Source: Bacillota bacterium (GTDB lineage: Bacteria > Bacillota > Sulfobacillia > JAJYWN01). Taken from it: DNA of 64,000 nucleotides. Below the pieces are notes generated by a model that saw only the letters and a list, made by a program, of their open reading frames with translations, did no database searches and had not been told where the DNA came from. The translations under genes and the position numbers were made by a program. Shown here one piece after another: positions 1-64,000 of this stretch. The DNA is taken from contig JAJYWN010000064.1 in the NCBI GenBank assembly GCA_021791495.1, positions 10,139 to 74,138 on the forward strand, written 5' to 3'. Positions within the stretch are counted from its first letter, which is position 1, and every line of letters begins with the position of its first letter.

Positions 1-1158
1 CTCGGGAGGCTTGACGGAACGGCAGACCACTACACAGGCTTCCATCGGTGAGTTATAGAACAAATTCGGCCCCAGCCCCAGCACGCACTCGATCAGGTCG
101 GTCTCGATTAACTTGCGCCGCATCTCCGCCTCCTCCTGCCGGAAGAGAACGCCGTGGGGAAAGAGGATGGCGCAACGGCCAGTCTCCAGGTCCATGCTGG
201 ACAGAATGTGCTGCCAGAAGGCGTAATCCGCCCGCCCCTGTGGGGGCGTGCCAAGGAAGTTGCGCCCCCAGGGGTCCGCGGTAAACTTGGCCCGGTCCCA
301 CTGCTTGATTGAGTATGGCGGATTGGCCAGGACCACGTCGAACTGCATCAGCCGGTCTCCCTGGACAAACTTCGGTTCCGCAAGCGTATCGCCCCGGACG
401 ACCTGAAAGTCCTCGATGCCGTGCAGGAAGAAGTTCATCCGGGCGATGGAGGAGGTCATCAGGTTCCGCTCTTGCCCATAGAGCCGAACGTTCCGCCACT
501 CCTTACCCTGCCGACGCAACTGGGCAATCGAAGAGAGTAGCATGCCGCCGGAGCCGCAGGTCGGGTCGTAGATTGATTCCCCCGGCTCAGGCTGGAGTAT
601 CTCCGTCATCAGGTGGACAACAGTCCGGTTGGTATAGAACTCTGCCGCCGTGTGTCCCGAGTCATCGGCAAACTTCTTGATAAGAAACTCATAGCCGGCG
701 CCCAGTTCATCTTCCGGCAGGCTTGCTACGGAGAGATTGTACATGCTGAAGTGCTCGATCAGATCACGAAGCAGGGCGTCCGGCAGGCGGTCCTTGTTCG
801 TCCACTGTGCGTCCCCGAAAATGCCATACAGCTTCTCCTGGTTTGCCGTCTCGATGGCGCGCATGGCCGACTGAATCGCCTGGCCTACATTCGTAGCCAC
901 TTGCCGCACCTCGCGCCAGTGTGCCGGCGCCGGCACCTGGAAACGGTGGTTCTCTGGATAGGCCGCAAAATCGCAGTCGCCGCCGGATTCCGTCAGGGCC
1001 AACTCCGTCTCCTCGTCAAACACGTCGCAGAGGCGCTTGTAGAAAAGCAGTGGGAAGATAAACTGCTTGTAGTCGCCAGCGTCGATGGTGCCGCGCAGGA
1101 GGACGGCCGCTCCCCACAGGTAGGATTCAAGCTGCTGTTGCGTGATGCGCTGGTTCAC
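1..1158 (-). CDS. hsdM: Type I restriction-modification methyltransferase subunit HsdM (partial, C-terminus lies beyond the window start)
   Basis: The minus-strand frame is open from the GTG at 1158 to position 1. Translation gives VNQRITQQQLESYLWGAAVLLRGTIDAGDYK at the N-terminus and FDVVLANPPYS (N6-adenine MTase motif IV). It is paralogous to the adjacent 1155..2720 ORF, and its GTG overlaps that gene's stop (GTGA). Confidence 0.75.
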   Translation of the reverse strand, partial: MNQRITQQQLESYLWGAAVLLRGTIDAGDYKQFIFPLLFYKRLCDVFDEETELALTESGGDCDFAAYPENHRFQVPAPAHWREVRQVATNVGQAIQSAMRAIETANQEKLYGIFGDAQWTNKDRLPDALLRDLIEHFSMYNLSVASLPEDELGAGYEFLIKKFADDSGHTAAEFYTNRTVVHLMTEILQPEPGESIYDPTCGSGGMLLSSIAQLRRQGKEWRNVRLYGQERNLMTSSIARMNFFLHGIEDFQVVRGDTLAEPKFVQGDRLMQFDVVLANPPYSIKQWDRAKFTADPWGRNFLGTPPQGRADYAFWQHILSSMDLETGRCAILFPHGVLFRQEEAEMRRKLIETDLIECVLGLGPNLFYNSPMEACVVVCRSVKPPE

Positions 1159-2720
1159 TGAACCAGTCCCTCCCGCTTCAGGATGGCAATCAGCTTCACT
1201 TCTGCCGCAAATGCTGACTCGGCAGACGCTTGCAGCCGCCGCATGGCTTCATCTACAGGCACTATCTCGGTCTCATTCTGCGGCTCCACATAGCGCGGGA
1301 TGTTCAGGTTATAGTCGCTATCGGCAATCTCGGCCAGTGTCACAACCCTGGCTGTTCCGTCCACCTTGGCAAAGTCGCGGTACCAGCCGTAGATCCGCTC
1401 CACATGCTCCGGCAGGAGTTCGTTCTGGGCCCGGCCAGCTTTGAACTCCCGGGAAGCATCAACGATCAGGACCTTCTTTTTCCGGTCCGGCTGCTTCCTC
1501 TGCCTGAAGACACAGATGCAGGCGGCCAGTCCGGTGCCGTAAAACAGATTCGGCCCCAGCCCTATTACCGCTTCAAGCAGGTCCATTTCCAGCAGCTTCT
1601 TTCGGATGGTGCCTTCCTGCCCCATCCGGAAGAGAGCACCGTGGGGCAGGACCACTGCCATGCGGCCGGTGGCCGGAGCCATCGACCTGATCATGTGCTG
1701 GACCCAGGCATAATCGCCGGTTCTGGCTGGCGGCATCCCGGCGAAATTTCGGCCGTAAGGATCGCTGGCCCAGATCTCGTCACCCCACTTCTCCAGGGAG
1801 AACGGCGGATTGGCAATGACGCAATCGAAGGCCGCCAGGTTGTCGCCAGAGTAGAACGCCGGATGGCGTAGGGTATCATCTCGCACGATCTGGAAATCCG
1901 CGGCGTTGTGGAGAAAGAGGTTCATCCTGGCAATAGCGGCAGTAGTCAGGTTCTTCTCCTGGCCGTACAGCTTGCCCCAGAGGGTCCGATCGTCGCCGAG
2001 ATTCTGACGGACATGGTGGACTGCTTCCAGCAACATGCCACCGGTTCCGCAGGCCGGGTCGTATATCGACTCGCCTTCCTGTGGGTCTAGGATGTCAACC
2101 ATCAGCCGAACGACAGGTCGCGGCGTGTAGAACTCGCCGGCCTTTCTGTTGGTCAGATCGGCGAACTTCTTGATCAGGTACTCGTATGACTGGCCAAGGA
2201 TGTCGGCCTCCGCCGACTGATTCCCAAGGCTCATTTTGGAGAAGTGCTCCACCAAGTCGCGGAGCAGCGAATCGGGGAGCCGCTCCTTGTTTGTCCAGGC
2301 CGCATCACCAAAGATGCCGTAGAGCGTGTCCGGGTTCGCCTTCTCAATGTTCCGCATTGCCGTGTGCAGCGCCTGACCCACGTTCGCCGCGACGCTACGA
2401 ACGTCGTTCCAGTGAGATCCCGGCGGGATTTGGAAGCGGAAGTTCTGCGGGAACTGGGCGTACTCCTCATCGCCCCCCGATTCTGCCAGCGCAGCGGCGT
2501 ATTCCTCATCGTAGACGTCCGATATTCGCTTGAAGAAGAGAAGCGGGAAGACGTAGGTCTTAAAGTCAGCCGCGTCCACCGGGCCGCGCAGGATGTTGGC
2601 TGCCTCCCAGAGGTGAGATTGAAGCTGGCTAAGCGTGGTTCCGTAGACGGCCAAGCGGCAATCACTCCCCGCACTTCGGCTAATAACGTAAATGTCACGT
2701 GGGCTCACCCCGGTGACCAC
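1155..2720 (-). CDS. hsdM: Type I restriction-modification methyltransferase subunit HsdM (N6-adenine DNA methyltransferase)
   Basis: A 521-aa ORF with the HsdM N-terminal domain (LSQLQSHLWEAANILRG), the FDCVIANPPFS motif, and an AdoMet-binding region (DPACGTGGML). Confidence 0.85.
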   Translation of the reverse strand: MVTGVSPRDIYVISRSAGSDCRLAVYGTTLSQLQSHLWEAANILRGPVDAADFKTYVFPLLFFKRISDVYDEEYAAALAESGGDEEYAQFPQNFRFQIPPGSHWNDVRSVAANVGQALHTAMRNIEKANPDTLYGIFGDAAWTNKERLPDSLLRDLVEHFSKMSLGNQSAEADILGQSYEYLIKKFADLTNRKAGEFYTPRPVVRLMVDILDPQEGESIYDPACGTGGMLLEAVHHVRQNLGDDRTLWGKLYGQEKNLTTAAIARMNLFLHNAADFQIVRDDTLRHPAFYSGDNLAAFDCVIANPPFSLEKWGDEIWASDPYGRNFAGMPPARTGDYAWVQHMIRSMAPATGRMAVVLPHGALFRMGQEGTIRKKLLEMDLLEAVIGLGPNLFYGTGLAACICVFRQRKQPDRKKKVLIVDASREFKAGRAQNELLPEHVERIYGWYRDFAKVDGTARVVTLAEIADSDYNLNIPRYVEPQNETEIVPVDEAMRRLQASAESAFAAEVKLIAILKREGLVQ

Positions 2721-3223
2721 CCATGAACAAATCTGTTTCCATGCCGATTAATCACTTTCCTGGTAATTCGTGAGTTCTGCCAGGCTATCTCCAGCCTTTC
2801 TGTCCAGTGTCGTCGCCTGGGACCAGAAGACGAACACGGCGTCGCCATCCCAGGCAGCAACCCGTCTCTTCGGCGTGGCCACTTGTGAGCGAAGGGAAGC
2901 GCTCCGTTTCCCCTTTTTCGTGGCCGCCAAATCCGGACAAGTATTGGTCCCACAACACCGGTCGTTTCCGTCCCGGCCACTGGGGCGGTTTCCCACGCTC
3001 TGTCGCAATTCCGTGAGCGACGTGGCACCAGATTTCAGGTCTTGGGGGTGATTCACAGATGAGGGTGATTCAGCGGCTGCAGGACTTGAACTACCTGCGT
3101 TCCGCAAACGTGCTAGACGCCGCAGTTCTCTCACAAGCGGAGAAACAGTAGGCGTCACTGTTTGGCATACTCGGCGGTGGCAGATCCGAAGAGACGTTTG
3201 ACCTGAGAGACCATGGCTTCATC

Positions 3224-3460
3224 GTGCTGCTGGAGAAAGGCGACAACATTCGGAACCTGTCCATCGTCGGACTCGGCCCGGCCGTCGGTGGCCTCTTCGG
3301 GTGCCACCCGGAATACGTCGAAGTCGTCCACCTGGGACAGACGGCGGTCTACAAGATGGTCAGCGTCTATAGCAACGACGCTGTCATGTACTTCCTCCTT
3401 GCCGCCGGTGACTTCGACCGGGAGGTGGAGGACTGGCTAGTGCAACACGTTGGCCGCTAG
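3224..3460 (+). CDS. hypothetical small protein (78 aa)
   Basis: ORF directly upstream of the radC-like gene. No recognizable motifs. Confidence 0.25.
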   Translation: MLLEKGDNIRNLSIVGLGPAVGGLFGCHPEYVEVVHLGQTAVYKMVSVYSNDAVMYFLLAAGDFDREVEDWLVQHVGR

Positions 3461-3501
3461 CCGCTTCGTGAGCAGGACCTAATATCTCGGAACTCTACAC
3501 A

Positions 3502-4008
3502 ATGGAGAAGGAGGTGGCGCGGCAGCCCCAACGGGCTGCCGCTTTTGTCATGCCTGAGAAGGAATCGAGAAAGAGGGTCGACCTGGTCCGCCTGAAGATG
3601 GTGCGGGAGTCGTCGACGCTCTACGAGCCGCGCCGGATCGAGTCGCCGAAGGCGGCGGCGGACCTCTTCCGCCAGTTCATCGGCGACGCCGACCGGGAGC
3701 AGATGATGGTCTGCTGCCTGGACGTCAGGAACCAACCGACGTGCCTACATGTGACCAGCATTGGCACGCTGGCCGCCGCTGCGGTCCACCCGCGCGAAGT
3801 ATTCAAGACAGCGGTCCTAGCCAACGCGGCCAGCATCATCGTCGGCCACAACCACCCCAGCGGGGACTGCGCCCCGAGCCGGGAGGACATCGAGGTGACC
3901 AGCCGGCTCCGTGAAGCCGGGCGTGTCCTCGGGATCGAGGTCTTGGATCACGTCATCGTCGGTGGAGCAGCGCACGTGAGCCTGCGCGAGCAGGGAATTG
4001 TGGCCTAG
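3502..4008 (+). CDS. RadC-like JAB/MPN domain protein (DUF2466 family; typical of mobile-element or anti-restriction regions)
   Basis: The C-terminal domain carries the conserved HNHPSG motif and the ED..TSRL pattern characteristic of RadC-like JAB proteins. Confidence 0.8.
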   Translation: MEKEVARQPQRAAAFVMPEKESRKRVDLVRLKMVRESSTLYEPRRIESPKAAADLFRQFIGDADREQMMVCCLDVRNQPTCLHVTSIGTLAAAAVHPREVFKTAVLANAASIIVGHNHPSGDCAPSREDIEVTSRLREAGRVLGIEVLDHVIVGGAAHVSLREQGIVA

Positions 4009-4048
4009 CCTCTTCACCGCAATCATCGCTTCGAAAGGGGGGACCACC

Positions 4049-4123
4049 GTGGACCCGCTCTTGCTGTTGGAGATCGCAGTCGCGATCCTACTCGTTGTGC
4101 TGAAGCATGAGGACAAAAAGTAG
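4049..4123 (+). CDS. putative 24-aa hydrophobic peptide (small membrane peptide, type I toxin-like)
   Basis: A GTG start preceded by AAGGGGGG at SD-like spacing. The translation MDPLLLLEIAVAILLVVLKHEDKK is a single TM helix with a KK tail. It was not in the ORF track because it is under 60 aa. Confidence 0.3.
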   Translation: MDPLLLLEIAVAILLVVLKHEDKK

Positions 4124-4249
4124 AAATGACGGCGAACTCGCCGAGTCACTCCGCATGGTTGCAAGCTTGTATCGTTTGTACTCCACTATTGCGGGCTGGA
4201 TCGGAGTAGTGTCGCAGCAGTATTAAAGCAACTACGTCCAGAGGCGGAG

Positions 4250-4627
4250 GTGAGTGTTCTGGACAGTGATAGCAGACCTGCGCCGATACGTTGTGAGAGG
4301 CGCGGTGGCTTTGAGATCCGCATTCTTGCCGAGGAGCACTTGCCCCTCACGGCAGCCGACCGCCTGGCAATCGGGGTTGAGCCGTTCCTCAAGCACGGCG
4401 CATTCTTTCGAGCAACGTGGTGGGAGGGGTATGGGCAGCGGCCATCCATTGACGTAGCTGTCGTCAAGAGTGAGACGGATGCTGAGGGGCAAGGAGACGC
4501 GTGGTCTCTCTCTGGGGAGAGTCCATCTGATTTCCGCCGAGTAGTGAATGGGCTTCGGGAGAGCGGACACCGTTTCCTTTGGCGGGAGCTCGACTACGAC
4601 GACGGTCTGCTGGGAGGGCCGACCTAG
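4250..4627 (+). CDS. hypothetical protein (125 aa)
   Basis: ORF with a GGAGG-like sequence upstream. No recognizable domains. Confidence 0.35.
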   Translation: MSVLDSDSRPAPIRCERRGGFEIRILAEEHLPLTAADRLAIGVEPFLKHGAFFRATWWEGYGQRPSIDVAVVKSETDAEGQGDAWSLSGESPSDFRRVVNGLRESGHRFLWRELDYDDGLLGGPT

Positions 4628-4689
4628 CAACGCTGCCAGGTCCTCCTTTTTTTTCGTTGTGCGCCATGTTCGCTCCCACGAAGACGCCG

Positions 4690-6140
4690 GGAACCCCAGA
4701 ATCGTCGAAACGCCGGGCCTCGCCAGCCGCCCGGCCCGGAAGACCCCCCAGGGCGTAGCTCGGGAGCCTGCTGCTCGCTTGCGAGCCCACTTGCGGCCCT
4801 GGACCGGCAGTGAAGCGTTTGGGCTCGCGCGTGCTTTCGGCCCGCCCTTGTGAGCCGTTCCCGTCCACTCGCCGCCGCCGGGCGCCCGGCCGGCTAGGCA
4901 TGCCAGAAACTCCGCCCTTCTTGTCGCACTCGCTCGCGAGTCGGCGCTTGTTCCCTACTTCACAAGGGCGGGTTTCAACAACTCCATGTGCGATATGGAA
5001 ACGCGACGGCTAGCCGGTGGGCGCAGAAGCGTCACCTTTCCGGTCTTGCCGCGCCTCGGGCCCCGAGCCCCCGTTGGACGCCGCTCCGGGGCCCCCGGCG
5101 ATCCCCGTCCGGATTTACGCCCCTTCCGGCTCGACCGGGGGTGCAGGCCGTCGGTGGCGGCTTGCCTGCCGGCCTGCCCGGCTATCGCCGCCGACGGGTG
5201 GTCCGCTGCCCGAGAAGCCGGAGGGCAGGCGGAGGGCCCCTGCGGCCGCGCGCCCCGGCAAGCCGTGGAGATCGACGCTCCGCGGCTCCCTGGTTGGCTA
5301 GGGCGTCGGCCAGTAACTTGGTAGGGAGTTTGGCCAAAGGCCGTCTCGGTCGTCCTGGGGCTGAACCCGTAATCGCCGCTCCCCGCCGGGCCATCCGGCC
5401 CGAGCGCCACCAGGGCGTCGCTCAAACGCCTGCCCCCGCTCGGGGGCCCGCCTTTCGGCCTTGGACCGATAGTTGCGCCCTTTGGGCTCGCGCCAGCTTG
5501 CGGGCGCTCGCGGGAGCCGTCTTTGCTTGATCGCCGCCGCGGGGCGTCCAGCCAGCCAGGCAAGCCAGGAACTCCGCCCTCCACCGTCACTCATGCTTGC
5601 AGGCCGACAATTCTTCCAGATTCCACGATGGCAGGAGCTAACAAATATATGTAGGGCATCAAAACGCGACAACTGCCCGACGGGCGCAGAAGCGCCGCCG
5701 TTGCGGTGTTGCCGCCCCTTCGAGCCTCGAGCACCCGTCCGACGCCGCTGCGGGGCCCTGGGCAATCACCGTCCGGATCTACGCCCCTTCCGGCTCGACC
5801 GGCAGGGCCGGCCGTCGATGGCGGCTTACCTCCGGGCCTGCCCGGTTACTGCCGCCGACCGGCGGTCCGCGGTGGGGGAGGCGGGAGAATGGGCGGAAGG
5901 CGCCCGCGCCCTCGCGCCCCGGCAAGCCGTGGAGATCGACGCTCTCACGGACCCATGCCAGGTCTGGGCGTGGCTTTGACACGGGGTAAGGGTTCCGCAG
6001 TTGCGGCCAGGCACAGAGCACTGGTCAGCCGACCTGCATGCCGTCCATTCCAGATGAGGATCACCCAACTCGCCGCCAGAAGCACCGAAAGCCATCGCAC
6101 CGCCCCAGTGCTCGTTGTTCAACCAGGAAACCCGAGGAGG
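4690..6140. repeat. tandem array of about 2.3 diverged ~664-bp repeat units (partial unit ~4690-4815, unit A ~4816-5479, unit B ~5480-6140)
   Basis: Direct sequence comparison gives a consistent 663-664 bp offset. TTTGGGCTCG is at 4818 and 5481, AAACGCGAC at 4999 and 5662, and GATCGACGCTC at 5270 and 5934. Identity is about 80-85% over ~300-bp cores. The region is GC-rich and every reading frame is Arg/Pro-rich. Confidence 0.8.
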
Positions 6141-6227
6141 TGGTGGCCCTATGAGCGGATAACGCGGCTCCCGCCGCCGTGAACCCCGACTCAACATAAA
6201 ACCACACCATAGAGGAGGCTGAACATC

Positions 6228-6776
6228 GTGGATAAGAGACCGATCCCAAAGCCTGGCCCAAAGGGCCTCGCTGTTCCCATCGTGAGGCGAACCGTCAGCT
6301 ATCCGAAGGAGGACGCAACGGCGACAGCCGCACCCGACGCTTTCGGGCTAGCCGAGTTCGCCCAAGAGTGGCGCGAGACCGACGCTATGGCGGATTTCTC
6401 CCGAATTCCCAACGGCGTCTACGCCGTGGAGGTCAGGCGGGTGGGTCTCCGCCGCAAGGAGCCCGATGTCTACCTGGACTGGGTCCTGCAGGTCGTGGAA
6501 GGCGACCACGCCGGGAGGCAGGTTCGGAAGTCCCTGCCCTTCCGGTTGGGCAAGACCATCCGGTACCTCAAACACGACCTCTCGACGGTGGGGCTGGGCG
6601 ACGTCGAACTGCAAGAGCTGCCGCCTAGGCTGCAGGAAGCGCGCGGCCGGTTGGTCGAGGTCCGCGTGAGTGGCCAGGAAAACCTGCCGGACGTCTGGTT
6701 CGCCCGAGGGCTGTCGGAGGAAGCCGGGGACAACGGCCCTGTGGACGAAAGCCCTGATGATCGAGGGACCCTATGA
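6228..6776 (+). CDS. hypothetical protein, paralog family 1 of 2 (shares the DLS.VGLG.VELQ.LP motif with 8781..9224)
   Basis: GTG start with AGAGGAGG 8 nt upstream. Its stop overlaps the start of the next gene (ATGA). Confidence 0.55.
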   Translation: MDKRPIPKPGPKGLAVPIVRRTVSYPKEDATATAAPDAFGLAEFAQEWRETDAMADFSRIPNGVYAVEVRRVGLRRKEPDVYLDWVLQVVEGDHAGRQVRKSLPFRLGKTIRYLKHDLSTVGLGDVELQELPPRLQEARGRLVEVRVSGQENLPDVWFARGLSEEAGDNGPVDESPDDRGTL

Positions 6777-8332
6777 AGAAGTCGAGAGTCCAGACTGGCG
6801 GGGGGCCGGGGCGCCCCCCCGCCCCTCCACCCGGCGGTGCGCGTCCCACAATCGACACGGGGCACAGAAACCTGGCGGAGATGACGGCGGCGGCGTGGGA
6901 GGCCATGCGCCTGGCGAACGGGGACGAACCTAAGTACTTCGCCTCCGGCTCGCAGGTGGTCATGCTTGTTGACCGAGGCCAGCAGTTGCCGACGGTCTTG
7001 GCCCTGGATTTCTATTCCCTTCGCCGGGAACTCGCGACCTGTACCGACTGGATGCGCTTTGACGGGGACGGACACCCCTGGGACGAGTTTCCCGTCAAAG
7101 CCTGCGTCGAGACGATGTTGTCTTACCCCAATCCACCCCTCCCCGCACTCAACCGGGTGGTCGGAGTCCCGGTCCTGAGGCCGGACGGGACGCTACTAGA
7201 CCGCGCCGGGTACGATGCGGTTTCGGGGCTGTACCTCTACCCGACCTGCGACGTCGTTCTGCCAGACGGCCAACTGGGACCCGACGACATAGCCGCGGCG
7301 CTGGCCGTGATCGACGCCCTCCTGTGCGACTTCCCCTTCGTCGGGAGCGCGGACAGGGCGTTGGCGTTCGCGACCCTGCTGGAACCGTTCGTCCGGGAGA
7401 CGTTCGAGGGGCCAACGCCCCTCAGGTGCGTCGACGCGGTTTCCGGACAGGGAACCGGGAAGGACCTCTTGGCGACGACGCTAATGTACCCGTTCGCCGG
7501 CCGCGAGGAGTCGGCCCTGACCGAAGGGAGCACCGACGACGAGTGGCGGAAGAGGCTGACGGCGGCGTTGCTTCGGAAGCCCACCTTCATCTACATAAGC
7601 AACGTGCAGCGCACCCTGGACTCGGCGGCTCTGGCCGCCGCCCTGACGACCACCAACTGGGAGGACCGCATCCTGGGCCAGAGCCGGACCGTCGTCCTCC
7701 CGAACCGGAGCACTTGGATCGCGACTGGGAACGGAATCACCACTTCGCGGGAACTCCGTCGGAGGGTCCTCAAGATCGTCCTGGACGCGAGGCAGGAGTG
7801 CCCGTGGTTGCGCACGGGCTTCCGCCACAACCTGGTCGAGTGGCGCCAGGAGCACCGAGGCGAGATCGTCGGGGCAGCGCTGACCCTCGCCACCGCCTGG
7901 GTCCAGAGGGGGCGACCCCTGGGCACTGCGGTTCTCGGTTCCTACGAACGGTGGGCTGCGACCATGGGGGGAATCCTGGACGCCGCCGGCGTCCCAGGAT
8001 TCCTGGAGAACCTGGGGGGCGCCCAGGAGTCGTTCGATGAAGAGACCAGGCAGCTTCTGGATTTCCTCCGTGCCTGGTGGGCGACGTTCGGGAGCCGTGC
8101 CGTGACCGCCGGGGAACTCCGCACCGGCCTGTCCGAAGACGTGCTCCCGCTGGCCGTTTCCGACGGATTCTCCGGCGGCCAGACGATCCGCCTCGGGAAG
8201 CTGCTGGTGGGCCTAGTGGGGCGGCATCTTGGAGGCGTGCACGTCGCCTTGGCAACCCCGGACAGGTCCCGGAAACTCCAGCGTTACCGGCTGGAGACGG
8301 TGGAGACGCACCCACAGTTCCCGGAGGTGTAG
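6773..8332 (+). CDS. hypothetical 519-aa protein (mobile-element associated; degenerate P-loop-like GQGTGKD segment; possible replication/primase-helicase-like function)
   Basis: A long ORF translationally coupled to the upstream small protein. There is no confidently recognizable family. Confidence 0.5.
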   Translation: MKKSRVQTGGGPGRPPAPPPGGARPTIDTGHRNLAEMTAAAWEAMRLANGDEPKYFASGSQVVMLVDRGQQLPTVLALDFYSLRRELATCTDWMRFDGDGHPWDEFPVKACVETMLSYPNPPLPALNRVVGVPVLRPDGTLLDRAGYDAVSGLYLYPTCDVVLPDGQLGPDDIAAALAVIDALLCDFPFVGSADRALAFATLLEPFVRETFEGPTPLRCVDAVSGQGTGKDLLATTLMYPFAGREESALTEGSTDDEWRKRLTAALLRKPTFIYISNVQRTLDSAALAAALTTTNWEDRILGQSRTVVLPNRSTWIATGNGITTSRELRRRVLKIVLDARQECPWLRTGFRHNLVEWRQEHRGEIVGAALTLATAWVQRGRPLGTAVLGSYERWAATMGGILDAAGVPGFLENLGGAQESFDEETRQLLDFLRAWWATFGSRAVTAGELRTGLSEDVLPLAVSDGFSGGQTIRLGKLLVGLVGRHLGGVHVALATPDRSRKLQRYRLETVETHPQFPEV

Positions 8333-8780
8333 GCGGGGCCAATCCCCGAAACGCCCGTATCCGAAAGTGCCAGCTCAGGTGGCAGATGACGGGGGGCTCG
8401 GGAAGATCGGGTAGTTGCCGGCCCCCCGAAAATGGCCGTTCGGCTACGGAAAGGGCTGGGAAGGGTCCGGCGCCTCCCCGCTCTCCCCGAACTCCCCGGT
8501 CGAAACTACCATACGGTCGCTGATCAACCGCGCCCTTCTGGTTCGCCCCGCTCTGCCATGCTGTCGATCCTGCCCACTCCGGTCCATAGCTCCTCCGGCG
8601 CTAGCCACGGCCGGGGGGGTGTGGGCCAGCGTGGGCAGTCCATGCCATACTCCCAATCGAGGGGAGGTCAGAATGCACATGGGTACGTGACTGACGCACG
8701 CTGCCGCCCGAGCGCGCTATTGAGGTTGCGACAGCATCTCTCGCTACGTTCAAGACTACTCTGAGGAGGCTAAACAAACG

Positions 8781-9224
8781 ATGCTCAGCGATTCCATACC
8801 GAAACCAGTCGCGGTGACGGTCTTCCCCTTAGCGGGCGACCGACCAGTGTTAGTGGTTGTGGGCTTGAGGGGTCTGGTGGGCCTGGAGGCGACCGGACCC
8901 ATTCCGAGCGCCACCTACAAGGCAACAATCCGGACAATCGACCTATGCAAGGGGAAAGACGGCTATGTCCTGACCTGGGGCCTGGTAATGGCTGGTGGGG
9001 ACCTAGACGGCCGGTACTTTGAAGTGGTACGTGGTCCTTTCGAGGAAGGCGAGAGGTACGAGGATGTCCGGCTGGACCTCTCCCTGGTGGGACTCGGCGG
9101 GGTTGAGCTCCAGCAACTGCCGTGCGTTCTCGGCGTCGCCTTGGGTTACACCCTGGACATCCTCGTCTCGGGCGCGAATAACATCAAGTTCCTCTGCTCG
9201 TTGAACCAGATGCAGGTTGACTGA
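8781..9224 (+). CDS. hypothetical protein, paralog family 2 of 2 (related to 6228..6776)
   Basis: ATG with CTGAGGAGGCTAAACA upstream, similar to the leader of 6228. It has the shared C-terminal motif DLSLVGLGGVELQQLP. Confidence 0.5.
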   Translation: MLSDSIPKPVAVTVFPLAGDRPVLVVVGLRGLVGLEATGPIPSATYKATIRTIDLCKGKDGYVLTWGLVMAGGDLDGRYFEVVRGPFEEGERYEDVRLDLSLVGLGGVELQQLPCVLGVALGYTLDILVSGANNIKFLCSLNQMQVD

Positions 9225-9580
9225 CGCAGCGCAGTACTCTGGCTCCCCGATCCGGCGGGAGGGGCCGCCCCTGACCCCTTCCCCGGCGTCGGTGTCACAC
9301 GCTGCCTATGCGCGCCCTAGTCGCCCCTACGCCCCCCGGGGAAGAGCCGGCGTTTCCGGATGGCAGCGGCATTTCCGGAAGCGATGGGTTAGCCGAGCTG
9401 GGGCGATAGAGGCGGGGGCATAGGGCGCGGAAACAGGACTGTTCGCTCCCCATGGGAGCTGTGGGATGCACCATCCCAGCTAACAACGCTACCGCCCTGA
9501 GAGTTGTCCTGAGTGTCCTACGAGACCAGCCTCCAACCGCTTCGTCAATCGACTGGGACAGATATCATTCCTGTGGAGGA

Positions 9581-9802
9581 ATGCAGATGCTGATCGAAGA
9601 CGCAACGACTTCAAACCTAGACCGCTCGGGAGCGGCCACGGAGATGCTCACCGTCGCCCAAGCCGCCCATTTCCTTCGCTTACATCCTGCCACGCTCTAC
9701 CGGCTCGTCAAGGAAGGGGCCCTGCCGTGCATCCGGCTCGGCAGGCTCATTAGGATTCCCATGTCGGCCATCCTTGGGTTGGTAAGGCCGTCTGCGATGT
9801 AA
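9581..9802 (+). CDS. xis: excisionase-family helix-turn-helix DNA-binding protein (Xis); the start may be at 9644
   Basis: LTVAQAAHFLRLHPATLYRLVKEGALPCIRLGRLIRIP matches the excisionase/MerR-like HTH family. It sits immediately upstream of the integrase. Confidence 0.65.
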   Translation: MQMLIEDATTSNLDRSGAATEMLTVAQAAHFLRLHPATLYRLVKEGALPCIRLGRLIRIPMSAILGLVRPSAM

Positions 9803-9905
9803 GGGCTCCGGGCCATGGGCAGCGGCGGGGCCGGCCCGCCCCAGGCAGGGCCCCAGCCGCTGCCTTCATGACCCTGTTTCGAGAGACATTGGAGGGAGGA
9901 ACCGC

Positions 9906-11120
9906 ATGTCGATCCGGAAGACCAAATATGGCACATACGAAACCAAGGTCTACCAGGGGGTGGACCCGGCCACCGGCAGAGAAGCCTACGCCTACCGGAC
10001 GTTTAAGACCAAGGCCGAAGCGAAGCGCTTCGAGGCCGATGCCAAACGCTCCGTTGAGGAGCAGGAGCACAGACCACCCACAGAACTGACCGTCGTCGAG
10101 TTCCTTCAGGAATGGCTGGAGAAGGACGTCAGGCCCAACCTCAAGCGCCGCACCGCCTTGCGCTACGAGCAGTTGATCCGTGTCCAGGTCGCGCCGGCCA
10201 TTGGGCGCGTCCCGCTTGCGAAGCTCTCGGCGCGCGACGTGGCCAGCTTCCTTGCGGGCCTGAAAGCGCAGGTTGCCGATCGGACCCGCCTGCACGCCTA
10301 CCGGGTCCTCCATCGGGCGCTGAACGTCGCCGTCCAGTGGGGCCTCGTTGGGAGGAACGCTTGCGACGGGGTGAAGGCTCCGAAGGCGGCTCAGCCGGTG
10401 CTCCACGTGCTAGAGGCATCCGAAGTCGAGGCCCTCCTGAGGACGGCCAAGAAGGAGAGGATCTACCCACTCGTCCTGACCGCAGTCATGACGGGAATGC
10501 GCGTTGGAGAACTGTGCGGGTTGCGGTGGCAGGACGTAGACTTGGAGGATCGCGTGGCCACCGTGGCACAGGCGCTTGACAAGCCGGGACTGCAGCCCCT
10601 GTTCACGACGCCGAAGAACAGAAAGACACGCAAGGTTCCCCTTGCCCCGGATCTCGCGGAGACGCTGCGCGCGTGGCGGGCGGGGCAGGCGAAGGAGAAG
10701 CTGTTCTTCGGCCAGGAGTATGTTAGCATGGGCCTAGTCTTCTGCCAGCCCGACGGGCGTCCCCTGAACCCTCAGAGCCTGACCAGGCATACCTGGAAGA
10801 GGATCAGTAGGGCTGCGGGATTGCCCAACGGCATCCGATTCCATGACCTCCGGCACACCTTCATCTCAAGGGCACTGCAGGCCGGGGCTAACCCCAGGGC
10901 AGTCGCCGAGATTGCCGGACACCATGACGCGTCGTTCACGCTGCGAGTGTACGCCGGCGTGACCCTGAACGACTCCAGGGAGGCGGTGGCACAGCTCCAG
11001 GACTACCTGGCATTCAAGGGAGGCGGCCTCGTCCCAGCCCTGGCACCGGCAGACCGGCCTTCGCCGTCGACGAGCTCAAGCCGAAGTCCTGGCCTCCGCC
11101 TTCGCGTGTCGAAGGCATAG
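9906..11120 (+). CDS. int: tyrosine-type site-specific recombinase / phage integrase
   Basis: It has an N-terminal SAM-like domain and the C-terminal catalytic signature (R..HDLRHTF..Y). The C-terminal low-complexity tail may be read-through. Confidence 0.85.
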   Translation: MSIRKTKYGTYETKVYQGVDPATGREAYAYRTFKTKAEAKRFEADAKRSVEEQEHRPPTELTVVEFLQEWLEKDVRPNLKRRTALRYEQLIRVQVAPAIGRVPLAKLSARDVASFLAGLKAQVADRTRLHAYRVLHRALNVAVQWGLVGRNACDGVKAPKAAQPVLHVLEASEVEALLRTAKKERIYPLVLTAVMTGMRVGELCGLRWQDVDLEDRVATVAQALDKPGLQPLFTTPKNRKTRKVPLAPDLAETLRAWRAGQAKEKLFFGQEYVSMGLVFCQPDGRPLNPQSLTRHTWKRISRAAGLPNGIRFHDLRHTFISRALQAGANPRAVAEIAGHHDASFTLRVYAGVTLNDSREAVAQLQDYLAFKGGGLVPALAPADRPSPSTSSSRSPGLRLRVSKA

Positions 11121-11220
11121 CACCAATAGGTGGTAAGCATGCAGCCAGAAGGCTCCAAGGAGGGCCAAGCCAAAGTTGCTGGTCGAGTTGCCGTTTCTGG
11201 CCAGCTTCCAAGTGACCAAC

Positions 11221-11258
11221 CGAAACCCTCCCTTTCACTACAGGGCGGGAGGGTTTCG
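11221..11258. other. perfect 12-bp inverted repeat (CGAAACCCTCCC / GGGAGGGTTTCG) with a 14-nt loop
   Basis: Seen directly, 100 bp downstream of the integrase stop. There is no U-tract after it. It could be a structural or recombination-related hairpin, or a factor-binding site. Confidence 0.5.
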
Positions 11259-11755
11259 CGTTGGCGCTATCCTGGGAAGGAATCGCCCCTACCTCTTGCC
11301 GAAGAAGCATCTGGCCCTCACGGTTTCGTCAAGGGAGTGGCAGTGTTGTTGTCTCCGCCGTTACTGCGGTTTCCTGCGGATTACCCGCCCGATTGCCCGA
11401 TTTCCGGGGCTCATCCCGTCACCTGGTCCGTATGGTACTTGGTGGATCAGTCGCCACCATCCGCCGATGACTTCAGGCCTTTGGCTGTAAAAGAGGGTCG
11501 AGCGAACTACGAGCGACGCAACAACCGACAGAAATGCATGGCCAGGGGCATATCTGTTTGGACGGACAGGTCGGCTGTCCTGGTTGCGCAGTCTCTAAAT
11601 CCGGGACTGGCGGGAAAGCTGCTTGCGCGTGGTACGATAAAGCCTACAGATGGCTGGGTGGCTCAAACGGGGGGAAATCCTGCCCACCACACGTGGTGGC
11701 CTTTTGAAGGAGTATCTCCGCATACGATTTTCCAGGTTGAGGGGAGGTGAGCGGA

Positions 11756-12946
11756 GTGGCCCACGAGATTGAATTGTTGACTCCTTTCGGGGTGCTGGGC
11801 ATAAGCGAAGTTTGGGTCGAGTTCAACGGGCCTCGGCTGTTCACCTGTGAGAACGCAGCCGGACATGCCTACATAGGGATGTGGGTCATGGAAGGCAAGG
11901 ACAGGGATGTTTATCTCTTTATGGCCGTCAGCCATGAACGTCTGGAAACTATACGCAGAGGCATGATGCCATTGTGTGTGGCTATCGTTTCTTCCGAATG
12001 CGGTATTGAAGAGGTCACCTTCTTCCCGGACGGTTCGGTAGCCAAATCCCGACACCTGGATGCGGAGCAGATCCCGAAAGAGTACCTCCCCTCAGAGGAT
12101 GCGGTAGTGACAATCTACGAGGATCAGGAACACCGAGAGCCCGAGATCACTTCGGTCACAATGGCTGTTCGAAGCCGGCGGGAGATCGTGGACGTGTGTG
12201 TTGATGGGGGAGCAGCTAGATTCCACGAATTGCAGACCAGGCGCCTAGGGACCCTCCTACTGAACACCCAAGATCTCTTGGATGACCTTGCCAACCCGGA
12301 ATCCGCCACCAGAGGAAGATTGCCCAAGGCGCTGATTGACGAGACGCAGTTCAATGCACTACCGGTAGCCGCAGGTTCTTTCCGAATACGTCTGGCGTCG
12401 GCCAATGCTTGTGACCTCTTCTTTGACACGGGAATGGCGACCAAAGCGGCAAGACAGATGGTCGACCTCATCCAGGCGTGTGCCAAGCCGGATAGCCTCG
12501 GGCCTGCTGCAGAAGGCATCGGCCCTCGCGCAGCAGGGAAGCTTCGTGACCTGTTGGGCGATCTGTCCGCTGATGGACTGAGCCTAACTGTGGACTGGGG
12601 ATCGCCTGCCGACCACAGGAACGTGGCACGGCTTTCCGGTAGGGAGGTTCACGAAGCTTTCACTGCCCTCACCCAGAAAGCCCTACCGGTCTCCTCCATC
12701 TTCACGGTCCATGGAAGGCTGACCGGTCTGGACACCGATAAGCGGTCCTTCAGGTTTCACGCTGACGACGGCAGTCTGTACACTGGATCATATACCGACA
12801 ATTGCGCGGAAGAAGTTCTTATGCGTCTGGCCAGGCAGGAAGGCGGGACGCCGTCGACCGCCACTATCGAGCAGATAGTCGTGGTTGTCCCGGCGACTGG
12901 GGAAACCAAGACAAGCAACATATTACGGACGTTGATCCCGGATTAG
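11756..12946 (+). CDS. hypothetical 397-aa protein (orphan cargo gene; the start may alternatively be GTG at 11747)
   Basis: A long ORF with GAGGGGAGG upstream. Its composition is of lower GC than the flanks. No recognizable domains. Confidence 0.55.
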   Translation: MAHEIELLTPFGVLGISEVWVEFNGPRLFTCENAAGHAYIGMWVMEGKDRDVYLFMAVSHERLETIRRGMMPLCVAIVSSECGIEEVTFFPDGSVAKSRHLDAEQIPKEYLPSEDAVVTIYEDQEHREPEITSVTMAVRSRREIVDVCVDGGAARFHELQTRRLGTLLLNTQDLLDDLANPESATRGRLPKALIDETQFNALPVAAGSFRIRLASANACDLFFDTGMATKAARQMVDLIQACAKPDSLGPAAEGIGPRAAGKLRDLLGDLSADGLSLTVDWGSPADHRNVARLSGREVHEAFTALTQKALPVSSIFTVHGRLTGLDTDKRSFRFHADDGSLYTGSYTDNCAEEVLMRLARQEGGTPSTATIEQIVVVVPATGETKTSNILRTLIPD

Positions 12947-13134
12947 GAGGTGGACGCAAGCCGACCCGGGCATTCTCCGACAGCCGAAACGCTTCCACGC
13001 GCTCCTTTCCACGATTGAGCTCCCTCTCCGGCCTCCGAGAGCTGCCTCCACTTGGTTCAATTTTGCGAGAGAAGCATCTCCGTGCCCGACGACAAACCGC
13101 AAACAGTAATGTCAAGATGACTGTCCCGCGGCAG

Positions 13135-13210
13135 AATCCGGGGTCGGCAAAAGACCGCCCCGGGGGCGGTACGCGCAAATCGTTGTCCGGTAATTGCGCC
13201 CGGGAGGACT
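13135..13210. repeat. att-like direct repeat copy: duplicate of the tRNA-Arg(CCU) 3' end plus its downstream hairpin region
   Basis: CAAATCGTTGT...TGCGCCCGGGAGGACT (13176-13210) matches 14821-14856. AATCCGGGG...hairpin (13135-13175) matches 14767-14820. Confidence 0.7.
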
Positions 13211-13729
13211 TTAGCCACCGCGCCGGTCTCTTGTCAGAATCGTGTCCACCAAATCTGCGTATTCCCGTGAGCCCTCCACGCGCGGGCCAGCATCGTGCTC
13301 GATAGCGTGCCGAGCTTTCTCCAGCGGAAGATCGGCCAGAGTACGGGCGATTGCCCAAACGCCTTGCTCCCGCTTCTGTGTTGGTAGATTCTTGACCCCC
13401 AGGGTTTCCGCAAATCGTCTTAGATCCTTGGCCTCCGGCAGCAATTCTCGAGACATCATCTGACTCAACACCTGGGATAAAAAAGCATACATCTGTGGGT
13501 TTTGTTCCCTCAACTCAGTCAGGAAAGCGGATCGTGTGCTTTTTGCCTTGCTTCCGGGGCGCAAGTCTCTACGGGCATTGAGCTTATCCAGAGATCGCAA
13601 AATCCTGCCGAGAGGTTCGGTCTCCGAGTCACCTTCCAGGATGCTGGTGACGTCAAGAATATCCCGTCTTGAGTACGTCTCCCCAATGATCAGCATTTCA
13701 AGAAGTAGCTTCTTGTTTGTTGTCATCAC
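13211..13729 (-). CDS. hypothetical protein, putative ParA partner (172 aa)
   Basis: It overlaps the parA stop by 4 nt (ATGA). Low-GC composition. Confidence 0.5.
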   Translation of the reverse strand: MMTTNKKLLLEMLIIGETYSRRDILDVTSILEGDSETEPLGRILRSLDKLNARRDLRPGSKAKSTRSAFLTELREQNPQMYAFLSQVLSQMMSRELLPEAKDLRRFAETLGVKNLPTQKREQGVWAIARTLADLPLEKARHAIEHDAGPRVEGSREYADLVDTILTRDRRGG

Positions 13730-14565
13730 AGGCCCACCTTCGCGGCGAACTCCTTTCCAAATGCTTCAAACTCATCTATCACGTTGCTTCTCGCATACTC
13801 CGTATGGAAGATTGCGGTCTTGTCTCTGGCCCCCCGTGGATATGATCGTGAATGGCGAACTTCGTTTACGAACACAGGCCAACCGTACTGTAGCGCTCGC
13901 TCCTTGACCTCAGCCCTAGCCTGGTTGTGTTCCGCGTATGAATAGGATGGGTCGGCGTCGTTGAAAACGATGCCGGCGATCTGTACTGTTGCTGTTCTGT
14001 GTGAGCGCCGGAAATCGTCCAGTGAACGGACTAGCAACGGCAAGCCTATGGCAGCTAGGAACTCCGGCTTTACGGGAATCAAGACACTGTCGCTAGCTAA
14101 ATAAGCTGCCACGGTTAACATCGATTCAGTCGGAGGGCAGTCCAGAAGAATCAGATCATATTTGTCACGAACATCAGCGAGGAAACCTGCCAACAGGTGT
14201 TCCTTGCTAGCCGGGTTCTTCAGCGTCCATGACAACTCCAGCAACGACGGGACCAAGTCAATAAGACTTCCATCGGTCCATCTCTTGACCCGCTTAATCA
14301 TGCTCTCAGGGGTGATCTCTTGCCTCGGTGCTATGGTTGGAGTGAACTGCTCGAAGATGTCAAATACTGTCGGTGCGTGTTGGTCCAGATGCTTTCGATA
14401 CTCTACAACACCCATTAAGTACTGACTTGCGTTGGCTTGGGGGTCCAAGTCGACAAGTAGTACTTTCTTGTTCCGTCTATACGCCACATACCAGGCCAGA
14501 TTGAACGCCAGCGTGGTCTTGCCCACGCCTCCTTTCATGTTGATAACAGCAACGGTGACGACCAT
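13726..14565 (-). CDS. parA: ParA/MinD-family partition ATPase
   Basis: Deviant Walker A motif MKGGVGKTT with LVDLDPQANAS. Confidence 0.85.
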   Translation of the reverse strand: MVVTVAVINMKGGVGKTTLAFNLAWYVAYRRNKKVLLVDLDPQANASQYLMGVVEYRKHLDQHAPTVFDIFEQFTPTIAPRQEITPESMIKRVKRWTDGSLIDLVPSLLELSWTLKNPASKEHLLAGFLADVRDKYDLILLDCPPTESMLTVAAYLASDSVLIPVKPEFLAAIGLPLLVRSLDDFRRSHRTATVQIAGIVFNDADPSYSYAEHNQARAEVKERALQYGWPVFVNEVRHSRSYPRGARDKTAIFHTEYARSNVIDEFEAFGKEFAAKVGL

Positions 14566-14766
14566 TTCAAGCTCCCCCTCTTTCCTTCGTTTGGTAAATG
14601 GGGTTCGCCGCCTGGTCGTTTGGTCCCTGTCCTATTACTCCTTCGTTTTGGCCGATCATTTGACCGTGACGTATAGGGAGGGCCACGCATGGTTCGATGA
14701 TTGGACACGGCATACGGACATGGGCGGCAAGGGCACTGCAGGTTCCAGTTTGGGCACGACTCTGCC

Positions 14767-14856
14767 TAATCCGGGGTAAAATCCGGGGTGGTCCGAAGAC
14801 CACCCCGGGGTTGGTCGGCACAAATCGTTGTGCCGCAATGTGCGCCCGGGAGGACT
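14767..14856. repeat. att-like direct repeat copy at the tRNA-Arg(CCU) 3' end, including a perfect terminator-like hairpin CCGGGGTGGTC-CGAA-GACCACCCCGG (14784-14809)
   Basis: See the matching copy at 13135-13210. Confidence 0.7.
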
Positions 14857-14914
14857 CGAACCACCGGCACGCGGTTTAGGAAACCGCTGCTCTATCCACC
14901 TGAGCTACGGGCGC
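14841..14914 (-). tRNA. tRNA-Arg (anticodon CCU)
   Basis: Manual cloverleaf: acceptor GCGCCCG, D-loop AGGTGGATAGAGC, anticodon loop TTCCTAA, T-arm GGTTCGAGTCC, discriminator A, and no encoded CCA. Confidence 0.85.
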
Positions 14915-15056
14915 AAAGCTATGTCAAGTACAATCGATGCGGTTCTGAAAGTGCAATAGATATTTTACCGCCGCGTCAGGACGCCGTCAAACAGAATGGC
15001 AAATGCTCTATACGCGGACAGGCCGTCTGCCGAGACAATTGGTCTGTTTGGACCGG

Positions 15057-15710
15057 CTAACCTTGATTTATGGTCCTAACCCAGTACTTCGTGATGTCCG
15101 CCGGTCGCGTGATGGCGGTGCCGACGACGGCGCAGTAGCAGCCGAGTTGGAACGCCTTGGCGACTTCTTCCGGCCGCCAGTAGCCGCCCTCGGCCACCAC
15201 CGGGGTGGACACGGCCTTCGCCACGGCGGCCACGAAATCGAAGTCGGGGGTGGCCTGACGGTAGGTGGGCCGGAGGAGGTCGGCGCCTTCCCGCTCCATG
15301 GCGCGGGCTTCCTCAAGGGTGGCGACGTCCACCATGACGGCTTTCCCCTGATCATGGACGTGGCGGATGAGGTCCGGCACGGGGTCACCGTAGGGGCGGC
15401 CGCCGGCGCCGGCTAGGGCGACGATGTCGCAGCCGGCCTGGATGAGAGCGTCGGCAGCCTTGAAAGTGGGCGTGACCCACCGCTTGCCGCTGGGGTCGGC
15501 TTCCCACTGCATGCCCATGACTGGTATTTTCACGATGCGGCTGATCACCGCCACGTCTTCGGCGCCGTCGGCTTTCACGCCCACGGCGCCGCCCATCTCG
15601 GCGGCCAGCGCCATGGCGGCCATGAAGATCGGCCCATGCAGGACCTCCTTTTCTACCGCCATGCACGAAACCAATAGTCCCTTGTGGAGTTTCTCAATGG
15701 TTGGATGCAC
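15057..15710 (-). CDS. nanE: N-acetylmannosamine-6-phosphate 2-epimerase (NanE)
   Basis: LHKGLLVSCMA..., lysine-containing barrel motifs, and overall NanE-like (TIM barrel) sequence. Confidence 0.7.
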   Translation of the reverse strand: MHPTIEKLHKGLLVSCMAVEKEVLHGPIFMAAMALAAEMGGAVGVKADGAEDVAVISRIVKIPVMGMQWEADPSGKRWVTPTFKAADALIQAGCDIVALAGAGGRPYGDPVPDLIRHVHDQGKAVMVDVATLEEARAMEREGADLLRPTYRQATPDFDFVAAVAKAVSTPVVAEGGYWRPEEVAKAFQLGCYCAVVGTAITRPADITKYWVRTINQG

Positions 15711-16013
15711 CGCAGATGCCCCCTAATCGTCGTCTTCCATCCATCCGGCATCTCTCGCCCGCCGACCTTGGCCACCTTCCGCACACCCAATGCCCACACT
15801 CGTGGCGGGCGCTCTGCGCCCCGTGACCCTTGTGCGCCCGACCCGGTTTGGAGTTCTGGAGGTTCGGGCGAATCCCTACCGGCACATCCGGTTGAGAATG
15901 TGCCGGCCGCGGCGGCAATTCGCCGCACCTGCCCGAGCGGGTGGCATGGTTCTTGCCGCCGCTGTATTGAGCCAGCACCGTCACGTGTCGCAACGGGCAA
16001 GGGAGGAGTCTCT

Positions 16014-17213
16014 ATGCACTATCGCCAGTTAGGGAAGACGGGCATCTCTGTGAGCGAAATCGGCCTTGGAACAGAGCATCTGGCCGGACCGCCGGCCGCC
16101 GTCTACGATGAGGTCTTCGGATACGCCGTGGACAAGGGTGTGAACTACGTCGATATCTTGATGCCGTATCCCGATTACCGGGATAACATCGGCCGCTCCA
16201 TCCGCGGTATCCGGGAGAAACTGGTGATCGCCGGGCACATCGGCATCGCCCTTGAGCAGGGGCAGTATCTGAAAACCCGCGATGTCAAGGTCTGCCGCGC
16301 GATGTTCGAGGACCAGCTCACCCGTCTCGGAACCGACGGCGTCGACGTCGTCATGCTTCAATGGGTGGATGGCGCGGCGGAATTGGACGAGGCCCTGGCC
16401 CCGGGCGGCACGCTGGAGCTGGCGGCCCGGCTGAAGCGGGAAGGGAAGGCGCGCGCCGTCGGCCTTTCGACGCACGAACCGGCAACGGCTGTGGCGGCGG
16501 TGGAGAGTGGGGCGGTGGACCTGGTCATGCACCCGGTGAACCTGACCTACAGTCCCCAGTTCGCATCGACGGCGAACGCGGTCTTCGGCGTCGCCGACCC
16601 GGCCACGGCCAAGCGGGCGCCCGTCCCCTTGCAGAGAATCCTCGACGTCTGCCGGCGGCGCGGGGTGGGGCTGGTGGGGATGAAGCCCTTCGGCGGCGGT
16701 GCGCTCTTTCTGCGGCGGCGGGCATCGGTGGCAGTCACGGCCCCTTCGGCTTCAGCCGTGCCCGTTCCGGCCACTCCCTCTCCCGCTCCGACTCCCGCTC
16801 AATGCCTCAGCTTCTCCCTTTCCCACCCGGAGGTCTCCTGCGCCCTTGCCGGCGTCCGAAACTTGGACCAGCTGAAAGAAGACCTGCATTACCTCGACGC
16901 CACTGCCAGGGAGCGGGACTTCAGCGCCATCGCCGGGTCGCTTGGCGCGGAGCTGGCCAGCGGCTGCACGTACTGCAACCACTGCCTGCCCTGCCCGGCC
17001 GAGATCAATGTGGGGGAGACGCTGCGCCTCCTCGATATGGTCGAAGTCCTGGACGCGGCTCAGGGGGGCGGGTTCACCTTGCGGGGCGACTATGCCAGCC
17101 TCCCGGTGAAAGCCTCGGCCTGCACGGCGTGCGGGGCCTGCAGCGCTCGCTGCCCCTTCGGAGTGGACGTAGCCGCGAAAATGGCCCGCGCCGTCCAGGT
17201 TTTTGAAAGCTAG
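16014..17213 (+). CDS. aldo/keto reductase fused to a C-terminal 4Fe-4S ferredoxin domain
   Basis: It starts at MHYRQLGKTGISVSEIGLGTEHL (AKR N-terminus) and has two C-terminal CxxCxxCxxxCP motifs. A low-complexity Ala/Pro/Ser insertion sits between the domains. The listed ORF's upstream extension is unlikely to be translated. Confidence 0.75.
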   Translation: MHYRQLGKTGISVSEIGLGTEHLAGPPAAVYDEVFGYAVDKGVNYVDILMPYPDYRDNIGRSIRGIREKLVIAGHIGIALEQGQYLKTRDVKVCRAMFEDQLTRLGTDGVDVVMLQWVDGAAELDEALAPGGTLELAARLKREGKARAVGLSTHEPATAVAAVESGAVDLVMHPVNLTYSPQFASTANAVFGVADPATAKRAPVPLQRILDVCRRRGVGLVGMKPFGGGALFLRRRASVAVTAPSASAVPVPATPSPAPTPAQCLSFSLSHPEVSCALAGVRNLDQLKEDLHYLDATARERDFSAIAGSLGAELASGCTYCNHCLPCPAEINVGETLRLLDMVEVLDAAQGGGFTLRGDYASLPVKASACTACGACSARCPFGVDVAAKMARAVQVFES

Positions 17214-17725
17214 GCTCGTCCCTGGCTCTTGCTGGGGCGCCGGTAACGCCGGCTCTGTGTGTCCACCGTGCGCGGAAAGAGGGGTGTCAAGTTCCGCCGA
17301 CATCCTGGCGCCCACCCCTGTCAAATTCCTTATGCACCCCGCCTTGAGAGAATACCCGTGGGGGTAAGAAAGGCTTGAAGAACAACCCCGACGGCAAGGT
17401 CCACCAACTGGCAGTCGGCTTCGCATCTTATGGCAAACCTAGTAGCTGCGGTTTCCCTTCCTGCGCCCAAATAGGCCATGCTCTTGCCCCAGGGCCTACC
17501 GCGATTGGAACCCTTGAAACCCGGTTGGCGTGATAGGGTGTATAAGGATTTTGAATGCCAGGAGCCTTGGGGTGTCAAAGGCTTCTGACCCCAGTCTTTT
17601 CACCCCAGTTGGCCGACAGAAGGGCAGACCCCGCTTCCTCTCAGAAGGGATGATAGCGGGGTCCGCCGAGCCAGGATATTAGATGCTGATCGAAGAACCG
17701 CACCTAGAACCGATCTACTTCGTCT

Positions 17726-19123
17726 CTACTTCGTTGTGATTACCACATTGTCCAAGGCCACGTAGGGGAAGGTCGCCCCGCCGCCGCCCCCGCCCATTCC
17801 CGGACCGCCGGCCGAGGCGTCCTTCGTCTCGCGGCTGAGACCGGCCAGGTGGTCGCGGAAGTGGGTGAAGGCGTTCAGGGAGAACATGCAGTTCTTCACG
17901 CGCCCCGCCACCTTGCCGCCCTCGATCCTCAGGCCCAGCGAGATGGTGCCGCTGACGTTGCCGCTGTACGCGTTCCCGGTCCAGGCCCCCATGCTGCCCA
18001 GCACGAGGAGCCCGTGGTCGATGCCCGCCACCATCTCGGCCAGCGGCGTCTCTCCCGGCGCCAGGAGCACGCGGTGCGGCCCGGCTCCCGTCCCGGCCGC
18101 GGTGGCGTTGCCGGTGGAGGAGCGGCCCAGCTCCTTGGCGGTTTGAAGATCAAGGAGCGCGCCAACGGGGACGCCCCCATCGATGAGGATGTTGCGCCGC
18201 GTGGGCACGCCTTCGCGGTCGAAGGGGGCGCTGGTAATGGTCATGGGCAAGGTGCCGTCATCGACCAGCGTCACACGGGGATCGAGTAGACGCTCGGCGC
18301 CGCCAGCCCCGCCACCCGCGCCCGTGCTGGGGGCCAGCTTCTCTTTCCAAGGCGAGATGCCGCGGGCGATGGCCTTGCCGTTCAGCGAAGCCAGGAACGG
18401 GGTCACCAAGAAGCCTACCTGGGAAGGCGCGAAAATCACGGGATAGCTACCGGCGCCGAAGGGCACCGTTTCCCGCGCCCATTCCAACTCCCGCAAGGCT
18501 TCCTTCTTCATGTCCTCATAGTCAAGGTCTGGTCCCGCGGCGTTGCGCGACTCACCCACCCGGAGGAAGTCGTCGCCCTGGATGAGCTGGCCGCCGCATC
18601 CGGCGTGCCAGGCCGTCTTCCGATAGGACCCGGCGAAACCGGCCGTGTTCACCAGAGACACTTCCACCTCTTCCGCCTCAATGCCGGCGCTTGCCCGCAG
18701 GCGGCGTTCGGCGGCCAGCAGCGTGCCCAGGAAGTCGCGCCCGATGGCGACCATCTCCTCTAGCCTTGTAGCGGGCACGCGCGGGTCGGATAACGGGATC
18801 TGGGCCACCGGCGCGGCGCCCGGGAAATCATAGCCCACCGCCGTGCCGTATTTCACGGCCCGCAGCGCCTTCTCCACAAGCTCCATTGCGGCGCTTTCGC
18901 CCGGCTCGCTAGTGGTGGCAGCAGAGAGGCGTCCGTCCAGGATCACCCGTAGGGTGATGGTGCGGTTACGGCTCTGGCTGGTGCCCTCGAACTGGCTATT
19001 GGCGAAGCGGACGGAGGTGGAGCGGATCGACCGAGTGTAGAGCTCGCCCTGGGCCCCGCGTGGCAACCCATTGAAGATGGCCGCCGCGGTTTCCCACTGA
19101 TTGTCGCCGGTATGCGTGTCCAT
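17726..19123 (-). CDS. pmbA: TldD/PmbA-family metalloprotease (PmbA-like)
   Basis: TldD/PmbA-family fold sequence. Its ATG at 19123 overlaps the stop of the upstream tldD (ATGA). Confidence 0.75.
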   Translation of the reverse strand: MDTHTGDNQWETAAAIFNGLPRGAQGELYTRSIRSTSVRFANSQFEGTSQSRNRTITLRVILDGRLSAATTSEPGESAAMELVEKALRAVKYGTAVGYDFPGAAPVAQIPLSDPRVPATRLEEMVAIGRDFLGTLLAAERRLRASAGIEAEEVEVSLVNTAGFAGSYRKTAWHAGCGGQLIQGDDFLRVGESRNAAGPDLDYEDMKKEALRELEWARETVPFGAGSYPVIFAPSQVGFLVTPFLASLNGKAIARGISPWKEKLAPSTGAGGGAGGAERLLDPRVTLVDDGTLPMTITSAPFDREGVPTRRNILIDGGVPVGALLDLQTAKELGRSSTGNATAAGTGAGPHRVLLAPGETPLAEMVAGIDHGLLVLGSMGAWTGNAYSGNVSGTISLGLRIEGGKVAGRVKNCMFSLNAFTHFRDHLAGLSRETKDASAGGPGMGGGGGGATFPYVALDNVVITTK

Positions 19124-20546
19124 CACTTCGCACCTCCGATGATGACGTTCTGGATGCGGATGGGCGGGCAGACCCCGCTGGTGGGGAGGGGCATCTGGCC
19201 CCCCTTGCCGCAACCGCCGGCGCCGCCCCGTCCCTTGGCGTCCCGCCCGACCATGTCGATGTTTTCAAGGGTGGTGAAGACGTTCCCCATGAGCTTCACG
19301 TCCTTCACCAGTTCGGCCAGCTTGCCGTCGCGGATCATGAACCCGTGCCCGGCGTTGAAGCTGAACATCTCTCCGTTCGTCTGGCCGCCGCCGCTGCCGA
19401 CTGCGTAGACGCCCAGCTCCACCCCGGCCAGCATTTCCTCGAAGGTGCTCTCGCCTGCCGCGATGGAGGTGTTGCGCATGCGGACGATGGGCGGGAAGGT
19501 GTAGTTCAAGGCGCGCGCGCTGCCGCTGGGCGGCTCGCCCATGACGCCGGCGGTCTCGCGGGAGTGGAGCCGCCCCACCAAGATGCCATCCTTCACCAGA
19601 TAGGTGCGCCGTGTGCGGACGCCCTCGTCGTCGTAGCGCAGGTAGCCGCGGTGTTCGGGCTGCTCGCCGGTGTCGTAGATGGTGAGGATGTCGCGGCCCA
19701 GGCGGCGGCCGAGGGTCATGGCCTTGGCCAGGTCGGGGTTGCGGTAGGCGTTATCCGCCTCGCTCAGGTGTCCGAAGGCCTCATGCACGAAAAGGCCGGC
19801 CACGGCGGGGTCGCAGACCACGGTGTACACCCCGGCCTTCACCTGTGGCGCGTCCAGGAGCCGGACCGCCAGGTCGCAGGTCTCGCGCAGCTCTTCGTCG
19901 GCGCCCAGCATGCAGTCGAAACCAATGGAGCTGCCGCGCCCGATCCCCTTGGTGACCGTGGTGGCCCCGCGCCGAGCGGTGGCGGAGAGGCTGGCGCCGA
20001 TGTCGACCTTCTCTTGGTGGATGAAGGTGCCGTCGGTGTTGGCGAAGGTGAGGTCGGTGACCCGCTCGCCGTAGATGATGGCGGCGGCGGTGATGGCCGG
20101 GTCGTAGCCGAGGATGAGGTCCTTGTAACGGTCCAGGATGCGGACCTTCTCATCAAGGGTGACGCCGCGCGGGTTCAGCGTCCACGCGGGACGGTAATCC
20201 TCTTCCACGACCGGCGCCGCCGCCAGCTTCGAGGCGCCGTTCTGCTGGTCGCCGGTGAAGCGGGCCTGGCGGCAGGCCGCCCGGACCACGTCGGGGAGTT
20301 CGGCGGGGGAGTTGAAGGAGACAAAGCCCCAGCCGCCCTTCCACAGGGCGCGCACGGCGCCGCCGAAGAGCCTATCCTGGCTGATCCGGTCCAACCCGCG
20401 CCCCTGGTAGCCGATGCTGAGGACCTCGCTGTTCTCGAAGCGGACTTCGCAGTAGTCGACGTCGGCCAGCGCCAGTGCGGATTTGATGGTTTCCTTGTCC
20501 AAGGCCACGCCCGAGGCACTACCCTTGCCCAACCCGAGCTTACTCA
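19123..20546 (-). CDS. tldD: TldD-family metalloprotease
   Basis: It contains the HEAFGH (HExxxH) motif. The preferred start is TTG at 20546, preceded by GAGGGAGGGG; the ORF track's start is 20571. Confidence 0.8.
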
Positions 20547-21060
20547 ACCCGACCCCTCCCTCAGATGCCAAGTGAGACGGTACGACGGTACGTCGACAGG
20601 ATAGTTCGGGGGGCTAAGGGAATTCTCCTGTTGCTTCCAGGGCGGTTCGACGTGCCGGCTTGCTGGGTGGGCGCCGCAAAAGCGGTTTCTGAGAGTTCGG
20701 AGCACCCCGCCTATGCCCTGGGTCAGAGCTTCTCCAAACTCCAAACATGAATGGTCGGAAAAGCGGGCACTTACCGCTTAGTAACCATCCGGAAATCCGG
20801 ATAGATTCGGTAGTTATGTAACCTGCGCCCTCCGCTACGGAGCGTTTGCCTTTGCCGGAGGAGGGGAAGCATCCGGGTTTCCGGACAGTCCGGTGCGCCC
20901 GAGGGTCCGGAAAACCGACCTTTAGCCCTGAAACTTTGTACTCCTCTAGCACAAACTCGCCCCTGACAGCATGCCTAAAGGACACCTCTCTGCGCTTTCG
21001 CCATCACGGTCCCAATGACACTCCAAATGGCCTAGATAACTTGAGTTTTGCAGCGCGCAC

Positions 21061-21987
21061 CTAGAACTCCAACCTATGGCGGCCGAAGGCAGTCTTAGGA
21101 ATCCGCACCCGCGCCGTCTTCAGCGGGTCCACTACCTGACATATCTGCACATCGCAAACTAGGCTCATCAGCATGCCCAGTTCGTTGGCGGGCAGGGTGA
21201 GGCGGGCTCGGAGGAAGGCCAGGGTGTCGTCCAGGGCCTGCGCGGCTGCCTCGTCCAGACTGGGCCCCGAGGCGATGCAGTAGAAGGCATCGTCGGTCTC
21301 GAGCACCGGCCCCGTGGAGCGGCCGGGAGCCGGATCTACCAGTTCCACCTTAACCGTGACTTCCCCGGCCACCTCGACGCCGCAGACTACCACCTCGCCG
21401 TCGGCCATCACTGCATGTAGGTCGCCCATGGCCAGGTTGGCGCCCTCCACGAAAACGGGCAGGTAGAGGGTGGTGCCCGCGCCAATCAGCTTGCAGTCCA
21501 TGTTCCCGCCGTGAACCCCAGGCGTGCCGTCCGGGATATCGCCGGCTTCCGGCGCCGGGGCGGTGCCGATGACCCCGATCATGGGTCGCAAGGGCAGGCG
21601 CAGTCCGGAGTCGCCGGAGTCGCTGACGCCGAAAACCGCCTCGCCTCCTTCGACCGGAACGATCTTGGTCTGGGCGTGGGTCATGTGCTTGCCCACGGCG
21701 CCGATGCCGGGACCGGCGATCATGGTGCCCTGGAGGGCGACCTTAATGTCCTCGATGCGCACCGCCAAGACCTGGCCAGGGCGGGCGCCGCGCACGCGGA
21801 GCGGGCCGGTGGCGGGGTTGATAGTGGCCCAGTCCAGACTGGCCAAGAGATCGGTCTCGGCGTGAAGCTGGTTGGAGAAACAGTCCTTGGTCTCGAAAAC
21901 CACCGTGGCCCCCGGTTCGACCTCAGTCACCGGGGGGTTCTGGCTGTTCATGGAGTAGATGCACTTGTCGGCGGAGATGCGGATCAT
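21061..21987 (-). CDS. acetamidase/formamidase (FmdA/AmdA) family protein
   Basis: Family-like sequence starting at MIRISADKCIYSM. The upstream Arg-rich extension of the ORF is unlikely to be translated. Confidence 0.6.
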   Translation of the reverse strand: MIRISADKCIYSMNSQNPPVTEVEPGATVVFETKDCFSNQLHAETDLLASLDWATINPATGPLRVRGARPGQVLAVRIEDIKVALQGTMIAGPGIGAVGKHMTHAQTKIVPVEGGEAVFGVSDSGDSGLRLPLRPMIGVIGTAPAPEAGDIPDGTPGVHGGNMDCKLIGAGTTLYLPVFVEGANLAMGDLHAVMADGEVVVCGVEVAGEVTVKVELVDPAPGRSTGPVLETDDAFYCIASGPSLDEAAAQALDDTLAFLRARLTLPANELGMLMSLVCDVQICQVVDPLKTARVRIPKTAFGRHRLEF

Positions 21988-22238
21988 GGCCAAGGCTCCT
22001 TTCGCACTGGACTGAGGCGTCCTGGTGTTTCGGCCTAGTTCGGTGAAGTGAGGCGGCTTTCCTACTGGTGCGCCGGCCCAGCGGCGGTGGCGACGGCGAT
22101 GACACCATCTGCCCAGCTTGCGGGGCAAAGGTCGTGGAGCGGGGCGGCGTGGGCCTGTGCCGGAACCACCTGAAGGACGGAGGGTTTAGCAGCTTCCTGT
22201 AGCGAAGCCCTTGTCTGACATGGGATGGAGGATTCCCC

Positions 22239-22703
22239 TTATCGGGGGGCAAACGTCTCTGGGTGGCTGAGCAGACGACTTAGGGCTCTGGGCCAGTTGC
22301 CAGCTGGAGCAGGAAGTAGACTCTCCAGTTCGGAGACAGACGTCTTCAGGCCGACGACCGCGGACAGATCCCCGACCCGCCCCTCGACTCTTCCGATCAC
22401 CAGACTCTCAGCAGAGTCCCGCAGATCTAAGATCCGGTTCTCCAATGGCCAAGTGTACCGAAGCCCTCTGACGCTAAATCTGATTCCCAATTGCTGGGTC
22501 TGCCCCACAGCGTCCTGCAACGAAGCCGACACGCGGAGCAGGCTTGTCGTTTCAACCTTTTCGCCAACCGGGGTCAGCCCGGTTTCAGCACTCCTGAGGT
22601 CAAACAACAGACGACTGTAGTTGCTGCTCAGGACGGTCTCGTTGCTGATCTGATAGACTTTAGCGGCAGATAGAAGGCTCCAAAGGGCCAATACTATGAG
22701 CAA
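22239..22703 (-). CDS. hypothetical protein with an N-terminal signal/anchor sequence (154 aa)
   Basis: Hydrophobic N-terminus. Local GC is lower than the flanks. Confidence 0.4.
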   Translation of the reverse strand: MLIVLALWSLLSAAKVYQISNETVLSSNYSRLLFDLRSAETGLTPVGEKVETTSLLRVSASLQDAVGQTQQLGIRFSVRGLRYTWPLENRILDLRDSAESLVIGRVEGRVGDLSAVVGLKTSVSELESLLPAPAGNWPRALSRLLSHPETFAPR

Positions 22704-22802
22704 CAGCCGGCCGACATTCCTGCGTATGGACAGATATCTTCACCTGCGCTTTCCTGTTCACTCCTTTCTTACCACAGCCCCTGGTTTGAAACAGCAGGGT
22801 CT

Positions 22803-23819
22803 TCATTCCAGTACCACTTCGGTTGCAACCCCATCAGGTGCACGCCCCTCTGCGGCCTCCTTCAGCTTCGCCAGCAACTGGTGCCGGTCGGCGCCCCGGT
22901 TGTAGTTGTCAAGAGTCCGATCCCACGCCGTTTTGCCAATGCCGGCAAAGCCGTCATAGCGGTGGGTGACCAGTGTGCCGCCGGAGACTGCCTCCAGCGT
23001 AAAGTTCGACCGGATGGGGAACTTCCAATCGCCGCCCTCTTCGAACCACGACAGGACCAGGGACTTCTCGGGTTCCATCTCGAGCACATACCCACTAATG
23101 TGCATGTCGAACTCCGGTACGGGGAAACGGAACTGGCCACCAACCCTCATCTCGATCTCGATATCCCGTTGGAACCAGTTACGTAAGCTCTCCTGTGTAG
23201 ACATGAGCTCCCAGACGGTGCGGGGGCGGGCATCAATCTGAATCGTACGGTGCACTGCGGGCACGGTCATCCCCTCCAGATGCGTTACCGAAGTCCCTTG
23301 GTCTGCCGTCAGCTCCTTGAACAAGGCGGTGACGCGGGCGGCGATGTCGTCGCGCACGCGGCGGAAGACGGCGAGCACCTCATCCTCGGTGCCCTTGGCG
23401 CGTGCCGGGTCGGGGAGGGGCCAGTGGACTTTCCGAACGCCCGGCGGCAGCACCGGGCAATGCTCGTCGGCATCGCCACACAAAGTGACCACCAGGTCGA
23501 GGTCGGGCAGTATGGCGGGGTCCAGGAGTTTCGAGGTGTGCCCGGAAATGTCCACCCCGACCTCGGCCATGACCTGGACAGCCCGCGGGTTCAAGCCGGC
23601 CGGCTCCAGACCGGCGCTGGCGACTTCCCAATGGGTGTTGCGTCCGTCGCCGCCGGCCGCCACGCCACCGGCCGCCACGCCGCCGCCCGCGCCGCTGTCA
23701 CCGGAACCGCCCACCCCGCCCCGATCCAAAGCCCGGGCGAACCCCTCCGCCATCTGGCTGCGGCAGGAGTTGCCGGTGCATAGGAACAGAACGCGCATAG
23801 GCCCTTTGGCGTCTTTCAT
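22803..23819 (-). CDS. arsC: arsenate reductase (LMW-PTPase / thioredoxin-coupled ArsC family) fused to a C-terminal SRPBCC (AHSA1-like) domain
   Basis: N-terminal [17 protein letters not shown]-loop with a Gly/Ala-rich insertion. The C-terminal ~140 aa are SRPBCC-like. Confidence 0.75.
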
Positions 23820-24941
23820 CTATCTGCCCCCCGCCTTTCCGGCGCCAGCGGCAGCAGCACCACCGTTGCCCTTGCCTTCCCCGAAATACCGCCGCGCGAA
23901 ACCCAAGGCCACGTTCACCAGCCCCAGCATCACCGGCACCTCGATCAGCGGGCCGATGACGGCGGCGAAAGCCTGCCCCGAATTCAGCCCGAAGACGGCC
24001 ACCGCCACGGCGATGGCCAGCTCGAAGTTATTGCTGGCCGCCGTGAAGGAGAGGCTGGCGGTGCGCGGGTAATCGACGCCCAACCGCCGGCTGAGGAAGA
24101 ACGACACCAGGAACATGACCACGAAATAGATGATCAAGGGGATGGCGATGCGCACCACGTCGAGCGGCAGCCGCACGATGTAGCTGCCCTTCAGCGAGAA
24201 CATGACCACAATGGTGAAGAGTAGGGCGACGAGCGCCAGGGGGCTGATGCGCGGCACGAACTCCTTCTCGTACCACTCCTTGCCCTTCGCGGGGACCAGC
24301 AGCGTCCGCGTGAGGAAGCCGGCGGCGAACGGGATGCCAAGGTAAATGGCGACGCTCTTGGCCACCTGCCCGATAGTCACGTGCACCACGGCGCCCCGCA
24401 GCCCGAACCAGGCCGGCACCACGGTGATGAAGACGTAGGCATAGACCGAGTAGAAGAAGACCTGGAACAAAGAGTTGAAGGCCACCAGGGCGGCGGCGTA
24501 CTCGCTGTCGCCGCGCGCCAAGCTGTTCCAGACAATGACCATGGCGATGCAGCGCGCCAGCCCGATGAGGATGAGGCCGACCATGTATTCCGGGTACCCG
24601 CGCAGGAAGGTGATGGCCAGGACGAACATGAGGAGCGGGCCGATGACCCAGTTCTGCACCAACGAGAGAAGGAGCACGCGTCCGTCCTTGAACACCTTTC
24701 CCAGTTCGTTGTAGCGGACCTTCGCCAGCGGGGGGTACATCATGACGATGAGGCCGACGGCGATGGGGATGGAGGTAGTCCCCACCGACAGGCGGTCGAG
24801 GAGCGCCGCGATGCCGGGAAAGATGTAACCGAGGGCGACGCCGGCCGCCATGGCGGCCAGGATCCAAACGGTCAGCAAGCGGTCCAGTGATGAGAGTCTG
24901 GGTTGTGGTTGCGGTGGTGCTTGCGGTGCGGTGCTGTTCAC
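23820..24941 (-). CDS. acr3: arsenite efflux transporter ACR3
   Basis: Ten-TM ACR3/BART-superfamily sequence in ars-operon context. Confidence 0.85.
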
Positions 24942-24958
24942 TCGAATGCGCGCCCCTC

Positions 24959-25906
24959 TCAGATGAGCCAGTTAAAGAGATACCCGATTCCCATAATTGT
25001 CGCGGCCCCGATGCCGAAGTAAATGGCGAGCAATTTCGGCTTTAGGACCTTCCGGAGGATAATGGCCTCCGGCAGCGACAGCGCCGTCACGGCCATCATG
25101 AAGGCCAGCGCCGTGCCCATGGCCATTCCCTTTTCAATAAGCGCTTTGACGATGGGGATGGTCCCGGCGGCGTTCGAGTAGAGCGGCACGCCGATGGCCA
25201 CCGCCACGGGGACGGCCAGCCAGCTACCCTTGCCGGCCACCGCCTCCAGCAGCCCTTGAGGGAAATAGCCGTGGACGAAGGCGCCGACGCCGATACCCGC
25301 TAAGACGTAGGGCCAGACCTTGCCGACGATGTCCTTCACATAGCCGCGCGCGTAGGCCAGCCGTTCCGGCCAGGAAGGGTTCTCCACCTGAGCTTCCCCC
25401 ATGCGGATCTGCCAGACGTAGTCCTCCACCAGGTGCTCCAGGCGCAGGCGGCCAAGGACGATGCCCGCGACGATGGCCACCCCAACGCCGGAGGCGATGT
25501 AGATGGCGGCGATGCGCCAGCCGAAGAGGCCCCAGAGCATGACCAGGGCCACCTCGTTCACCATGGGCGACGAGATGAGGAAGGAGAAGGTGACGCCAAG
25601 GGGTACGCCGGCTTCGACGAACCCTATGAAGAGGGGGACGGCGGAGCAGGAGCAAAAGGGCGTCACGATGCCGAGGAGGGCCGCCAGGACGTTGCCGGCG
25701 TACTCGTTGCCGCGGGCCAGGAGGCGGCGGGCCTTCTCTGGCGGGAAGAAGCTCCGGATGATGGCCACGACGAAAATGACGACGGTCAGCAGAAACAGAA
25801 CTTTGACCGAGTCGTAAAGGAAGAAGTTGACCGCCTGGCCGAGGCGGGTCTGCGGCGCAAGGCGCAGGACATCGAAAGTTAGCCAGTCGACGGCGGCGGA
25901 CCACAT
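24959..25906 (-). CDS. permease (DUF318/YraQ-like two-component permease family), ars-operon associated
   Basis: Polytopic membrane protein containing a CSCS motif. This family typically follows ArsR and thioredoxin. Confidence 0.7.
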
Positions 25907-25918
25907 GGCGGCGCCGCT

Positions 25919-26203
25919 CTACTTTCCGTCGTTCCCGGTGGTTCCGGTGGCGGCGGTGGTCGCGGTGGTGAGCAGGCCGGCGATCTCCGCCTTCGATGGG
26001 ACACGGCCGGAAACCTTGATCGTTCCGTCGACCACGAGCGCCGGCGTGCGCATGACACCGTGCTTCATGATCTCGGCCATATCGGTGATATAGTCCAGCT
26101 GGGCGGGGAGGCCCAGTTCTTCCACCACTTCTTTCGTCAGGCGGTGGAGCTGCTGGCAACGCGCGCAGCCGGCGCCGAGCACCTTGATGTTCATAGGCGA
26201 CAT
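25919..26203 (-). CDS. thioredoxin-family protein (redox-active disulfide protein 2-like)
   Basis: A CARC redox motif within ~90 aa in ars-operon context. Confidence 0.7.
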   Translation of the reverse strand: MSPMNIKVLGAGCARCQQLHRLTKEVVEELGLPAQLDYITDMAEIMKHGVMRTPALVVDGTIKVSGRVPSKAEIAGLLTTATTAATGTTGNDGK

Positions 26204-26577
26204 GAGGTTTCTCCTTCTTTCCGTGGCGGAATACGATCGACGATGGCTTTCAGAGCTGGGATTTCGGATGGCTGGGCTGCCAGGAAGGCGTCCAAGGTTT
26301 GCCGGAACCGGGCGATCCCGTCCGTGTCACCCGAGTAGTGCGACCACTGGGCCGCCCTCCGTTCCTTAACCAGCCCGGCTCGTTTGAGTTTGGCCAGATG
26401 GACCGAGACGGTTGGTTGAGACAGGCCGATGGCGGGGACGATCTGGCAGACGCACAGCTCCTGATGGACCAGGAGCTTGAAAATCTTCAGCCTGGTTTCG
26501 TCCCCCAAGGCTTTCAGTTGGTCCAGCAGGATGTCCAAGTCCTCCATCCGCACCCTCCTCGCCTCAACTAGTCTCAT
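26191..26577 (-). CDS. arsR: ArsR/SmtB-family metalloregulatory transcriptional repressor
   Basis: HTH with an ELCVCQ metal-binding motif. Confidence 0.85.
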   Translation of the reverse strand: MRLVEARRVRMEDLDILLDQLKALGDETRLKIFKLLVHQELCVCQIVPAIGLSQPTVSVHLAKLKRAGLVKERRAAQWSHYSGDTDGIARFRQTLDAFLAAQPSEIPALKAIVDRIPPRKEGETSCRL

Positions 26578-26622
26578 AGGTATTCACCTATTTAGCATTC
26601 TGGCACACCCGCCTTCAGGGGG

Positions 26623-27852
26623 TCAAGGCTGCTTCGCCGGCTTTGGGGCCGACGCGGGCGCCCGCGCGGGCGTCGGCGCCGGCGCTGGCGTCCCCTTGGT
26701 CTGCACCGCCACCGCCGCCACCAGGGCCAGAGCCAGTAAGGCCAGTCCGTAGGTGCGGTAGAAGGAAGGGAACCCGGCAGCCTTGATCAACCGGCCGCCG
26801 AAGGCCGTGCCCACGCCGCCGCCCCCCATGAAGCAAAAGGCCACCAGCGACATGGCCGTCCCGCGCGCCTTGGCGGCGAACTCCGTGGCGATGGTGAGGA
26901 AGGTGGAGTGGGCGAACATGAATCCCAGCCCAAGGAGGATCACGGCGACCAGGAGGGCGCCCAGTTGGGTTCCGGCTGAGAAGACGAGGATGTCGGCGAC
27001 GGCCGCCGACAGGAGCCCGGCGAGAAAGGTGAACCTCCGGCCGCGCGCCGCCGCCAGCCGGCCGGACAGGCGCCCGGCCACCACCGCGGCCACGCCGAAC
27101 CCGGTCATGATCAGGCCGATGATGAGAAAGCTGTAATGATAGGTCTTCGAAATGAAGGCGCCCAGGTACGAGAAGGAGCCGACGATGAGGATGCCCTCAA
27201 AGAGGACCACGAGGTAGGTGAACAGGCTGGTCGCCCGTCCGAGGAGGCGGCCGTAAGGGGCCAGAATCTCGCTGTGGGGGTTTCGGGCCGATGGGATCTG
27301 CCTACCGGCCGTGAACAGAAGGACCGTGGAAACCACCGCCAGGAGGGAGTAGACGGCGAAAACCCCTCTCCAGCTGTAGAAATAGGCGATGCTCCCCCCG
27401 ATGGCCATGCTCAGCCCCTGCCCAAGGAAGGAGATGCCCATGAAGGTGCCGATGGCCGACTGACGCTCGGCGATCGGGAAGATATCGCCGATGAGGGCCA
27501 AGGAAACCGGCATGACCGAGGCGGCGAAGGCGCCGGTGAGCGCGCGGTAAATCGCCAGGTTGGTGAGGCTAAACGCCGTGGCGCAGAGCCCCGTGGCGAC
27601 AGTGAAGAGCAGCATCGCCACACCGATGACCTGGCGCTTCCCGAAGCGGTCGGCCAGCGGGCCGAAGACCAATTGGAACAGCCCGAAGGGGATCATATAT
27701 GCGGTGATAACGACGCCTGCCTGGACCGGATCCACGTGGAGACTGGCGGAAATAGCCGGTAGGGTGGGCGAGACCACCCAGTTATCGGCCATCGCGACGA
27801 AGCCGGCCAAGCCAAGAATGAGGAGAATGGCGCGTTTAGACAAGTAGAGCAC
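26623..27852 (-). CDS. MFS transporter (12 TMS)
   Basis: Hydropathy and MFS motifs (GPLADRFGKR). Confidence 0.8.
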   Translation of the reverse strand: MLYLSKRAILLILGLAGFVAMADNWVVSPTLPAISASLHVDPVQAGVVITAYMIPFGLFQLVFGPLADRFGKRQVIGVAMLLFTVATGLCATAFSLTNLAIYRALTGAFAASVMPVSLALIGDIFPIAERQSAIGTFMGISFLGQGLSMAIGGSIAYFYSWRGVFAVYSLLAVVSTVLLFTAGRQIPSARNPHSEILAPYGRLLGRATSLFTYLVVLFEGILIVGSFSYLGAFISKTYHYSFLIIGLIMTGFGVAAVVAGRLSGRLAAARGRRFTFLAGLLSAAVADILVFSAGTQLGALLVAVILLGLGFMFAHSTFLTIATEFAAKARGTAMSLVAFCFMGGGGVGTAFGGRLIKAAGFPSFYRTYGLALLALALVAAVAVQTKGTPAPAPTPARAPASAPKPAKQP

Positions 27853-28013
27853 CTCCGAGACCGTTGCTGCGGATTCTTTTATGGCTAAATAGTTATATGT
27901 CTATGCAAGATTGTGACACGGAAAGTGGTCATGGTCAAGAGGCTTTGAGAGATGGTCGCAACCAGGGTTAGCAAGTTCCGGCACAGAACGACAGAAACAA
28001 GGAGGCGCAACTA

Positions 28014-28463
28014 ATGGAAAATTGCCCAGCCTGTGGAGTCAGGGGCAAACCGGTGCGAGCCGTCACGTTGCGCGCCCTAGTCAAAGAGGAGCAACAGGGC
28101 CGCATCGGTCCGGGGCGCTATCGTTTCTGTGCCACCAAGGGGTGCGCTGTCATCTACTTCGCCGAAGACGGTAGCGGCGTGATCGAGAAAGAGGCCCTGA
28201 AGGTAAGGGTCGGCGTCAAGGAGTCCGAACCACCGCGTCCAGTGTGCTATTGCTTCGGTCACACCATCGAGGAAATCGTCGAGGAGGCGCGGCGCCTCGG
28301 GCGCAGCCTGATTCTGGACGATATCCGGGAGCGGGTTGAGCGCGAGGGGTGTCACTGTGAAGAGACAAACCCTCAAGGCTCATGCTGTCTGGGTGTGATC
28401 ACCAGGATCGTGGAAGAGGCCCAGCGACAGAGAGCGGTCGAACGCGGGAGCTTGCCGAACTGA
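28014..28463 (+). CDS. putative metal-binding protein (N-terminal CPxCG zinc ribbon plus a BFD-like Cys cluster domain; CopZ-associated family)
   Basis: Cys motifs CPACG, CYC and CHC...CC. Confidence 0.5.
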   Translation: MENCPACGVRGKPVRAVTLRALVKEEQQGRIGPGRYRFCATKGCAVIYFAEDGSGVIEKEALKVRVGVKESEPPRPVCYCFGHTIEEIVEEARRLGRSLILDDIRERVEREGCHCEETNPQGSCCLGVITRIVEEAQRQRAVERGSLPN

Positions 28464-28502
28464 CTTCAATCCGCAAGGACAGCTGACGACAACTGTCGAA
28501 GG

Positions 28503-28937
28503 GTGGGGGGCATAGAAACCGACCCCTTGCGTCCCACGTCCACCGCCCGTTGGAGGTTGTTGTCGATGTGCTGTGCTCCTGAGGGTTCCTCCTTTCCCCT
28601 TGACCCGCCCCACGCTCTATACCAGATTGACTGCGTCGTCAGCCCCGACCTGAAGGAACTGCAAGGGACTGTAGCAATCTCCCTGCGAAACACGTCTACG
28701 TTGACCCTCCGCCGCTTGGTTCTGAACTCTTCATCCGCCGGGTGCGTCCCGCGGGACGCCACCGTGTCCGGGAACCCGGTGGCTCTGGCGGCTGCCCAGT
28801 CCGTGTCTGCCCTATCCATTCCGTCTACCCCGGATCCACGATTCCTCTACTTGGTAGACCTGGCCGAACCGCTGACCCCAGGCGGGACGGTGGAGGTCCG
28901 TCTGGCATTCTCGACCAGACTTGACGGCGACAGATAG
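28503..28937 (+). pseudogene. M1-family aminopeptidase N-terminal beta-sandwich domain, ending at an in-frame TAG (28935..28937) that separates it from the catalytic domain in the same frame
   Basis: HALYQIDCVVSPDLKELQGTVAISLRN is M1 N-domain-like. It shares frame 0 with 28950..30572. Confidence 0.5.
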
Positions 28938-28949
28938 GGCAAGGGGATC

Positions 28950-30572
28950 GTGCTCACCGATTGGCACCCCAGGCTGTGGTGGGGTCGTCCCACCCACGAT
29001 GACTATGACGTGAAGGTTAGGGTGCCCGACGGTCATCAACTGGGAGCGACGGGCCTCCCCGACACGAAGGCCGGCGGACGGTATCGCGCGGAGAAGGTGC
29101 GTTCTTTCGGGCTGTACTTGGCCAAGGGCGTGCGGACCCTTGAAACCTCCTCCGCTGGCGTGTCGATACGTGCGCTGTTCTGGCCCGACGGGGAGAAATG
29201 CGCGGAGCTGGTCCTGTCCACCGCCGCAAACGCCGTGGACTTCTACTGGCAGCGTTTCGGCTTTTATCCGTTCACCAGCCTGACCATCATCCCGGGGGAA
29301 TACGATGAGCCCTACGGGGGGTACCCGGTGGCCACCGGTCTTATCGCCATTCACGGAATGACCAAGGTGGCTTCCGTCCCGAAACTGCACTGGCAATGGA
29401 TCACGGCCCACGAGATCGGGCACCAGTACTGGGGCGATTGGGTCTTGGAGAAAGAAAGCCCGGGGTGGCTTTGGATCGGTCTGGGCATCTACGCCGACCG
29501 CGAATATGTTCTCGCCAGGGGCCTCGGCCTGGACAAACACCGGGCGCTGGTCCACGAATATCTGTGGGGCGTCAAGCGCTATTACGATACCACCATGTCC
29601 TTAACACTGGAACAGTACGCGCGGGTCAACTTCGACTGCAACAACGTGGTCGTGCACGGCAAGGGGTTTGCCACTATCAGCGCGCTGGCGTGGGTCATGG
29701 GCCGGGACGCCTTCGACCGCTCCTATCAGCGATGCCTTCGTGAGTTCGCGGGGCGCCCGCTGGGGCCGGTGGAGTTCCAAAGGATCTGTGAAGAAGAGGC
29801 CGGCCAGGATCTGGACTGGTTCTTCAGCCAGTGGGTGCGGTCCAACCGCTACCTTTACTACCGGGTCGGCGCCGTTCGGCGGACCTCCACCGGCGCGGTG
29901 TACCGTACCGAAGTGCAGGTGGAACGGTTGGGGACGCTGAGGATGCCTGTTCCGGTGGAGGCCCGCTTCCAAGACGGAAGCCGCCAGGAAGCAACCACCG
30001 ATCGGCTGCGTGACGTCGATACCATTACCTTCACCAGCGCTTCACCCCTGGTCGATGTGATGCTCGATCCTCGCCGAGACCTGGCCATGGTGGACTGGGT
30101 GCTGAACGAAGAGGAAGGCCGCCTGGTCCGCCGGCTGGAAGCCATGGCGTGGATGCCCGAAGCCGCGGAGGTCACGGAACTCCTTGGAGCGGCGAAGGCC
30201 GTCGGTTTGCGCCACGCAGACCTGTGGTTCAAGCTGGGGATGGGTCTCTATCACGCAGGCTTGAACGAAGAGGCTCTGGAGGCATTTGCCTGGCCACTTC
30301 CGGGAGAAGTCCCTTGGGTGGCCGCGGGAGATCCCGGTTTTCGGAGCGAGAACCGGATGCGGATCCTCTTGTGCGTGTGGCAAGGGCATGTTCTCGATGT
30401 TCTGGCCCGTCGAGCGGAAGCGCTGGAAGCCTATCGGGCGGCCCTCAGCCTGTCTGCTTCTATCGGCGGTTTCCGCATCAGGCAGGACCACTACAGGCTA
30501 GTCATCGACCCAGACTGGATCCAGACGCGTCTGGAGACGCCGTTTTCCCGATCTCTAATCAACCAATCTTAG
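28950..30572 (+). CDS. M1-family zinc aminopeptidase catalytic and C-terminal domains (GAMEN-like region, HEIGHQYWGD zinc motif)
   Basis: HExxH-x18-E gluzincin signature. GTG start downstream of the TAG. Confidence 0.75.
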   Translation: MLTDWHPRLWWGRPTHDDYDVKVRVPDGHQLGATGLPDTKAGGRYRAEKVRSFGLYLAKGVRTLETSSAGVSIRALFWPDGEKCAELVLSTAANAVDFYWQRFGFYPFTSLTIIPGEYDEPYGGYPVATGLIAIHGMTKVASVPKLHWQWITAHEIGHQYWGDWVLEKESPGWLWIGLGIYADREYVLARGLGLDKHRALVHEYLWGVKRYYDTTMSLTLEQYARVNFDCNNVVVHGKGFATISALAWVMGRDAFDRSYQRCLREFAGRPLGPVEFQRICEEEAGQDLDWFFSQWVRSNRYLYYRVGAVRRTSTGAVYRTEVQVERLGTLRMPVPVEARFQDGSRQEATTDRLRDVDTITFTSASPLVDVMLDPRRDLAMVDWVLNEEEGRLVRRLEAMAWMPEAAEVTELLGAAKAVGLRHADLWFKLGMGLYHAGLNEEALEAFAWPLPGEVPWVAAGDPGFRSENRMRILLCVWQGHVLDVLARRAEALEAYRAALSLSASIGGFRIRQDHYRLVIDPDWIQTRLETPFSRSLINQS

Positions 30573-31411
30573 GGTCGATAGCGCAGCTTGCGGACCTCCA
30601 AGACCGGTTCGAACCCGAGTTTCTCGTAAAGCCGGCCGGAAACCGGATTGGCCGCTTCGCGGTACAGGACCGAAACCGCTCCGGCGGCGTCGTTCCCTTC
30701 GCATAGATGCCCTACCACCGCGCCGGCCAAGCCCTTGCCGCCGTACCGCGGCTGCGTGTATACGCCGGAGATGCGCCCGAGCCCGGGGATGATGCTCCAA
30801 GACCATGCGGCTGAGACGACGCCGTCGTCCGGCGTCTCCGCCAACGCGAATCGGAACCCTTGCACCAAACGGTCCTGGATCTCGGCCACCGTCGCCGCGC
30901 CAAATAGCTCACTCGTGGAATAGTGCGCCGCCAGAGCCCCCGCATCGTCCGGCCCGGCTTCACGCACGATGGCACCGGAAAGGCGGGGCGGGGGAGCGGC
31001 CATGTGGCGCCGGCGCGCCATGACGACCAGGTCCTCCTCGGCCAGCGGCGGCAGCAGGTCGGCGATGGCTTCGGCCACGGGCCGCTCGGCATCGATGAAC
31101 TTCAGGTCCGGGTGACGTCCCGCCTCTTCTGTCACGGTTCTGGCGTGCGTCGCCGTGCCACCGAAGACCGCCGACCGCCCCGACTCATCGAAAGTCACCA
31201 CCCCGACCAGCGTGGCCTTTCGAAGGTCGACAGCGGAGAGATCGCGCAACGCTAACATCTGGGGCCCGCCGCGCAGACCGAATCGCACCAGCCAGGAGTA
31301 GGGCAGGTTGAACCGGACCAAATCTCCGGCGAAGAGCGTTTCGACCTCAGAGCGGTCCGATGATGTCAGACGTTCGAGCCTATGGGATTCGCAGTTCGTT
31401 TGCAAATTCAT
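30569..31411 (-). CDS. GNAT-family N-acetyltransferase
   Basis: C-terminal acetyl-CoA binding region (GKGLAGAVVGHL..) and the typical fold length. Confidence 0.65.
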   Translation of the reverse strand: MNLQTNCESHRLERLTSSDRSEVETLFAGDLVRFNLPYSWLVRFGLRGGPQMLALRDLSAVDLRKATLVGVVTFDESGRSAVFGGTATHARTVTEEAGRHPDLKFIDAERPVAEAIADLLPPLAEEDLVVMARRRHMAAPPPRLSGAIVREAGPDDAGALAAHYSTSELFGAATVAEIQDRLVQGFRFALAETPDDGVVSAAWSWSIIPGLGRISGVYTQPRYGGKGLAGAVVGHLCEGNDAAGAVSVLYREAANPVSGRLYEKLGFEPVLEVRKLRYRP

Positions 31412-31467
31412 ATGAGATTCGTTGCCCCTTCTGGGTTTTCAACCAAGCAGTCTCCAAATGAGAACGG

Positions 31468-33492
31468 TCAGACGCCTGCTTGGAGGTCAGGTGTCCTACT
31501 TCTCTTTTGACTGCCAACATTGCTTCCAGTTCGCTTTCCTTGAAGAAGGACGAATCGAAAGTGGGTGATCCGACAATTTCGGGCGGAACTCATGTTCACG
31601 AAGAACGGTATGACCGTAATGACCACTCCCTCGGCGTACCGAAGCTCCCTCAGCATCTGGTCGACCGTGCCGTTATGCAAATAGTCGTCGAACGGCTCGC
31701 TGGTCACCACCGCCGGGATCAGCAGGTTGATGAGTGTCTCTGGATGCTCGCGGTGTACCTGGCCCAAGTAGGTCTGGAGTGGGCCGACGACGTCGCGGTA
31801 CGGAGACGGCAAGACCACCAGGGGCACCCCTCCGTGGCGCCGCAGGTCCCATTTCTTCTGGTACTTCTCACCCAAATCCGGTTCGGCCGCCACGTAGACG
31901 GCGGTGATATCCTTGGATATCCGCCGGGCCACGCGCAGGGAGTGATCGATTACGGGGCTGAGGCCGCCGATGGTCATGACGACCTTCACCGCTTTGGCAT
32001 CGTCCATGGGCAAGTGTTCGTGGAGCAGGCCTTCCACGCTTTCCCGGAATCTGGCGTAGTACCGGTGGACGTAGGTGAAGTACGCCAGGATCAGCGGGAT
32101 CAGGACCAAGACGATCCAGGCGCCGTGGGTGAACTTGGTCACGGCGATGACCACCAACACCGTTCCGCTGAGCAGGGCGCCCAGCCCGTTCAGGAAGAGG
32201 GACCACCCGTGCCGCCAGATGGACTCGGCCCTCTGTCGGGCCTGTTTCACCCAGTGCACGACCATCCCCGTCTGCGACAAGGTGAACGCGGCGAATACGC
32301 CGACCGCATACAGCGGGATGAGCAGGTGCGTGCTACCCCGGAACAGGACGATGAGCGCCGAGGCCAGCCCGGCCAAGAGCAGGATACCGGAGTTGAAAAC
32401 CAGCGTGTCACCGCGGTTCGTCAGGCGGCGCGGCAGGTAACCGTCGCGGGCGATGAACCCGGATAGTCGCGGGAAATCGGCGTAGGCCGTATTAGCGGCC
32501 AGGAGCAGGATCATGGCCGTGGTCGCCTGAACGATGTAGTAGAAGACGCCGGTCCCGCCGAAGACCTCGCGGGCCACCTGGCTCACCACCGTCTCCCCCT
32601 CCTTGGGAACGGCGCCGAAGCCGAAGGCCAGGATGGTTATGCCGGCAAACATGGTGTAAAGAAGTGTCCTCTCCAAGCCCATGGTCCTGACGGCGTTGCG
32701 GGTCTCCGGGGCGCGGAAAGCCTGAACGCCGTTGGAGATGGCTTCCAGCCCCGTTAGCGCCGTGCACCCGGAGGAGAAGGCCCGGAGCAGTAAGAACAGG
32801 GTGACTCCATTCGCCATTTGCCGGAAGGCCTGGCTGCCGCCACCGATACCAAAGGCGGACCAGGGGCTGACGGCCGGGTGCCAGTCGCCGGCGGCGGCCC
32901 GGATGAGCCCGAAAACGATCATCGCCAAGATGCTGAGAATGAAGCCATACGTGGGCACGGCGAAGATGGCCCCCGACTCGCGTACGCCACGCAGATTGAC
33001 CCAGGCGATAAGCCAGATGACGATGAGGGATAGAACTACTTCCTGGCCGCGGAGAGACGGGACGGCCGAAGTTATGGCGGCGACGCCGGCCGCGGCGGAG
33101 ACGGCGACGGTGAGGACATAGTCGACCAAGAGCGACGCTCCCGCCACCAGCCCCGCCTTGATCCCGAGGTTGTCTTTCGAGACGATGTAGGAACCGCCGC
33201 CCGAGGGGTAGGCGTGGATGGTCTGGGTGTAGGATGCCGCCACGATCATGACCAAGGCGACGATGCCCAAACCGACGGGAAGGGAGTAGGCCGCCGCCGC
33301 CGTCCCGGCAGCCATCAGCACCCACATGATTTCCTCGGTAGCGTAAGCCACGGAGGAAAGACCGTCGGCACTGAACACAGCAAGACCAGACGCTACACTG
33401 AGTCGTTCCAGGTGCTGCTGATCGGTGCGTTTGGGTGGGCCGAACAGCAGGCGCTTGAAACGGCGCACCCGTACACTGGTGGGACCAAACAT
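31468..33492 (-). CDS. APC-superfamily amino acid permease with a C-terminal extension (the ORF track start is 33558; the preferred ATG at 33492 has a GAGGAGG RBS)
   Basis: Twelve or more TMS and APC motifs (AYPSGGGSY). Confidence 0.75.
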   Translation of the reverse strand: MFGPTSVRVRRFKRLLFGPPKRTDQQHLERLSVASGLAVFSADGLSSVAYATEEIMWVLMAAGTAAAAYSLPVGLGIVALVMIVAASYTQTIHAYPSGGGSYIVSKDNLGIKAGLVAGASLLVDYVLTVAVSAAAGVAAITSAVPSLRGQEVVLSLIVIWLIAWVNLRGVRESGAIFAVPTYGFILSILAMIVFGLIRAAAGDWHPAVSPWSAFGIGGGSQAFRQMANGVTLFLLLRAFSSGCTALTGLEAISNGVQAFRAPETRNAVRTMGLERTLLYTMFAGITILAFGFGAVPKEGETVVSQVAREVFGGTGVFYYIVQATTAMILLLAANTAYADFPRLSGFIARDGYLPRRLTNRGDTLVFNSGILLLAGLASALIVLFRGSTHLLIPLYAVGVFAAFTLSQTGMVVHWVKQARQRAESIWRHGWSLFLNGLGALLSGTVLVVIAVTKFTHGAWIVLVLIPLILAYFTYVHRYYARFRESVEGLLHEHLPMDDAKAVKVVMTIGGLSPVIDHSLRVARRISKDITAVYVAAEPDLGEKYQKKWDLRRHGGVPLVVLPSPYRDVVGPLQTYLGQVHREHPETLINLLIPAVVTSEPFDDYLHNGTVDQMLRELRYAEGVVITVIPFFVNMSSARNCRITHFRFVLLQGKRTGSNVGSQKRSRTPDLQAGV

Positions 33493-33520
33493 GCTTCTTT
33501 GAAGGCCTCCTCGTCTTGCG

Positions 33521-33565
33521 CTCCACCCGGGAAAAGCAAAAGAAAACGGACCACCCAAAGGGGTC
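33521..33565 (-). terminator. terminator/attenuator-like hairpin (GGACGACCCC / GGGTGGTCC) followed by TTTTCTTTTGCTTTT, in the permease leader
   Basis: Seen on the minus strand just upstream of the permease start. Confidence 0.4.
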
Positions 33566-33854
33566 GTCCGTTTGTTTGCGCCGCGGGCGGCTCCTTCGAC
33601 CGACGCCTACGAGGTTAGCTGACGGGTTGGGGCAGTCGAAGTCGCCCCTCCGCTTACGGCGGATTCACCCCAGGGAATTGGGTCCCCCGTTCCTTTTCAG
33701 GATTCGGCGTTTACGGGATGAAACTGTATACCTGCACGGTTTGTGCTGTAAAGGTTCAATGTCACCCTTGTCGTTTCCTTCTTGTTGTAGCTGCGCCTTT
33801 GGCTCACCTGGCACGTGTCATGAAGCACTTCTCGGTCGTTGTAAAGGAAAATCG

Positions 33855-33895
33855 GCTGGAATAGCCTCCAGCCGATCTTCCCTAATCTCAGATAT
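33855..33895 (-). terminator. rho-independent terminator after the tRNA pair (AATCGGCTGGA...TCCAGCCGATT plus a U-tract)
   Basis: Perfect 11-bp stem followed by TTTTCCTTT on the minus strand. Confidence 0.7.
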
Positions 33896-33902
33896 TCGCT
33901 TG

Positions 33903-33977
33903 TGCGCCCGGCAGGATTCGAACCTGCGACCTCCAGATTCGTAGTCTGTCACTCTAATCCAACTGAGCTACGGGCGC
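33903..33977 (-). tRNA. tRNA-Arg (anticodon ACG)
   Basis: Manual cloverleaf: acceptor GCGCCCG, anticodon loop CTACGAA, T-arm GGTTCGAATCC, discriminator A. Confidence 0.8.
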
Positions 33978-33985
33978 ATATCCGG

Positions 33986-34076
33986 CGGAGAGAGAGGGAT
34001 TCGAACCCTCGCTGGAGTGAACACCCCACTAACGGTTTAGCAAACCGTCCCCTTCAGCCGACTTGGGTATCTCTCC
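33986..34076 (-). tRNA. tRNA-Ser (anticodon GCU)
   Basis: Acceptor GGAGAGA, anticodon loop TTGCTAA, a long variable arm, and T-arm GGTTCGAATCC. Confidence 0.8.
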
Positions 34077-34157
34077 ACTTTAAGAGACCAGCTACACCGC
34101 TTGATCGTGTAGGCTGTACTTATGCTGTTTTTGGCTCAAGGTTCACTGGCTTGCCGT

Positions 34158-35660
34158 TTAACGCTTAACTATAATAGCACAGCCACGCGTCGAAAACAAG
34201 CAAACGCCGCCGCCGGAGTCTGTCAAGCTAATGTGGGAGCTTCGGTAGTCGAAGGTTTTCAAAGACCTGCTGGAAGTGTTTGGTTGATCTTGTGAAAAAA
34301 GCTTTGAGAGTCCGTGCGAAGCATTAGCTCCGGCTCCCATGATCGGCACGTTGCCCTTCACTGAGGCTAGCGCCGTGTTTGTCAGGTCAAAGGTGATTCT
34401 TCGGACGCCCTCTTTGAGACTTTCGGTTTCCATCAATCCGCGGACCGCCGCCACTTGGTGTGCATAGGCCCTCAGCCGGCCCTCGAAACGCTGCCCTAGC
34501 GCCCGCAGGATGGCTCTTAGCCCTTCTTGCCCCCAACTCTGGCCCCTGCCTTGCAGCCGCCGTTTGAACCGGGCCACGTTGGACTCCGCGGCTCCCAAAG
34601 CCCGGAGGCCCGTCACGTCCACGCCCTTCTCCCGGAGCCGCATGCGGTAATCCACCAGGCCCTGCGGGTAGCTTGCCAAATCCTCTATCAGGTTTAGCAG
34701 CTCTTTGTCCTTGGGGGCTTTCTCCTGGGCCCGACAGAGCGCCGCCAGAACCTGGTCGGGATTGTCGCCCTCTAGGCCCCGCCGCGCCGCCTCCTGTTCC
34801 TCTGGGAAGAGCCTCAAAAGCCTCTTGAAGTCCCGTTTCAAGTGGAACCGGTCGAACTGGTACATCGCATGGTGAAAGTACTCCATGCCTTCCCGGATCC
34901 ACTTGGCTCGGTCGCCGTTAATAGCCACCCATGTGTCGGCGAGATCGTATTCGCTGTACAGTTTGCGGCTGCCCGTCTCCCAGAAGTCCTCCCCGGCACC
35001 GTCGTCCACGTAGTGGCGCCGGTGGACCAGCGAATACTCCTTCCCTGACGGGCTTTTCCTCTCCCAGCCCTCATGGGACGTCAGCTTCTTAGTCTCTTGT
35101 TTTGGCGCGCCCTGCCGGGACACGTACAGGCCGTCGGCCTCGATTAGCAGCACCGGGACCTTCCGTTCTCCGGCCGGGTCCGCCAGTTCCCGCTTCAGAT
35201 CCTCGCCAATGGCGTCTCCGACCTCCAACACTCTCTGCCGGATGGTCTCGTGGCTCACCGGCGGATACTCGTAAATCCGCTCCAGGCTGTCCCTTGCCGC
35301 CCGATAGGACGCGCCTTCCACACCTTCCAAAACAGCCACCTCGACCAGACCCGGACTCAGCCGCTCCCGCTTCTCTAGCCCCAACGCCTCGTCCAGGAGG
35401 GCCACGATCTGGCCTGTCTCCCGGTCCAGATAAGTCCGCCTGCTGAACCGCAGCTTCCCAAACAACGTGTCTATCTCTCGTGAACGCAAGTCCTTGGCCT
35501 GGTATCGCTCCTTGTCCCGGCTCTTGAGCAGCGACCCGTCCAGAAACTCCAGCACTTGCTCCAGCACTTTGACCAACAGGGCGCTAAGCATCCTGAATGC
35601 TTCTCTCTCCAAAACTGAAAACGAAAAGGAACTCGGGGTGGATTCCGTGAAGATTGCCAC
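34158..35660 (-). mobile_element. ISLre2-family (UPF0236) transposase gene; IS ends not determined (approx 34100-35950)
   Basis: A 500-aa ORF resembling ISLre2-family transposases. It is inserted next to the tRNA genes. Confidence 0.6.
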
Positions 35661-35991
35661 GGGACGAGTTAGTGCCTCCTTCAGTGTGGAGTCTCAGCAA
35701 CCCAACACTTCGGAGCAGGCCTTCCTCGTCCCTCCTCTCTTCTCAGAACCTTCCTCTACTCCCTAACCCCTTCCCACATAAACCTTACAGTCTCCCGCCG
35801 CCGCGAACACCGCTCCCGCGTCTCACGTATCTCACGAGACAGCGCCAGTGGCCGGCGGTCCCGTCGAAAGGATATCCGAGCAACTGAGCTGGGTGCAAAA
35901 TCCTTAGAATCTCCAATATTTGTTCACCATTGTGTGATTAGAATAGGCTCAGGGTCGAAGCCAAGCCCCAGGTAGGTATGACACCGCAAAT

Positions 35992-36441
35992 GTGGGACGG
36001 AGTGATGAGGAGATGTGTCGAGGGCACGGTTGGTGGCTGTTCGCCGTGGGCGTGTTGCTGCTGTTCGGGCTGTTCGGACCTGGCGCGTGGCTGTTTGGAG
36101 GGATGGGTGGAATGATGGGGCGTTACTGGGGTCCCGGTTATGGGTACGGGCCGTCCGCAGGCTGGTACATGCCTTTTGTTGGTTTGTTCTTCATCTTCCT
36201 GGTAGCCGCCGGCATCTTCTTGCTGGTCCGGCTCTTCAGCCGCCGGGATTACGGCTCTCACGCCCAGCACCTGGATGGGCCAATGATGCACGGCTGCATG
36301 GGTGGCATGCACAGCATGGACGGCATGGATGGTCACTCCACAGCTGCCGGGGAGACTCCTCTCGAAATCGTGAAGAAGCGTTACGCTCGGGGCGAGATCA
36401 CGAAAGAGGAGTTCGACACCATCAGACGCGATCTCCAGTGA
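35992..36441 (+). CDS. SHOCT-domain membrane protein with a Met/His-rich putative metal-binding segment
   Basis: N-terminal TM helices, MHGCMGGMHSMDGMDGH, and a C-terminal SHOCT motif (LEIVKKRYARGEITKEEFDTIRRDL). Confidence 0.65.
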   Translation: MGRSDEEMCRGHGWWLFAVGVLLLFGLFGPGAWLFGGMGGMMGRYWGPGYGYGPSAGWYMPFVGLFFIFLVAAGIFLLVRLFSRRDYGSHAQHLDGPMMHGCMGGMHSMDGMDGHSTAAGETPLEIVKKRYARGEITKEEFDTIRRDLQ

Positions 36442-36448
36442 TGGTGGT

Positions 36449-36766
36449 CTAGAACGCGCCGAGGACCTGGTCCGAGCCTTCCATGATCATCGCGACCAGG
36501 TCCCCATAGGTGCCACTCGCGCAGCCGGGGATGAGCGAAGCCTCGTCGAACCCCCGGAGTCTCAAATCGCCTGTTATGACCAGGACGCGCTCATACTTCT
36601 CGGCCGACAGCCCCAGTCCGGCCGCGGTGGCGGCCAAGGTGGCGTCTTCCAAGAGCGCCAAAGTGACCCTATGCCCCTGCTCGGTCAAGTCGGAGGCCAA
36701 AGCGAAGGCCCGCCGCGCGCCCTCCGAGGTCGGGCTGCTGCAAACCAGCACGGCGATTCTCTTCAT
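36449..36766 (-). CDS. DsrH/TusB-like sulfur relay protein
   Basis: A DsrE/F/H-fold protein about 105 aa long, third in the E-F-H gene order. Confidence 0.6.
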   Translation of the reverse strand: MKRIAVLVCSSPTSEGARRAFALASDLTEQGHRVTLALLEDATLAATAAGLGLSAEKYERVLVITGDLRLRGFDEASLIPGCASGTYGDLVAMIMEGSDQVLGAF

Positions 36767-36805
36767 CTGTTCATGCCCTTCCTTCGTTTCATACCCGTCC
36801 TCCCG

Positions 36806-37174
36806 CTAGAAACGCAGCAGGTGCCGGGTGGACGCGACAAGCCGGGCCAATTCGGCGTCATCGACTTCTTCCACGCCCGGTATCAAGTCTCGGGCCGCCA
36901 GGCCCCGCCTTGCCAAGCTCGGCCCGTGAACGAAGATTCGCGGGTCCAACGCCGGAGAAAGCTTCCGGACACCAGAAAGCACATCCGATAGAGAAGCGAA
37001 GCCACTGGTCCCCGGAGTTTGCCCGGCCCGCGCCAGCCACACCCCGTCGTCCACCAGCACCGCCACGGCGCGTACCCCGTTATTCAGCGCCCCGTTCAGG
37101 TGCCGGACGCCCTCCGCGGCGGAGACGGTACCGTACGGCGCCCGGGAAATCAGGATACAGACGGAGTTCTCCAC
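36806..37174 (-). CDS. DsrF/TusC-like sulfur relay protein
   Basis: A DsrE/F-family protein about 122 aa long, in the middle position. Confidence 0.6.
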   Translation of the reverse strand: MENSVCILISRAPYGTVSAAEGVRHLNGALNNGVRAVAVLVDDGVWLARAGQTPGTSGFASLSDVLSGVRKLSPALDPRIFVHGPSLARRGLAARDLIPGVEEVDDAELARLVASTRHLLRF

Positions 37175-37186
37175 AGCTTCCCCTCC

Positions 37187-37621
37187 CTATTGCCCCAAGG
37201 CGATGAGAGCCTGGCTTTCCGATAGCGCGGTGAAGAGTCCTTTCAAGGAACTCGGTTGGGTACTCGGAACGCGCATCTCCTCCGCGCGCAGGTTGCGGAG
37301 GGTCAAACATGACCCGCATAGGTCGACGCATAGGCCCTTCTCGATCAAGCCGGGCAGCCTTTCTCCCACCAAGGGAAGGCCGGCGGCCTTCTGCTTGCTC
37401 ATCACGCTATAGACCCCGTCGGCCGAGGCGAACAGGTTCACCCGGAACCCTTTCTCCAGCGCCGCCTCAGCTAGGTTAAGGGCTGTATGGGCGGCCTGGG
37501 AGCCAAAGGGGGTACCCGTGAGGAAAATGGTCAGCGTCTTGTGGACATCGTTCCTGTCTTGACGTTCTTCCATCTGCATCTCCCCGCCCAACCGGCTTCG
37601 CGTCGACCCGCCTTCGGCCAT
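37187..37621 (-). CDS. DsrE/TusD-like sulfur relay protein (conserved Cys in CGSC)
   Basis: DsrE-family sequence (TIFLTGTPFGSQ...). The start may be internal (MQMEERQ). Confidence 0.65.
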   Translation of the reverse strand: MAEGGSTRSRLGGEMQMEERQDRNDVHKTLTIFLTGTPFGSQAAHTALNLAEAALEKGFRVNLFASADGVYSVMSKQKAAGLPLVGERLPGLIEKGLCVDLCGSCLTLRNLRAEEMRVPSTQPSSLKGLFTALSESQALIALGQ

Positions 37622-37680
37622 CCGGCGAAGCCAGTTCTTTCGGTTGGTTGCAGTCTAACATCCCAAACGGTATACTACAA

Positions 37681-37709
37681 ATGCATCATTTGCCTTCTTT
37701 CGATGCAGT
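37681..37709. promoter_or_regulatory. palindrome ATGCATC-N14-GATGCAT in the divergent dsrE/lysR intergenic region (candidate LysR-type operator)
   Basis: Seen directly. It lies 24 nt upstream of the lysR ATG. Confidence 0.4.
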
Positions 37710-37732
37710 TCACGCATAGGAGAAGACGGGTT

Positions 37733-38668
37733 ATGGAGATCTATCGCCTCGAGACTTTCCGCCGATTGGCCCGCGCCCTGAACTTTTCCCGGACGGCGGA
37801 GGAACTGTCGCTGAGCCAGTCGGCGGTGTCCAGACACATCGAAGCCCTAGAGCGGGAACTTGGGATGAGGCTGTTTACGCGAAACGGCCGGGAAGTCGCC
37901 CTGACCGAGGCCGGATCTCGTCTGCTGGACTACGCCGAACGCATCCTGGATCTGGCGGGCGAAGCCACCCGGGCGCTGGCGGAATTGAAGAACCTTGAGA
38001 GCGGCGAGTTGTGGGTTGGGGCCAGCACCACGCCCGGCAACTACCTCTTGGGGCCGGTGATTGCCGCCTACCAGCAGCGTTATCCGGGGGTGGAGCTACA
38101 CCTGAATATCGGCGATTCCCAGTCGGTCCTGCGCGAGGTGGAGGAAGGTGCCATCGACGTGGGTGTCCTTGGTTTTCCACCCCGCACGGCCGGGGTCGAG
38201 ATCGAGCCCTACGTCCGAGACGAGCTCGCTTTGGTGATGTCACCGCGCCACCCTCTCGCTGGTCTCCTGGAGATCCGGGCATCCGACCTTGGGACGACGC
38301 GCCTTCTGGTCCGTGAGCAGGGCTCCAATTCCCGCCGGTCTGTGGAGGAACACCTCCGTAACCGGGGCTTCCAGCCCGTACACCTCGGTGAGCTGGGCAG
38401 TACGGAAGCGATCAAGAACGCCGTCGCCGCGGGAGCGGGCGTGGCGTTTCTGCCGCGTTGTGCTGTCGACTTGGAGATCCGAGCAGGCATCTTGGTGGCC
38501 GGGACCGGCGCCGACTGCGTAATCGGGCGACAACTGGTGCTGGCCTACCCCAAGGGACGCCGGCGACCACCGGCCGCGCTGGCCTTTGCGGCTCTCCTGC
38601 GGAAGATTCGTTCCGGCGCGGAGGTAACGGAAAGGCCAGAAGCAGACGCATCTCGGAAAGGGGACTGA
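37733..38668 (+). CDS. LysR-family transcriptional regulator
   Basis: It begins at MEIYRLETFRRLARALNFSRTAEELSLSQSAVSRHIEALE (HTH) with AGGAGAAG upstream. The ORF track's upstream extension was rejected. Confidence 0.85.
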   Translation: MEIYRLETFRRLARALNFSRTAEELSLSQSAVSRHIEALERELGMRLFTRNGREVALTEAGSRLLDYAERILDLAGEATRALAELKNLESGELWVGASTTPGNYLLGPVIAAYQQRYPGVELHLNIGDSQSVLREVEEGAIDVGVLGFPPRTAGVEIEPYVRDELALVMSPRHPLAGLLEIRASDLGTTRLLVREQGSNSRRSVEEHLRNRGFQPVHLGELGSTEAIKNAVAAGAGVAFLPRCAVDLEIRAGILVAGTGADCVIGRQLVLAYPKGRRRPPAALAFAALLRKIRSGAEVTERPEADASRKGD

Positions 38669-38673
38669 CCCCC

Positions 38674-39720
38674 ATGGACAACCTTCCGCCTATCCGGCTC
38701 ACTTCGTACTCGCCCGGCAGCGGCTGAGCCTGCAAGGTCGGCCCGGCCGACTTGGCGCAGGTCCTGCGCCACCTTCCGCCCGTGTCCGATCCCCGGTTCA
38801 TGGGGAAGATAGGCGACGATGCGGTGGTGTACCGCCTTTCCGATGATCTGGCCATCGTGCAGACCGTGGACTATATCACCCCGGTGCTGGATGACCCATA
38901 CTCTTTTGGTCAGGTGGCCGCGGCCAACGCCTTGAGTGACGTCTACGCCATGGGAGCCACCCCCTTGTTCGCGCTGAACCTGATCGGGTTCCCCGTGCGA
39001 GACCTGCCCCTGGCCCACATGGAGCAGATCCTCCTGGGTGGCGCCGCTAAGGTGGCCGAGGCCGGGGCGGTGGTCGCCGGCGGCCATTCCGTCGATGACC
39101 CTTCGCCCAAGTTCGGATTGGCCGTGACCGGGTTGGTGCACCCCGACCGGCTGGTGACCAAGGCCGGCGGGCGCCACGGGGACATGCTCTTCCTCACCAA
39201 GCCGCTGGGGAGCGGGGCGGTCGTCACCGCCCTGGACCGCGGTCTGGCGGGGAAGGATGCCGAGTCCGCCGTGTTCCCGCTCATGAGCGCCTTGAACCGC
39301 GGCGCCGCCGAGGCCATGCTCCGGGTGGGGGCAGCGGCCTGTACGGACGTGACGGGGTTCGGTCTCTTGGGTCACCTACACGAGCTGGCCAAAGCCAGCG
39401 GGCTGTCCGCGCGGGTCCAAGCGTCCGCCATTCCGGTGCTGCCCGAAGCGCGCGGTCTTCTCGAGCTGGGTGCCGTCTCCGACGGTACCCGCCGGAACGT
39501 GCGTTTTCTGAGGGATCTCGTGGATTGGGGGCCGGAGGTCTCGGAGGAAGACCGCTTGATGCTCAGTGATGCACAGACCTCCGGAGGGCTCTTGATCGCG
39601 GTGGCGGAGGAGAAGCGGGACGCGATGGCCGTTGCCCTCAGGGAGGAGGGCTGCCTGGCCTGGGACGAAATCGGCCGGCTGGTCGAGGGCCCCGCGGGGC
39701 GCTTACTGGTGGTTGACTAG
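38674..39720 (+). CDS. selD: selenide, water dikinase SelD (selenophosphate synthetase), a selenocysteine-containing form with an in-frame UGA at 38725..38727
   Basis: The ATG at 38674 and the M at 38752 are in the same frame and separated only by a TGA. The translation MDNLPPIRLTSYSPGSG-U-ACKVGPADLAQVL aligns with the SelD catalytic G-x-G-[C/U]-x-CK motif. The rest is an AIR-synthase-like fold. Confidence 0.75.
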
Positions 39721-41238
39721 GCTCCGGCTCTTCCCGTGACCGGAGCGGACCAGGGAGACAACCACGCCGACCAATCCCAGCAGCGCACCGACCCGGAACA
39801 CCTTGGTGAACGCCGACAAGAACAGCCCTTGATCGAAGGCGATCGCCGCCGAGGTCGCCGTGGCGGCGGCCGCCGCCCCCGCCCAGGCCGCGAAGAGCGA
39901 TGCCGCCATGGCTGTGCCCGCCATCTGCCCGATATTTCTCACCGTGGCGATAAGACTGCTGGTGATGCCCACCTTCGTCCGGGGGACGGCGCCCATGATC
40001 GAGCTGTTATTGGGCGAGTTAAAGAAGGCGATGCCGAGGCCCAGGAGCCCCAGCCGGGCGATGACCGCCCAGGAGGTGCTGTGGGCGCCCAATCCGCCGA
40101 TGAGGAACATTGCGGCCCCCATCAGCCCCATGCCAAGCGTGGTGGGCACCATGTATCCGATACGGTCCGACATCCAGCCGGCCAGGGGTGAGGTCACCGT
40201 AGTCATCAGCGGGGTCGGCACCATCAACAGTCCCACGGCGGCGGGGCTGTACCCGAGGATGCGTTTGAGGTAAAAGGGCATGAGGATGATGTTAAAGTAC
40301 TGAATCACGTAGAGTAAGAACCCCGTGACATTTCCCAGCGCGAACACCGGCGACCGGAAGAGCGACAAGTCGATCATGGGCGCCTTGGTCCGCCCCTCGC
40401 GCCATAGGAATGAGCCCACAGCCAACGCGGCGGCGGCCATCGCCGCCAAAGCCCTGGGCGAACCCCAGCCCCAGGCCGGCGCTTCAGACAGAATCACCAG
40501 AAGGAGCACCACGAAGGCGCCGAAGGAGGCGGCCCCAGGATAATCGAAGGGCTCATGCCGGCTCTTTCTCTCGTCCGGCATGAGCAGCGCCGCCGCCAGC
40601 ACCCCCCCGATGATCCCGATGGGGAAATTGATCCAGAAAACAGACCTCCATCCAAAAGCGGCGATCAAGAGACCGCCGGCCGCCGGTCCGGACATGGTCC
40701 CGGCCGCGGCCATGGACGAAAGGAGGCCCAGTCCGCGTCCCCGTTCTTCGACCGGGAACGCCAGCGTCACCAAAGCCATGTTCGTGGCCATCAACATCCC
40801 GCCGCCCACCGCCTGCACCAGCCGGAAAGCCAGAAGGAGAGGGAAGTTGCCGGCGAACCCGGCCGATGCTCCCAGTGTGTAGAGGACGCATCCCATGGTG
40901 AAGACGCGTTTCCGGCCGATCTGGTCGCTGAGGCGACCGAACATGGGTAGGAGGGCGGAGATCAGTAGCAAGAAGAGGCTAACCACCAGCTGAACGCGGT
41001 TGATGCCCACATGCAGGTCGGCGGCCATATAAGGGAGCGCCACGCTGACGATGCCCGCGCTCATCATGTTTCCGAAGGCGCTGATAGCGGCGACCGCCAG
41101 CACGATCCAGCGGTAGGCCGGTTTGGGATGCAGTTCTTCGCGCAGGCCGGCATAGCGTTTCTCAAGGTTAAGCGCAGGCAACGACAAACTGGTTCCTCCG
41201 AAAACAAGAGAGCGGTCTGCCGGTTTGCTTTCCATCAA
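39703..41238 (-). CDS. MFS drug:H+ antiporter (DHA2/EmrB-like, 14 TMS)
   Basis: Fourteen predicted TMS and MFS motifs. Confidence 0.8.
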   Translation of the reverse strand: MMESKPADRSLVFGGTSLSLPALNLEKRYAGLREELHPKPAYRWIVLAVAAISAFGNMMSAGIVSVALPYMAADLHVGINRVQLVVSLFLLLISALLPMFGRLSDQIGRKRVFTMGCVLYTLGASAGFAGNFPLLLAFRLVQAVGGGMLMATNMALVTLAFPVEERGRGLGLLSSMAAAGTMSGPAAGGLLIAAFGWRSVFWINFPIGIIGGVLAAALLMPDERKSRHEPFDYPGAASFGAFVVLLLVILSEAPAWGWGSPRALAAMAAAALAVGSFLWREGRTKAPMIDLSLFRSPVFALGNVTGFLLYVIQYFNIILMPFYLKRILGYSPAAVGLLMVPTPLMTTVTSPLAGWMSDRIGYMVPTTLGMGLMGAAMFLIGGLGAHSTSWAVIARLGLLGLGIAFFNSPNNSSIMGAVPRTKVGITSSLIATVRNIGQMAGTAMAASLFAAWAGAAAAATATSAAIAFDQGLFLSAFTKVFRVGALLGLVGVVVSLVRSGHGKSRSLVNHQ

Positions 41239-41267
41239 ACCTCTTTTCAGACCGCTCCATCATAGTG

Positions 41268-41353
41268 CGGAAGGGGTGGGATTCGAACCCACGGCCCCTT
41301 GCGGGGTCACTGGTTTTCAAGACCAGCTCCTTAAACCGCTCGGACACCCTTCC
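41268..41353 (-). tRNA. tRNA-Ser (anticodon UGA)
   Basis: Acceptor GGAAGGG, anticodon loop CTTGAAA, long variable arm, T-arm GGTTCGAATCC. The anticodon is UGA (reads UCA), so this is not tRNA-Sec. Confidence 0.8.
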
Positions 41354-41441
41354 ATAATACACGGCGGAAACGTGGCGCGATGATGCAGAATCAGTCTAAC
41401 ATCAGCTGCTAGATAACGTCAATTTACGCTGATCACCGCGG

Positions 41442-42827
41442 TCAGCTTTGGTCTGAAACGGGGGAATGCTGGATTGCCTCAGTCAGATGGATGACCTTGA
41501 CGGCTTTTCCATCCCCGAAGAGTTTCATTCCATGCTCCAACTGTAACAAACACGACGGGCAGCTGGTAACGACGTATTCGGCGCCCGTGGCCAGGATGTT
41601 TTTCGTTTTCTTTTCCAGGAGGGCCTGTGAATCTGATTGATATTCAAGACAGAATGTTCCCGAACCGCCGCAGCAGACATCGGCGCCTTTCATCTCCACC
41701 ACCTCGTAGCCGGCGTTACACAGAACCTGACGGGGTTGGGCCTTGATACCCTGGCCGCGGCTGAGATGGCACGGGTCGTGATACGTTACCTTCGTTCTTT
41801 CGGGAGCCTCGGGGGAGCCGGATCCCGCCGGAGGCGCCGCCGGCGCCGGCTCAAGAGAAGCCAAGACTACGGAAACATCGCGAACCCGCGCGGCCAGGGA
41901 TTTCGCGGCGGATTCATGCTCGGATCCCGCCAGCCAGCGAGCGTAGTCCATCAGTGCGCTGCCGCAACTGGCACAGTCCGTGACCACCAGTTCGGGTCCG
42001 GACAGGCGGGACAGGTTGGACGCCGCCATGTTCCGGGCCCGGTCCAGGTCACCGTGACTCCAGTGAGGCAGGCCGCAGCAGGCATCATCAACCACGACCA
42101 CTTGATAGCCGGCATCACGCAGGGTGGCGGTGGTGGCCCGCATCACTTCCGGGTAACTTAGGCGGACGAAACAGCCGGCGAGATACCTGATCTTGCCACG
42201 TGACGGCACGGCCGAGCTTCTCCTGGCTCTGTCGCTACCGCCGACGGACCGGGTCTTGCCCTTGTTCGGACGGCCGTTGTCGCCGCCGAATGGCCGGCGA
42301 CCAGGCAGAAGGTCCGCTACGTCGGCTAAGCGGTGCAGAACGGGCTTGAGGACGGCCTTCTCCGCGAGCGGACGGATGGCCGATCGCGCGTAGGCTCGGA
42401 CCAATGGTCCGGCAAGACTGACCAGCTTGGGCCGGGCCAGAAAACCATCGACGGCCCGGAGCATTGCGGGGCGGCCGGTCACGCCGGCTAATTGGCCCTT
42501 GGCCAGGGAAACTAGCTCGTCGGTACGTATCTTGCTTGGGCAGGCATTGGTGCACGCTCGGCACTGAAGGCAGAAATCGAGCCTGGCGAACAGGTCCGGC
42601 GCCGGCGAGACCGCGCCCTCAAGCAGGCCTCGAACAAGGGAGACCTTCCCACGGGCGGATGCGGTCTCCCGGCCGGTCTCCTCGAAAAGAGGGCAAACCG
42701 GAAGGCACGACCCGCACCGGTCACACTGCCCGGCCATGTTCGCGATGCGCTGGAGAAGAGCCTCACGCGCGGCGGTCACCCTCGGTGCGGCGGCCGCGTC
42801 CGGTGCTGTCACAGATGGAGTGCTCAT
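41442..42827 (-). CDS. glcF: Fe-S oxidoreductase subunit (GlcF / HdrD-like: N-terminal 2x[4Fe-4S] plus CCG cysteine-rich domains)
   Basis: CxxCxxCxxxCP motifs and C-terminal CCG motifs. Confidence 0.75.
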   Translation of the reverse strand: MSTPSVTAPDAAAAPRVTAAREALLQRIANMAGQCDRCGSCLPVCPLFEETGRETASARGKVSLVRGLLEGAVSPAPDLFARLDFCLQCRACTNACPSKIRTDELVSLAKGQLAGVTGRPAMLRAVDGFLARPKLVSLAGPLVRAYARSAIRPLAEKAVLKPVLHRLADVADLLPGRRPFGGDNGRPNKGKTRSVGGSDRARRSSAVPSRGKIRYLAGCFVRLSYPEVMRATTATLRDAGYQVVVVDDACCGLPHWSHGDLDRARNMAASNLSRLSGPELVVTDCASCGSALMDYARWLAGSEHESAAKSLAARVRDVSVVLASLEPAPAAPPAGSGSPEAPERTKVTYHDPCHLSRGQGIKAQPRQVLCNAGYEVVEMKGADVCCGGSGTFCLEYQSDSQALLEKKTKNILATGAEYVVTSCPSCLLQLEHGMKLFGDGKAVKVIHLTEAIQHSPVSDQS

Positions 42828-44371
42828 TCGAAAATCTTCCCTGGGTTAAGAATGCCGTTGGGGTCGAGGGCATGCTTCACCGCGCGAAGGGCGCGCACCC
42901 CCTCTTTACCGAGGGCCTCCTCGATGAAGGGTTTCTTGGTGATGCCGATACCGTGCTCTCCCGACAGGGTGCCACCCACTTCAAGGGCGGCACGAAATAC
43001 CTCGGCCACGGCCTGGTCGACGCGTTCTCTAGCCCCCGCCTCACTGAGGTCGGCCAAAATGGAAGGGTGAAGATTCCCGTCCCCGGCGTGCCCGAACACG
43101 GCGATGGTCAGCCCGTGCTTGCGGCCGATTTCTCCGAGCCGCCGGATCATTTCCGGAAGTGCGGCCCGAGGGACACTGATGTCCTCTCCGATCTTGTTCT
43201 TGGCTATGGCCGCCACCGCTGGGCCCATGGTGCGCCGAAGCACCCACAGTTCGTCGGCTTCGGCCGAGGTCTGAGCCACGCTTACCTGAACGGCCTGGTG
43301 CTGGCGGGCCATCTCCGTCACCGCCCCGGCCTGATCGTCCAAGAGTATCTGAGGACCGTCTATGTCAATGAGCAGAGCGGCCTCGGCCTCGACCGGAATG
43401 TCGACCTTGCGGAAACGCGCCACTGCCTGAATACTGGTCTTGTCCATGATTTCGGCCGAGGCGGGTACGATGCCCGAAGAGAGCATGTCGGTGACACATT
43501 CTGAGGCGTCGTCGATAGACCCGAACATGAGAAGCAGGGTTTTCTTGGCCTTTGGCTTGGAAATAAGGCGGACGAGGATCTTCGTGATCACTCCCAGGGT
43601 GCCCTCAGACCCCACGAACAGATGAGTCAGATCATACCCGGTGACGTTCTTGACGGCTTTGCCGCCGGTGTCAATGACCGCTCCGTTCGCCAGGACGACT
43701 TGAAGGCCAAGGACGTAGTCTTTGGTGACGCCGTATTTCACGGCGCGGGCGCCGCCGGCGTTCTCCGCAACATTGCCGCCCATGGTACTCACGGTCCAGC
43801 TGGAAGGATCCGGGGGGTAGAAGAGCCCCACGTCCTCTACGGCCCGGCCGAGGTCCATGGTGCGAACCCCTGGTTCAACGAGGGCCATCATGTTCTTGCG
43901 GTCAATCTCGAGAATGCGGTTCATCCGCTCGAGGCTCAGGACGACTCCACCGTTCACTGGAATCGACCCGCCGGTCCGGCCGCTGCCGGCCCCCCGTGGA
44001 ACAAGGGGGACGCGGTGATCATTGCAAAGACGGACAATCCTGACGACCTCCCCGACATCCCGCGGAAAGACGACCACATCAGGACGGTGAGCCGGCACGA
44101 GCGGGAGGAAAGAACCGTCATAGGAGTAGGTGAAGCGGTCGTTGTCCACATCGAGTAAGCGGTCTGGCCCCACGATGGCGGCCAGCGCTTGGTGCAGCTG
44201 GTCTGGTAGCATGTCTTGGTTCACCCCATTCACGTACGGCTCGAGATCAATCCGGATGTCCTGCCTTTCTGGCAGGACTATAGGGAGCGTGCAACTGGTC
44301 GTGAACAGGCCTCCCTGGTGGAACTGCCGCCCGGTCGGGACCCGGCGACGGGACGCCCGACCGGGCGGCAT
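42824..44371 (-). CDS. glcD: FAD-linked oxidase (glycolate oxidase GlcD / D-lactate dehydrogenase-like)
   Basis: FAD-binding PCMH domain (GAGSGRTGGS) and the C-terminal oxidase domain. Confidence 0.8.
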   Translation of the reverse strand: MPPGRASRRRVPTGRQFHQGGLFTTSCTLPIVLPERQDIRIDLEPYVNGVNQDMLPDQLHQALAAIVGPDRLLDVDNDRFTYSYDGSFLPLVPAHRPDVVVFPRDVGEVVRIVRLCNDHRVPLVPRGAGSGRTGGSIPVNGGVVLSLERMNRILEIDRKNMMALVEPGVRTMDLGRAVEDVGLFYPPDPSSWTVSTMGGNVAENAGGARAVKYGVTKDYVLGLQVVLANGAVIDTGGKAVKNVTGYDLTHLFVGSEGTLGVITKILVRLISKPKAKKTLLLMFGSIDDASECVTDMLSSGIVPASAEIMDKTSIQAVARFRKVDIPVEAEAALLIDIDGPQILLDDQAGAVTEMARQHQAVQVSVAQTSAEADELWVLRRTMGPAVAAIAKNKIGEDISVPRAALPEMIRRLGEIGRKHGLTIAVFGHAGDGNLHPSILADLSEAGARERVDQAVAEVFRAALEVGGTLSGEHGIGITKKPFIEEALGKEGVRALRAVKHALDPNGILNPGKIFE

Positions 44372-44411
44372 GAAGTCTAGATCAGATACAGGTCCTTCGT
44401 GGTTTCGTGGT

Positions 44412-45809
44412 CTAGACGAGGTGGATCAGCGGCCACCAAACGTATAGAGCCAGGGCCATCGATAGAACGGCCAGGATGCCCAGCGGAATAGCTCCCAGGA
44501 TCTGCTGTCTCACGTCATACCTGTTGGAGCCGTAGAAGATCAGGTTGGGGGCGCTGTTAAAGGGCAGGAAGAAGGCGGCTGTGCTCACGGACAGCGCACC
44601 GATCAGCCCGACGGTGACCGGGCTGAATCCCCGCAGCGTCGCGAGCTGGATGAGGACGGGAATGATGATCAACCCCATGGAGTTCATGCCGGAGAAGAAG
44701 ATGTGGGCGAAGATGACTGCTGTGATGACCACCATGATAAACGGGGTGAAACCTACCGTCTGCAACCAGTGCGACTTGGCGAACAGGTTAGCCACAAGCC
44801 ACTTGAAACCGCCGGTCTTGTCCACCGTGGTGCCCAGGCTCATGGCAAACCCAAGCCAGATCAGCATGGGCCACGGGATGTACTTTTCGAGTTTCTTCCA
44901 GTCGACCGGTCCGATCCCCGGCAAGAGCAGGGCCACACCCATGAAGAAAGAGGTCGTCGTGGAAGGGATGTGGTGCCAGATCTCGGTTGCCCAGGCTAGC
45001 AGGGTCAGAAGCATGATTACCAGGGTTTTCTTCTCCGTCGAAGACATGGGCCCCATCGCTTGGAGCTGTTCTTGTACGTACTTGCGCCCGCCAGGAAGGT
45101 CCGTGATCTTAGGCGGAAACATACGGTAGACGATGTAGGGAAGAATGAGCGCCGCCGGCAGCATCGGTACGAAAGCCGCCATGAACCACTGGTTCCAAGT
45201 AATGGTGTGCTTGGTCATCTGGGCGATGATGCCGACGAACAGAGCGTTGCCGCCCATAGCGGTTAGGAACATGTTGGTGTTGAAAGCATTGATGTACATG
45301 TTGGCCAGAGTCAACGTGTGGTCGCCCTTGCGTTCGCCGGCCTTCATCCCAAAGGCCTCGCAAATGCCTTCGGTGATTCCATACATCAGACCACCGCGGG
45401 CGGTGTTCGATGGGGTGAACGGGGCCAGGATGTTATTGGTCATGGTTGTGGCGTAAATCACCCGTAGGAGACTGGTCCCCACTTTGTTCAGGGCCACATA
45501 GGCGATACGGCGGCCAAGACCGCTGAAGGTGATGGCTCCCGCGAGGAAGGTGGCGAAGACCACCATCCACCAGATCGGGCTGTTGAAGCCGCTCAGGGCG
45601 TCACCCGCCGGCAACTTCCACAGGATGAGAATGGCCGATGCGGCGATGGACGTCAGATACTCCGGGATCGGCCGCAAAATCCACCAGGCAACCGCCCAGA
45701 GGAAGACTACCAAGCCCACTTTGCCGTTGGGCTTGAGACCGGACATCGGAAGAGTCAGGGCCCACACGGCGGCAAGGGTGACGATAATGGGCAGAATCCA
45801 CTTTTTCAC
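44412..45809 (-). CDS. DASS/SLC13-family anion (di/tricarboxylate):cation symporter
   Basis: Polytopic with SNT hairpin motifs (TPSNTARGG). Confidence 0.65.
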   Translation of the reverse strand: MKKWILPIIVTLAAVWALTLPMSGLKPNGKVGLVVFLWAVAWWILRPIPEYLTSIAASAILILWKLPAGDALSGFNSPIWWMVVFATFLAGAITFSGLGRRIAYVALNKVGTSLLRVIYATTMTNNILAPFTPSNTARGGLMYGITEGICEAFGMKAGERKGDHTLTLANMYINAFNTNMFLTAMGGNALFVGIIAQMTKHTITWNQWFMAAFVPMLPAALILPYIVYRMFPPKITDLPGGRKYVQEQLQAMGPMSSTEKKTLVIMLLTLLAWATEIWHHIPSTTTSFFMGVALLLPGIGPVDWKKLEKYIPWPMLIWLGFAMSLGTTVDKTGGFKWLVANLFAKSHWLQTVGFTPFIMVVITAVIFAHIFFSGMNSMGLIIIPVLIQLATLRGFSPVTVGLIGALSVSTAAFFLPFNSAPNLIFYGSNRYDVRQQILGAIPLGILAVLSMALALYVWWPLIHLV

Positions 45810-45881
45810 GACTATTCCCCCTTATTGTTCCGGCGTATTGTGATGCGAGCATGATAAGAAACCTGCTACGGGTAGACCTGG

Positions 45882-46754
45882 CTAAGCCAGGGTTCTCTTG
45901 ACCTCGTCGAGCACGGTGTCCAATGTGGGCGAGACTACCACTCCGGCTTCAGTGAGGGCCATTATCTTCGAGGCGGCGGTGCCCGCCGAACCCTGGACAA
46001 TGGCCCCGGCATGGCCCATCCGTTTCTCGGGTGGCGCCGTTTGTCCCGCGATAAAAGCGACGACCGGCTTCGGGTATGCGGTATCCTTGATATAGGCCGC
46101 GGCCCGTTCTTCGGCGGCCCCGCCGATCTCGCCGATCAGGACCACTACCTTGGTTTCGGGGTCGTCACGGAGGGCCGCCAGCACATCGATGAAGGTGGTC
46201 CCGATGATCGGGTCCCCGCCGATGCCAACGCAGGTCGATTGGCCGATGCCGCGGAACGTCAAGTTTGAGGATACCTCATGGGTCAGGGTCCCGCTACGCG
46301 AGACGATACCGACCGGCCCACGGCTGTAGATGTACCCCGGCATGATTCCGACCTTGCTCAGACCGGGGCTGATGACCCCGATGGTGTTCGGTCCGATCAA
46401 GCGCACCCCGCGGCGTTTGGCCAGCCCGACCAAACGCATGGCATCGTGGACCGGGACGTGCTCGGTAATGATAACCACCAGTTCGAGCCCGGCCTCGATC
46501 GCCTCCACGCCGGCGTCATAGACCCCAACGGCCGGGACAAGGATCATCGAGGCCTGGGCTCCGACCGCATCACGGGCCTCAGCCACCATGTCGAAGACGG
46601 GGACACCTTCGACCACCTGGCCACCCTTGCCGGGCGAGGTCCCTCCGACCAGGCCGGCGCCGTACTCCAGCATCTTCTTGGCGTGGTAAGAACCCTGTGT
46701 GCCGGTTATTCCTTGGATGATGATCCTAGTGTCACTGTCAACGAAGATCGCCAT
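45882..46754 (-). CDS. sucD: succinyl-CoA synthetase subunit alpha
   Basis: CoA-binding and phosphohistidine region (GHAGAIV). Confidence 0.9.
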
Positions 46755-47904
46755 GGGCCTCAGTCCTCTCGCCTATCTTCCGCAACATCAGCCGGACCGC
46801 GTCACCGGTGGTCCCCGTCTTAATGACCTCAAACCCGGCCGCCTCCAGGAGAGCCCAACCCTCTTCCTGAGAATGACCGCGCATTTTTACGACCACCGGC
46901 AGGTCGATATGGGCCTCGTCGATAGCCTTGAGTACTCCTTTGGCCATGAGTTCGCAGTTGTTGATCCCGCCGAACACGTTAACCAAGATCCCCTTGACGC
47001 CCGGGGTGTTGGCGACAATACGCATCGAAGCAGCCATCCGGTCAACCGATACCCCGCCTCCGACATCAAGGAAGTCGGCCGGCCGTCCCCGCATCGACGA
47101 GACCGTATCCATGGTGGCCAAGGCCAATCCGGCCCCGCCGGCGATGACTCCGACGTCACCCCCCGGAAGAGGAACATAAGCGACACCGGCCTGTTGGGCG
47201 GCCTTCTCCAACTCTCCCAGGCCCTCGGTCTTGGTCGGGATGAGATCCTTGTGCCTGAAGAGAGCGGAATCGTCGATGACCAGTTTGGCATCGGCCGCGA
47301 TAGCCTTTCCCGCGGCGGTGATGACCAGTGGGTTGATTTCCGCCGTGGTGGCATCCATGTCCTCAAAGACCCGCATCAAGCGGAAGAGCACGTCGACGAC
47401 GACGACTAGTTCGGAACCATGCAGGCCCGCCTGCTTCGCCATAGCGTAGAGAGTATGACGGCGGACAGGCTCGACCTCGTCGAAAGGCATGGTCACCACG
47501 GCCTCGGGAGCGGTGGCGGCAACTTCCTCGATATCCATGCCGCCCCGGACCGAGAAGATCAGCACAGCCGTGCCGCGGCCGGGGTCTAAAGTGATGCCTG
47601 CGTACAGCTCTCTGGCGATTTCCAGGCGCTCTTCCACGAGGATAGTCTCGACCTGTTCCCCGCCGAGATTCAGGCCGATGATGCCGGCTGCGGCCTGGGA
47701 GGCTTGTTCGGCACTGTCAACTAAACGCACCGCTCCGGCCTTGCCCCGCTTACCTGTTAGGACCTGGGCTTTCACAACAGCCCGGCCACCCAGGGCCGCC
47801 GCGGCGGCCGCGGCTGCTTCGGGGTCACGGACAAGTCGCCCCAGGGGCACCGGGATGCCGAATCGCTGGAAGACTTCTTTGCCATCTTTCTCAATGAGTT
47901 TCAA
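46738..47904 (-). CDS. sucC: succinyl-CoA synthetase subunit beta (ATP-grasp)
   Basis: MKLIEKDGKEVFQRFGIPVP N-terminus and ATP-grasp fold. Confidence 0.9.
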   Translation of the reverse strand: MKLIEKDGKEVFQRFGIPVPLGRLVRDPEAAAAAAAALGGRAVVKAQVLTGKRGKAGAVRLVDSAEQASQAAAGIIGLNLGGEQVETILVEERLEIARELYAGITLDPGRGTAVLIFSVRGGMDIEEVAATAPEAVVTMPFDEVEPVRRHTLYAMAKQAGLHGSELVVVVDVLFRLMRVFEDMDATTAEINPLVITAAGKAIAADAKLVIDDSALFRHKDLIPTKTEGLGELEKAAQQAGVAYVPLPGGDVGVIAGGAGLALATMDTVSSMRGRPADFLDVGGGVSVDRMAASMRIVANTPGVKGILVNVFGGINNCELMAKGVLKAIDEAHIDLPVVVKMRGHSQEEGWALLEAAGFEVIKTGTTGDAVRLMLRKIGERTEAHGDLR

Positions 47905-48479
47905 GACCGTTGCCCCTTCCCGGGTCCGGCCGCCGAGTCCAGCCCTGGCCCCTCCACTGCCTGATAGCCGCGGTCCATAGCTGCCAGATTCAGATCACGG
48001 AACTTGGGCGCCACGTTCTCGGCCACAGCCCGCTTCAGTGACTCGAAGGCTACAGTGTCATCAACGCGGGCCAGAGCACCCAGCATAACCATGTTGGCGA
48101 CGATACGGTTCTTAAACTCCTCCTCGGCGAGGCGTGTGGCTGGGAGACGGTAGAGAGGAGGAAGTCCCTCGGGGATCTCGGTGATCAGAGTGCTGTCGAC
48201 CACCACTTTGCCGGTTACGACATCCAAGCCCTGCCCGAATTTGGCCAGCGCCTGCCCGGACATGGCCAGAAGGACATCCGCGCGGCGGACTTTCGGGTAG
48301 AGGATGCGCTGATCGGAGATGACTACGTCGCAGCGGGCCGCGCCGCCGCGGGCCTCGGGACCGTAGGACTGTGTCTGGGCCACCTCACGACCCTCCACGG
48401 CGCCGGCCGCCTGGGCCAGAATGACCCCGGCCAGGATGACACCCTGACCGCCAAACCCTGCTATCCTGACCTCTTTTCT
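47901..48479 (-). CDS. korC: 2-oxoacid:ferredoxin oxidoreductase gamma subunit
   Basis: Starts MRKEVRIAGFGGQGV. Its start overlaps the korD stop (ATGA). Confidence 0.8.
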   Translation of the reverse strand, partial: RKEVRIAGFGGQGVILAGVILAQAAGAVEGREVAQTQSYGPEARGGAARCDVVISDQRILYPKVRRADVLLAMSGQALAKFGQGLDVVTGKVVVDSTLITEIPEGLPPLYRLPATRLAEEEFKNRIVANMVMLGALARVDDTVAFESLKRAVAENVAPKFRDLNLAAMDRGYQAVEGPGLDSAAGPGKGQRS

Positions 48480-48700
48480 CATTGCGGCTCGCCCTCCACC
48501 CTGATCGCCTGGTCCGGGCAGATCAGCTCGCAGAGCTGGCACCCGGTGCATGCCTTGGCCGGGTCCTCGGCGGGCAGGTTATAGCCTTTGGCGTTGCGCC
48601 GGCCCGACCAGATCAAGACCTCTTTGGGGCACTCTGCTAGGCAGAGTCCGCAGCCTTTGCACCATTTGTCATCGATGAGCACCTTAAACGAGCCTCTCAT
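48479..48700 (-). CDS. korD: 2-oxoacid:ferredoxin oxidoreductase delta subunit (2x[4Fe-4S] ferredoxin)
   Basis: Two CxxCxxCxxxCP motifs in 73 aa. Confidence 0.8.
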   Translation of the reverse strand: MRGSFKVLIDDKWCKGCGLCLAECPKEVLIWSGRRNAKGYNLPAEDPAKACTGCQLCELICPDQAIRVEGEPQ

Positions 48701-49509
48701 CGCTTCTCACCCCCACGGATGGCAGCCAGTTGCTGGGTCAGTTCGGGCCGCTGCGAACGGTGAAGCAGACCGATGCGTGTCTTGCCCGCTAGCTCCTCCG
48801 GTGTCATCCGTTCCGCCTGGGCCACGGGAACAACGCTCTTTCTGATATCGGCCAGGAACTCCGGAGCATCCATCCCGCCCTTGATATACCTTCCGGCTTG
48901 GACCGGACACTGGGTAACCACCTCGATGAAGGCGAATCCGGGGTGATCTATGGCCTCTTTGAAAGCCTTGACGAGTTGCCGCGGGTGACCGGCGGTCCAC
49001 CGGGCGACGTAGGTCGCACCGGCCGCCTCGGCCAGCCGGCAGGCGTCGAAAGGCTGCTCGGGGTTGCCGTAAGGTGAGGTCTGCGTGGTGGCGCCGGACG
49101 GGGTGGTCGGAGCCATTTGGCCGCCGGTCATGCCGTAGATAGAGTTGTTAATCATCACCACGGTGAGATCGACATTGCGTCGTGCGGCATGGATGAAGTG
49201 GTTGCCGCCGATGCCGATGGCGTCTCCGTCACCGGTGAAGACGACCACTTTGCGCTCCGGCCGGGTAACCTTCAGGCCGATCCCTACCGGGATGGCCCGG
49301 CCGTGCAAGGTGTGGATGGCGTCGGCATTCACGTAGACGGGCATCCACCCGGAACAGCCGATACCACCGACCAGGGCGAGTTGATCGGAAATCTTCATTT
49401 CGTCCACCGCCCGGAGGAAAGCCCCCAGGACTGTCCCGTCACCGCAGCCGGGGCAGAAGATCATCGGCAGGGTTTCCTGCCGGAGGTACTGTTCAGCGAT
49501 ACGGTTCAC
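48697..49509 (-). CDS. korB: 2-oxoacid:ferredoxin oxidoreductase beta subunit (TPP-binding)
   Basis: TPP motif GDGD..N and a conserved Cys cluster. Confidence 0.85.
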   Translation of the reverse strand: MNRIAEQYLRQETLPMIFCPGCGDGTVLGAFLRAVDEMKISDQLALVGGIGCSGWMPVYVNADAIHTLHGRAIPVGIGLKVTRPERKVVVFTGDGDAIGIGGNHFIHAARRNVDLTVVMINNSIYGMTGGQMAPTTPSGATTQTSPYGNPEQPFDACRLAEAAGATYVARWTAGHPRQLVKAFKEAIDHPGFAFIEVVTQCPVQAGRYIKGGMDAPEFLADIRKSVVPVAQAERMTPEELAGKTRIGLLHRSQRPELTQQLAAIRGGEKR

Positions 49510-50681
49510 TGCGCTTTACCCCCCTTGACGGCATCGATAATGGCGCTTTCGATCTCCTCTGGGGTGTGCAGCGCTCCCCCGAGCCGCGGCAGACCGACCA
49601 CCGTCGCCCGGCCGCCCGCTGTTCGTTGGACCTCAAGGACGAGCTTCCCGATGTTCATTTCCGGAACAATCAGGGTCTTGGTGTGGTCGGCGAGCTCGGA
49701 CAGGACCGCGTCGGGGAAAGGCCAGATGGCCCGCAGGCGTAAAGCCCCGGCCTTGATTCCTTTGCTGCGCGCGGTCTGAACCGCCTCCATGGCCGGCCTG
49801 GCCGTACTGCCGTAGCAAACGATGGCAACCTCCGCATCGTCGAGGTCGATCCGTTCAATATCAACAATCCGGTCAATGTTCTGGCGCACCTTGTCGTTAA
49901 GCCGTTGCACCAGGGTGGCACTCTTGTCGATGTCGTCGCCGGCCCGGATACCGCGCTCGTCGTGGTGCTGCCCCTCGACCAGCAGGCGGTAGCCGTCGTT
50001 AAAAGCGGGCATGCCACGGAGCAGCCCGTCGGGGCCCGCGGCAAAGGGTTTGTACCCATCCTTGGACGGAGCCACCCGCTCAAGCACCTCCAGCTTTCCG
50101 CCCATGACGACACGTTCGCGCGTGTGCCCCACGATTTCGTCGGAAAGGACGTAGACCGGAACGCGGAACTCCTCAGCCAAGTTAAAGGCCTTGATGGTGA
50201 GGTCATAAGCTTCCTGGGCCGACGACGGGGCCAGGGCGATAATCTCGAAGTCCCCGTGGCCGCCATAGCGCGCCTGGTAGACGTCTTGCTGCGAGGATAA
50301 GGTCGGTTGCCCAGTGGATGGGCCGCCGCGCATGACGTTGATGATCACGCACGGGGTCTCCGTCTCGGCGGCATAGCCCACGCCCTCCTGCATTAGGCTG
50401 ATTCCCGGACCGGACGAGGCCGTGCAGGCCTTGGCCCCGCCCCAGGTCGCTCCAATGACAGCGTTGATGCTGGCGATTTCATCTTCCATCTGAAGGAACG
50501 TGCCACCGACGCGAGGCAGCCGCCGCGACATCAACTCGGCAATCTCGGAGGCCGGGGTGATGGGATAACCGGCGAAAAAGCGACAACCGGCCGCGATGGC
50601 TCCTTCGACGGTGGCTTCGTTCCCCTGGATGATGCGGACTGTGCGTCCGTCTTCGCTCATGTCTCTACCTCCCTTGCACAC
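49506..50681 (-). CDS. korA: 2-oxoacid:ferredoxin oxidoreductase alpha subunit (likely 2-oxoglutarate-specific, given the adjacent sucCD)
   Basis: Pyruvate-flavodoxin/ferredoxin oxidoreductase domains I/II. Confidence 0.85.
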   Translation of the reverse strand: MCKGGRDMSEDGRTVRIIQGNEATVEGAIAAGCRFFAGYPITPASEIAELMSRRLPRVGGTFLQMEDEIASINAVIGATWGGAKACTASSGPGISLMQEGVGYAAETETPCVIINVMRGGPSTGQPTLSSQQDVYQARYGGHGDFEIIALAPSSAQEAYDLTIKAFNLAEEFRVPVYVLSDEIVGHTRERVVMGGKLEVLERVAPSKDGYKPFAAGPDGLLRGMPAFNDGYRLLVEGQHHDERGIRAGDDIDKSATLVQRLNDKVRQNIDRIVDIERIDLDDAEVAIVCYGSTARPAMEAVQTARSKGIKAGALRLRAIWPFPDAVLSELADHTKTLIVPEMNIGKLVLEVQRTAGGRATVVGLPRLGGALHTPEEIESAIIDAVKGGKAQ

Positions 50682-50744
50682 TCAGCAAACTGCGATAGGA
50701 AATGCTATGTGCGTGTTTTGCTCTGGAGGGAGCGGAATCCGCAC

Positions 50745-50771
50745 ATTTGGTGCGGATATTGCACATTAGTG
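50745..50771. promoter_or_regulatory. near-perfect palindrome ATCCGCACA-T-TTGGTGCGGAT upstream of korA (candidate operator for the adjacent IclR regulator)
   Basis: Seen directly in the korA promoter region. Confidence 0.4.
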
Positions 50772-50889
50772 ACCATATTTCGAGCGGGTTAATGCGAATC
50801 CTGCTAAGGGGGGAAAGGAATCGCGCTAAACAAACGGTATCTTCTGGCTCGGCTGGTTAAACGACGTGGTAAACTTCCAGGTGAAGTTG

Positions 50890-51753
50890 CTATGAACCCG
50901 CGCGATAGCCAAGAGACTTGGAGATTAGCTGGGCGGCGGCGATGACCTTTGCCCCGAGGGTGGATACGTCGGCGTTGCGGAATCTCTTGGCATCGCCCGA
51001 AGCGCTGACCGCGCCGACAACGCGACCGCTGTGGTCGTGGAAGGCGGCGGCCACACAGTAAACCCCTTCGTTGTGTTCGCCCTTATCCACCGCGTAACCG
51101 AGAGTCCGAATGGTCGAAAGCTCTCGGAGCAACTGATCCACGGAGGCGATGGTGGAGGGAGTGTACCTTCTTAACTCGCCTGATCCATAAAGCCGCAAGA
51201 GTTGACCGCCGTCGAGGCTGGTAAGCATGGCCTTGCCCACAGCGGTGGCGTAGGCTGGAGCGCGCCGGCCGATGTGGAACTGACTACCAGTAGCTTGCCC
51301 GCAGTCAATGCGGTCAAGGAAGACCACTTCGCCATCGACCATTACCGCCAGATGGGCATCGAAACCGGTCTCTTCAACAAGATCAAGGAGGCGCGGGCGA
51401 GCCATTTGGCGGATGTCCAGGCGGTTGACGACGCTATTGGCCAGGTTTACGATGCGAAAGGTCAATCGGTACCGTTCGTTGCTGGGGTCGCGACGGACCC
51501 ATCCCGACTGTATCAGGCTCTGTAGAAAGCGGTAGACGGTACTCCGGTGCCAGTGGAGCACTCGCGCCAGGTCCGTGACCGCCAGGTCATCCCTGGCTTC
51601 TGCCAGCGCCTCGACGATACGCAACGCTTTGGCTACCGAGGCGACCGAGCTCTTCGTGGTGCTCGGTCCCTTATTCTCTCCTTCCATCCGCGGTCGGCTT
51701 TCAGTCAGGTCAGGCATAGGAGAAGCGTCCGGTGCTCCGGCGGGTTTGCTCAT
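50890..51753 (-). CDS. IclR-family transcriptional regulator
   Basis: N-terminal wHTH (VAKALRIVEALAE...LTDLARVL) and a C-terminal IclR effector domain. Confidence 0.85.
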   Translation of the reverse strand: MSKPAGAPDASPMPDLTESRPRMEGENKGPSTTKSSVASVAKALRIVEALAEARDDLAVTDLARVLHWHRSTVYRFLQSLIQSGWVRRDPSNERYRLTFRIVNLANSVVNRLDIRQMARPRLLDLVEETGFDAHLAVMVDGEVVFLDRIDCGQATGSQFHIGRRAPAYATAVGKAMLTSLDGGQLLRLYGSGELRRYTPSTIASVDQLLRELSTIRTLGYAVDKGEHNEGVYCVAAAFHDHSGRVVGAVSASGDAKRFRNADVSTLGAKVIAAAQLISKSLGYRAGS

Positions 51754-51917
51754 GGTGCTTTCCTCCCTTCACTGAGATGAGAAGTGAGAAGTGAAACCTG
51801 GATGAAAGGGCCGGTCGGTGCGGAATGCGAACACACACAAAGAAAATAAATCATGGTGACTGAGTTTGTCAACCTAACCATCGGTCGCCGACTAAGCAAC
51901 ACTCCCGTTAGGCCGAC

Positions 51918-53178
51918 TCAGCTGATCTTGGTCATGCCGTTCATGTACGTCCGCAACACGTCGGGAACGGTGATGGTGCCGTCGGCTTCTTGGTAGTTTT
52001 CGATGATCGACGCCGCGGCGCGACCGACGGCGACACCCGAACCGTTCAAGGTGTGCACGAAGTCGACTTTTCCGTTGGCGCGCCGGAACCGGATGTTCGC
52101 GCGGCGTGCCTGGAAAGTCTCAAAGTTCGAACAGGACGAAATCTCCTTGTAGCTGTTGTAGCTCGGCAGCCAGACTTCCAGGTCGTAGGTCTTCGCCGAC
52201 GAAAAACTCATGTCCCCGGAGGACAGTAGGACCCGGCGGAAGGGCAGTTCCAGGAGCCGCAGCACTTCTTCGGCGTCGGCCGTCAGTTTCTCCAGTTCGT
52301 CGTATGAGGTCTCGGGCAGCGTGAATTTGACCAGCTCGACCTTATTGAACTGATGCACCCGGATCAGGCCGCGGGTGTCGCGCCCGGCCGACCCGGCTTC
52401 GGCGCGGAAGCAGGCCGAGTAGGCCGTGTACTTGATGGGCAGGTCGGCTTCGGCCAGGATCTCCTCACGGTGCAGGTTGGTCACGGGTACCTCGGCGGTG
52501 GGAATGAGGTAGAAACCGTTGTTGGCGACCTTGAACATGTCTTCCTCGAATTTCGGTAACTGGCCGGTGCCCACCATGCAGTCGGCGGAGACCATGTATG
52601 GCGGGATGATCTCCGTATAGCCGTGCTTTTTCGTGTGCAGGTCCAGCATGAAGTTGATCAGGGCACGCTCCAGCAGGGCGCCGGGGCCCTTGTTCACGGC
52701 GAAACGGGCGCCGGACATCTTCGCGGCACGCTCGAAGTCCAGGATGTTCAGGGCGGGGCCCAGGTCCCAGTGGGGCTGGGGATCGAAATCGAAGCGGGTC
52801 GGCTCGCCCCAACGGGATATCTCCACGTTCTCCTTCTCGTCGGCGCCCACGGGGACGCTTTCGTGGGGGATGTTGGGGAGGTAGAGGAGTTGGCGCGAGA
52901 GGTCGTCGTCCACCGCCTTCACCGCATCCTCAAGCTCTTTGATGCGGACGTTCGCCTGCTGGAGGCGGGCGATGTCGGCCGAGGCGTCCTGGCCGGCCTT
53001 CTTCTTCCGGCCGATATCTTCGGAGGCCGTATTCTTCGCGGCCTTGAGGGACTCGACTTCCGTGAGGAGCTGGCGGCGCCGGGCGTCGGTGGCGAGAAGC
53101 TGGTCCAGGCCCTCGCCGGCCTTCTTCTTCGCCAGCCCCTGACGGGCGGCCTCAGGATTCGCGCGGATGGTGCGGATA

Positions 53179-53186
<8 letters not shown>
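51918..53186 (-). CDS. serS: serine--tRNA ligase
   Basis: N-terminal coiled coil and class II aaRS motifs. Confidence 0.9.
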
Positions 53187-54419
<1,233 letters not shown>

Positions 54420-54423
<4 letters not shown>

Positions 54424-55223
54424 CCGGCGCGCCCGCCGCGGACCGTCTCGCCGCAGGCGCAGCGGCGCTGGGCCGGCAGATCTTTGATCATGGCGAAGAG
54501 AAGGTCGCGGAGTTTGTCGTTGTTGGCGTTGAAAACCTTCAGGACTTCCTCGTGGGAGACCGGCTTGACTTCAGGGCGCCCCTCCAGGCCGGCGTCGAAA
54601 TCGGTGATGAGAGAGATGTTGACATAACACATGTCCAGCTCGCGGGCCAGGACGACTTCCGGATACTGGGTCATGTTGATGACTTCCCAACCCATTTGAG
54701 AGAACCAGCGGCTCTCGGAGCGTGTGGAGAAGCGGGGCCCCTGGATGACCACGACGGTGCCGTGGTCGTGCACGGTGATGCCCAACTCCTTGGCCTTGGC
54801 AACGGCGACTGTCCGCATTTCCGGGCAGTATGGGTCGGCCACGCTGATGTGCGTGGTGGTGGGGCCGTCGTAAAAGGTGTCGCGGCGCCCGCTGGTGCGG
54901 TCCACGAACTGGTCGCAGATAACGAAATGGCCCGGCTCCACGTGGGGTTGGAGGCTGCCGGCGGCGCAGGGGCCGACGACCCGCTCCACACCTAGGCTCT
55001 TCATGGCCCACAGGTTCGCCCGGTAGGGGACCATGTGGGGCGGGAAACGGTGGTCCTTGCCATGGCGCGGAAGGAAGGCGACCTTCCGGCCGTGGATGGT
55101 GCCAAGGGCGATGCGGTCGCTGGGTGCGCCGTAGGGGGTTTCCACCCAGACTTCCTTCACGTCCGAAAGGAGGCTGTAGAATCCAGAGCCTCCGAAGATG
55201 CCGATTTCCGCGTCCTGCGTCAA
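54420..55223 (-). CDS. mtnP: S-methyl-5'-thioadenosine phosphorylase
   Basis: PNP/MTAP family (IGIFGGSGFY...). Confidence 0.85.
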
Positions 55224-55467
55224 AATGCTTCAACCTCCCTGATGCCGACGGGCGGCGTCAAGCGCGATCCAGGTCATCCCCGCCGGTAGACTCGCCGGAG
55301 ATACTTTTCCCGGCCCACAGGGAATTCCTTCCCGCACCTGGACTGTCTTCCCAGTGATGATGTGGCGGTGGTGTGAATAGGGGCAGGCGGGGCGGGCGGG
55401 CAGCTTCGGTCCGCCGGTACCTTCCCACCCGGTACACTCCTGAGGCGTGTCCGGGATGCCGGACGGG

Positions 55468-56162
55468 TCAGTACAGCTCCGGACGAAGGTCGCCGGCGAT
55501 GAAATTCGGGTGCCCCCGGCGGTCCGCCAACTCCGCTGGATCAAGCCGTTCCGTGACCATGGCCTCGCCGTTACCTTCGTCACGCGTGAACCCAAGCACC
55601 CGGCCCCATGGGCTAATGACTCCAGCCCAACCGGGAAATCTCATGCCCCGTGGCTCCCACTCACTAGGCTCGCGGTCCTCCGCGCTGTCGCAGAGGACGG
55701 AGAACAGACCGTAGGCCCACGAATGGTGAATGATGGACATGTACAGCGTGGCGGCCATTTCGGAGAAGAACGAATCCCGGCAGACGGTGATCCCGACCTT
55801 GGCCTTCCCGACATCGAAGACTTCGATGCTGTCGCCAGCCCGCCAATACGGGCGTTCGTGAGCCGGCACGTGGATCTTGCGATGCTTTCCGATGACCCCG
55901 GCACCGGCTGCGCGCCGCGGATCGCCACGAGATCGGCAACGTAGCCGGACAGGCAGAGTTCCGGAAAGAGGGCTAGTTCGCTGCCGGCATCCCTGGCCCT
56001 CCGTGCCCAATCCCGGATGCGGCTCAGGCTTCGTTCCGATTGCGCGATCCAGTTGGCCATGGAGACTGCTGAGACAGTGATTGGCTGCATGGTCCGATAC
56101 CCCCGATGAGGAGATGGCCGCGCTCCGCCAGGGTTCCACGATGCACGCGCGGCAAGGAACAA
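55468..56162 (-). pseudogene. carbon-nitrogen hydrolase (nitrilase superfamily) pseudogene: the N-terminal and C-terminal halves are in different frames, with about 40 aa missing between the catalytic Glu and Lys
   Basis: Frame A reads MQPITVSAV...ELALFPELCLSGY. Frame B reads GVIGKHRKIHVP...VGITVCRD. The switch is near 55900-55940. Confidence 0.5.
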
Positions 56163-56194
56163 GAGACGCTATAGCGGACAGGGTCTCTCACATC

Positions 56195-57148
56195 TCAGTC
56201 GTCGTGGACAACGCGATCTGTCCCGCCGGCACCCATTTCGGCTCGGACCGCTTCCACCTCGGCGTTGTCGAAGTTGTACCGGTCGCCGCAGAAGCGGCAG
56301 ACAAGCTCGGTCCCTTCGCCCTTGGCGATGATGTCGTCGATCTCCTGGCGTCCCAGGGTGGCGAGGAGCCCCCGCGCCTTCTCACGGGAGCAGGGGCAGA
56401 AGTACGAGAGGGAGCCGTGCTCCAGGATTTCGGGGTGCAAACCCTTCAGCACTGTCTCCAGGATATCCTCCGGCGTGGCGCCATCGTCGATGGCGTGACT
56501 GATGGATGAAATGGAGGCCAGGTTTTGCTCCAGGTCGGCCAAGCGTTCCTTCAGGTAGACCTCGTCGTCTCCGCCGTCCTTCTCCGGGAGGAGTTGCACG
56601 ATGATGCCGCCCGCGGCGCGAACGCTTTCGTCCGGGTCCACGAGCACGCCGAGGCCCACGGCGGATGGGGTCTGCTCTGAGCGGGTGAAGTATGAGGCCA
56701 GGTCAATGGCGATCTCCCCCGACACCAGGGGCGCGCTGCCGGTGTAAGGCTCCTTCAGGCCCAGGTCTTTGGTGACATGGATGAAGCCCTTGCGGCCCAC
56801 GGCCATGCCCACGTTGAGTTTTCCGGGCCCCATCAGCTCCATCTCGGCATTGGGGTTCTGGAGGTAACCGCGGACCCGGCCGAGAGCATCGGCCACGGAG
56901 ATGATGCCGCCCGTGGGGCCGCCTCCGTCAATGCGCATAGTCACCGTCTGGTCGTCCTTTAGCGTCGTCCCGATGAGGGCCGTGGCGGTCAAGGTCCGAC
57001 CCAGGGCGGCGGTGGCCACCGGCGACGTGCCGTGGCGGCGCCGGGCCTCGTCCACCAGCTGGGATGTGCGCCCGACGAGGACGCGGAGGCGCCCATCGCG
57101 GTCGGCGGCACGGAGGTAATAGTCGGCATGATTCGGGTGTTTGTCCAT
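56195..57148 (-). CDS. hslO: redox-regulated chaperone Hsp33
   Basis: Hsp33 fold and a C-terminal CxC...CxxC zinc centre. Confidence 0.85.
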   Translation of the reverse strand: MDKHPNHADYYLRAADRDGRLRVLVGRTSQLVDEARRRHGTSPVATAALGRTLTATALIGTTLKDDQTVTMRIDGGGPTGGIISVADALGRVRGYLQNPNAEMELMGPGKLNVGMAVGRKGFIHVTKDLGLKEPYTGSAPLVSGEIAIDLASYFTRSEQTPSAVGLGVLVDPDESVRAAGGIIVQLLPEKDGGDDEVYLKERLADLEQNLASISSISHAIDDGATPEDILETVLKGLHPEILEHGSLSYFCPCSREKARGLLATLGRQEIDDIIAKGEGTELVCRFCGDRYNFDNAEVEAVRAEMGAGGTDRVVHDD

Positions 57149-57195
57149 GTTCAGGTGGGTCCTCTGCCTTTCCTCTTCAGGCCTCTTCGCTCTTC

Positions 57196-58656
57196 CTAAC
57201 CTTTCATTACCGCCAGGGGGCGCAAACGCGCCACCTTCCGGGCGATGCCGGCGGCGTCGGTCACGCGCACCACGTCGTTGACATCCTTATAGGCCTCCGG
57301 CGCTTCTTCCGCCAGCGTGGCGTTACTGGTGGCGCGTACGGAGATGCCGCGCCGTTCCAGCTCCGCCTTGAGTTCGGCCCCGCGCGTTTCCTTCTTCGCC
57401 TCGCTCCGGCTCATCAGGCGGCCGGCGCCGTGGCAGGCCGACCCAAATGTCTCGGCCATGGCCTTCTCCGTTCCGACGAGAATATACGAGTTTCGGCCCA
57501 TGTCGCCCGGCACCAGGACCGGCTGCCCGGTGGATCGGTAGGCCGCCGGCAGTTCGGCGTGGCCGGCCGGAAAGGCACGGGTGGCGCCCTTGCGGTGCAC
57601 ACAAAGCACCCGTTGGCGTCCTTCGACAGTGTGCCTCTCTTTCTTGGCGATATTATGGGCCACGTCGTAGAGGAGCGAGAGCCCCAGGCGTTCTGGCGTC
57701 GATCCGAGGATGCGGGCGATCGTCTCGCGTGTCCAGTGCATGAGACACTGGCGGTTGGCCCAGGCGTAGTTGGCGGCGGCGGCCATGGCCGACAGATAGG
57801 CCTGCCCTTCGGACGAATTCACGGGAGCGCAGGCCAGTTGCCGGTCGGGGAGATGCAGGTCGTACTTCTTCGCCGCCTGGGCCATGACGTCAAGGTAGTC
57901 GGTGCAAACCTGGTGCCCCAGGCCGCGGGAGCCGGAGTGGATGGACACCACGACTTGTCCGGCGGAGAGGCCGAAGGTGGCCGCGACCGCCGGATCGTAG
58001 ATTGTCTCGACCAGTTGGACCTCAAGGAAATGATTGCCCGAACCCAAGGTGCCCAATTGGTCGTGTCCACGCTTAAAGGCGCGGGGCGATACTTTTCCGG
58101 GATCGACGCCTGGTAGGGAGCCGCCGGCCTCAGTGAAGGCTAGGTCTTCGGGGGCGCCGTACCCTTTCTCCACCGCCCAGGCGGCGCCGCGGGTCAGAAC
58201 TTCCTCCATCTCGCGGCGCTCCACCTTGATCTTCCCGCCCGAACCGACGCCCGAGGGGATATTGTCGAAGAGGGCGCCGATGAGTTGGTCAAGGTGGGGG
58301 CGGACGTCGGCCTCAGTCAAGTTCGTCCGGACAACGCGGACGCCACAGTTGATGTCGTACCCGACCCCGCCGGGCGAGACCACGCCCTGGTCCCAGTCGG
58401 TGGCGGCCACTCCTCCGATGGGGAAGCCGTAGCCCCAATGGATATCCGGCATGGCCAAGGAGGCGCCGACGATGCCCGGGAGGGTAGCCACGTTGGCCAC
58501 CTGCTCGGGCGCTTGATCCTCTTTGATGGACGGCAGAAGGCCAGCGTCGGCATAGATGATCCCGTCCACCCGCATCCCGGACTTGTACCCTCTGGGGATG
58601 CGCCAACGGTTGGCGTCGATCTGCTCAAGTTTGCCTTGCCACCCGGCCATAGACAT
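57196..58656 (-). CDS. rtcB: RNA-splicing ligase RtcB
   Basis: Conserved His/Cys metal-binding residues across 486 aa. Confidence 0.9.
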   Translation of the reverse strand: MSMAGWQGKLEQIDANRWRIPRGYKSGMRVDGIIYADAGLLPSIKEDQAPEQVANVATLPGIVGASLAMPDIHWGYGFPIGGVAATDWDQGVVSPGGVGYDINCGVRVVRTNLTEADVRPHLDQLIGALFDNIPSGVGSGGKIKVERREMEEVLTRGAAWAVEKGYGAPEDLAFTEAGGSLPGVDPGKVSPRAFKRGHDQLGTLGSGNHFLEVQLVETIYDPAVAATFGLSAGQVVVSIHSGSRGLGHQVCTDYLDVMAQAAKKYDLHLPDRQLACAPVNSSEGQAYLSAMAAAANYAWANRQCLMHWTRETIARILGSTPERLGLSLLYDVAHNIAKKERHTVEGRQRVLCVHRKGATRAFPAGHAELPAAYRSTGQPVLVPGDMGRNSYILVGTEKAMAETFGSACHGAGRLMSRSEAKKETRGAELKAELERRGISVRATSNATLAEEAPEAYKDVNDVVRVTDAAGIARKVARLRPLAVMKG

Positions 58657-58771
58657 GCTCCTTCCGTGCCGCCGTGAAGCCGAGGCCGCCCGGGCGCCCT
58701 ATTTCACGAGAAATAACGGGTGCCCAGGACAGCGTCGCCGCTATTTGCCTAGAGTCGTTGGTTCGATATCG

Positions 58772-59296
58772 TCAGTTCTTTCCTGAGCGCCGGCCGCGCC
58801 TTTGAGATTCGCCTTTTCCGCCGGTCGGTGGGGTCGCAACCTCTTGTTGACCCTTTCCCAGGCGGGAATCCTCCTTGGCCGCCAGTTCGAGGCCGCCGGG
58901 GAGCGTGTAGTTCACCATAAGCGCATCCCGATGCCCAACGTCGTACGCCAGAGCGGCCATGATGTAGGAATTCAGGCTGACTCCGCTGAGTTTGGCATGA
59001 ACCGCCAACCGTCGATGGAGCGCTGGAGCTATCCGAAGAGTAAGATGGCCGCTGAATTCGGAAGAAGCGCTGGGCTTGGGAACGGGCATGCCATCCTCAC
59101 GTGCTGATTCCAGCCATATGTCAATGGCGTCCGTTAGGAGGTCAAACAGCCCTTCCAAAGTGTCCGATACGGCCACACATCCGGGTAAATCGATGACCGT
59201 AGCAGCCCATTTTCGGACTCCACCGTCCCTTTCCACCTGCTCCAAGAGAAACGGATAGTCAATCCGCGGCATGGGTGTCACTTGAGCCTCCTCCAT
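58772..59296 (-). CDS. hicB: HicB-family antitoxin (type II TA)
   Basis: N-terminal HicB (RNase H-like fold) and a C-terminal RHH-like DNA-binding region. It overlaps hicA. Confidence 0.7.
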   Translation of the reverse strand: MEEAQVTPMPRIDYPFLLEQVERDGGVRKWAATVIDLPGCVAVSDTLEGLFDLLTDAIDIWLESAREDGMPVPKPSASSEFSGHLTLRIAPALHRRLAVHAKLSGVSLNSYIMAALAYDVGHRDALMVNYTLPGGLELAAKEDSRLGKGQQEVATPPTGGKGESQRRGRRSGKN

Positions 59297-59553
59297 TCAG
59301 ATGGGATAAGGTTGAACACCAAGTCTAGTACCTGTTCGACATAATGAGGGTCTACCGGCTCGTGGTCTGGGATTGGCACAGTGCGAAAACCAGGTCTCTT
59401 GATCTTCATCTGGTGCTTTCCGCCCGGACCAAATTGTAGACCGAAACGTTTGGCGACTGTCTCCAACTCGTCCACACGGATGTCCTTCGCTCCGGCCAGC
59501 ATCCGCCGGATGATCTTCCTAACTCCCATAGGGGTCAGTCCGTTCGCCAACAT
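59278..59553 (-). CDS. hicA: HicA-family mRNA interferase toxin
   Basis: dsRBD-like fold with GKHQMKIKRPG...VPIPDH. Confidence 0.7.
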   Translation of the reverse strand: MLANGLTPMGVRKIIRRMLAGAKDIRVDELETVAKRFGLQFGPGGKHQMKIKRPGFRTVPIPDHEPVDPHYVEQVLDLVFNLIPSEWRRLK

Positions 59554-59648
59554 TATACCCGGATGCCACCATATACGCCACCACCAATCGGGATGAATTG
59601 GGAGAGATGGGGGACCGGATCAGGGAAAGGGCCGCTACGCGGTCTTGT

Positions 59649-60149
59649 CTAGACGTCCAGAACCACTCGAAGGAGGCAACCGCCGTTCGGATCGGTCGTC
59701 TGGCCCGCAACTGGGTTCTCCACGGAGATACCGTGGTAGGTCGCGGCTTTCACTTCGTGCAGTTGGCGGTGCCGGGTCGGGTTCAGCTTCTCGCCGCTGA
59801 CCTTAGCGTGCAGGGACATCCTCGAAAGGTCTGACGAGTCCGAAGGCCCTTCCGCCGATTCTAGGGAAACCCCGAACCGTGCGTAGACTTCGCCCCTGGT
59901 CTCATGCCGGTAGATGATCTCGTTGAGCCACCGCACCAAAAGGGTCTCGTAATCGGGAGCCGTGACTCGAATGGACCAGGTCCGCTGGAGCCGGACGGTC
60001 GCCGGATCCACCATCAGGGCGCACAGGCCGGCCGCCGCCGCCGCGAAAGCTTCCTCCAAGTCCGCGCCTTGAGCCTCTAGCCCAACGTCCGCGGTGTGCT
60101 GGAAATAGCGGTACGACCCGGTCCGCCGGCCGCCGCCCTCCTTACTCAT
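59649..60149 (-). CDS. archease (RtcB activator)
   Basis: [11 protein letters not shown] archease signature. The start MSKEGGG at 60149 overlaps the gyrA end by 8 nt. Confidence 0.75.
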
Positions 60150-62598
60150 CCTCCCGGCTGGCGGCCACGGGGGCCACGGCGCTGACCACGTCGGTTTCCG
60201 AAAGGCGCTGTAGCCGCACACCTTGCGTGTCGCGGCCCACGACCGAGATGTCTTCCACTGTCATGCGGATCAGGATGCCCTCGGCCGTGATGAGCATGAT
60301 CTCGGCGCCTTCGCGGGTAACCATGGCGCCGGCCACCGGGCCGTTCTTATCGGTGATGTGCAAGGTGCGGATTCCCTTACCGCCACGGTGGGTGAGGCGG
60401 TACTCCTCCAAGGGTGTCCGCTTGCCGTAACCCTTTTCCGAGACGACCAGCAGCTCGTACCCTTCCTGGACGATATCGGCCGCCACCACGCGGTCGTGGG
60501 GGTCCAGGGTCATGCCGCGCACGCCTTGCGCCGGGCGGCCCATGGCGCGGACTTCTTCCTCCGTGAAGCGGATGGCCTGCCCCAGGCGGCTGATGAGCAG
60601 GATGTCCTCGTCGCCCCTGGTGAGCTTGACGTCGATGAGTTCGTCCGACTCGTCCAGGCCGATGGCGATGATGCCGCCCTTCAGGCGGGTGTCGTATTCG
60701 CTGATGTCGGTCTTCTTGACCGTCCCGTTCCGGGTGACCATGAAGAGGTACATCCCCGGCGCGAAATCCTTTACGGGAAGCACGGCGCTGATTTTCTCGC
60801 CCGGCTCGATCTGGATGAGGTTGACGGCGGCCGTCCCCTTGGCGGTGCGCGAGGCCTCCGGGATCTCGTAGACCTTCACGCGGTACATCTTCCCACGGTC
60901 GGTGAAGAAGAGCAGGTAGTGGTGGGTGGACGCCACGAAGAGGCGTTCCACGAAGTCCTCTTCCTTCGTGCCCATGCCGGTGATGCCGCGACCGCCGCGC
61001 CGCTGGGGCCGGTAAGTGCTGGCCGGCAGGCGCTTTATGTAACCTTGGTGGGTCAAGGTGATGACCATGTCCTCTTCGGCGATAAGGTCCTCAATCTCCA
61101 ACTCGGACTCGGCCGCCATGATGCGGGTGCGCCGGTCGTCGGCGTATTTGTCCTTGATGTCGGTGATTTCTTTCTTGATAATCTGGTAGACCATGCGCTC
61201 GTTCGCTAGGACGGCGCGGTAGTATTCGATCAGCTCCATGATCTCCTGGTACTCGGTTTCGATCTTCTCGCGCTCCAGGGCGGTGAGGCGCTGCAGGCGC
61301 ATGTCCAGGATGGCCTGGGCCTGCTTCTCCGATAGCCGCAGGTCGGGGTGGGTCATCAGGGCTTCGCGCGCCGAGTCGACGTCGGCCGACCCCCGGATCA
61401 GGCGGATGACCAGGTCCAGGTGGGAGAGGGCGATGCGCAGCCCCTCAAGGATGTGGGCCCGCTCCTCGGCCTTCCGCAGGTCGTGGGCTGTACGCCGCGT
61501 GATGACTTCCTTCTGGAACTCCAGGTAGTGGTAGAGCGCGTCCCGGAGGGTCAAAGTCATGGGCCGCCCGTCCACCAGGGCCAGCATGATGATGCCGAAA
61601 TTCTGCTGGAGGGCGGTGAACTTGAAGAGTTGGTTCAGGACGACGTTGGGGTTTGCGTCACGGCGCAGCTCGATCACGAGCCTCATCCCCTGGCGGTCGG
61701 TCTCGTCGCGCAGGTCGGTGATGCCCTCGATACGCTTGTCCCGCACCAGTTCGGCGATCTTCTCGATCAGTTTGGCCTTGTTCACCTCGTAAGGGAGCTC
61801 GGTAACAAGGATACGGGCTTTCCCGGCGTTCGTGGTCTCGATGCGGGCCTGCGCGCGCATGGTGACCGAACCGCGACCGGTGAGGAAGGCGTCGCGAATG
61901 CCTTCGCGACCCATGATCAGGCCGCCGGTGGGGAAGTCCGGCCCCTTAACGTAGGTCATCAGTTCCTCGGTGGTGATGTCCGGCCTATCAATCATGGCGA
62001 CGACGCCGTCGATCAGCTCGCCCAGGTTATGGGGCGGGATGTTCGTGGCCATGCCCACGGCAATGCCTGAGGAGCCGTTCGCCAGGAGGTTCGGGAACCG
62101 GCTGGTGAGGTAGACCGGCTCCTTCTCGGTCTCGTCGAAGTTCGGCCGGAAGTCGACTGTGTCCTTATCCAGGTCGGAGACCATCTGCAAGGCGATGTGG
62201 GCCAGGCGGACTTCTGTATAGCGCGAGGCCGCCGGCGGATCGCCGTCCACCGAACCGAAGTTCCCGTGGCCGTCCACCAACGGGTAGCGTAGGGAAAAGT
62301 CCTGCGCCATGCGGACCATGGCATCGTAAATGGCGGCGTCACCGTGGGGGTGGTACTTGCCCATGACGTCGCCGACGATGCGGGCGGATTTCTTATAGGG
62401 ACGGTCGGGCCAGTTCCCGGCCTCGGCCATGGCGTAGAGAATGCGCCGCTGCACCGGCTTCAGCCCGTCTTTCACGTCGGGAAGGGCACGGCTGACGATG
62501 ACGCTCATCGAGTAGTCGATGTAGGAGCGCTTCATCTCCTCCACCAGGCGAATGGGGAGGATCTTCCCGTGGGTGTAGTCGTTAATCATCTCTGACAT
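60142..62598 (-). CDS. gyrA: DNA gyrase subunit A
   Basis: AAMRYTE-like active-site Tyr region and C-terminal beta-pinwheel repeats. Confidence 0.95.
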
Positions 62599-62642
62599 GC
62601 TTTTGCTCTCCGCTCTCCTACGGCTGCCGGCGCCGGCCGCCT

Positions 62643-64000
<1,358 letters not shown>

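Follow-up and report, generated by a model that had tools for sequence, protein, structure and literature searches.

A DsrEFH-like gene trio beside lysR and Sec-type selD as a candidate persulfide/perselenide carrier

Proteins that deliver selenium to the selenophosphate synthetase SelD have been proposed in bacteria, but the matter is not settled (PMC8538045). A locus in a 64-kb stretch of Bacillota DNA (the window), in which three small genes of the DsrE superfamily lie near a Sec-type selD, raises the question of whether such a trio may hand selenium to SelD. The initial annotation of this DNA claimed a SHOCT membrane protein, E-, F- and H-like genes, a LysR regulator and Sec-type selD, and read them as a selenium/sulfur relay locus; every member of this set was found, with the E-F-H order and the divergence from LysR as described. 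The trio occupies the minus strand and comprises the E-like gene (DsrE-like first subunit, 37187-37573, 128 aa), the F-like gene (DsrF/TusC-like second subunit, 36806-37174, 122 aa) and the H-like gene (DsrH/TusB-like third subunit, 36449-36766, 105 aa), while the regulator (37733-38668, 311 aa) and selD (38674-39720) are encoded on the plus strand.

The selD product scores 365 bits with TIGR00476 (cutoff 125) and 328.9 bits, also above cutoff, with NF002098. Its Sec18 is encoded by an in-frame TGA (38725-38727, context GSG-U-ACK), and public annotation shortens the protein to 306 aa. All 10 selD orthologues aligned to the window gene keep the in-frame TGA in GxG-U-ACK, which was also seen in locus L030. 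Two adjacent hairpins were predicted 3' of the Sec UGA on the plus strand (38735-38770), the second of which, GGCGCAG-GUC-CUGCGCC (38754-38770), is regarded as SECIS-like because of its GGUC-containing apex. Across 11 selD genes the RNAalifold consensus has 15 pairs and an energy of -20.6 kcal/mol, with an almost invariant second stem and a covariation term of about zero; since the region encodes the conserved peptide ADLAQVLR, this conservation is not ascribable to RNA structure alone.

The regulator carries HTH_1 (74.6 bits) and LysR_substrate (179.6 bits) domains and by sequence is nearest to the selenium-metabolism-associated LysR family, its best NCBIfam match being NF040786 (LysR_Sec_metab) with 224.6 bits, under the curated cutoff of 250. 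Orthologues with 42-70% identity lie beside selD in 11 other loci. The selD start (ATG 38674) closely follows the LysR stop (38666-38668), as had been noted, the true gap being 5 nt instead of 6, and the two genes are probably co-transcribed. The pairing of a LysR with selD has been described before (PMC5322559; NCBIfam NF040786), and LysR_Se, linked to selA/B/D, has been proposed as a selenophosphate sensor (PMC5322559).

The identity of the trio was addressed at the domain, profile and fold levels. Protein E matches PF02635 (54.9 bits), and a profile search against PDB retrieved YchN (2.3e-10) ahead of DsrE (1.4e-5) and TusD (4.6e-5). Its AF2 model (pLDDT 83) has a predicted DsrE/YchN fold with a CxxC at a strand-to-helix junction, and Foldseek placed it with YchN (3.9e-8, TM 0.76/0.84) and DsrE (2.1e-6). 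In a 26-sequence alignment (A1) the motif LCG[S/T]CL is invariant at L87, C88, G89 and C91 and near-invariant at S90 (S or T), Cys88 and Cys91 being numbered along the 130-aa alignment and not along the 128-aa product; the CxxC is present in 111 of the 149 best family representatives. According to the PDB profile alignments, the first of these cysteines pairs with the active-site Cys78 of DsrE/TusD (DsrE VVCVAAAQRRG). E is assigned to the YchN-like CxxC branch of the DsrE superfamily and is the probable carrier subunit of the trio. F matches PF02635 with 36.6 bits and has DsrF (2hy5_B, E = 3.9e-4) as its best PDB match; its family alignment displays the conserved motifs AAE..RH..GA, DDGV and PS...RG and no invariant cysteine. 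H is only near threshold in Pfam (DsrE 22.3 against 22.7 bits, DsrH 17.7 against 24.4), PF04077 being on record for orthologues elsewhere. Its best PDB sequence match is DsrH (2hy5_C, E = 0.16), the best Foldseek match of its AF2 model (pLDDT 76) is a DsrEFH chain (E = 2.8e-3), and no invariant cysteine occurs in a 15-sequence alignment.

The canonical E/D-F/C-H/B gene order, the Pfam DsrE matches and the name 'tRNA 2-thiouridine synthesizing protein D' given to homologues in some databases could indicate an ordinary TusBCD complex (tRNA 2-thiouridine) or a classical DsrEFH (dissimilatory sulfur oxidation) that lies near selD by chance. This assignment, which we consider hardly credible, is contradicted by the equivalog scores, the YchN-like E and the gene context. 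The TusD models gave E 22-23 bits (cutoffs 89-92) and the TusC model TIGR03010 gave F 30.9 bits (cutoff 94), scores for the TusD and TusC equivalog models together spanning 22-31 bits against cutoffs of 79-94; at 23 and 31 bits against 92 and 94, the trio is set apart from true TusBCD. The nearest solved relative of E is YchN and not TusD or DsrE, H has no conserved cysteine, the listed neighbourhoods contain no dsrAB/dsrC, tusA, tusE or mnmA and no TusA-, DsrC- or TusE-like partner, and linkage to selD or SQR is conserved.

This linkage was surveyed in 28 non-redundant trio loci, 27 of which had enough flanking DNA to be judged. Of these, 12 have both LysR and Sec-type selD no more than ~2.3 kb away from the trio; they belong to two phyla (8 Symbiobacteriaceae-type Bacillota and 4 Chloroflexota), so the neighbourhood noticed initially is conserved. 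All eight Symbiobacteriaceae-type loci carry selD-LysR and form one clade in the tree, and the four Chloroflexota loci fall in two lineages. Three gene orders occur among the 12: selD<-lysR<-|->E-F-H, lysR->selD->MTase->E-F-H and lysR<-|->selD->E-F-H. In the other 15 informative loci selD is not found near the trio; the majority carry type III SQR, a persulfide dioxygenase (PDO)-rhodanese and an ArsR/BigR-like regulator, and NifS-like desulfurases and methyltransferases are further partners outside the selD set. Given this sulfur-specific gene set, the trio family is not selenium-specific, and with more than half of the loci lacking selD and associated with sulfide detoxification genes, the basic chemistry is probably a generic sulfane-chalcogen carriage. 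The relay reading of the initial annotation is supported in part, by the conserved selD linkage, the non-TusBCD nature of the trio and a conserved operator/promoter module (see below), and is weakened by the loci without selD. NifS-like desulfurases, 57-69% identical to each other, adjoin the trio in L005, L022, L023 and L025, and a further Aminotran_5 gene does so in L032; L030 encodes selD, E-F-H and SQR on a single strand, and L023 brings together LysR-selD, E-F-H, SQR and a NifS-like gene. The 64-kb window itself contains neither a NifS-like gene nor an SQR nor a methyltransferase, so that the proposed selenium donor is absent locally.

From these neighbourhoods it may be argued that the trio serves sulfide detoxification as a generic carrier of sulfane sulfur (persulfide) through which no selenium passes, with a role like that proposed for the DsrE/TusA/rhodanese modules (CstA, YrkE/F/I) of sqr-pdo clusters, for which there is precedent (PMC9918477); selD adjacency would then reflect shared sulfide/persulfide-selenide regulation or a need to keep persulfide off SelD. 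In 14-15 loci the trio has a type III SQR beside it (NF049943, 235 bits), in 6-7 it has PDO-rhodanese, ArsR/BigR-like regulators and MFS transporters, and the selD-linked Chloroflexota lineages are surrounded in the tree by SQR-linked ones. We hold this explanation to be possible but on the whole unlikely, as selD-LysR is kept in all eight Bacillota-type loci, six of which, including the window, have no SQR/PDO within reach, and in four Chloroflexota loci selD is the gene immediately upstream of E, with both on one strand. Moreover, the regulator is nearest to the selenium-associated LysR family and not to a persulfide sensor, and the E-F-H and lysR-selD promoters share the same operator.

This operator belongs to a module located between the divergent genes (37648-37717, no strand assigned), which combines putative back-to-back promoters with GCAT half-sites. 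On the plus strand, TTGCAG (37648-53)-N17-TATACT (37671-76) points toward lysR-selD, and on the minus strand TTGTAG (37680-75)-N17-TAGACT (37657-52) points toward E-F-H. As a generic sigma-70 scanner called neither of them (each matches fewer than 9 of 12 positions) and the hexamers are weak, the promoter assignment is drawn from conservation. The three GCAT half-sites comprise the dyad TGCATC (37682-37687)-N14-GATGCA (37702-37707) and a third GCAT at 37714-17; the palindrome initially described with 7-bp arms is present with its N14 spacer and has arms of 6 bp, the seventh position being A...G. The palindrome alone is compatible with chance (the window has two matches to a relaxed pattern where 0.47 would be expected, and two matches are reached in 7 of 100 shuffles), its significance coming from conservation at the same place in eight genomes and not from window statistics. 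The module TTGCAG-N17-TATACT…GCATnAT-N13/14-ATGC-N8-GCAT, which aligns across six genomes, is conserved in 8/8 Bacillota genomes (9 copies in an anchored alignment) and reads toward E-F-H as TTGTAG-N17-TAGcCT with upstream sites ATGC-N8-GCAT-N13/14-ATnATGC. GCATNAT-N11-16-ATGC is found in the lysR/E intergenic region of six loci (L001, L006, L007, L008, L023 and L024) and between selD and the MTase-E-F-H operon in L003/L005. A Symbiobacteriaceae MAG has one copy of the module between lysR-selD and a NifS-like gene and a second directly upstream of the MTase-E-F-H operon, with the same orientation toward E-F-H that it has in the divergent loci. The GCAT operator is not shared by the Chloroflexota selD-type loci. 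In Bacillota, this putative LysR-type module adds evidence for co-regulation of E-F-H with lysR-selD.

Co-regulation could also serve disposal instead of delivery: a LysR-induced trio would buffer or detoxify excess selenium by holding selenide/Se(0) on the CxxC, and relatives would pass it to a SAM methyltransferase (volatilisation) or an efflux pump. Selenium intermediates are toxic, and it has been proposed that they are sequestered (PMC8538045). At least 10 loci have a UbiE/TehB-like methyltransferase next to the trio, the one in L005 standing between selD and E; MFS transporters are frequent neighbours, and both the window and L007 have one beside selD. The window, however, has no methyltransferase, its MFS transporter is not a conserved neighbour across the compared loci, and in Chloroflexota the tight coupling of selD with E-F-H in one operon is more in keeping with supply than with disposal. 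The two functions, buffering and delivery, can coexist; as a substitute for delivery, we judge detoxification improbable.

The SHOCT membrane protein, convergent with the H-like gene, is encoded on the plus strand (ORF 35992-36441, public start ATG 36013) and is 100% identical to the public 142-aa protein P0091. The motif PMMHGCMGGMHSMDGMDGH and the SHOCT tail reported initially were both confirmed (Pfam SHOCT 35.9 bits, 5.5e-9, cutoff 27), and the layout comprises two TM segments called by eye, a Gly/Met-rich loop, a Met/His-rich stretch (MMHGCMGGMHSMDGMDGH) and the C-terminal SHOCT domain. The same arrangement recurs in L028, with an E subunit 89% identical to that of the window, and Gly/Met-rich 2-TM or small Met/His/Cys-rich SHOCT proteins adjoin the trio in L009, L012, L013, L014, L020 and L022. 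Such proteins occur mainly in SQR-type loci; the only selD-type loci that have them belong to the lineage of the window. They are treated here as accessory neighbours. Their Met/His/Cys-rich stretches suggest that the trio and the SHOCT protein might deal with a thiophilic metal, for example Cu(I), with the CxxC of E as ligand; ArsR/SmtB-type regulators are present in many loci, L031 adjoins a copper ATPase and CopC/CopD, and a zf_CopZ gene lies ~9 kb from the locus in the window. Nevertheless, the ArsR proteins resemble BigR, and one of them has a rhodanese domain fused to it; chalcogen chemistry is common to SQR, PDO-rhodanese, NifS-like enzymes and SelD; and copper genes adjoin one locus only, on the opposite strand, all of which makes metal handling a very remote prospect.

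A LysR-controlled persulfide/perselenide carrier coupled to SelD is regarded as the best reading of the locus, held tentatively and at somewhat less than even probability. Under it the locus would act as one regulatory and functional unit, in which the selenium-associated LysR, co-transcribed with Sec-type selD, would bind the putative GCAT/ATGC operator; as this proposed operator lies between both promoters, LysR probably controls both the lysR-selD operon to which it belongs and E-F-H, the divergent one. On the precedent of DsrEFH and TusBCD, E, F and H may form a heteromeric complex with reactive cysteines only on E, namely its CxxC (LCGSC). Zero-valent chalcogen would be borne by this complex in the form of a Cys persulfide/perselenide or of an S-Se-S bridge across the CxxC. 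In the lineage of the window, the complex would pass selenium to the Sec18/Cys20 loop of SelD or buffer it for that loop; the selenium or sulfur would come, in relatives, from a NifS-like desulfurase/selenocysteine lyase encoded at the same locus or from a type III SQR.

Among known systems, the trio resembles the DsrEFH (Allochromatium vinosum, PDB 2hy5) and TusBCD (E. coli, PDB 2d1p) heterohexamers in having three paralogous DsrE-fold subunits in the same order, in the DsrF and DsrH matches of F and H, and in a reactive cysteine of E that aligns with Cys78. It differs in the second cysteine of E, in failing the equivalog models by a wide margin, in an H without conserved cysteine, in lacking a DsrC/TusE or TusA partner, and in its selD-LysR or SQR/PDO context, which is neither dsrAB nor tRNA thiolation.

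YchN is a homo-oligomer and a single gene product, whereas separate F- and H-like subunits come after E in every case. This E. coli protein (PDB 1jx7; DsrE superfamily, function unassigned) is the best sequence and fold match of E and shares with it the CxxC...R signature (LCKTC...R against LCGSC...R); no selenium or SQR context was found for YchN in the literature consulted. As with LysR_Se/HrsM beside selA, selB or selD (Lin et al. 2015, PMC5322559; NF040786), the LysR of the window lies directly beside selD and has NF040786 as its top-scoring model, albeit below cutoff, but its divergent or downstream target is a DsrEFH-like operon, which is not described in that paper, where a text search found DsrE only as the YedF domain.

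YedF (a SirA-like domain plus a DsrE-like domain, CGxC) and a DsrE-like UxxC selenoprotein have been tied to selenium utilisation (PMC5322559, PMC9312934) and, the latter compared by description only, share with the trio a DsrE-superfamily module and a CGxC/UxxC redox motif. The link to YedF drawn initially has no sequence-level support: E, F and H gave no YedF model match at E <= 0.01, have no SirA/TusA domain and form three subunits instead of one fused protein. The CstA/YrkE-YrkF-YrkI proteins of sqr-pdo clusters (PMC9918477) place a DsrE-type carrier with SQR, PDO-rhodanese and a persulfide-responsive repressor, and the Chloroflexota trio loci look just like such sulfide-detoxification clusters; these carriers, however, are single DsrE domains with TusA and rhodanese, while the trio would be a three-subunit complex without TusA that was recruited to selD-LysR in 12 loci.

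In mammals, the Cys-perselenide carrier PRDX6 shuttles selenium from Sec lyase to SEPHS2 (PMC11327102). The proposed role of the trio, that of carrying Cys-perselenide from a PLP lyase to selenophosphate synthetase, is the same and, unlike that of PRDX6, is deduced solely from gene context; the likeness is functional only, as the folds are unrelated. NifS-like, E-F-H and selD genes in L005, L023 and L025 mirror SCLY-PRDX6-SEPHS2, and the trio, placed beside and apparently co-regulated with selD in a dozen bacteria of two phyla, constitutes a concrete candidate for passing selenium on to SelD.

Three small genes encoding DsrE-, DsrF- and DsrH-like proteins are transcribed divergently from a LysR regulator gene and a selenocysteine-type selD. 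The E-like (37187-37573), F-like (36806-37174) and H-like (36449-36766) genes lie on the reverse strand, while lysR (37733-38668) and selD (38674-39720) lie on the forward strand; the intergenic region between the E-like gene and lysR spans 159 bp. The E and F products pass the gathering score of the Pfam DsrE family (PF02635; 54.9 and 36.6 vs 22.7 bits) and belong to the DsrE/DsrF-like superfamily; H is marginal (DsrE, 22.3 vs 22.7; DsrH, PF04077, 17.7 vs 24.4). The E-F-H order reported in the initial annotation was found in the window and in other loci, and the gap between lysR and selD, described there as 6 nt, measures 5 nt.

A one-genome-per-species scan together with exact-protein look-ups provided 28 non-redundant trio loci, 27 of which were informative. 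In the collected loci F and H come after E unless the contig stops short, and the E-F-H order, equivalent to D-C-B in TusBCD, holds in all 28 when contig ends are allowed for. As for conservation of the neighbourhood, on which the initial annotation had made its proposal of a selenium relay depend, 12 of the 27 informative loci, distributed over two phyla, have a LysR gene and a Sec-type selD at most about 2.3 kb away from E. Eight of the linked loci correspond to Symbiobacteriaceae-type Bacillota (the window, Caldinitratiruptor microaerophilus, a Symbiobacteriaceae MAG, three Bacillota MAGs and two metagenome contigs) and constitute a single clade in the E and E+F trees; the other four are Chloroflexota from two lineages, nested in the tree among loci without selD. 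Gene order differs among them: lysR-selD and E-F-H diverge in seven loci including the window; lysR, selD, a methyltransferase gene and E-F-H follow each other in the Symbiobacteriaceae MAG; and lysR diverges from selD-E-F-H in the four Chloroflexota loci, one of which has a small YgaP-like transmembrane gene in between. Because it is kept through rearrangement in two phyla, the linkage of the trio with selD goes beyond chance or plain inheritance. Crude ORF calling in high-GC loci generated spurious ORFs on the opposite strand (clusters c13 and c14), which were disregarded. Among the hosts of the trio, C. microaerophilus is available in culture and its genome is complete (AP025628.1).

The selD product is of the selenocysteine type, with a TIGR00476 score of 365 against 125, an in-frame UGA (TGA at 38725-38727) in the Gly-rich N-terminal loop and a SECIS-like hairpin downstream. 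The in-frame TGA is kept in selD of all 12 linked loci and is part of a GxG-U-ACK motif in 11 of 11 aligned genes, the window included, and likewise in the Chloroflexota locus L030. Two hairpins occur downstream of the TGA, the second with a GGUC-type apex like that of known bacterial SECIS elements such as E. coli fdhF. This region is coding and hairpin covariation was uninformative; as it encodes ADLAQVLR, conservation of the RNA does not constitute independent evidence. In a public annotation (GCA_027420595.1, DAIBIV010000026.1) selD is entered as a protein of 306 aa whose start lies behind the Sec codon and which lacks the N-terminal 42 residues, catalytic GSG-U-ACK loop included, and the same truncation occurs in several related loci.

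The possibility that the trio is a true TusBCD, which the initial annotation, in combination with a lack of selenium-related expression, considered to speak against a selenium role, was rejected, since TusD/TusC equivalog scores of 22-31 bits (20.4 for one TusC model) are far below cutoffs of 79-94: 23.0 vs 92 (NF001237) and 22.0 vs 89 (TIGR03012) for TusD, 30.9 vs 94 (TIGR03010) and 20.4 vs 79 (NF001238) for TusC. No NCBIfam model matched the H-like protein. The partners of TusBCD are TusA, TusE and MnmA; neither TusA/SirA nor DsrC/TusE Pfam families were present in any neighbourhood listing of the trio loci. Dissimilatory DsrEFH is normally encoded in a dsr cluster along with dsrAB and dsrC, and these genes were detected neither within 6-10 kb of any trio locus nor in the annotated part of the 64-kb window. 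In Allochromatium vinosum DsrEFH, DsrH contains a conserved Cys in addition to DsrE Cys78, whereas the H-like subunit of the trio has no invariant Cys in an alignment of 15 H-like proteins; no conserved cysteine was found in the F-like subunit. A relationship with YedF (TIGR03527, SirA-like plus DsrE-like) was also rejected, as E, F and H gave no match to the model at E <= 0.01, and none of the three contains a SirA domain.

The likeness to TusBCD and DsrEFH resides in the E-like subunit, where the motif LCG[S/T]CL is invariant and its first Cys, that of LCGSC, pairs in profile alignments with the active-site Cys78 of TusD and DsrE. A profile of 26 E homologues retrieved E. coli YchN as the closest solved relative (2.3e-10), ahead of DsrE (1.4e-5) and TusD (4.6e-5), and E carries the CxxC...R signature of the YchN-like branch at the strand-to-helix junction. 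The CxxC likewise lies at a strand/helix junction in the structure predicted for E by AlphaFold (pLDDT 83), and the Foldseek ranking of this predicted structure agrees with the profile ranking: YchN first (3.9e-8; TM 0.76/0.84), then DsrE (2.1e-6), with YchN, DsrE and DsrF at a match probability of 1.00. The best solved match of F is DsrF (3.9e-4) and that of H is DsrH, at 0.16 only. The predicted structure of H has DsrE-fold chains as top matches, which are weak, and it was built on a shallow alignment because a word-index homology search with H gave just 4 proteins. Few close relatives emerged when 1.84 billion cluster representatives were searched exhaustively by HMM: no more than 4 clusters reached E <= 1e-30 and 170 reached E <= 1e-10. 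Most of the wider relatives contain CxxC-xxx-R, like YchN. Unlike YchN, the E of the trio never comes without F- and H-like paralogues. By these comparisons the trio represents a small, distinct DsrEFH-like subfamily, probably a three-subunit complex whose reactive subunit derives from the YchN/CxxC branch. The subfamily has no name: no NCBIfam model designates it, and current models mislabel its members as TusD/TusC or as generic 'DsrE family protein'.

The pairing of LysR with selD is already known (PMC5322559; NF040786), and residues specific to this LysR subfamily, among them a conserved Pro of the effector domain, have been reported (PMC5322559). For the window LysR the selenium-metabolism-associated NF040786 is the best NCBIfam model, at 224.6 below its cutoff of 250, and the orthologues in two related loci score 225.6 (L003) and 207.7 (L001); the gene context is that of LysR_Se, with lysR ending 5 nt before selD in the window and adjoining it in 11 other loci. 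The palindrome noticed initially in the shared promoter is present as TGCATC-N14-GATGCA, with arms of 6 bp and not longer. Throughout the Bacillota clade the lysR/E region displays a common module, which reads ATGC-N8-GCAT-N13/14-AATnATGCnn-TTGTAG-N17-TAGcCT-GCAAg on the E-F-H strand and TTGCAG-N17-TATACT followed by GCAT sites on the lysR strand; the pattern GCATNAT-N11-16-ATGC was found in the lysR/E intergenic region of every divergent locus. Two copies occur in the Symbiobacteriaceae MAG: the first lies between lysR-selD and a divergent NifS-like gene, the second between selD and the methyltransferase-E-F-H operon, and relative to E-F-H the second is oriented as in the divergent loci. We read the module as a pair of weak back-to-back promoters with a putative LTTR operator. 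Its position downstream of the lysR promoter would permit autoregulation and that just upstream of the E-F-H -35 element would permit activation, so that selD, E-F-H, the NifS-like gene and the methyltransferase gene could form one regulon. A generic promoter scan of 35700-39900 returned no sigma-70 site, the module hexamers being too weak for the scanner. A second GCATNAT-N11-16-ATGC match in the window (56886-56907, reverse strand), inside a 317-aa ORF (56195-57148), is probably due to chance. The Bacillota GCAT operator is absent from the Chloroflexota selD-type intergenic regions (L016, 7193-7286; L025, 2597-2700; L017, 8841-8948; L030, 4843-4935). There the divergent LTTR architecture is kept with different dyads (GAATA-N5-TATTC in L016, CCGATAA-G-TTATCGG in L030 and TAACT-N3-AGTTA in L017), and a TAG(a/c)CT-G element is the sole feature in common with the Bacillota module. 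A testable candidate operator is now available for a selenium-associated LysR.

The remaining trio loci have no nearby selD, and most have sulfur-type neighbours instead. A type III sulfide:quinone reductase (SQR; NF049943, 235 bits) accompanies the trio in 14-15 loci overall, mostly of Chloroflexota (L009-L015, L018, L020, L022, L023 and L030-L032). Neighbours in the selD-less loci include a metallo-beta-lactamase plus double-rhodanese protein of the persulfide dioxygenase (PDO) type, an ArsR/BigR-like regulator (a rhodanese-domain fusion in one case), an MFS transporter, a PIG-L deacetylase, SAM methyltransferases and a NifS-like class V aminotransferase; the SAM methyltransferase and NifS-like genes often travel with the trio and SQR, a module for which no description was found in the literature searched. 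These loci resemble sulfide-detoxification clusters of the sqr-pdo type, for whose DsrE, TusA and rhodanese modules a role as carriers of sulfane sulfur has been proposed (PMC9918477). The main rival explanation is that the trio carries sulfur only, as in the SQR/PDO loci, and is merely co-regulated with selD. Several bridging loci combine selD with such partners: selD-LysR, E-F-H, a NifS-like gene and SQR in L023; LysR, then selD-E-F-H and SQR on one strand in L030; selD-E-F-H followed by NifS-like, methyltransferase, PIG-L and flavoprotein genes in L025; and selD-E-F-H followed by dioxygenase-rhodanese and MFS genes in L017. The NifS-like proteins of L005, L022, L023 and L025 share 57-69% mutual identity. 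When proteins of the related loci were used in tblastn, no homologues of NifS-like, SQR, PDO-rhodanese, ArsR, PIG-L, methyltransferase or YgaP-TM proteins were detected in the window.

On the left, the trio is flanked by a SHOCT membrane protein (ORF from 35992, public start at 36013, to 36441, forward strand; PF09851, 35.9 vs 27 bits). Its presence had been noted initially; among selD-type loci it is confined to the window and the close relative L028. In front of the SHOCT domain its single chain joins a Gly/Met-rich segment with two TMs to a stretch rich in Met and His, features that sit on separate proteins in Chloroflexota trio loci: small Met/His/Cys-rich SHOCT proteins in L009 (11173-11391) and L020, and two-TM Gly/Met-rich ones in L012, L013, L014, L020 and L022. 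In L020 (16794-17486) both types are adjacent, the small cytosolic one being Met/His/Cys-rich (MCMMCMMMHGMDHSEH...), and the window protein (36013-36441) looks like a fusion of the two. We treat it as a recurrent accessory, and the composition of its Met/His-rich stretch suggests binding of soft metals or chalcogens.

Between the SHOCT gene and a tRNA pair (tRNA-Arg, 33902-33977; tRNA-Ser, 33984-34076) there is an insertion sequence with a UPF0236 transposase gene (34158-35660, reverse strand; 330 bits), which is absent from the corresponding site in L028. Since the IS-free L028 also has none of the partner genes, the element apparently split no larger operon. Farther left, a ydaO-type c-di-AMP riboswitch (33589-33719, reverse strand; 106.6 bits) precedes an AA_permease_2 transporter gene (31468-33558; 674-696 aa), and a zf_CopZ protein is encoded at about 28014-28463, some 9 kb from the trio. 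In the SQR-type locus L031 (7102-12360) the opposite strand directly beside the trio encodes a copper P-type ATPase, an ArsR-type regulator and CopC/CopD. At the other end, a DHA2 MFS transporter gene on the opposite strand runs into the 3' end of selD. Just past a tRNA-Ser gene, a GlcD-like FAD-linked oxidase and a GlcF-like CCG/4Fe-4S protein are encoded (41442-44371, reverse strand), followed by Na/sulfate-type symporter and succinyl-CoA ligase genes; no link between this region and the trio-selD locus was seen.

The mechanism proposed is based on subunit homology, the aligned reactive Cys in a CxxC, the selD-LysR linkage, the shared cis-module and the recurrent NifS-like, SQR and methyltransferase partners. 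E, F and H would assemble into a DsrEFH-like hetero-oligomer in which zero-valent sulfur or selenium would be bound at Cys88 of E in persulfide or perselenide form. The Cys88 adduct may be resolved or bridged by Cys91, in the manner considered for the two cysteines of thioredoxin with selenite (PMC8538045). In the window lineage the complex would supply or buffer selenium for the Sec18/Cys20 loop of SelD. More specifically, and as a tentative possibility that is less likely than not, E-F-H could be the dedicated bacterial selenium-delivery protein for SelD. Under control of a selenium-sensing LysR it would bind Se(0), supplied by a NifS-like selenocysteine lyase or by SQR acting on selenide, as Cys perselenide or CxxC-bridged Se, and pass it to the Sec/Cys loop. 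A third possibility is a role in selenium buffering or detoxification, which could coexist with delivery. In the extreme version of the delivery proposal, the trio-associated SQR, NifS-like and methyltransferase genes would represent a selenide-handling pathway in its own right.

How selenophosphate synthetase obtains its selenium has long been an open question, and the Km of this enzyme for selenide is in the toxic range. Literature searches on DsrEFH with selenophosphate and on YchN with cysteine desulfurase returned nothing relevant, and no account of a selD-linked three-gene complex of the DsrEFH type turned up in full-text searches. A CxxC complex of the sulfur-relay type that is tied genetically to selD in two phyla, has an operator in common with the lysR-selD promoter and, in some genomes, is encoded alongside a NifS-like lyase provides a specific and purifiable candidate. 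DsrE-like domains were already known in YedF and in a DsrE-like selenoprotein (PMC5322559, PMC9312934). The mechanism has supporting precedents in that selenium-delivery proteins for SelD have long been proposed; of the bacterial carriers put forward so far (rhodanese, GAPDH, 3-MST, thioredoxin), none is genetically linked to selD (PMC8538045). A further precedent comes from mammals, where PRDX6 was found only in 2024 to be a perselenide carrier from Sec lyase to SEPHS2 (PMC11327102). If the delivery proposal is correct, SCLY-PRDX6-SEPHS2 would have a bacterial counterpart that uses the scaffold of a sulfur relay.

Follow-up and report, generated by a model that had tools for sequence, protein, structure and literature searches.

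Bacterial SelD proteins that contain selenocysteine (Sec) have already been described (PMC4561486, PMC1794560), and no bacterial selenoproteins are more widespread than FdhA and SelD, SelD alone being able to sustain the Sec trait (PMC1794560; PMC13188914). That SelD can be a selenoprotein which depends on its own product is long established, and what is new here is a previously unannotated member of this group. Bacterial SECIS elements, which accompany such a UGA in the mRNA, are too diverse for a single model (PMC13188914). Zhang and Gladyshev's bSECISearch model, summarised in the same paper, takes a loop of 3-9 nt, a stem of 4-16 bp, a G within the first two loop positions and a spacing of 16-37 nt, and it is the model applied here. 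Two further published observations bear on the locus: selenophosphate synthetases that are truncated N-terminally, and are thereby without the Cys/Lys loop, fail to rescue a selD mutant of E. coli (bioRxiv 10.1101/2020.01.28.922716), and the LysR_Se subfamily of regulators has been reported only in SelD-containing organisms, most of them Sec-decoding, where its genes are often found beside selA, selB or selD (PMC5322559).

The selD gene and its in-frame UGA

Positions 38674-39720 of the window (the whole stretch of DNA that was analysed, 64 kb in length, to which all coordinates refer) are one gene, selD, and its predicted product is a full-length member of the SelD family. The coding features of the locus are as follows.

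37733-38668, plus strand: gene for a LysR-type regulator, directly upstream of selD; best match NF040786.
38655-38676, plus strand: Shine-Dalgarno-like GGAAAGGGGA (38655-38664) and the ATG (38674-38676), as read from the sequence; SelD alignments begin at residues 6-8.
38674-39720, plus strand: full coding sequence of selD, 348 codons of which codon 18 is UGA; encodes selenide, water dikinase.
38725-38727, plus strand: UGA, the predicted Sec codon at residue 18, in the G-x-G-[C/U]-x-C-K loop and opposite Cys17 of the E. coli protein.

The ATG at 38674, the TGA at 38725-38727 and the open reading frame that runs to 39720 all share one frame. Seventeen sense codons (MDNLPPIRLTSYSPGSG) lie between the ATG and the TGA, the read-through translation being MDNLPPIRLTSYSPGSG*ACKVGPADLAQVL..., and the first start-type codon 3' of the TGA is the TTG at 38752, the frame staying open until the TAG at 39718-39720. 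The ATG at 38674 is the true start codon of selD. Upstream of it, at a gap of 9-10 nt, is the purine-rich GGAAAGGGGA (38655-38664), and no purine-rich or Shine-Dalgarno-like stretch was read upstream of either the TTG at 38752 or the ATG at 38800. The first-pass annotation, made from the letters of the DNA, had proposed that translation runs through the TGA from the ATG at 38674 with its ribosome-binding site, and that this ATG and an ORF start at 38752 share a frame with only the TGA between them; the coordinates and the shared frame were all confirmed on reading the sequence. The same ATG lies 5 nt past the stop of the co-directional LysR-type gene, and the two genes are probably co-transcribed.

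For the protein searches, Cys was placed at the UGA position. The family model TIGR00476 matches the 348-residue product with 365 bits (cut-off 125), protein residues 8-314 corresponding to model positions 1-310, and NF002098 matches the read-through SelD with 328.9 bits (cut-off 299). E. coli SelD (PDB 3u0o) aligns with residues 6-346 of the product (E = 1.4e-72), the SelD chains of the PDB align across the whole length of the read-through product, and the AIRS (PF00586) and AIRS_C (PF02769) domains are present on the recorded 306-aa product. Around the UGA itself, PIRLTSYSPGSG-U-ACKVGPADL aligns to E. coli SelD without a gap, which sets the UGA against Cys17 and K21 against Lys20, and in the SelD chain of Aquifex aeolicus a Cys stands in the column aligned with the UGA. 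The loop that characterises SelD, a catalytic Cys or Sec with a Lys three residues on, is present as GSG-U-AC-K, with U18 and K21. Given that the 17 residues upstream of the UGA belong to the SelD family match, their presence is not due to chance. The earlier placing of the UGA at the catalytic Cys/Sec position of SelD is thus upheld by the family model and by the gapless E. coli alignment, which agree, and when the read-through translation was aligned with SelD proteins, as had been suggested, the 17 upstream residues were included in the match. The gene is almost certainly Sec-encoding, its product being a 348-residue Sec-type SelD that is predicted to make selenophosphate for the synthesis of Sec-tRNA.

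The gene call on record (contig DAIBIV010000026.1 of the MAG GCA_027420595.1) is a product of 306 aa that corresponds to 38800-39720, and drops 42 residues, among them U18 and K21 of the active-site loop. Ordinary gene callers end the first frame at the UGA and resume from a later start codon, and hence the recorded selD call is without this loop; furthermore, given that loop-less truncations fail in complementation, the recorded 306-aa model would be an inactive enzyme. It had been anticipated that gene callers would truncate selD, and the 306-aa record bears this out, but the start that was chosen is the ATG at 38800 and not the assumed 38752, an exact look-up finding no SelD product from the 38752 start on record. 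The significance of the gene is therefore mainly one of annotation: automated surveys would score this SelD as truncated and miss the evidence of Sec use, and with the corrected model Sec use becomes likely for this high-GC lineage, which is poorly sampled and probably belongs to the Bacillota.

Comparison with relatives was made by a scan of one genome per species, which gave 80 SelD loci (the best 55% identical), and by a metagenome scan, which gave 80 further SelD loci (at most 54% identical). In neither the species-level genome collection nor the metagenome collection was a SelD found that is more than 55% identical to the window protein. The codon that aligns with the window UGA is TGA in 12 of the 80 genomic relatives and TGC or TGT in the other 68, and it is TGA in at least 30 of the 80 metagenome loci; across the 160 related loci compared, the Sec/Cys codon pair is exact at one column. 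In relatives L003, L004, L020, L023 and L059, selA lies directly upstream of a Sec-type selD, and in relative L052 the gene order is selA-selB-selD, again with a Sec-type selD. This pairing of TGA with TGC/TGT, together with the linkage to selA and selB in relatives, is what a selenoprotein gene classically shows.

Hairpins 3' of the UGA

Two hairpins follow the UGA within the coding sequence.

38737-38751, plus strand: proximal hairpin GUCGGC-CCG-GCCGAC, 6 bp; weak, may serve the recoding signal as a spacer or an accessory.
38753-38771, plus strand: distal hairpin U-GGCGCAG-GUC-CUGCGCC-A, 8 bp with the loop GUC; best candidate for the SelB-binding SECIS core.

The helix GGCGCAG-GUC-CUGCGCC of the distal hairpin occupies 38754-38770, is extended to 38753-38771 by an extra U-A pair and folds with a local MFE of -13.6 kcal/mol. 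Counted from the UGA, its loop starts at 33 nt, close to the upper limit of 37 in the bSECIS model, and the hairpin agrees with that model in all of its structural terms (a 3-nt loop that reads G then U, an 8-bp stem and a spacing of 33 nt). On alignment of 13 Sec-type genes, 92% of the cells of the distal helix are paired and three pairs show double changes (GC/AU/CG at one, GC/AU at another), as against 26-46% paired in the slid-register controls, and the observed score was reached in 0 of 500 shuffles. One such compensatory change takes CAG/CUG to CAA/UUG; in the Ala/Arg codons of the helix, GCG/CGC becomes GCA/UGU or GCC/GGC, by which the residue becomes R, C or G and the pairing is kept. 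The comparison of helix pairs took in 142 distinct sequences. Sec-type genes that share the ..LAQVLR.. motif (the 'V' genes, n = 16) form a mean of 7.6 of the 8 pairs; the mean is 4.1 of 8 in the Cys-type genes that encode the same or a near-identical peptide (n = 103), none of which reaches 8.

Thermodynamic and codon-level measures give a less marked signal. The 66-nt fold has a z of -0.74, no better than shuffles, and the 121-nt fold a z of -2.45, while about 2-3.5% of synonymous recodings at the codon usage of this genome give an equally good distal hairpin (8/8 pairs). The GU of the loop is forced by a Val codon and is present in Cys-type genes too. Given that folding energy alone is weak and the recoding signal modest, the weight rests on the comparison with relatives. 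Rfam gave no SECIS family over the whole window at the gathering score, nor over 38600-38900 at E up to 10; a match to IBV_D-RNA was judged to be due to chance.

The distal hairpin at 38753-38771 is, from these comparisons, most likely the SelB-binding element and is put forward as the candidate SECIS. A recoding hairpin just 3' of the UGA had been proposed at the outset, and the proposal stands, the distal hairpin being Sec-type-specific, covarying and in keeping with the bSECIS model. Folding the region and comparing it with SECIS models, the means by which that proposal was to be checked, gave a divided answer: the distal hairpin fits bSECIS, but neither the 66-nt fold nor Rfam singles it out. 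Divided too was the fate of the three helices originally listed, of which the distal has strong comparative support, the proximal is weak and the outer is not conserved.

The proximal hairpin can be extended to 38735-38753 by G-U and A-U pairs, and it narrowly falls outside the bSECIS model on two counts, its CCG loop being without a G at its first or second position and its spacing being 15 nt. The register in which it forms in the window is fully paired (6/6) in 15 of the 68 Cys-type genes as well, which points to codon composition rather than to selection for Sec, and the hairpin follows largely from the GC-rich codons for G-P-A-D. A layout survey covered loci L001-L166 over the first 60 nt after the Sec/Cys codon (38725-38784 in the window). 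In a register 2 nt 3' of the window's proximal one, the hairpin GGUCC-NNN-GGACC is nearly universal in Sec-type selD, and in this register the Gly codon is GGU in 35 of 39 Sec-type and 42 of 103 Cys-type genes and the Asp codon is GAC in 37 of 39 and 34 of 103, respectively. The window gene has Gly GGC in this usual register and forms 4/6 pairs there, the only broken register in its group; its own proximal hairpin may be a spacer or an accessory element.

Two layouts were seen among the Sec-type selD genes, one with the proximal GGUCC-loop-GGACC hairpin followed by the distal GU-loop hairpin, and one, in a Dehalococcoidia-like group, with the proximal hairpin only (UAGGUC-CGGGA-GACCUA). In this latter group (n = 22) the proximal hairpin is the only conserved structure, with 5.6/6 pairs, and the distal hairpin is at background, with 4.3/8. 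The existence of two selD SECIS layouts, with the window gene as an outlier in the proximal one, offers a modest lead for the modelling of bacterial SECIS elements. It also raises the possibility, a doubtful one, that the recoding signal of Sec-type selD is made of two parts, and that SelB would act in the window gene through the far hairpin, which a spacer hairpin that can be exchanged would bring within reach; if true, this use of the far hairpin would be new information on the spacing tolerance of bacterial SelB.

An outer helix had also been considered. The complementary AAGGU (38734-38738) and ACCUU (38771-38775) are present in the sequence and overlap both hairpins; when every 5-bp register was scanned over the Sec and Cys genes, the best gave 3.85/5 in Sec against 3.15/5 in Cys genes, with 3/5 in the window, and the outer helix was rejected as not conserved.

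Proposed selenocysteine insertion and competing explanations

Taken with the identity of the protein, it is highly probable that the window selD encodes selenocysteine at UGA codon 18. In the mechanism that is suggested, SelB with Sec-tRNA(Sec) would bind the mRNA hairpin just 3' as the ribosome approaches the UGA, its binding site most likely being the 8-bp GUC-loop hairpin at 38753-38771, with the hairpin at 38737-38751 perhaps serving as spacer or accessory, and SelB would then deliver selenocysteine in place of termination by release factor 2. Given that a Sec-type SelD makes the selenophosphate for Sec-tRNA, the enzyme would be needed for its own synthesis, a self-reinforcing loop that is already known.

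The organism presumably decodes UGA as Sec, and the LysR-type gene beside selD, whose best match is a selenium-associated family, speaks indirectly for this. tRNA-Sec was sought with ARAGORN and Rfam, about 40 ORFs were compared with NCBIfam, and SelA and SelB were looked for by their motifs; no selA, selB or tRNA-Sec was found in the window (64 kb), nor in the stretch L084 past its gyrB end, which takes in only the dnaA-gyrB origin region. A scan of the window for further selenoprotein genes, as coding-like pairs of ORFs joined by a TGA, gave antisense artefacts only. TGA is the commonest stop, at the end of 15 of the 26 confidently identified window genes, which indicates that the code is standard and that UGA is not reassigned. 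An independent Logan assembly of run SRR13201255 has the identical start, TGA and hairpins, and the TGA of selD is thus not an error of a single assembly.

Given that the recorded gene call is the 306-aa product from 38800, that the Sec machinery was not found within the 64-kb window and that TGA is an ordinary stop codon in this genome, it could be held that selD is damaged or truncated, the TGA being a nonsense mutation of a former TGC or TGT, or a sequencing error, and a short product being made from the TTG at 38752 or the ATG at 38800. However, this is very improbable: 17 codons 5' of the TGA and 8 codons 3' of it still make up a clean SelD N-terminus, a Shine-Dalgarno-like sequence is found before 38674 and before neither 38752 nor 38800, the distal hairpin that is specific to the Sec type is fully intact, and the TGA recurs in the independent assembly. 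Furthermore, the short enzyme would be without the catalytic Sec/Cys and Lys, and truncations of this kind fail to complement selD mutants. Low-level near-cognate read-through of UGA is known in bacteria generally, and the Sec machinery of this genome is presumed rather than seen, both of which would accommodate a UGA that is read as a standard amino acid (Cys or Trp by near-cognate decoding, or through reassignment of UGA) with no Sec machinery at all. Such decoding is scarcely credible in a window where 15 of 26 genes end in TGA; a Sec-specific, covarying hairpin has no role in simple read-through, the TGA in relatives is linked to selA and selB, and the regulator gene that adjoins selD is of the selenium-associated LysR kind (as its best match, below the curated cut-off).

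A separate question, once selD is taken to encode Sec, is which hairpin would bind SelB. It is possible that the SelB element is the proximal hairpin at 38737-38751 and that the distal hairpin slows the ribosome or stabilises the mRNA. The proximal hairpin is the sole conserved structure in the 22 Dehalococcoidia-like genes (5.6/6, with 4.3/8 for the distal), the choice of GGU and GAC in its conserved register is strongly Sec-specific (35/39 vs 42/103 and 37/39 vs 34/103), and in the window the G of its loop at 38745 equals the first loop G of the group in its distance from the UGA. The loop of the proximal hairpin is some 20 nt away from the UGA, a distance near that in the SECIS of E. coli fdhF. 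Nevertheless, this assignment is unlikely for the window gene, in which the conserved register is broken (4/6, with Gly GGC) and is the weakest of its group. The proximal hairpin that does form begins 15 nt after the UGA, outside the bSECIS model, and 15 of the 68 Cys-type genes form it in full. The distal hairpin has every pair in the window and covaries within the group to which the window gene belongs. Binding of SelB to the distal hairpin is thus the preferred reading.

Gene neighbourhood and comparison with known systems

The LysR-type gene upstream of selD finds its best match in NF040786 (LysR_Se), with 224.6 bits and E = 1.3e-66 against a curated cut-off of 250. A LysR gene adjoins selD in only 2 of the 80 loci, and DsrEFH-like genes do so in none (0/80). 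Three small DsrE/DsrF/DsrH-like genes (128, 122 and 105 aa) lie at 36449-37573 on the minus strand, divergent from the LysR-type gene and about 160 bp from it. The stops of the DsrE- and DsrF-like genes are both TAG, and these two genes are hence not selenoproteins; the three might form a sulfur or selenium relay under the control of the LysR-type regulator.

The window adjoins the replication origin, with dnaA, dnaN, recF, gyrB and gyrA. A tRNA-Ser(UGA) gene (41267-41353) and a seryl-tRNA synthetase gene (51918-53186, minus strand) are no more than 15 kb from selD; in bacteria that decode Sec, it is SerRS that charges tRNA-Sec, but nothing suggests that this proximity is more than coincidence. 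Beside gyrA, genes for an RtcB RNA ligase, for the archease adjacent to it and for a HicB-like antitoxin occupy 57196-59300 on the minus strand. The best NCBIfam match of this RtcB is the intein-containing RtcB model, with a score well below the cut-off, and the protein therefore probably has no intein. On the other side of selD, an ISLre2-family transposase gene (34158-35660, minus strand, 268 bits; recorded as 477 and 500 aa in two assemblies) is placed between a tRNA-Ser/tRNA-Arg pair (33902-34076) and the SHOCT and DsrE-like genes. A c-di-AMP riboswitch of the ydaO type lies at 33589-33719 on the minus strand (106.6 bits, E = 2e-24), and directly downstream of it is a gene for a 674-aa amino-acid permease (about 31468-33490). 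This riboswitch, taken with the order of genes at the origin, points to a probable high-GC lineage of the Bacillota. An arsenic and metal resistance cluster at 22803-25906, minus strand, encodes a thioredoxin-type arsenate reductase domain, an ACR3 arsenite efflux transporter and an SaoE/SO_0444-like efflux protein. The stretch 1-14914 is island-like and ends at a tRNA-Arg(CCT) gene (14840-14914); it holds adjacent hsdM-like genes of type I restriction (1-1161 and 1155-2720), a tyrosine recombinase (9906-11120) and a ParA-like ATPase (13726-14565). An exact look-up found no record of an MFS protein from a TTG start.

In its regulator, the locus may be compared with LysR_Se or HrsM, the LysR regulators associated with selenium metabolism (NF040786; PMC5322559): this is the best family for the gene upstream of selD, and such regulators are reported to adjoin sel genes in distant organisms, but with 224.6 bits against a curated cut-off of 250 the gene is no more than a possible member. 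In its enzyme, Lys20 and the ATP-binding core of E. coli SelD (3u0o) are conserved, the difference being that E. coli has Cys17 where the window gene has the UGA, and that the E. coli gene is without a SECIS and needs no recoding. In its recoding signal, the window gene shares with the bSECIS consensus and the E. coli fdhF SECIS a coding-region hairpin after the UGA, and with bSECIS a small apical loop that begins G-U, an 8-bp upper stem and a spacing inside 16-37 nt. The loop of the fdhF SECIS starts about 19 nt after the UGA; that of the window gene is 33 nt away, a second hairpin fills the gap and there is no bulged U. The apical sequence GCAGGUCCUGC is similar to that of fdhF, GCAGGUCUGC.

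The closest described systems are the Sec-type SelD proteins of Aquifex aeolicus, Moorella thermoacetica, Clostridium spp. and Symbiobacterium thermophilum, which belong to the same full-length enzyme family as the product of the window gene. The window gene differs from known Sec-type SelD in that its protein shares no more than 55% identity with the SelD proteins found in the collections searched, in that the register of its proximal hairpin is unusual, and in that selD has no adjacent selA or selB and is preceded instead by a LysR-type regulator gene. It is like them in the UGA at the matching catalytic position within the glycine-rich loop near the N-terminus (G-x-G-U-x-C-K), in the stem-loop directly 3' of the UGA and within the coding sequence, in the commonness of Cys-type orthologues, and in the shortening of the gene by gene callers.
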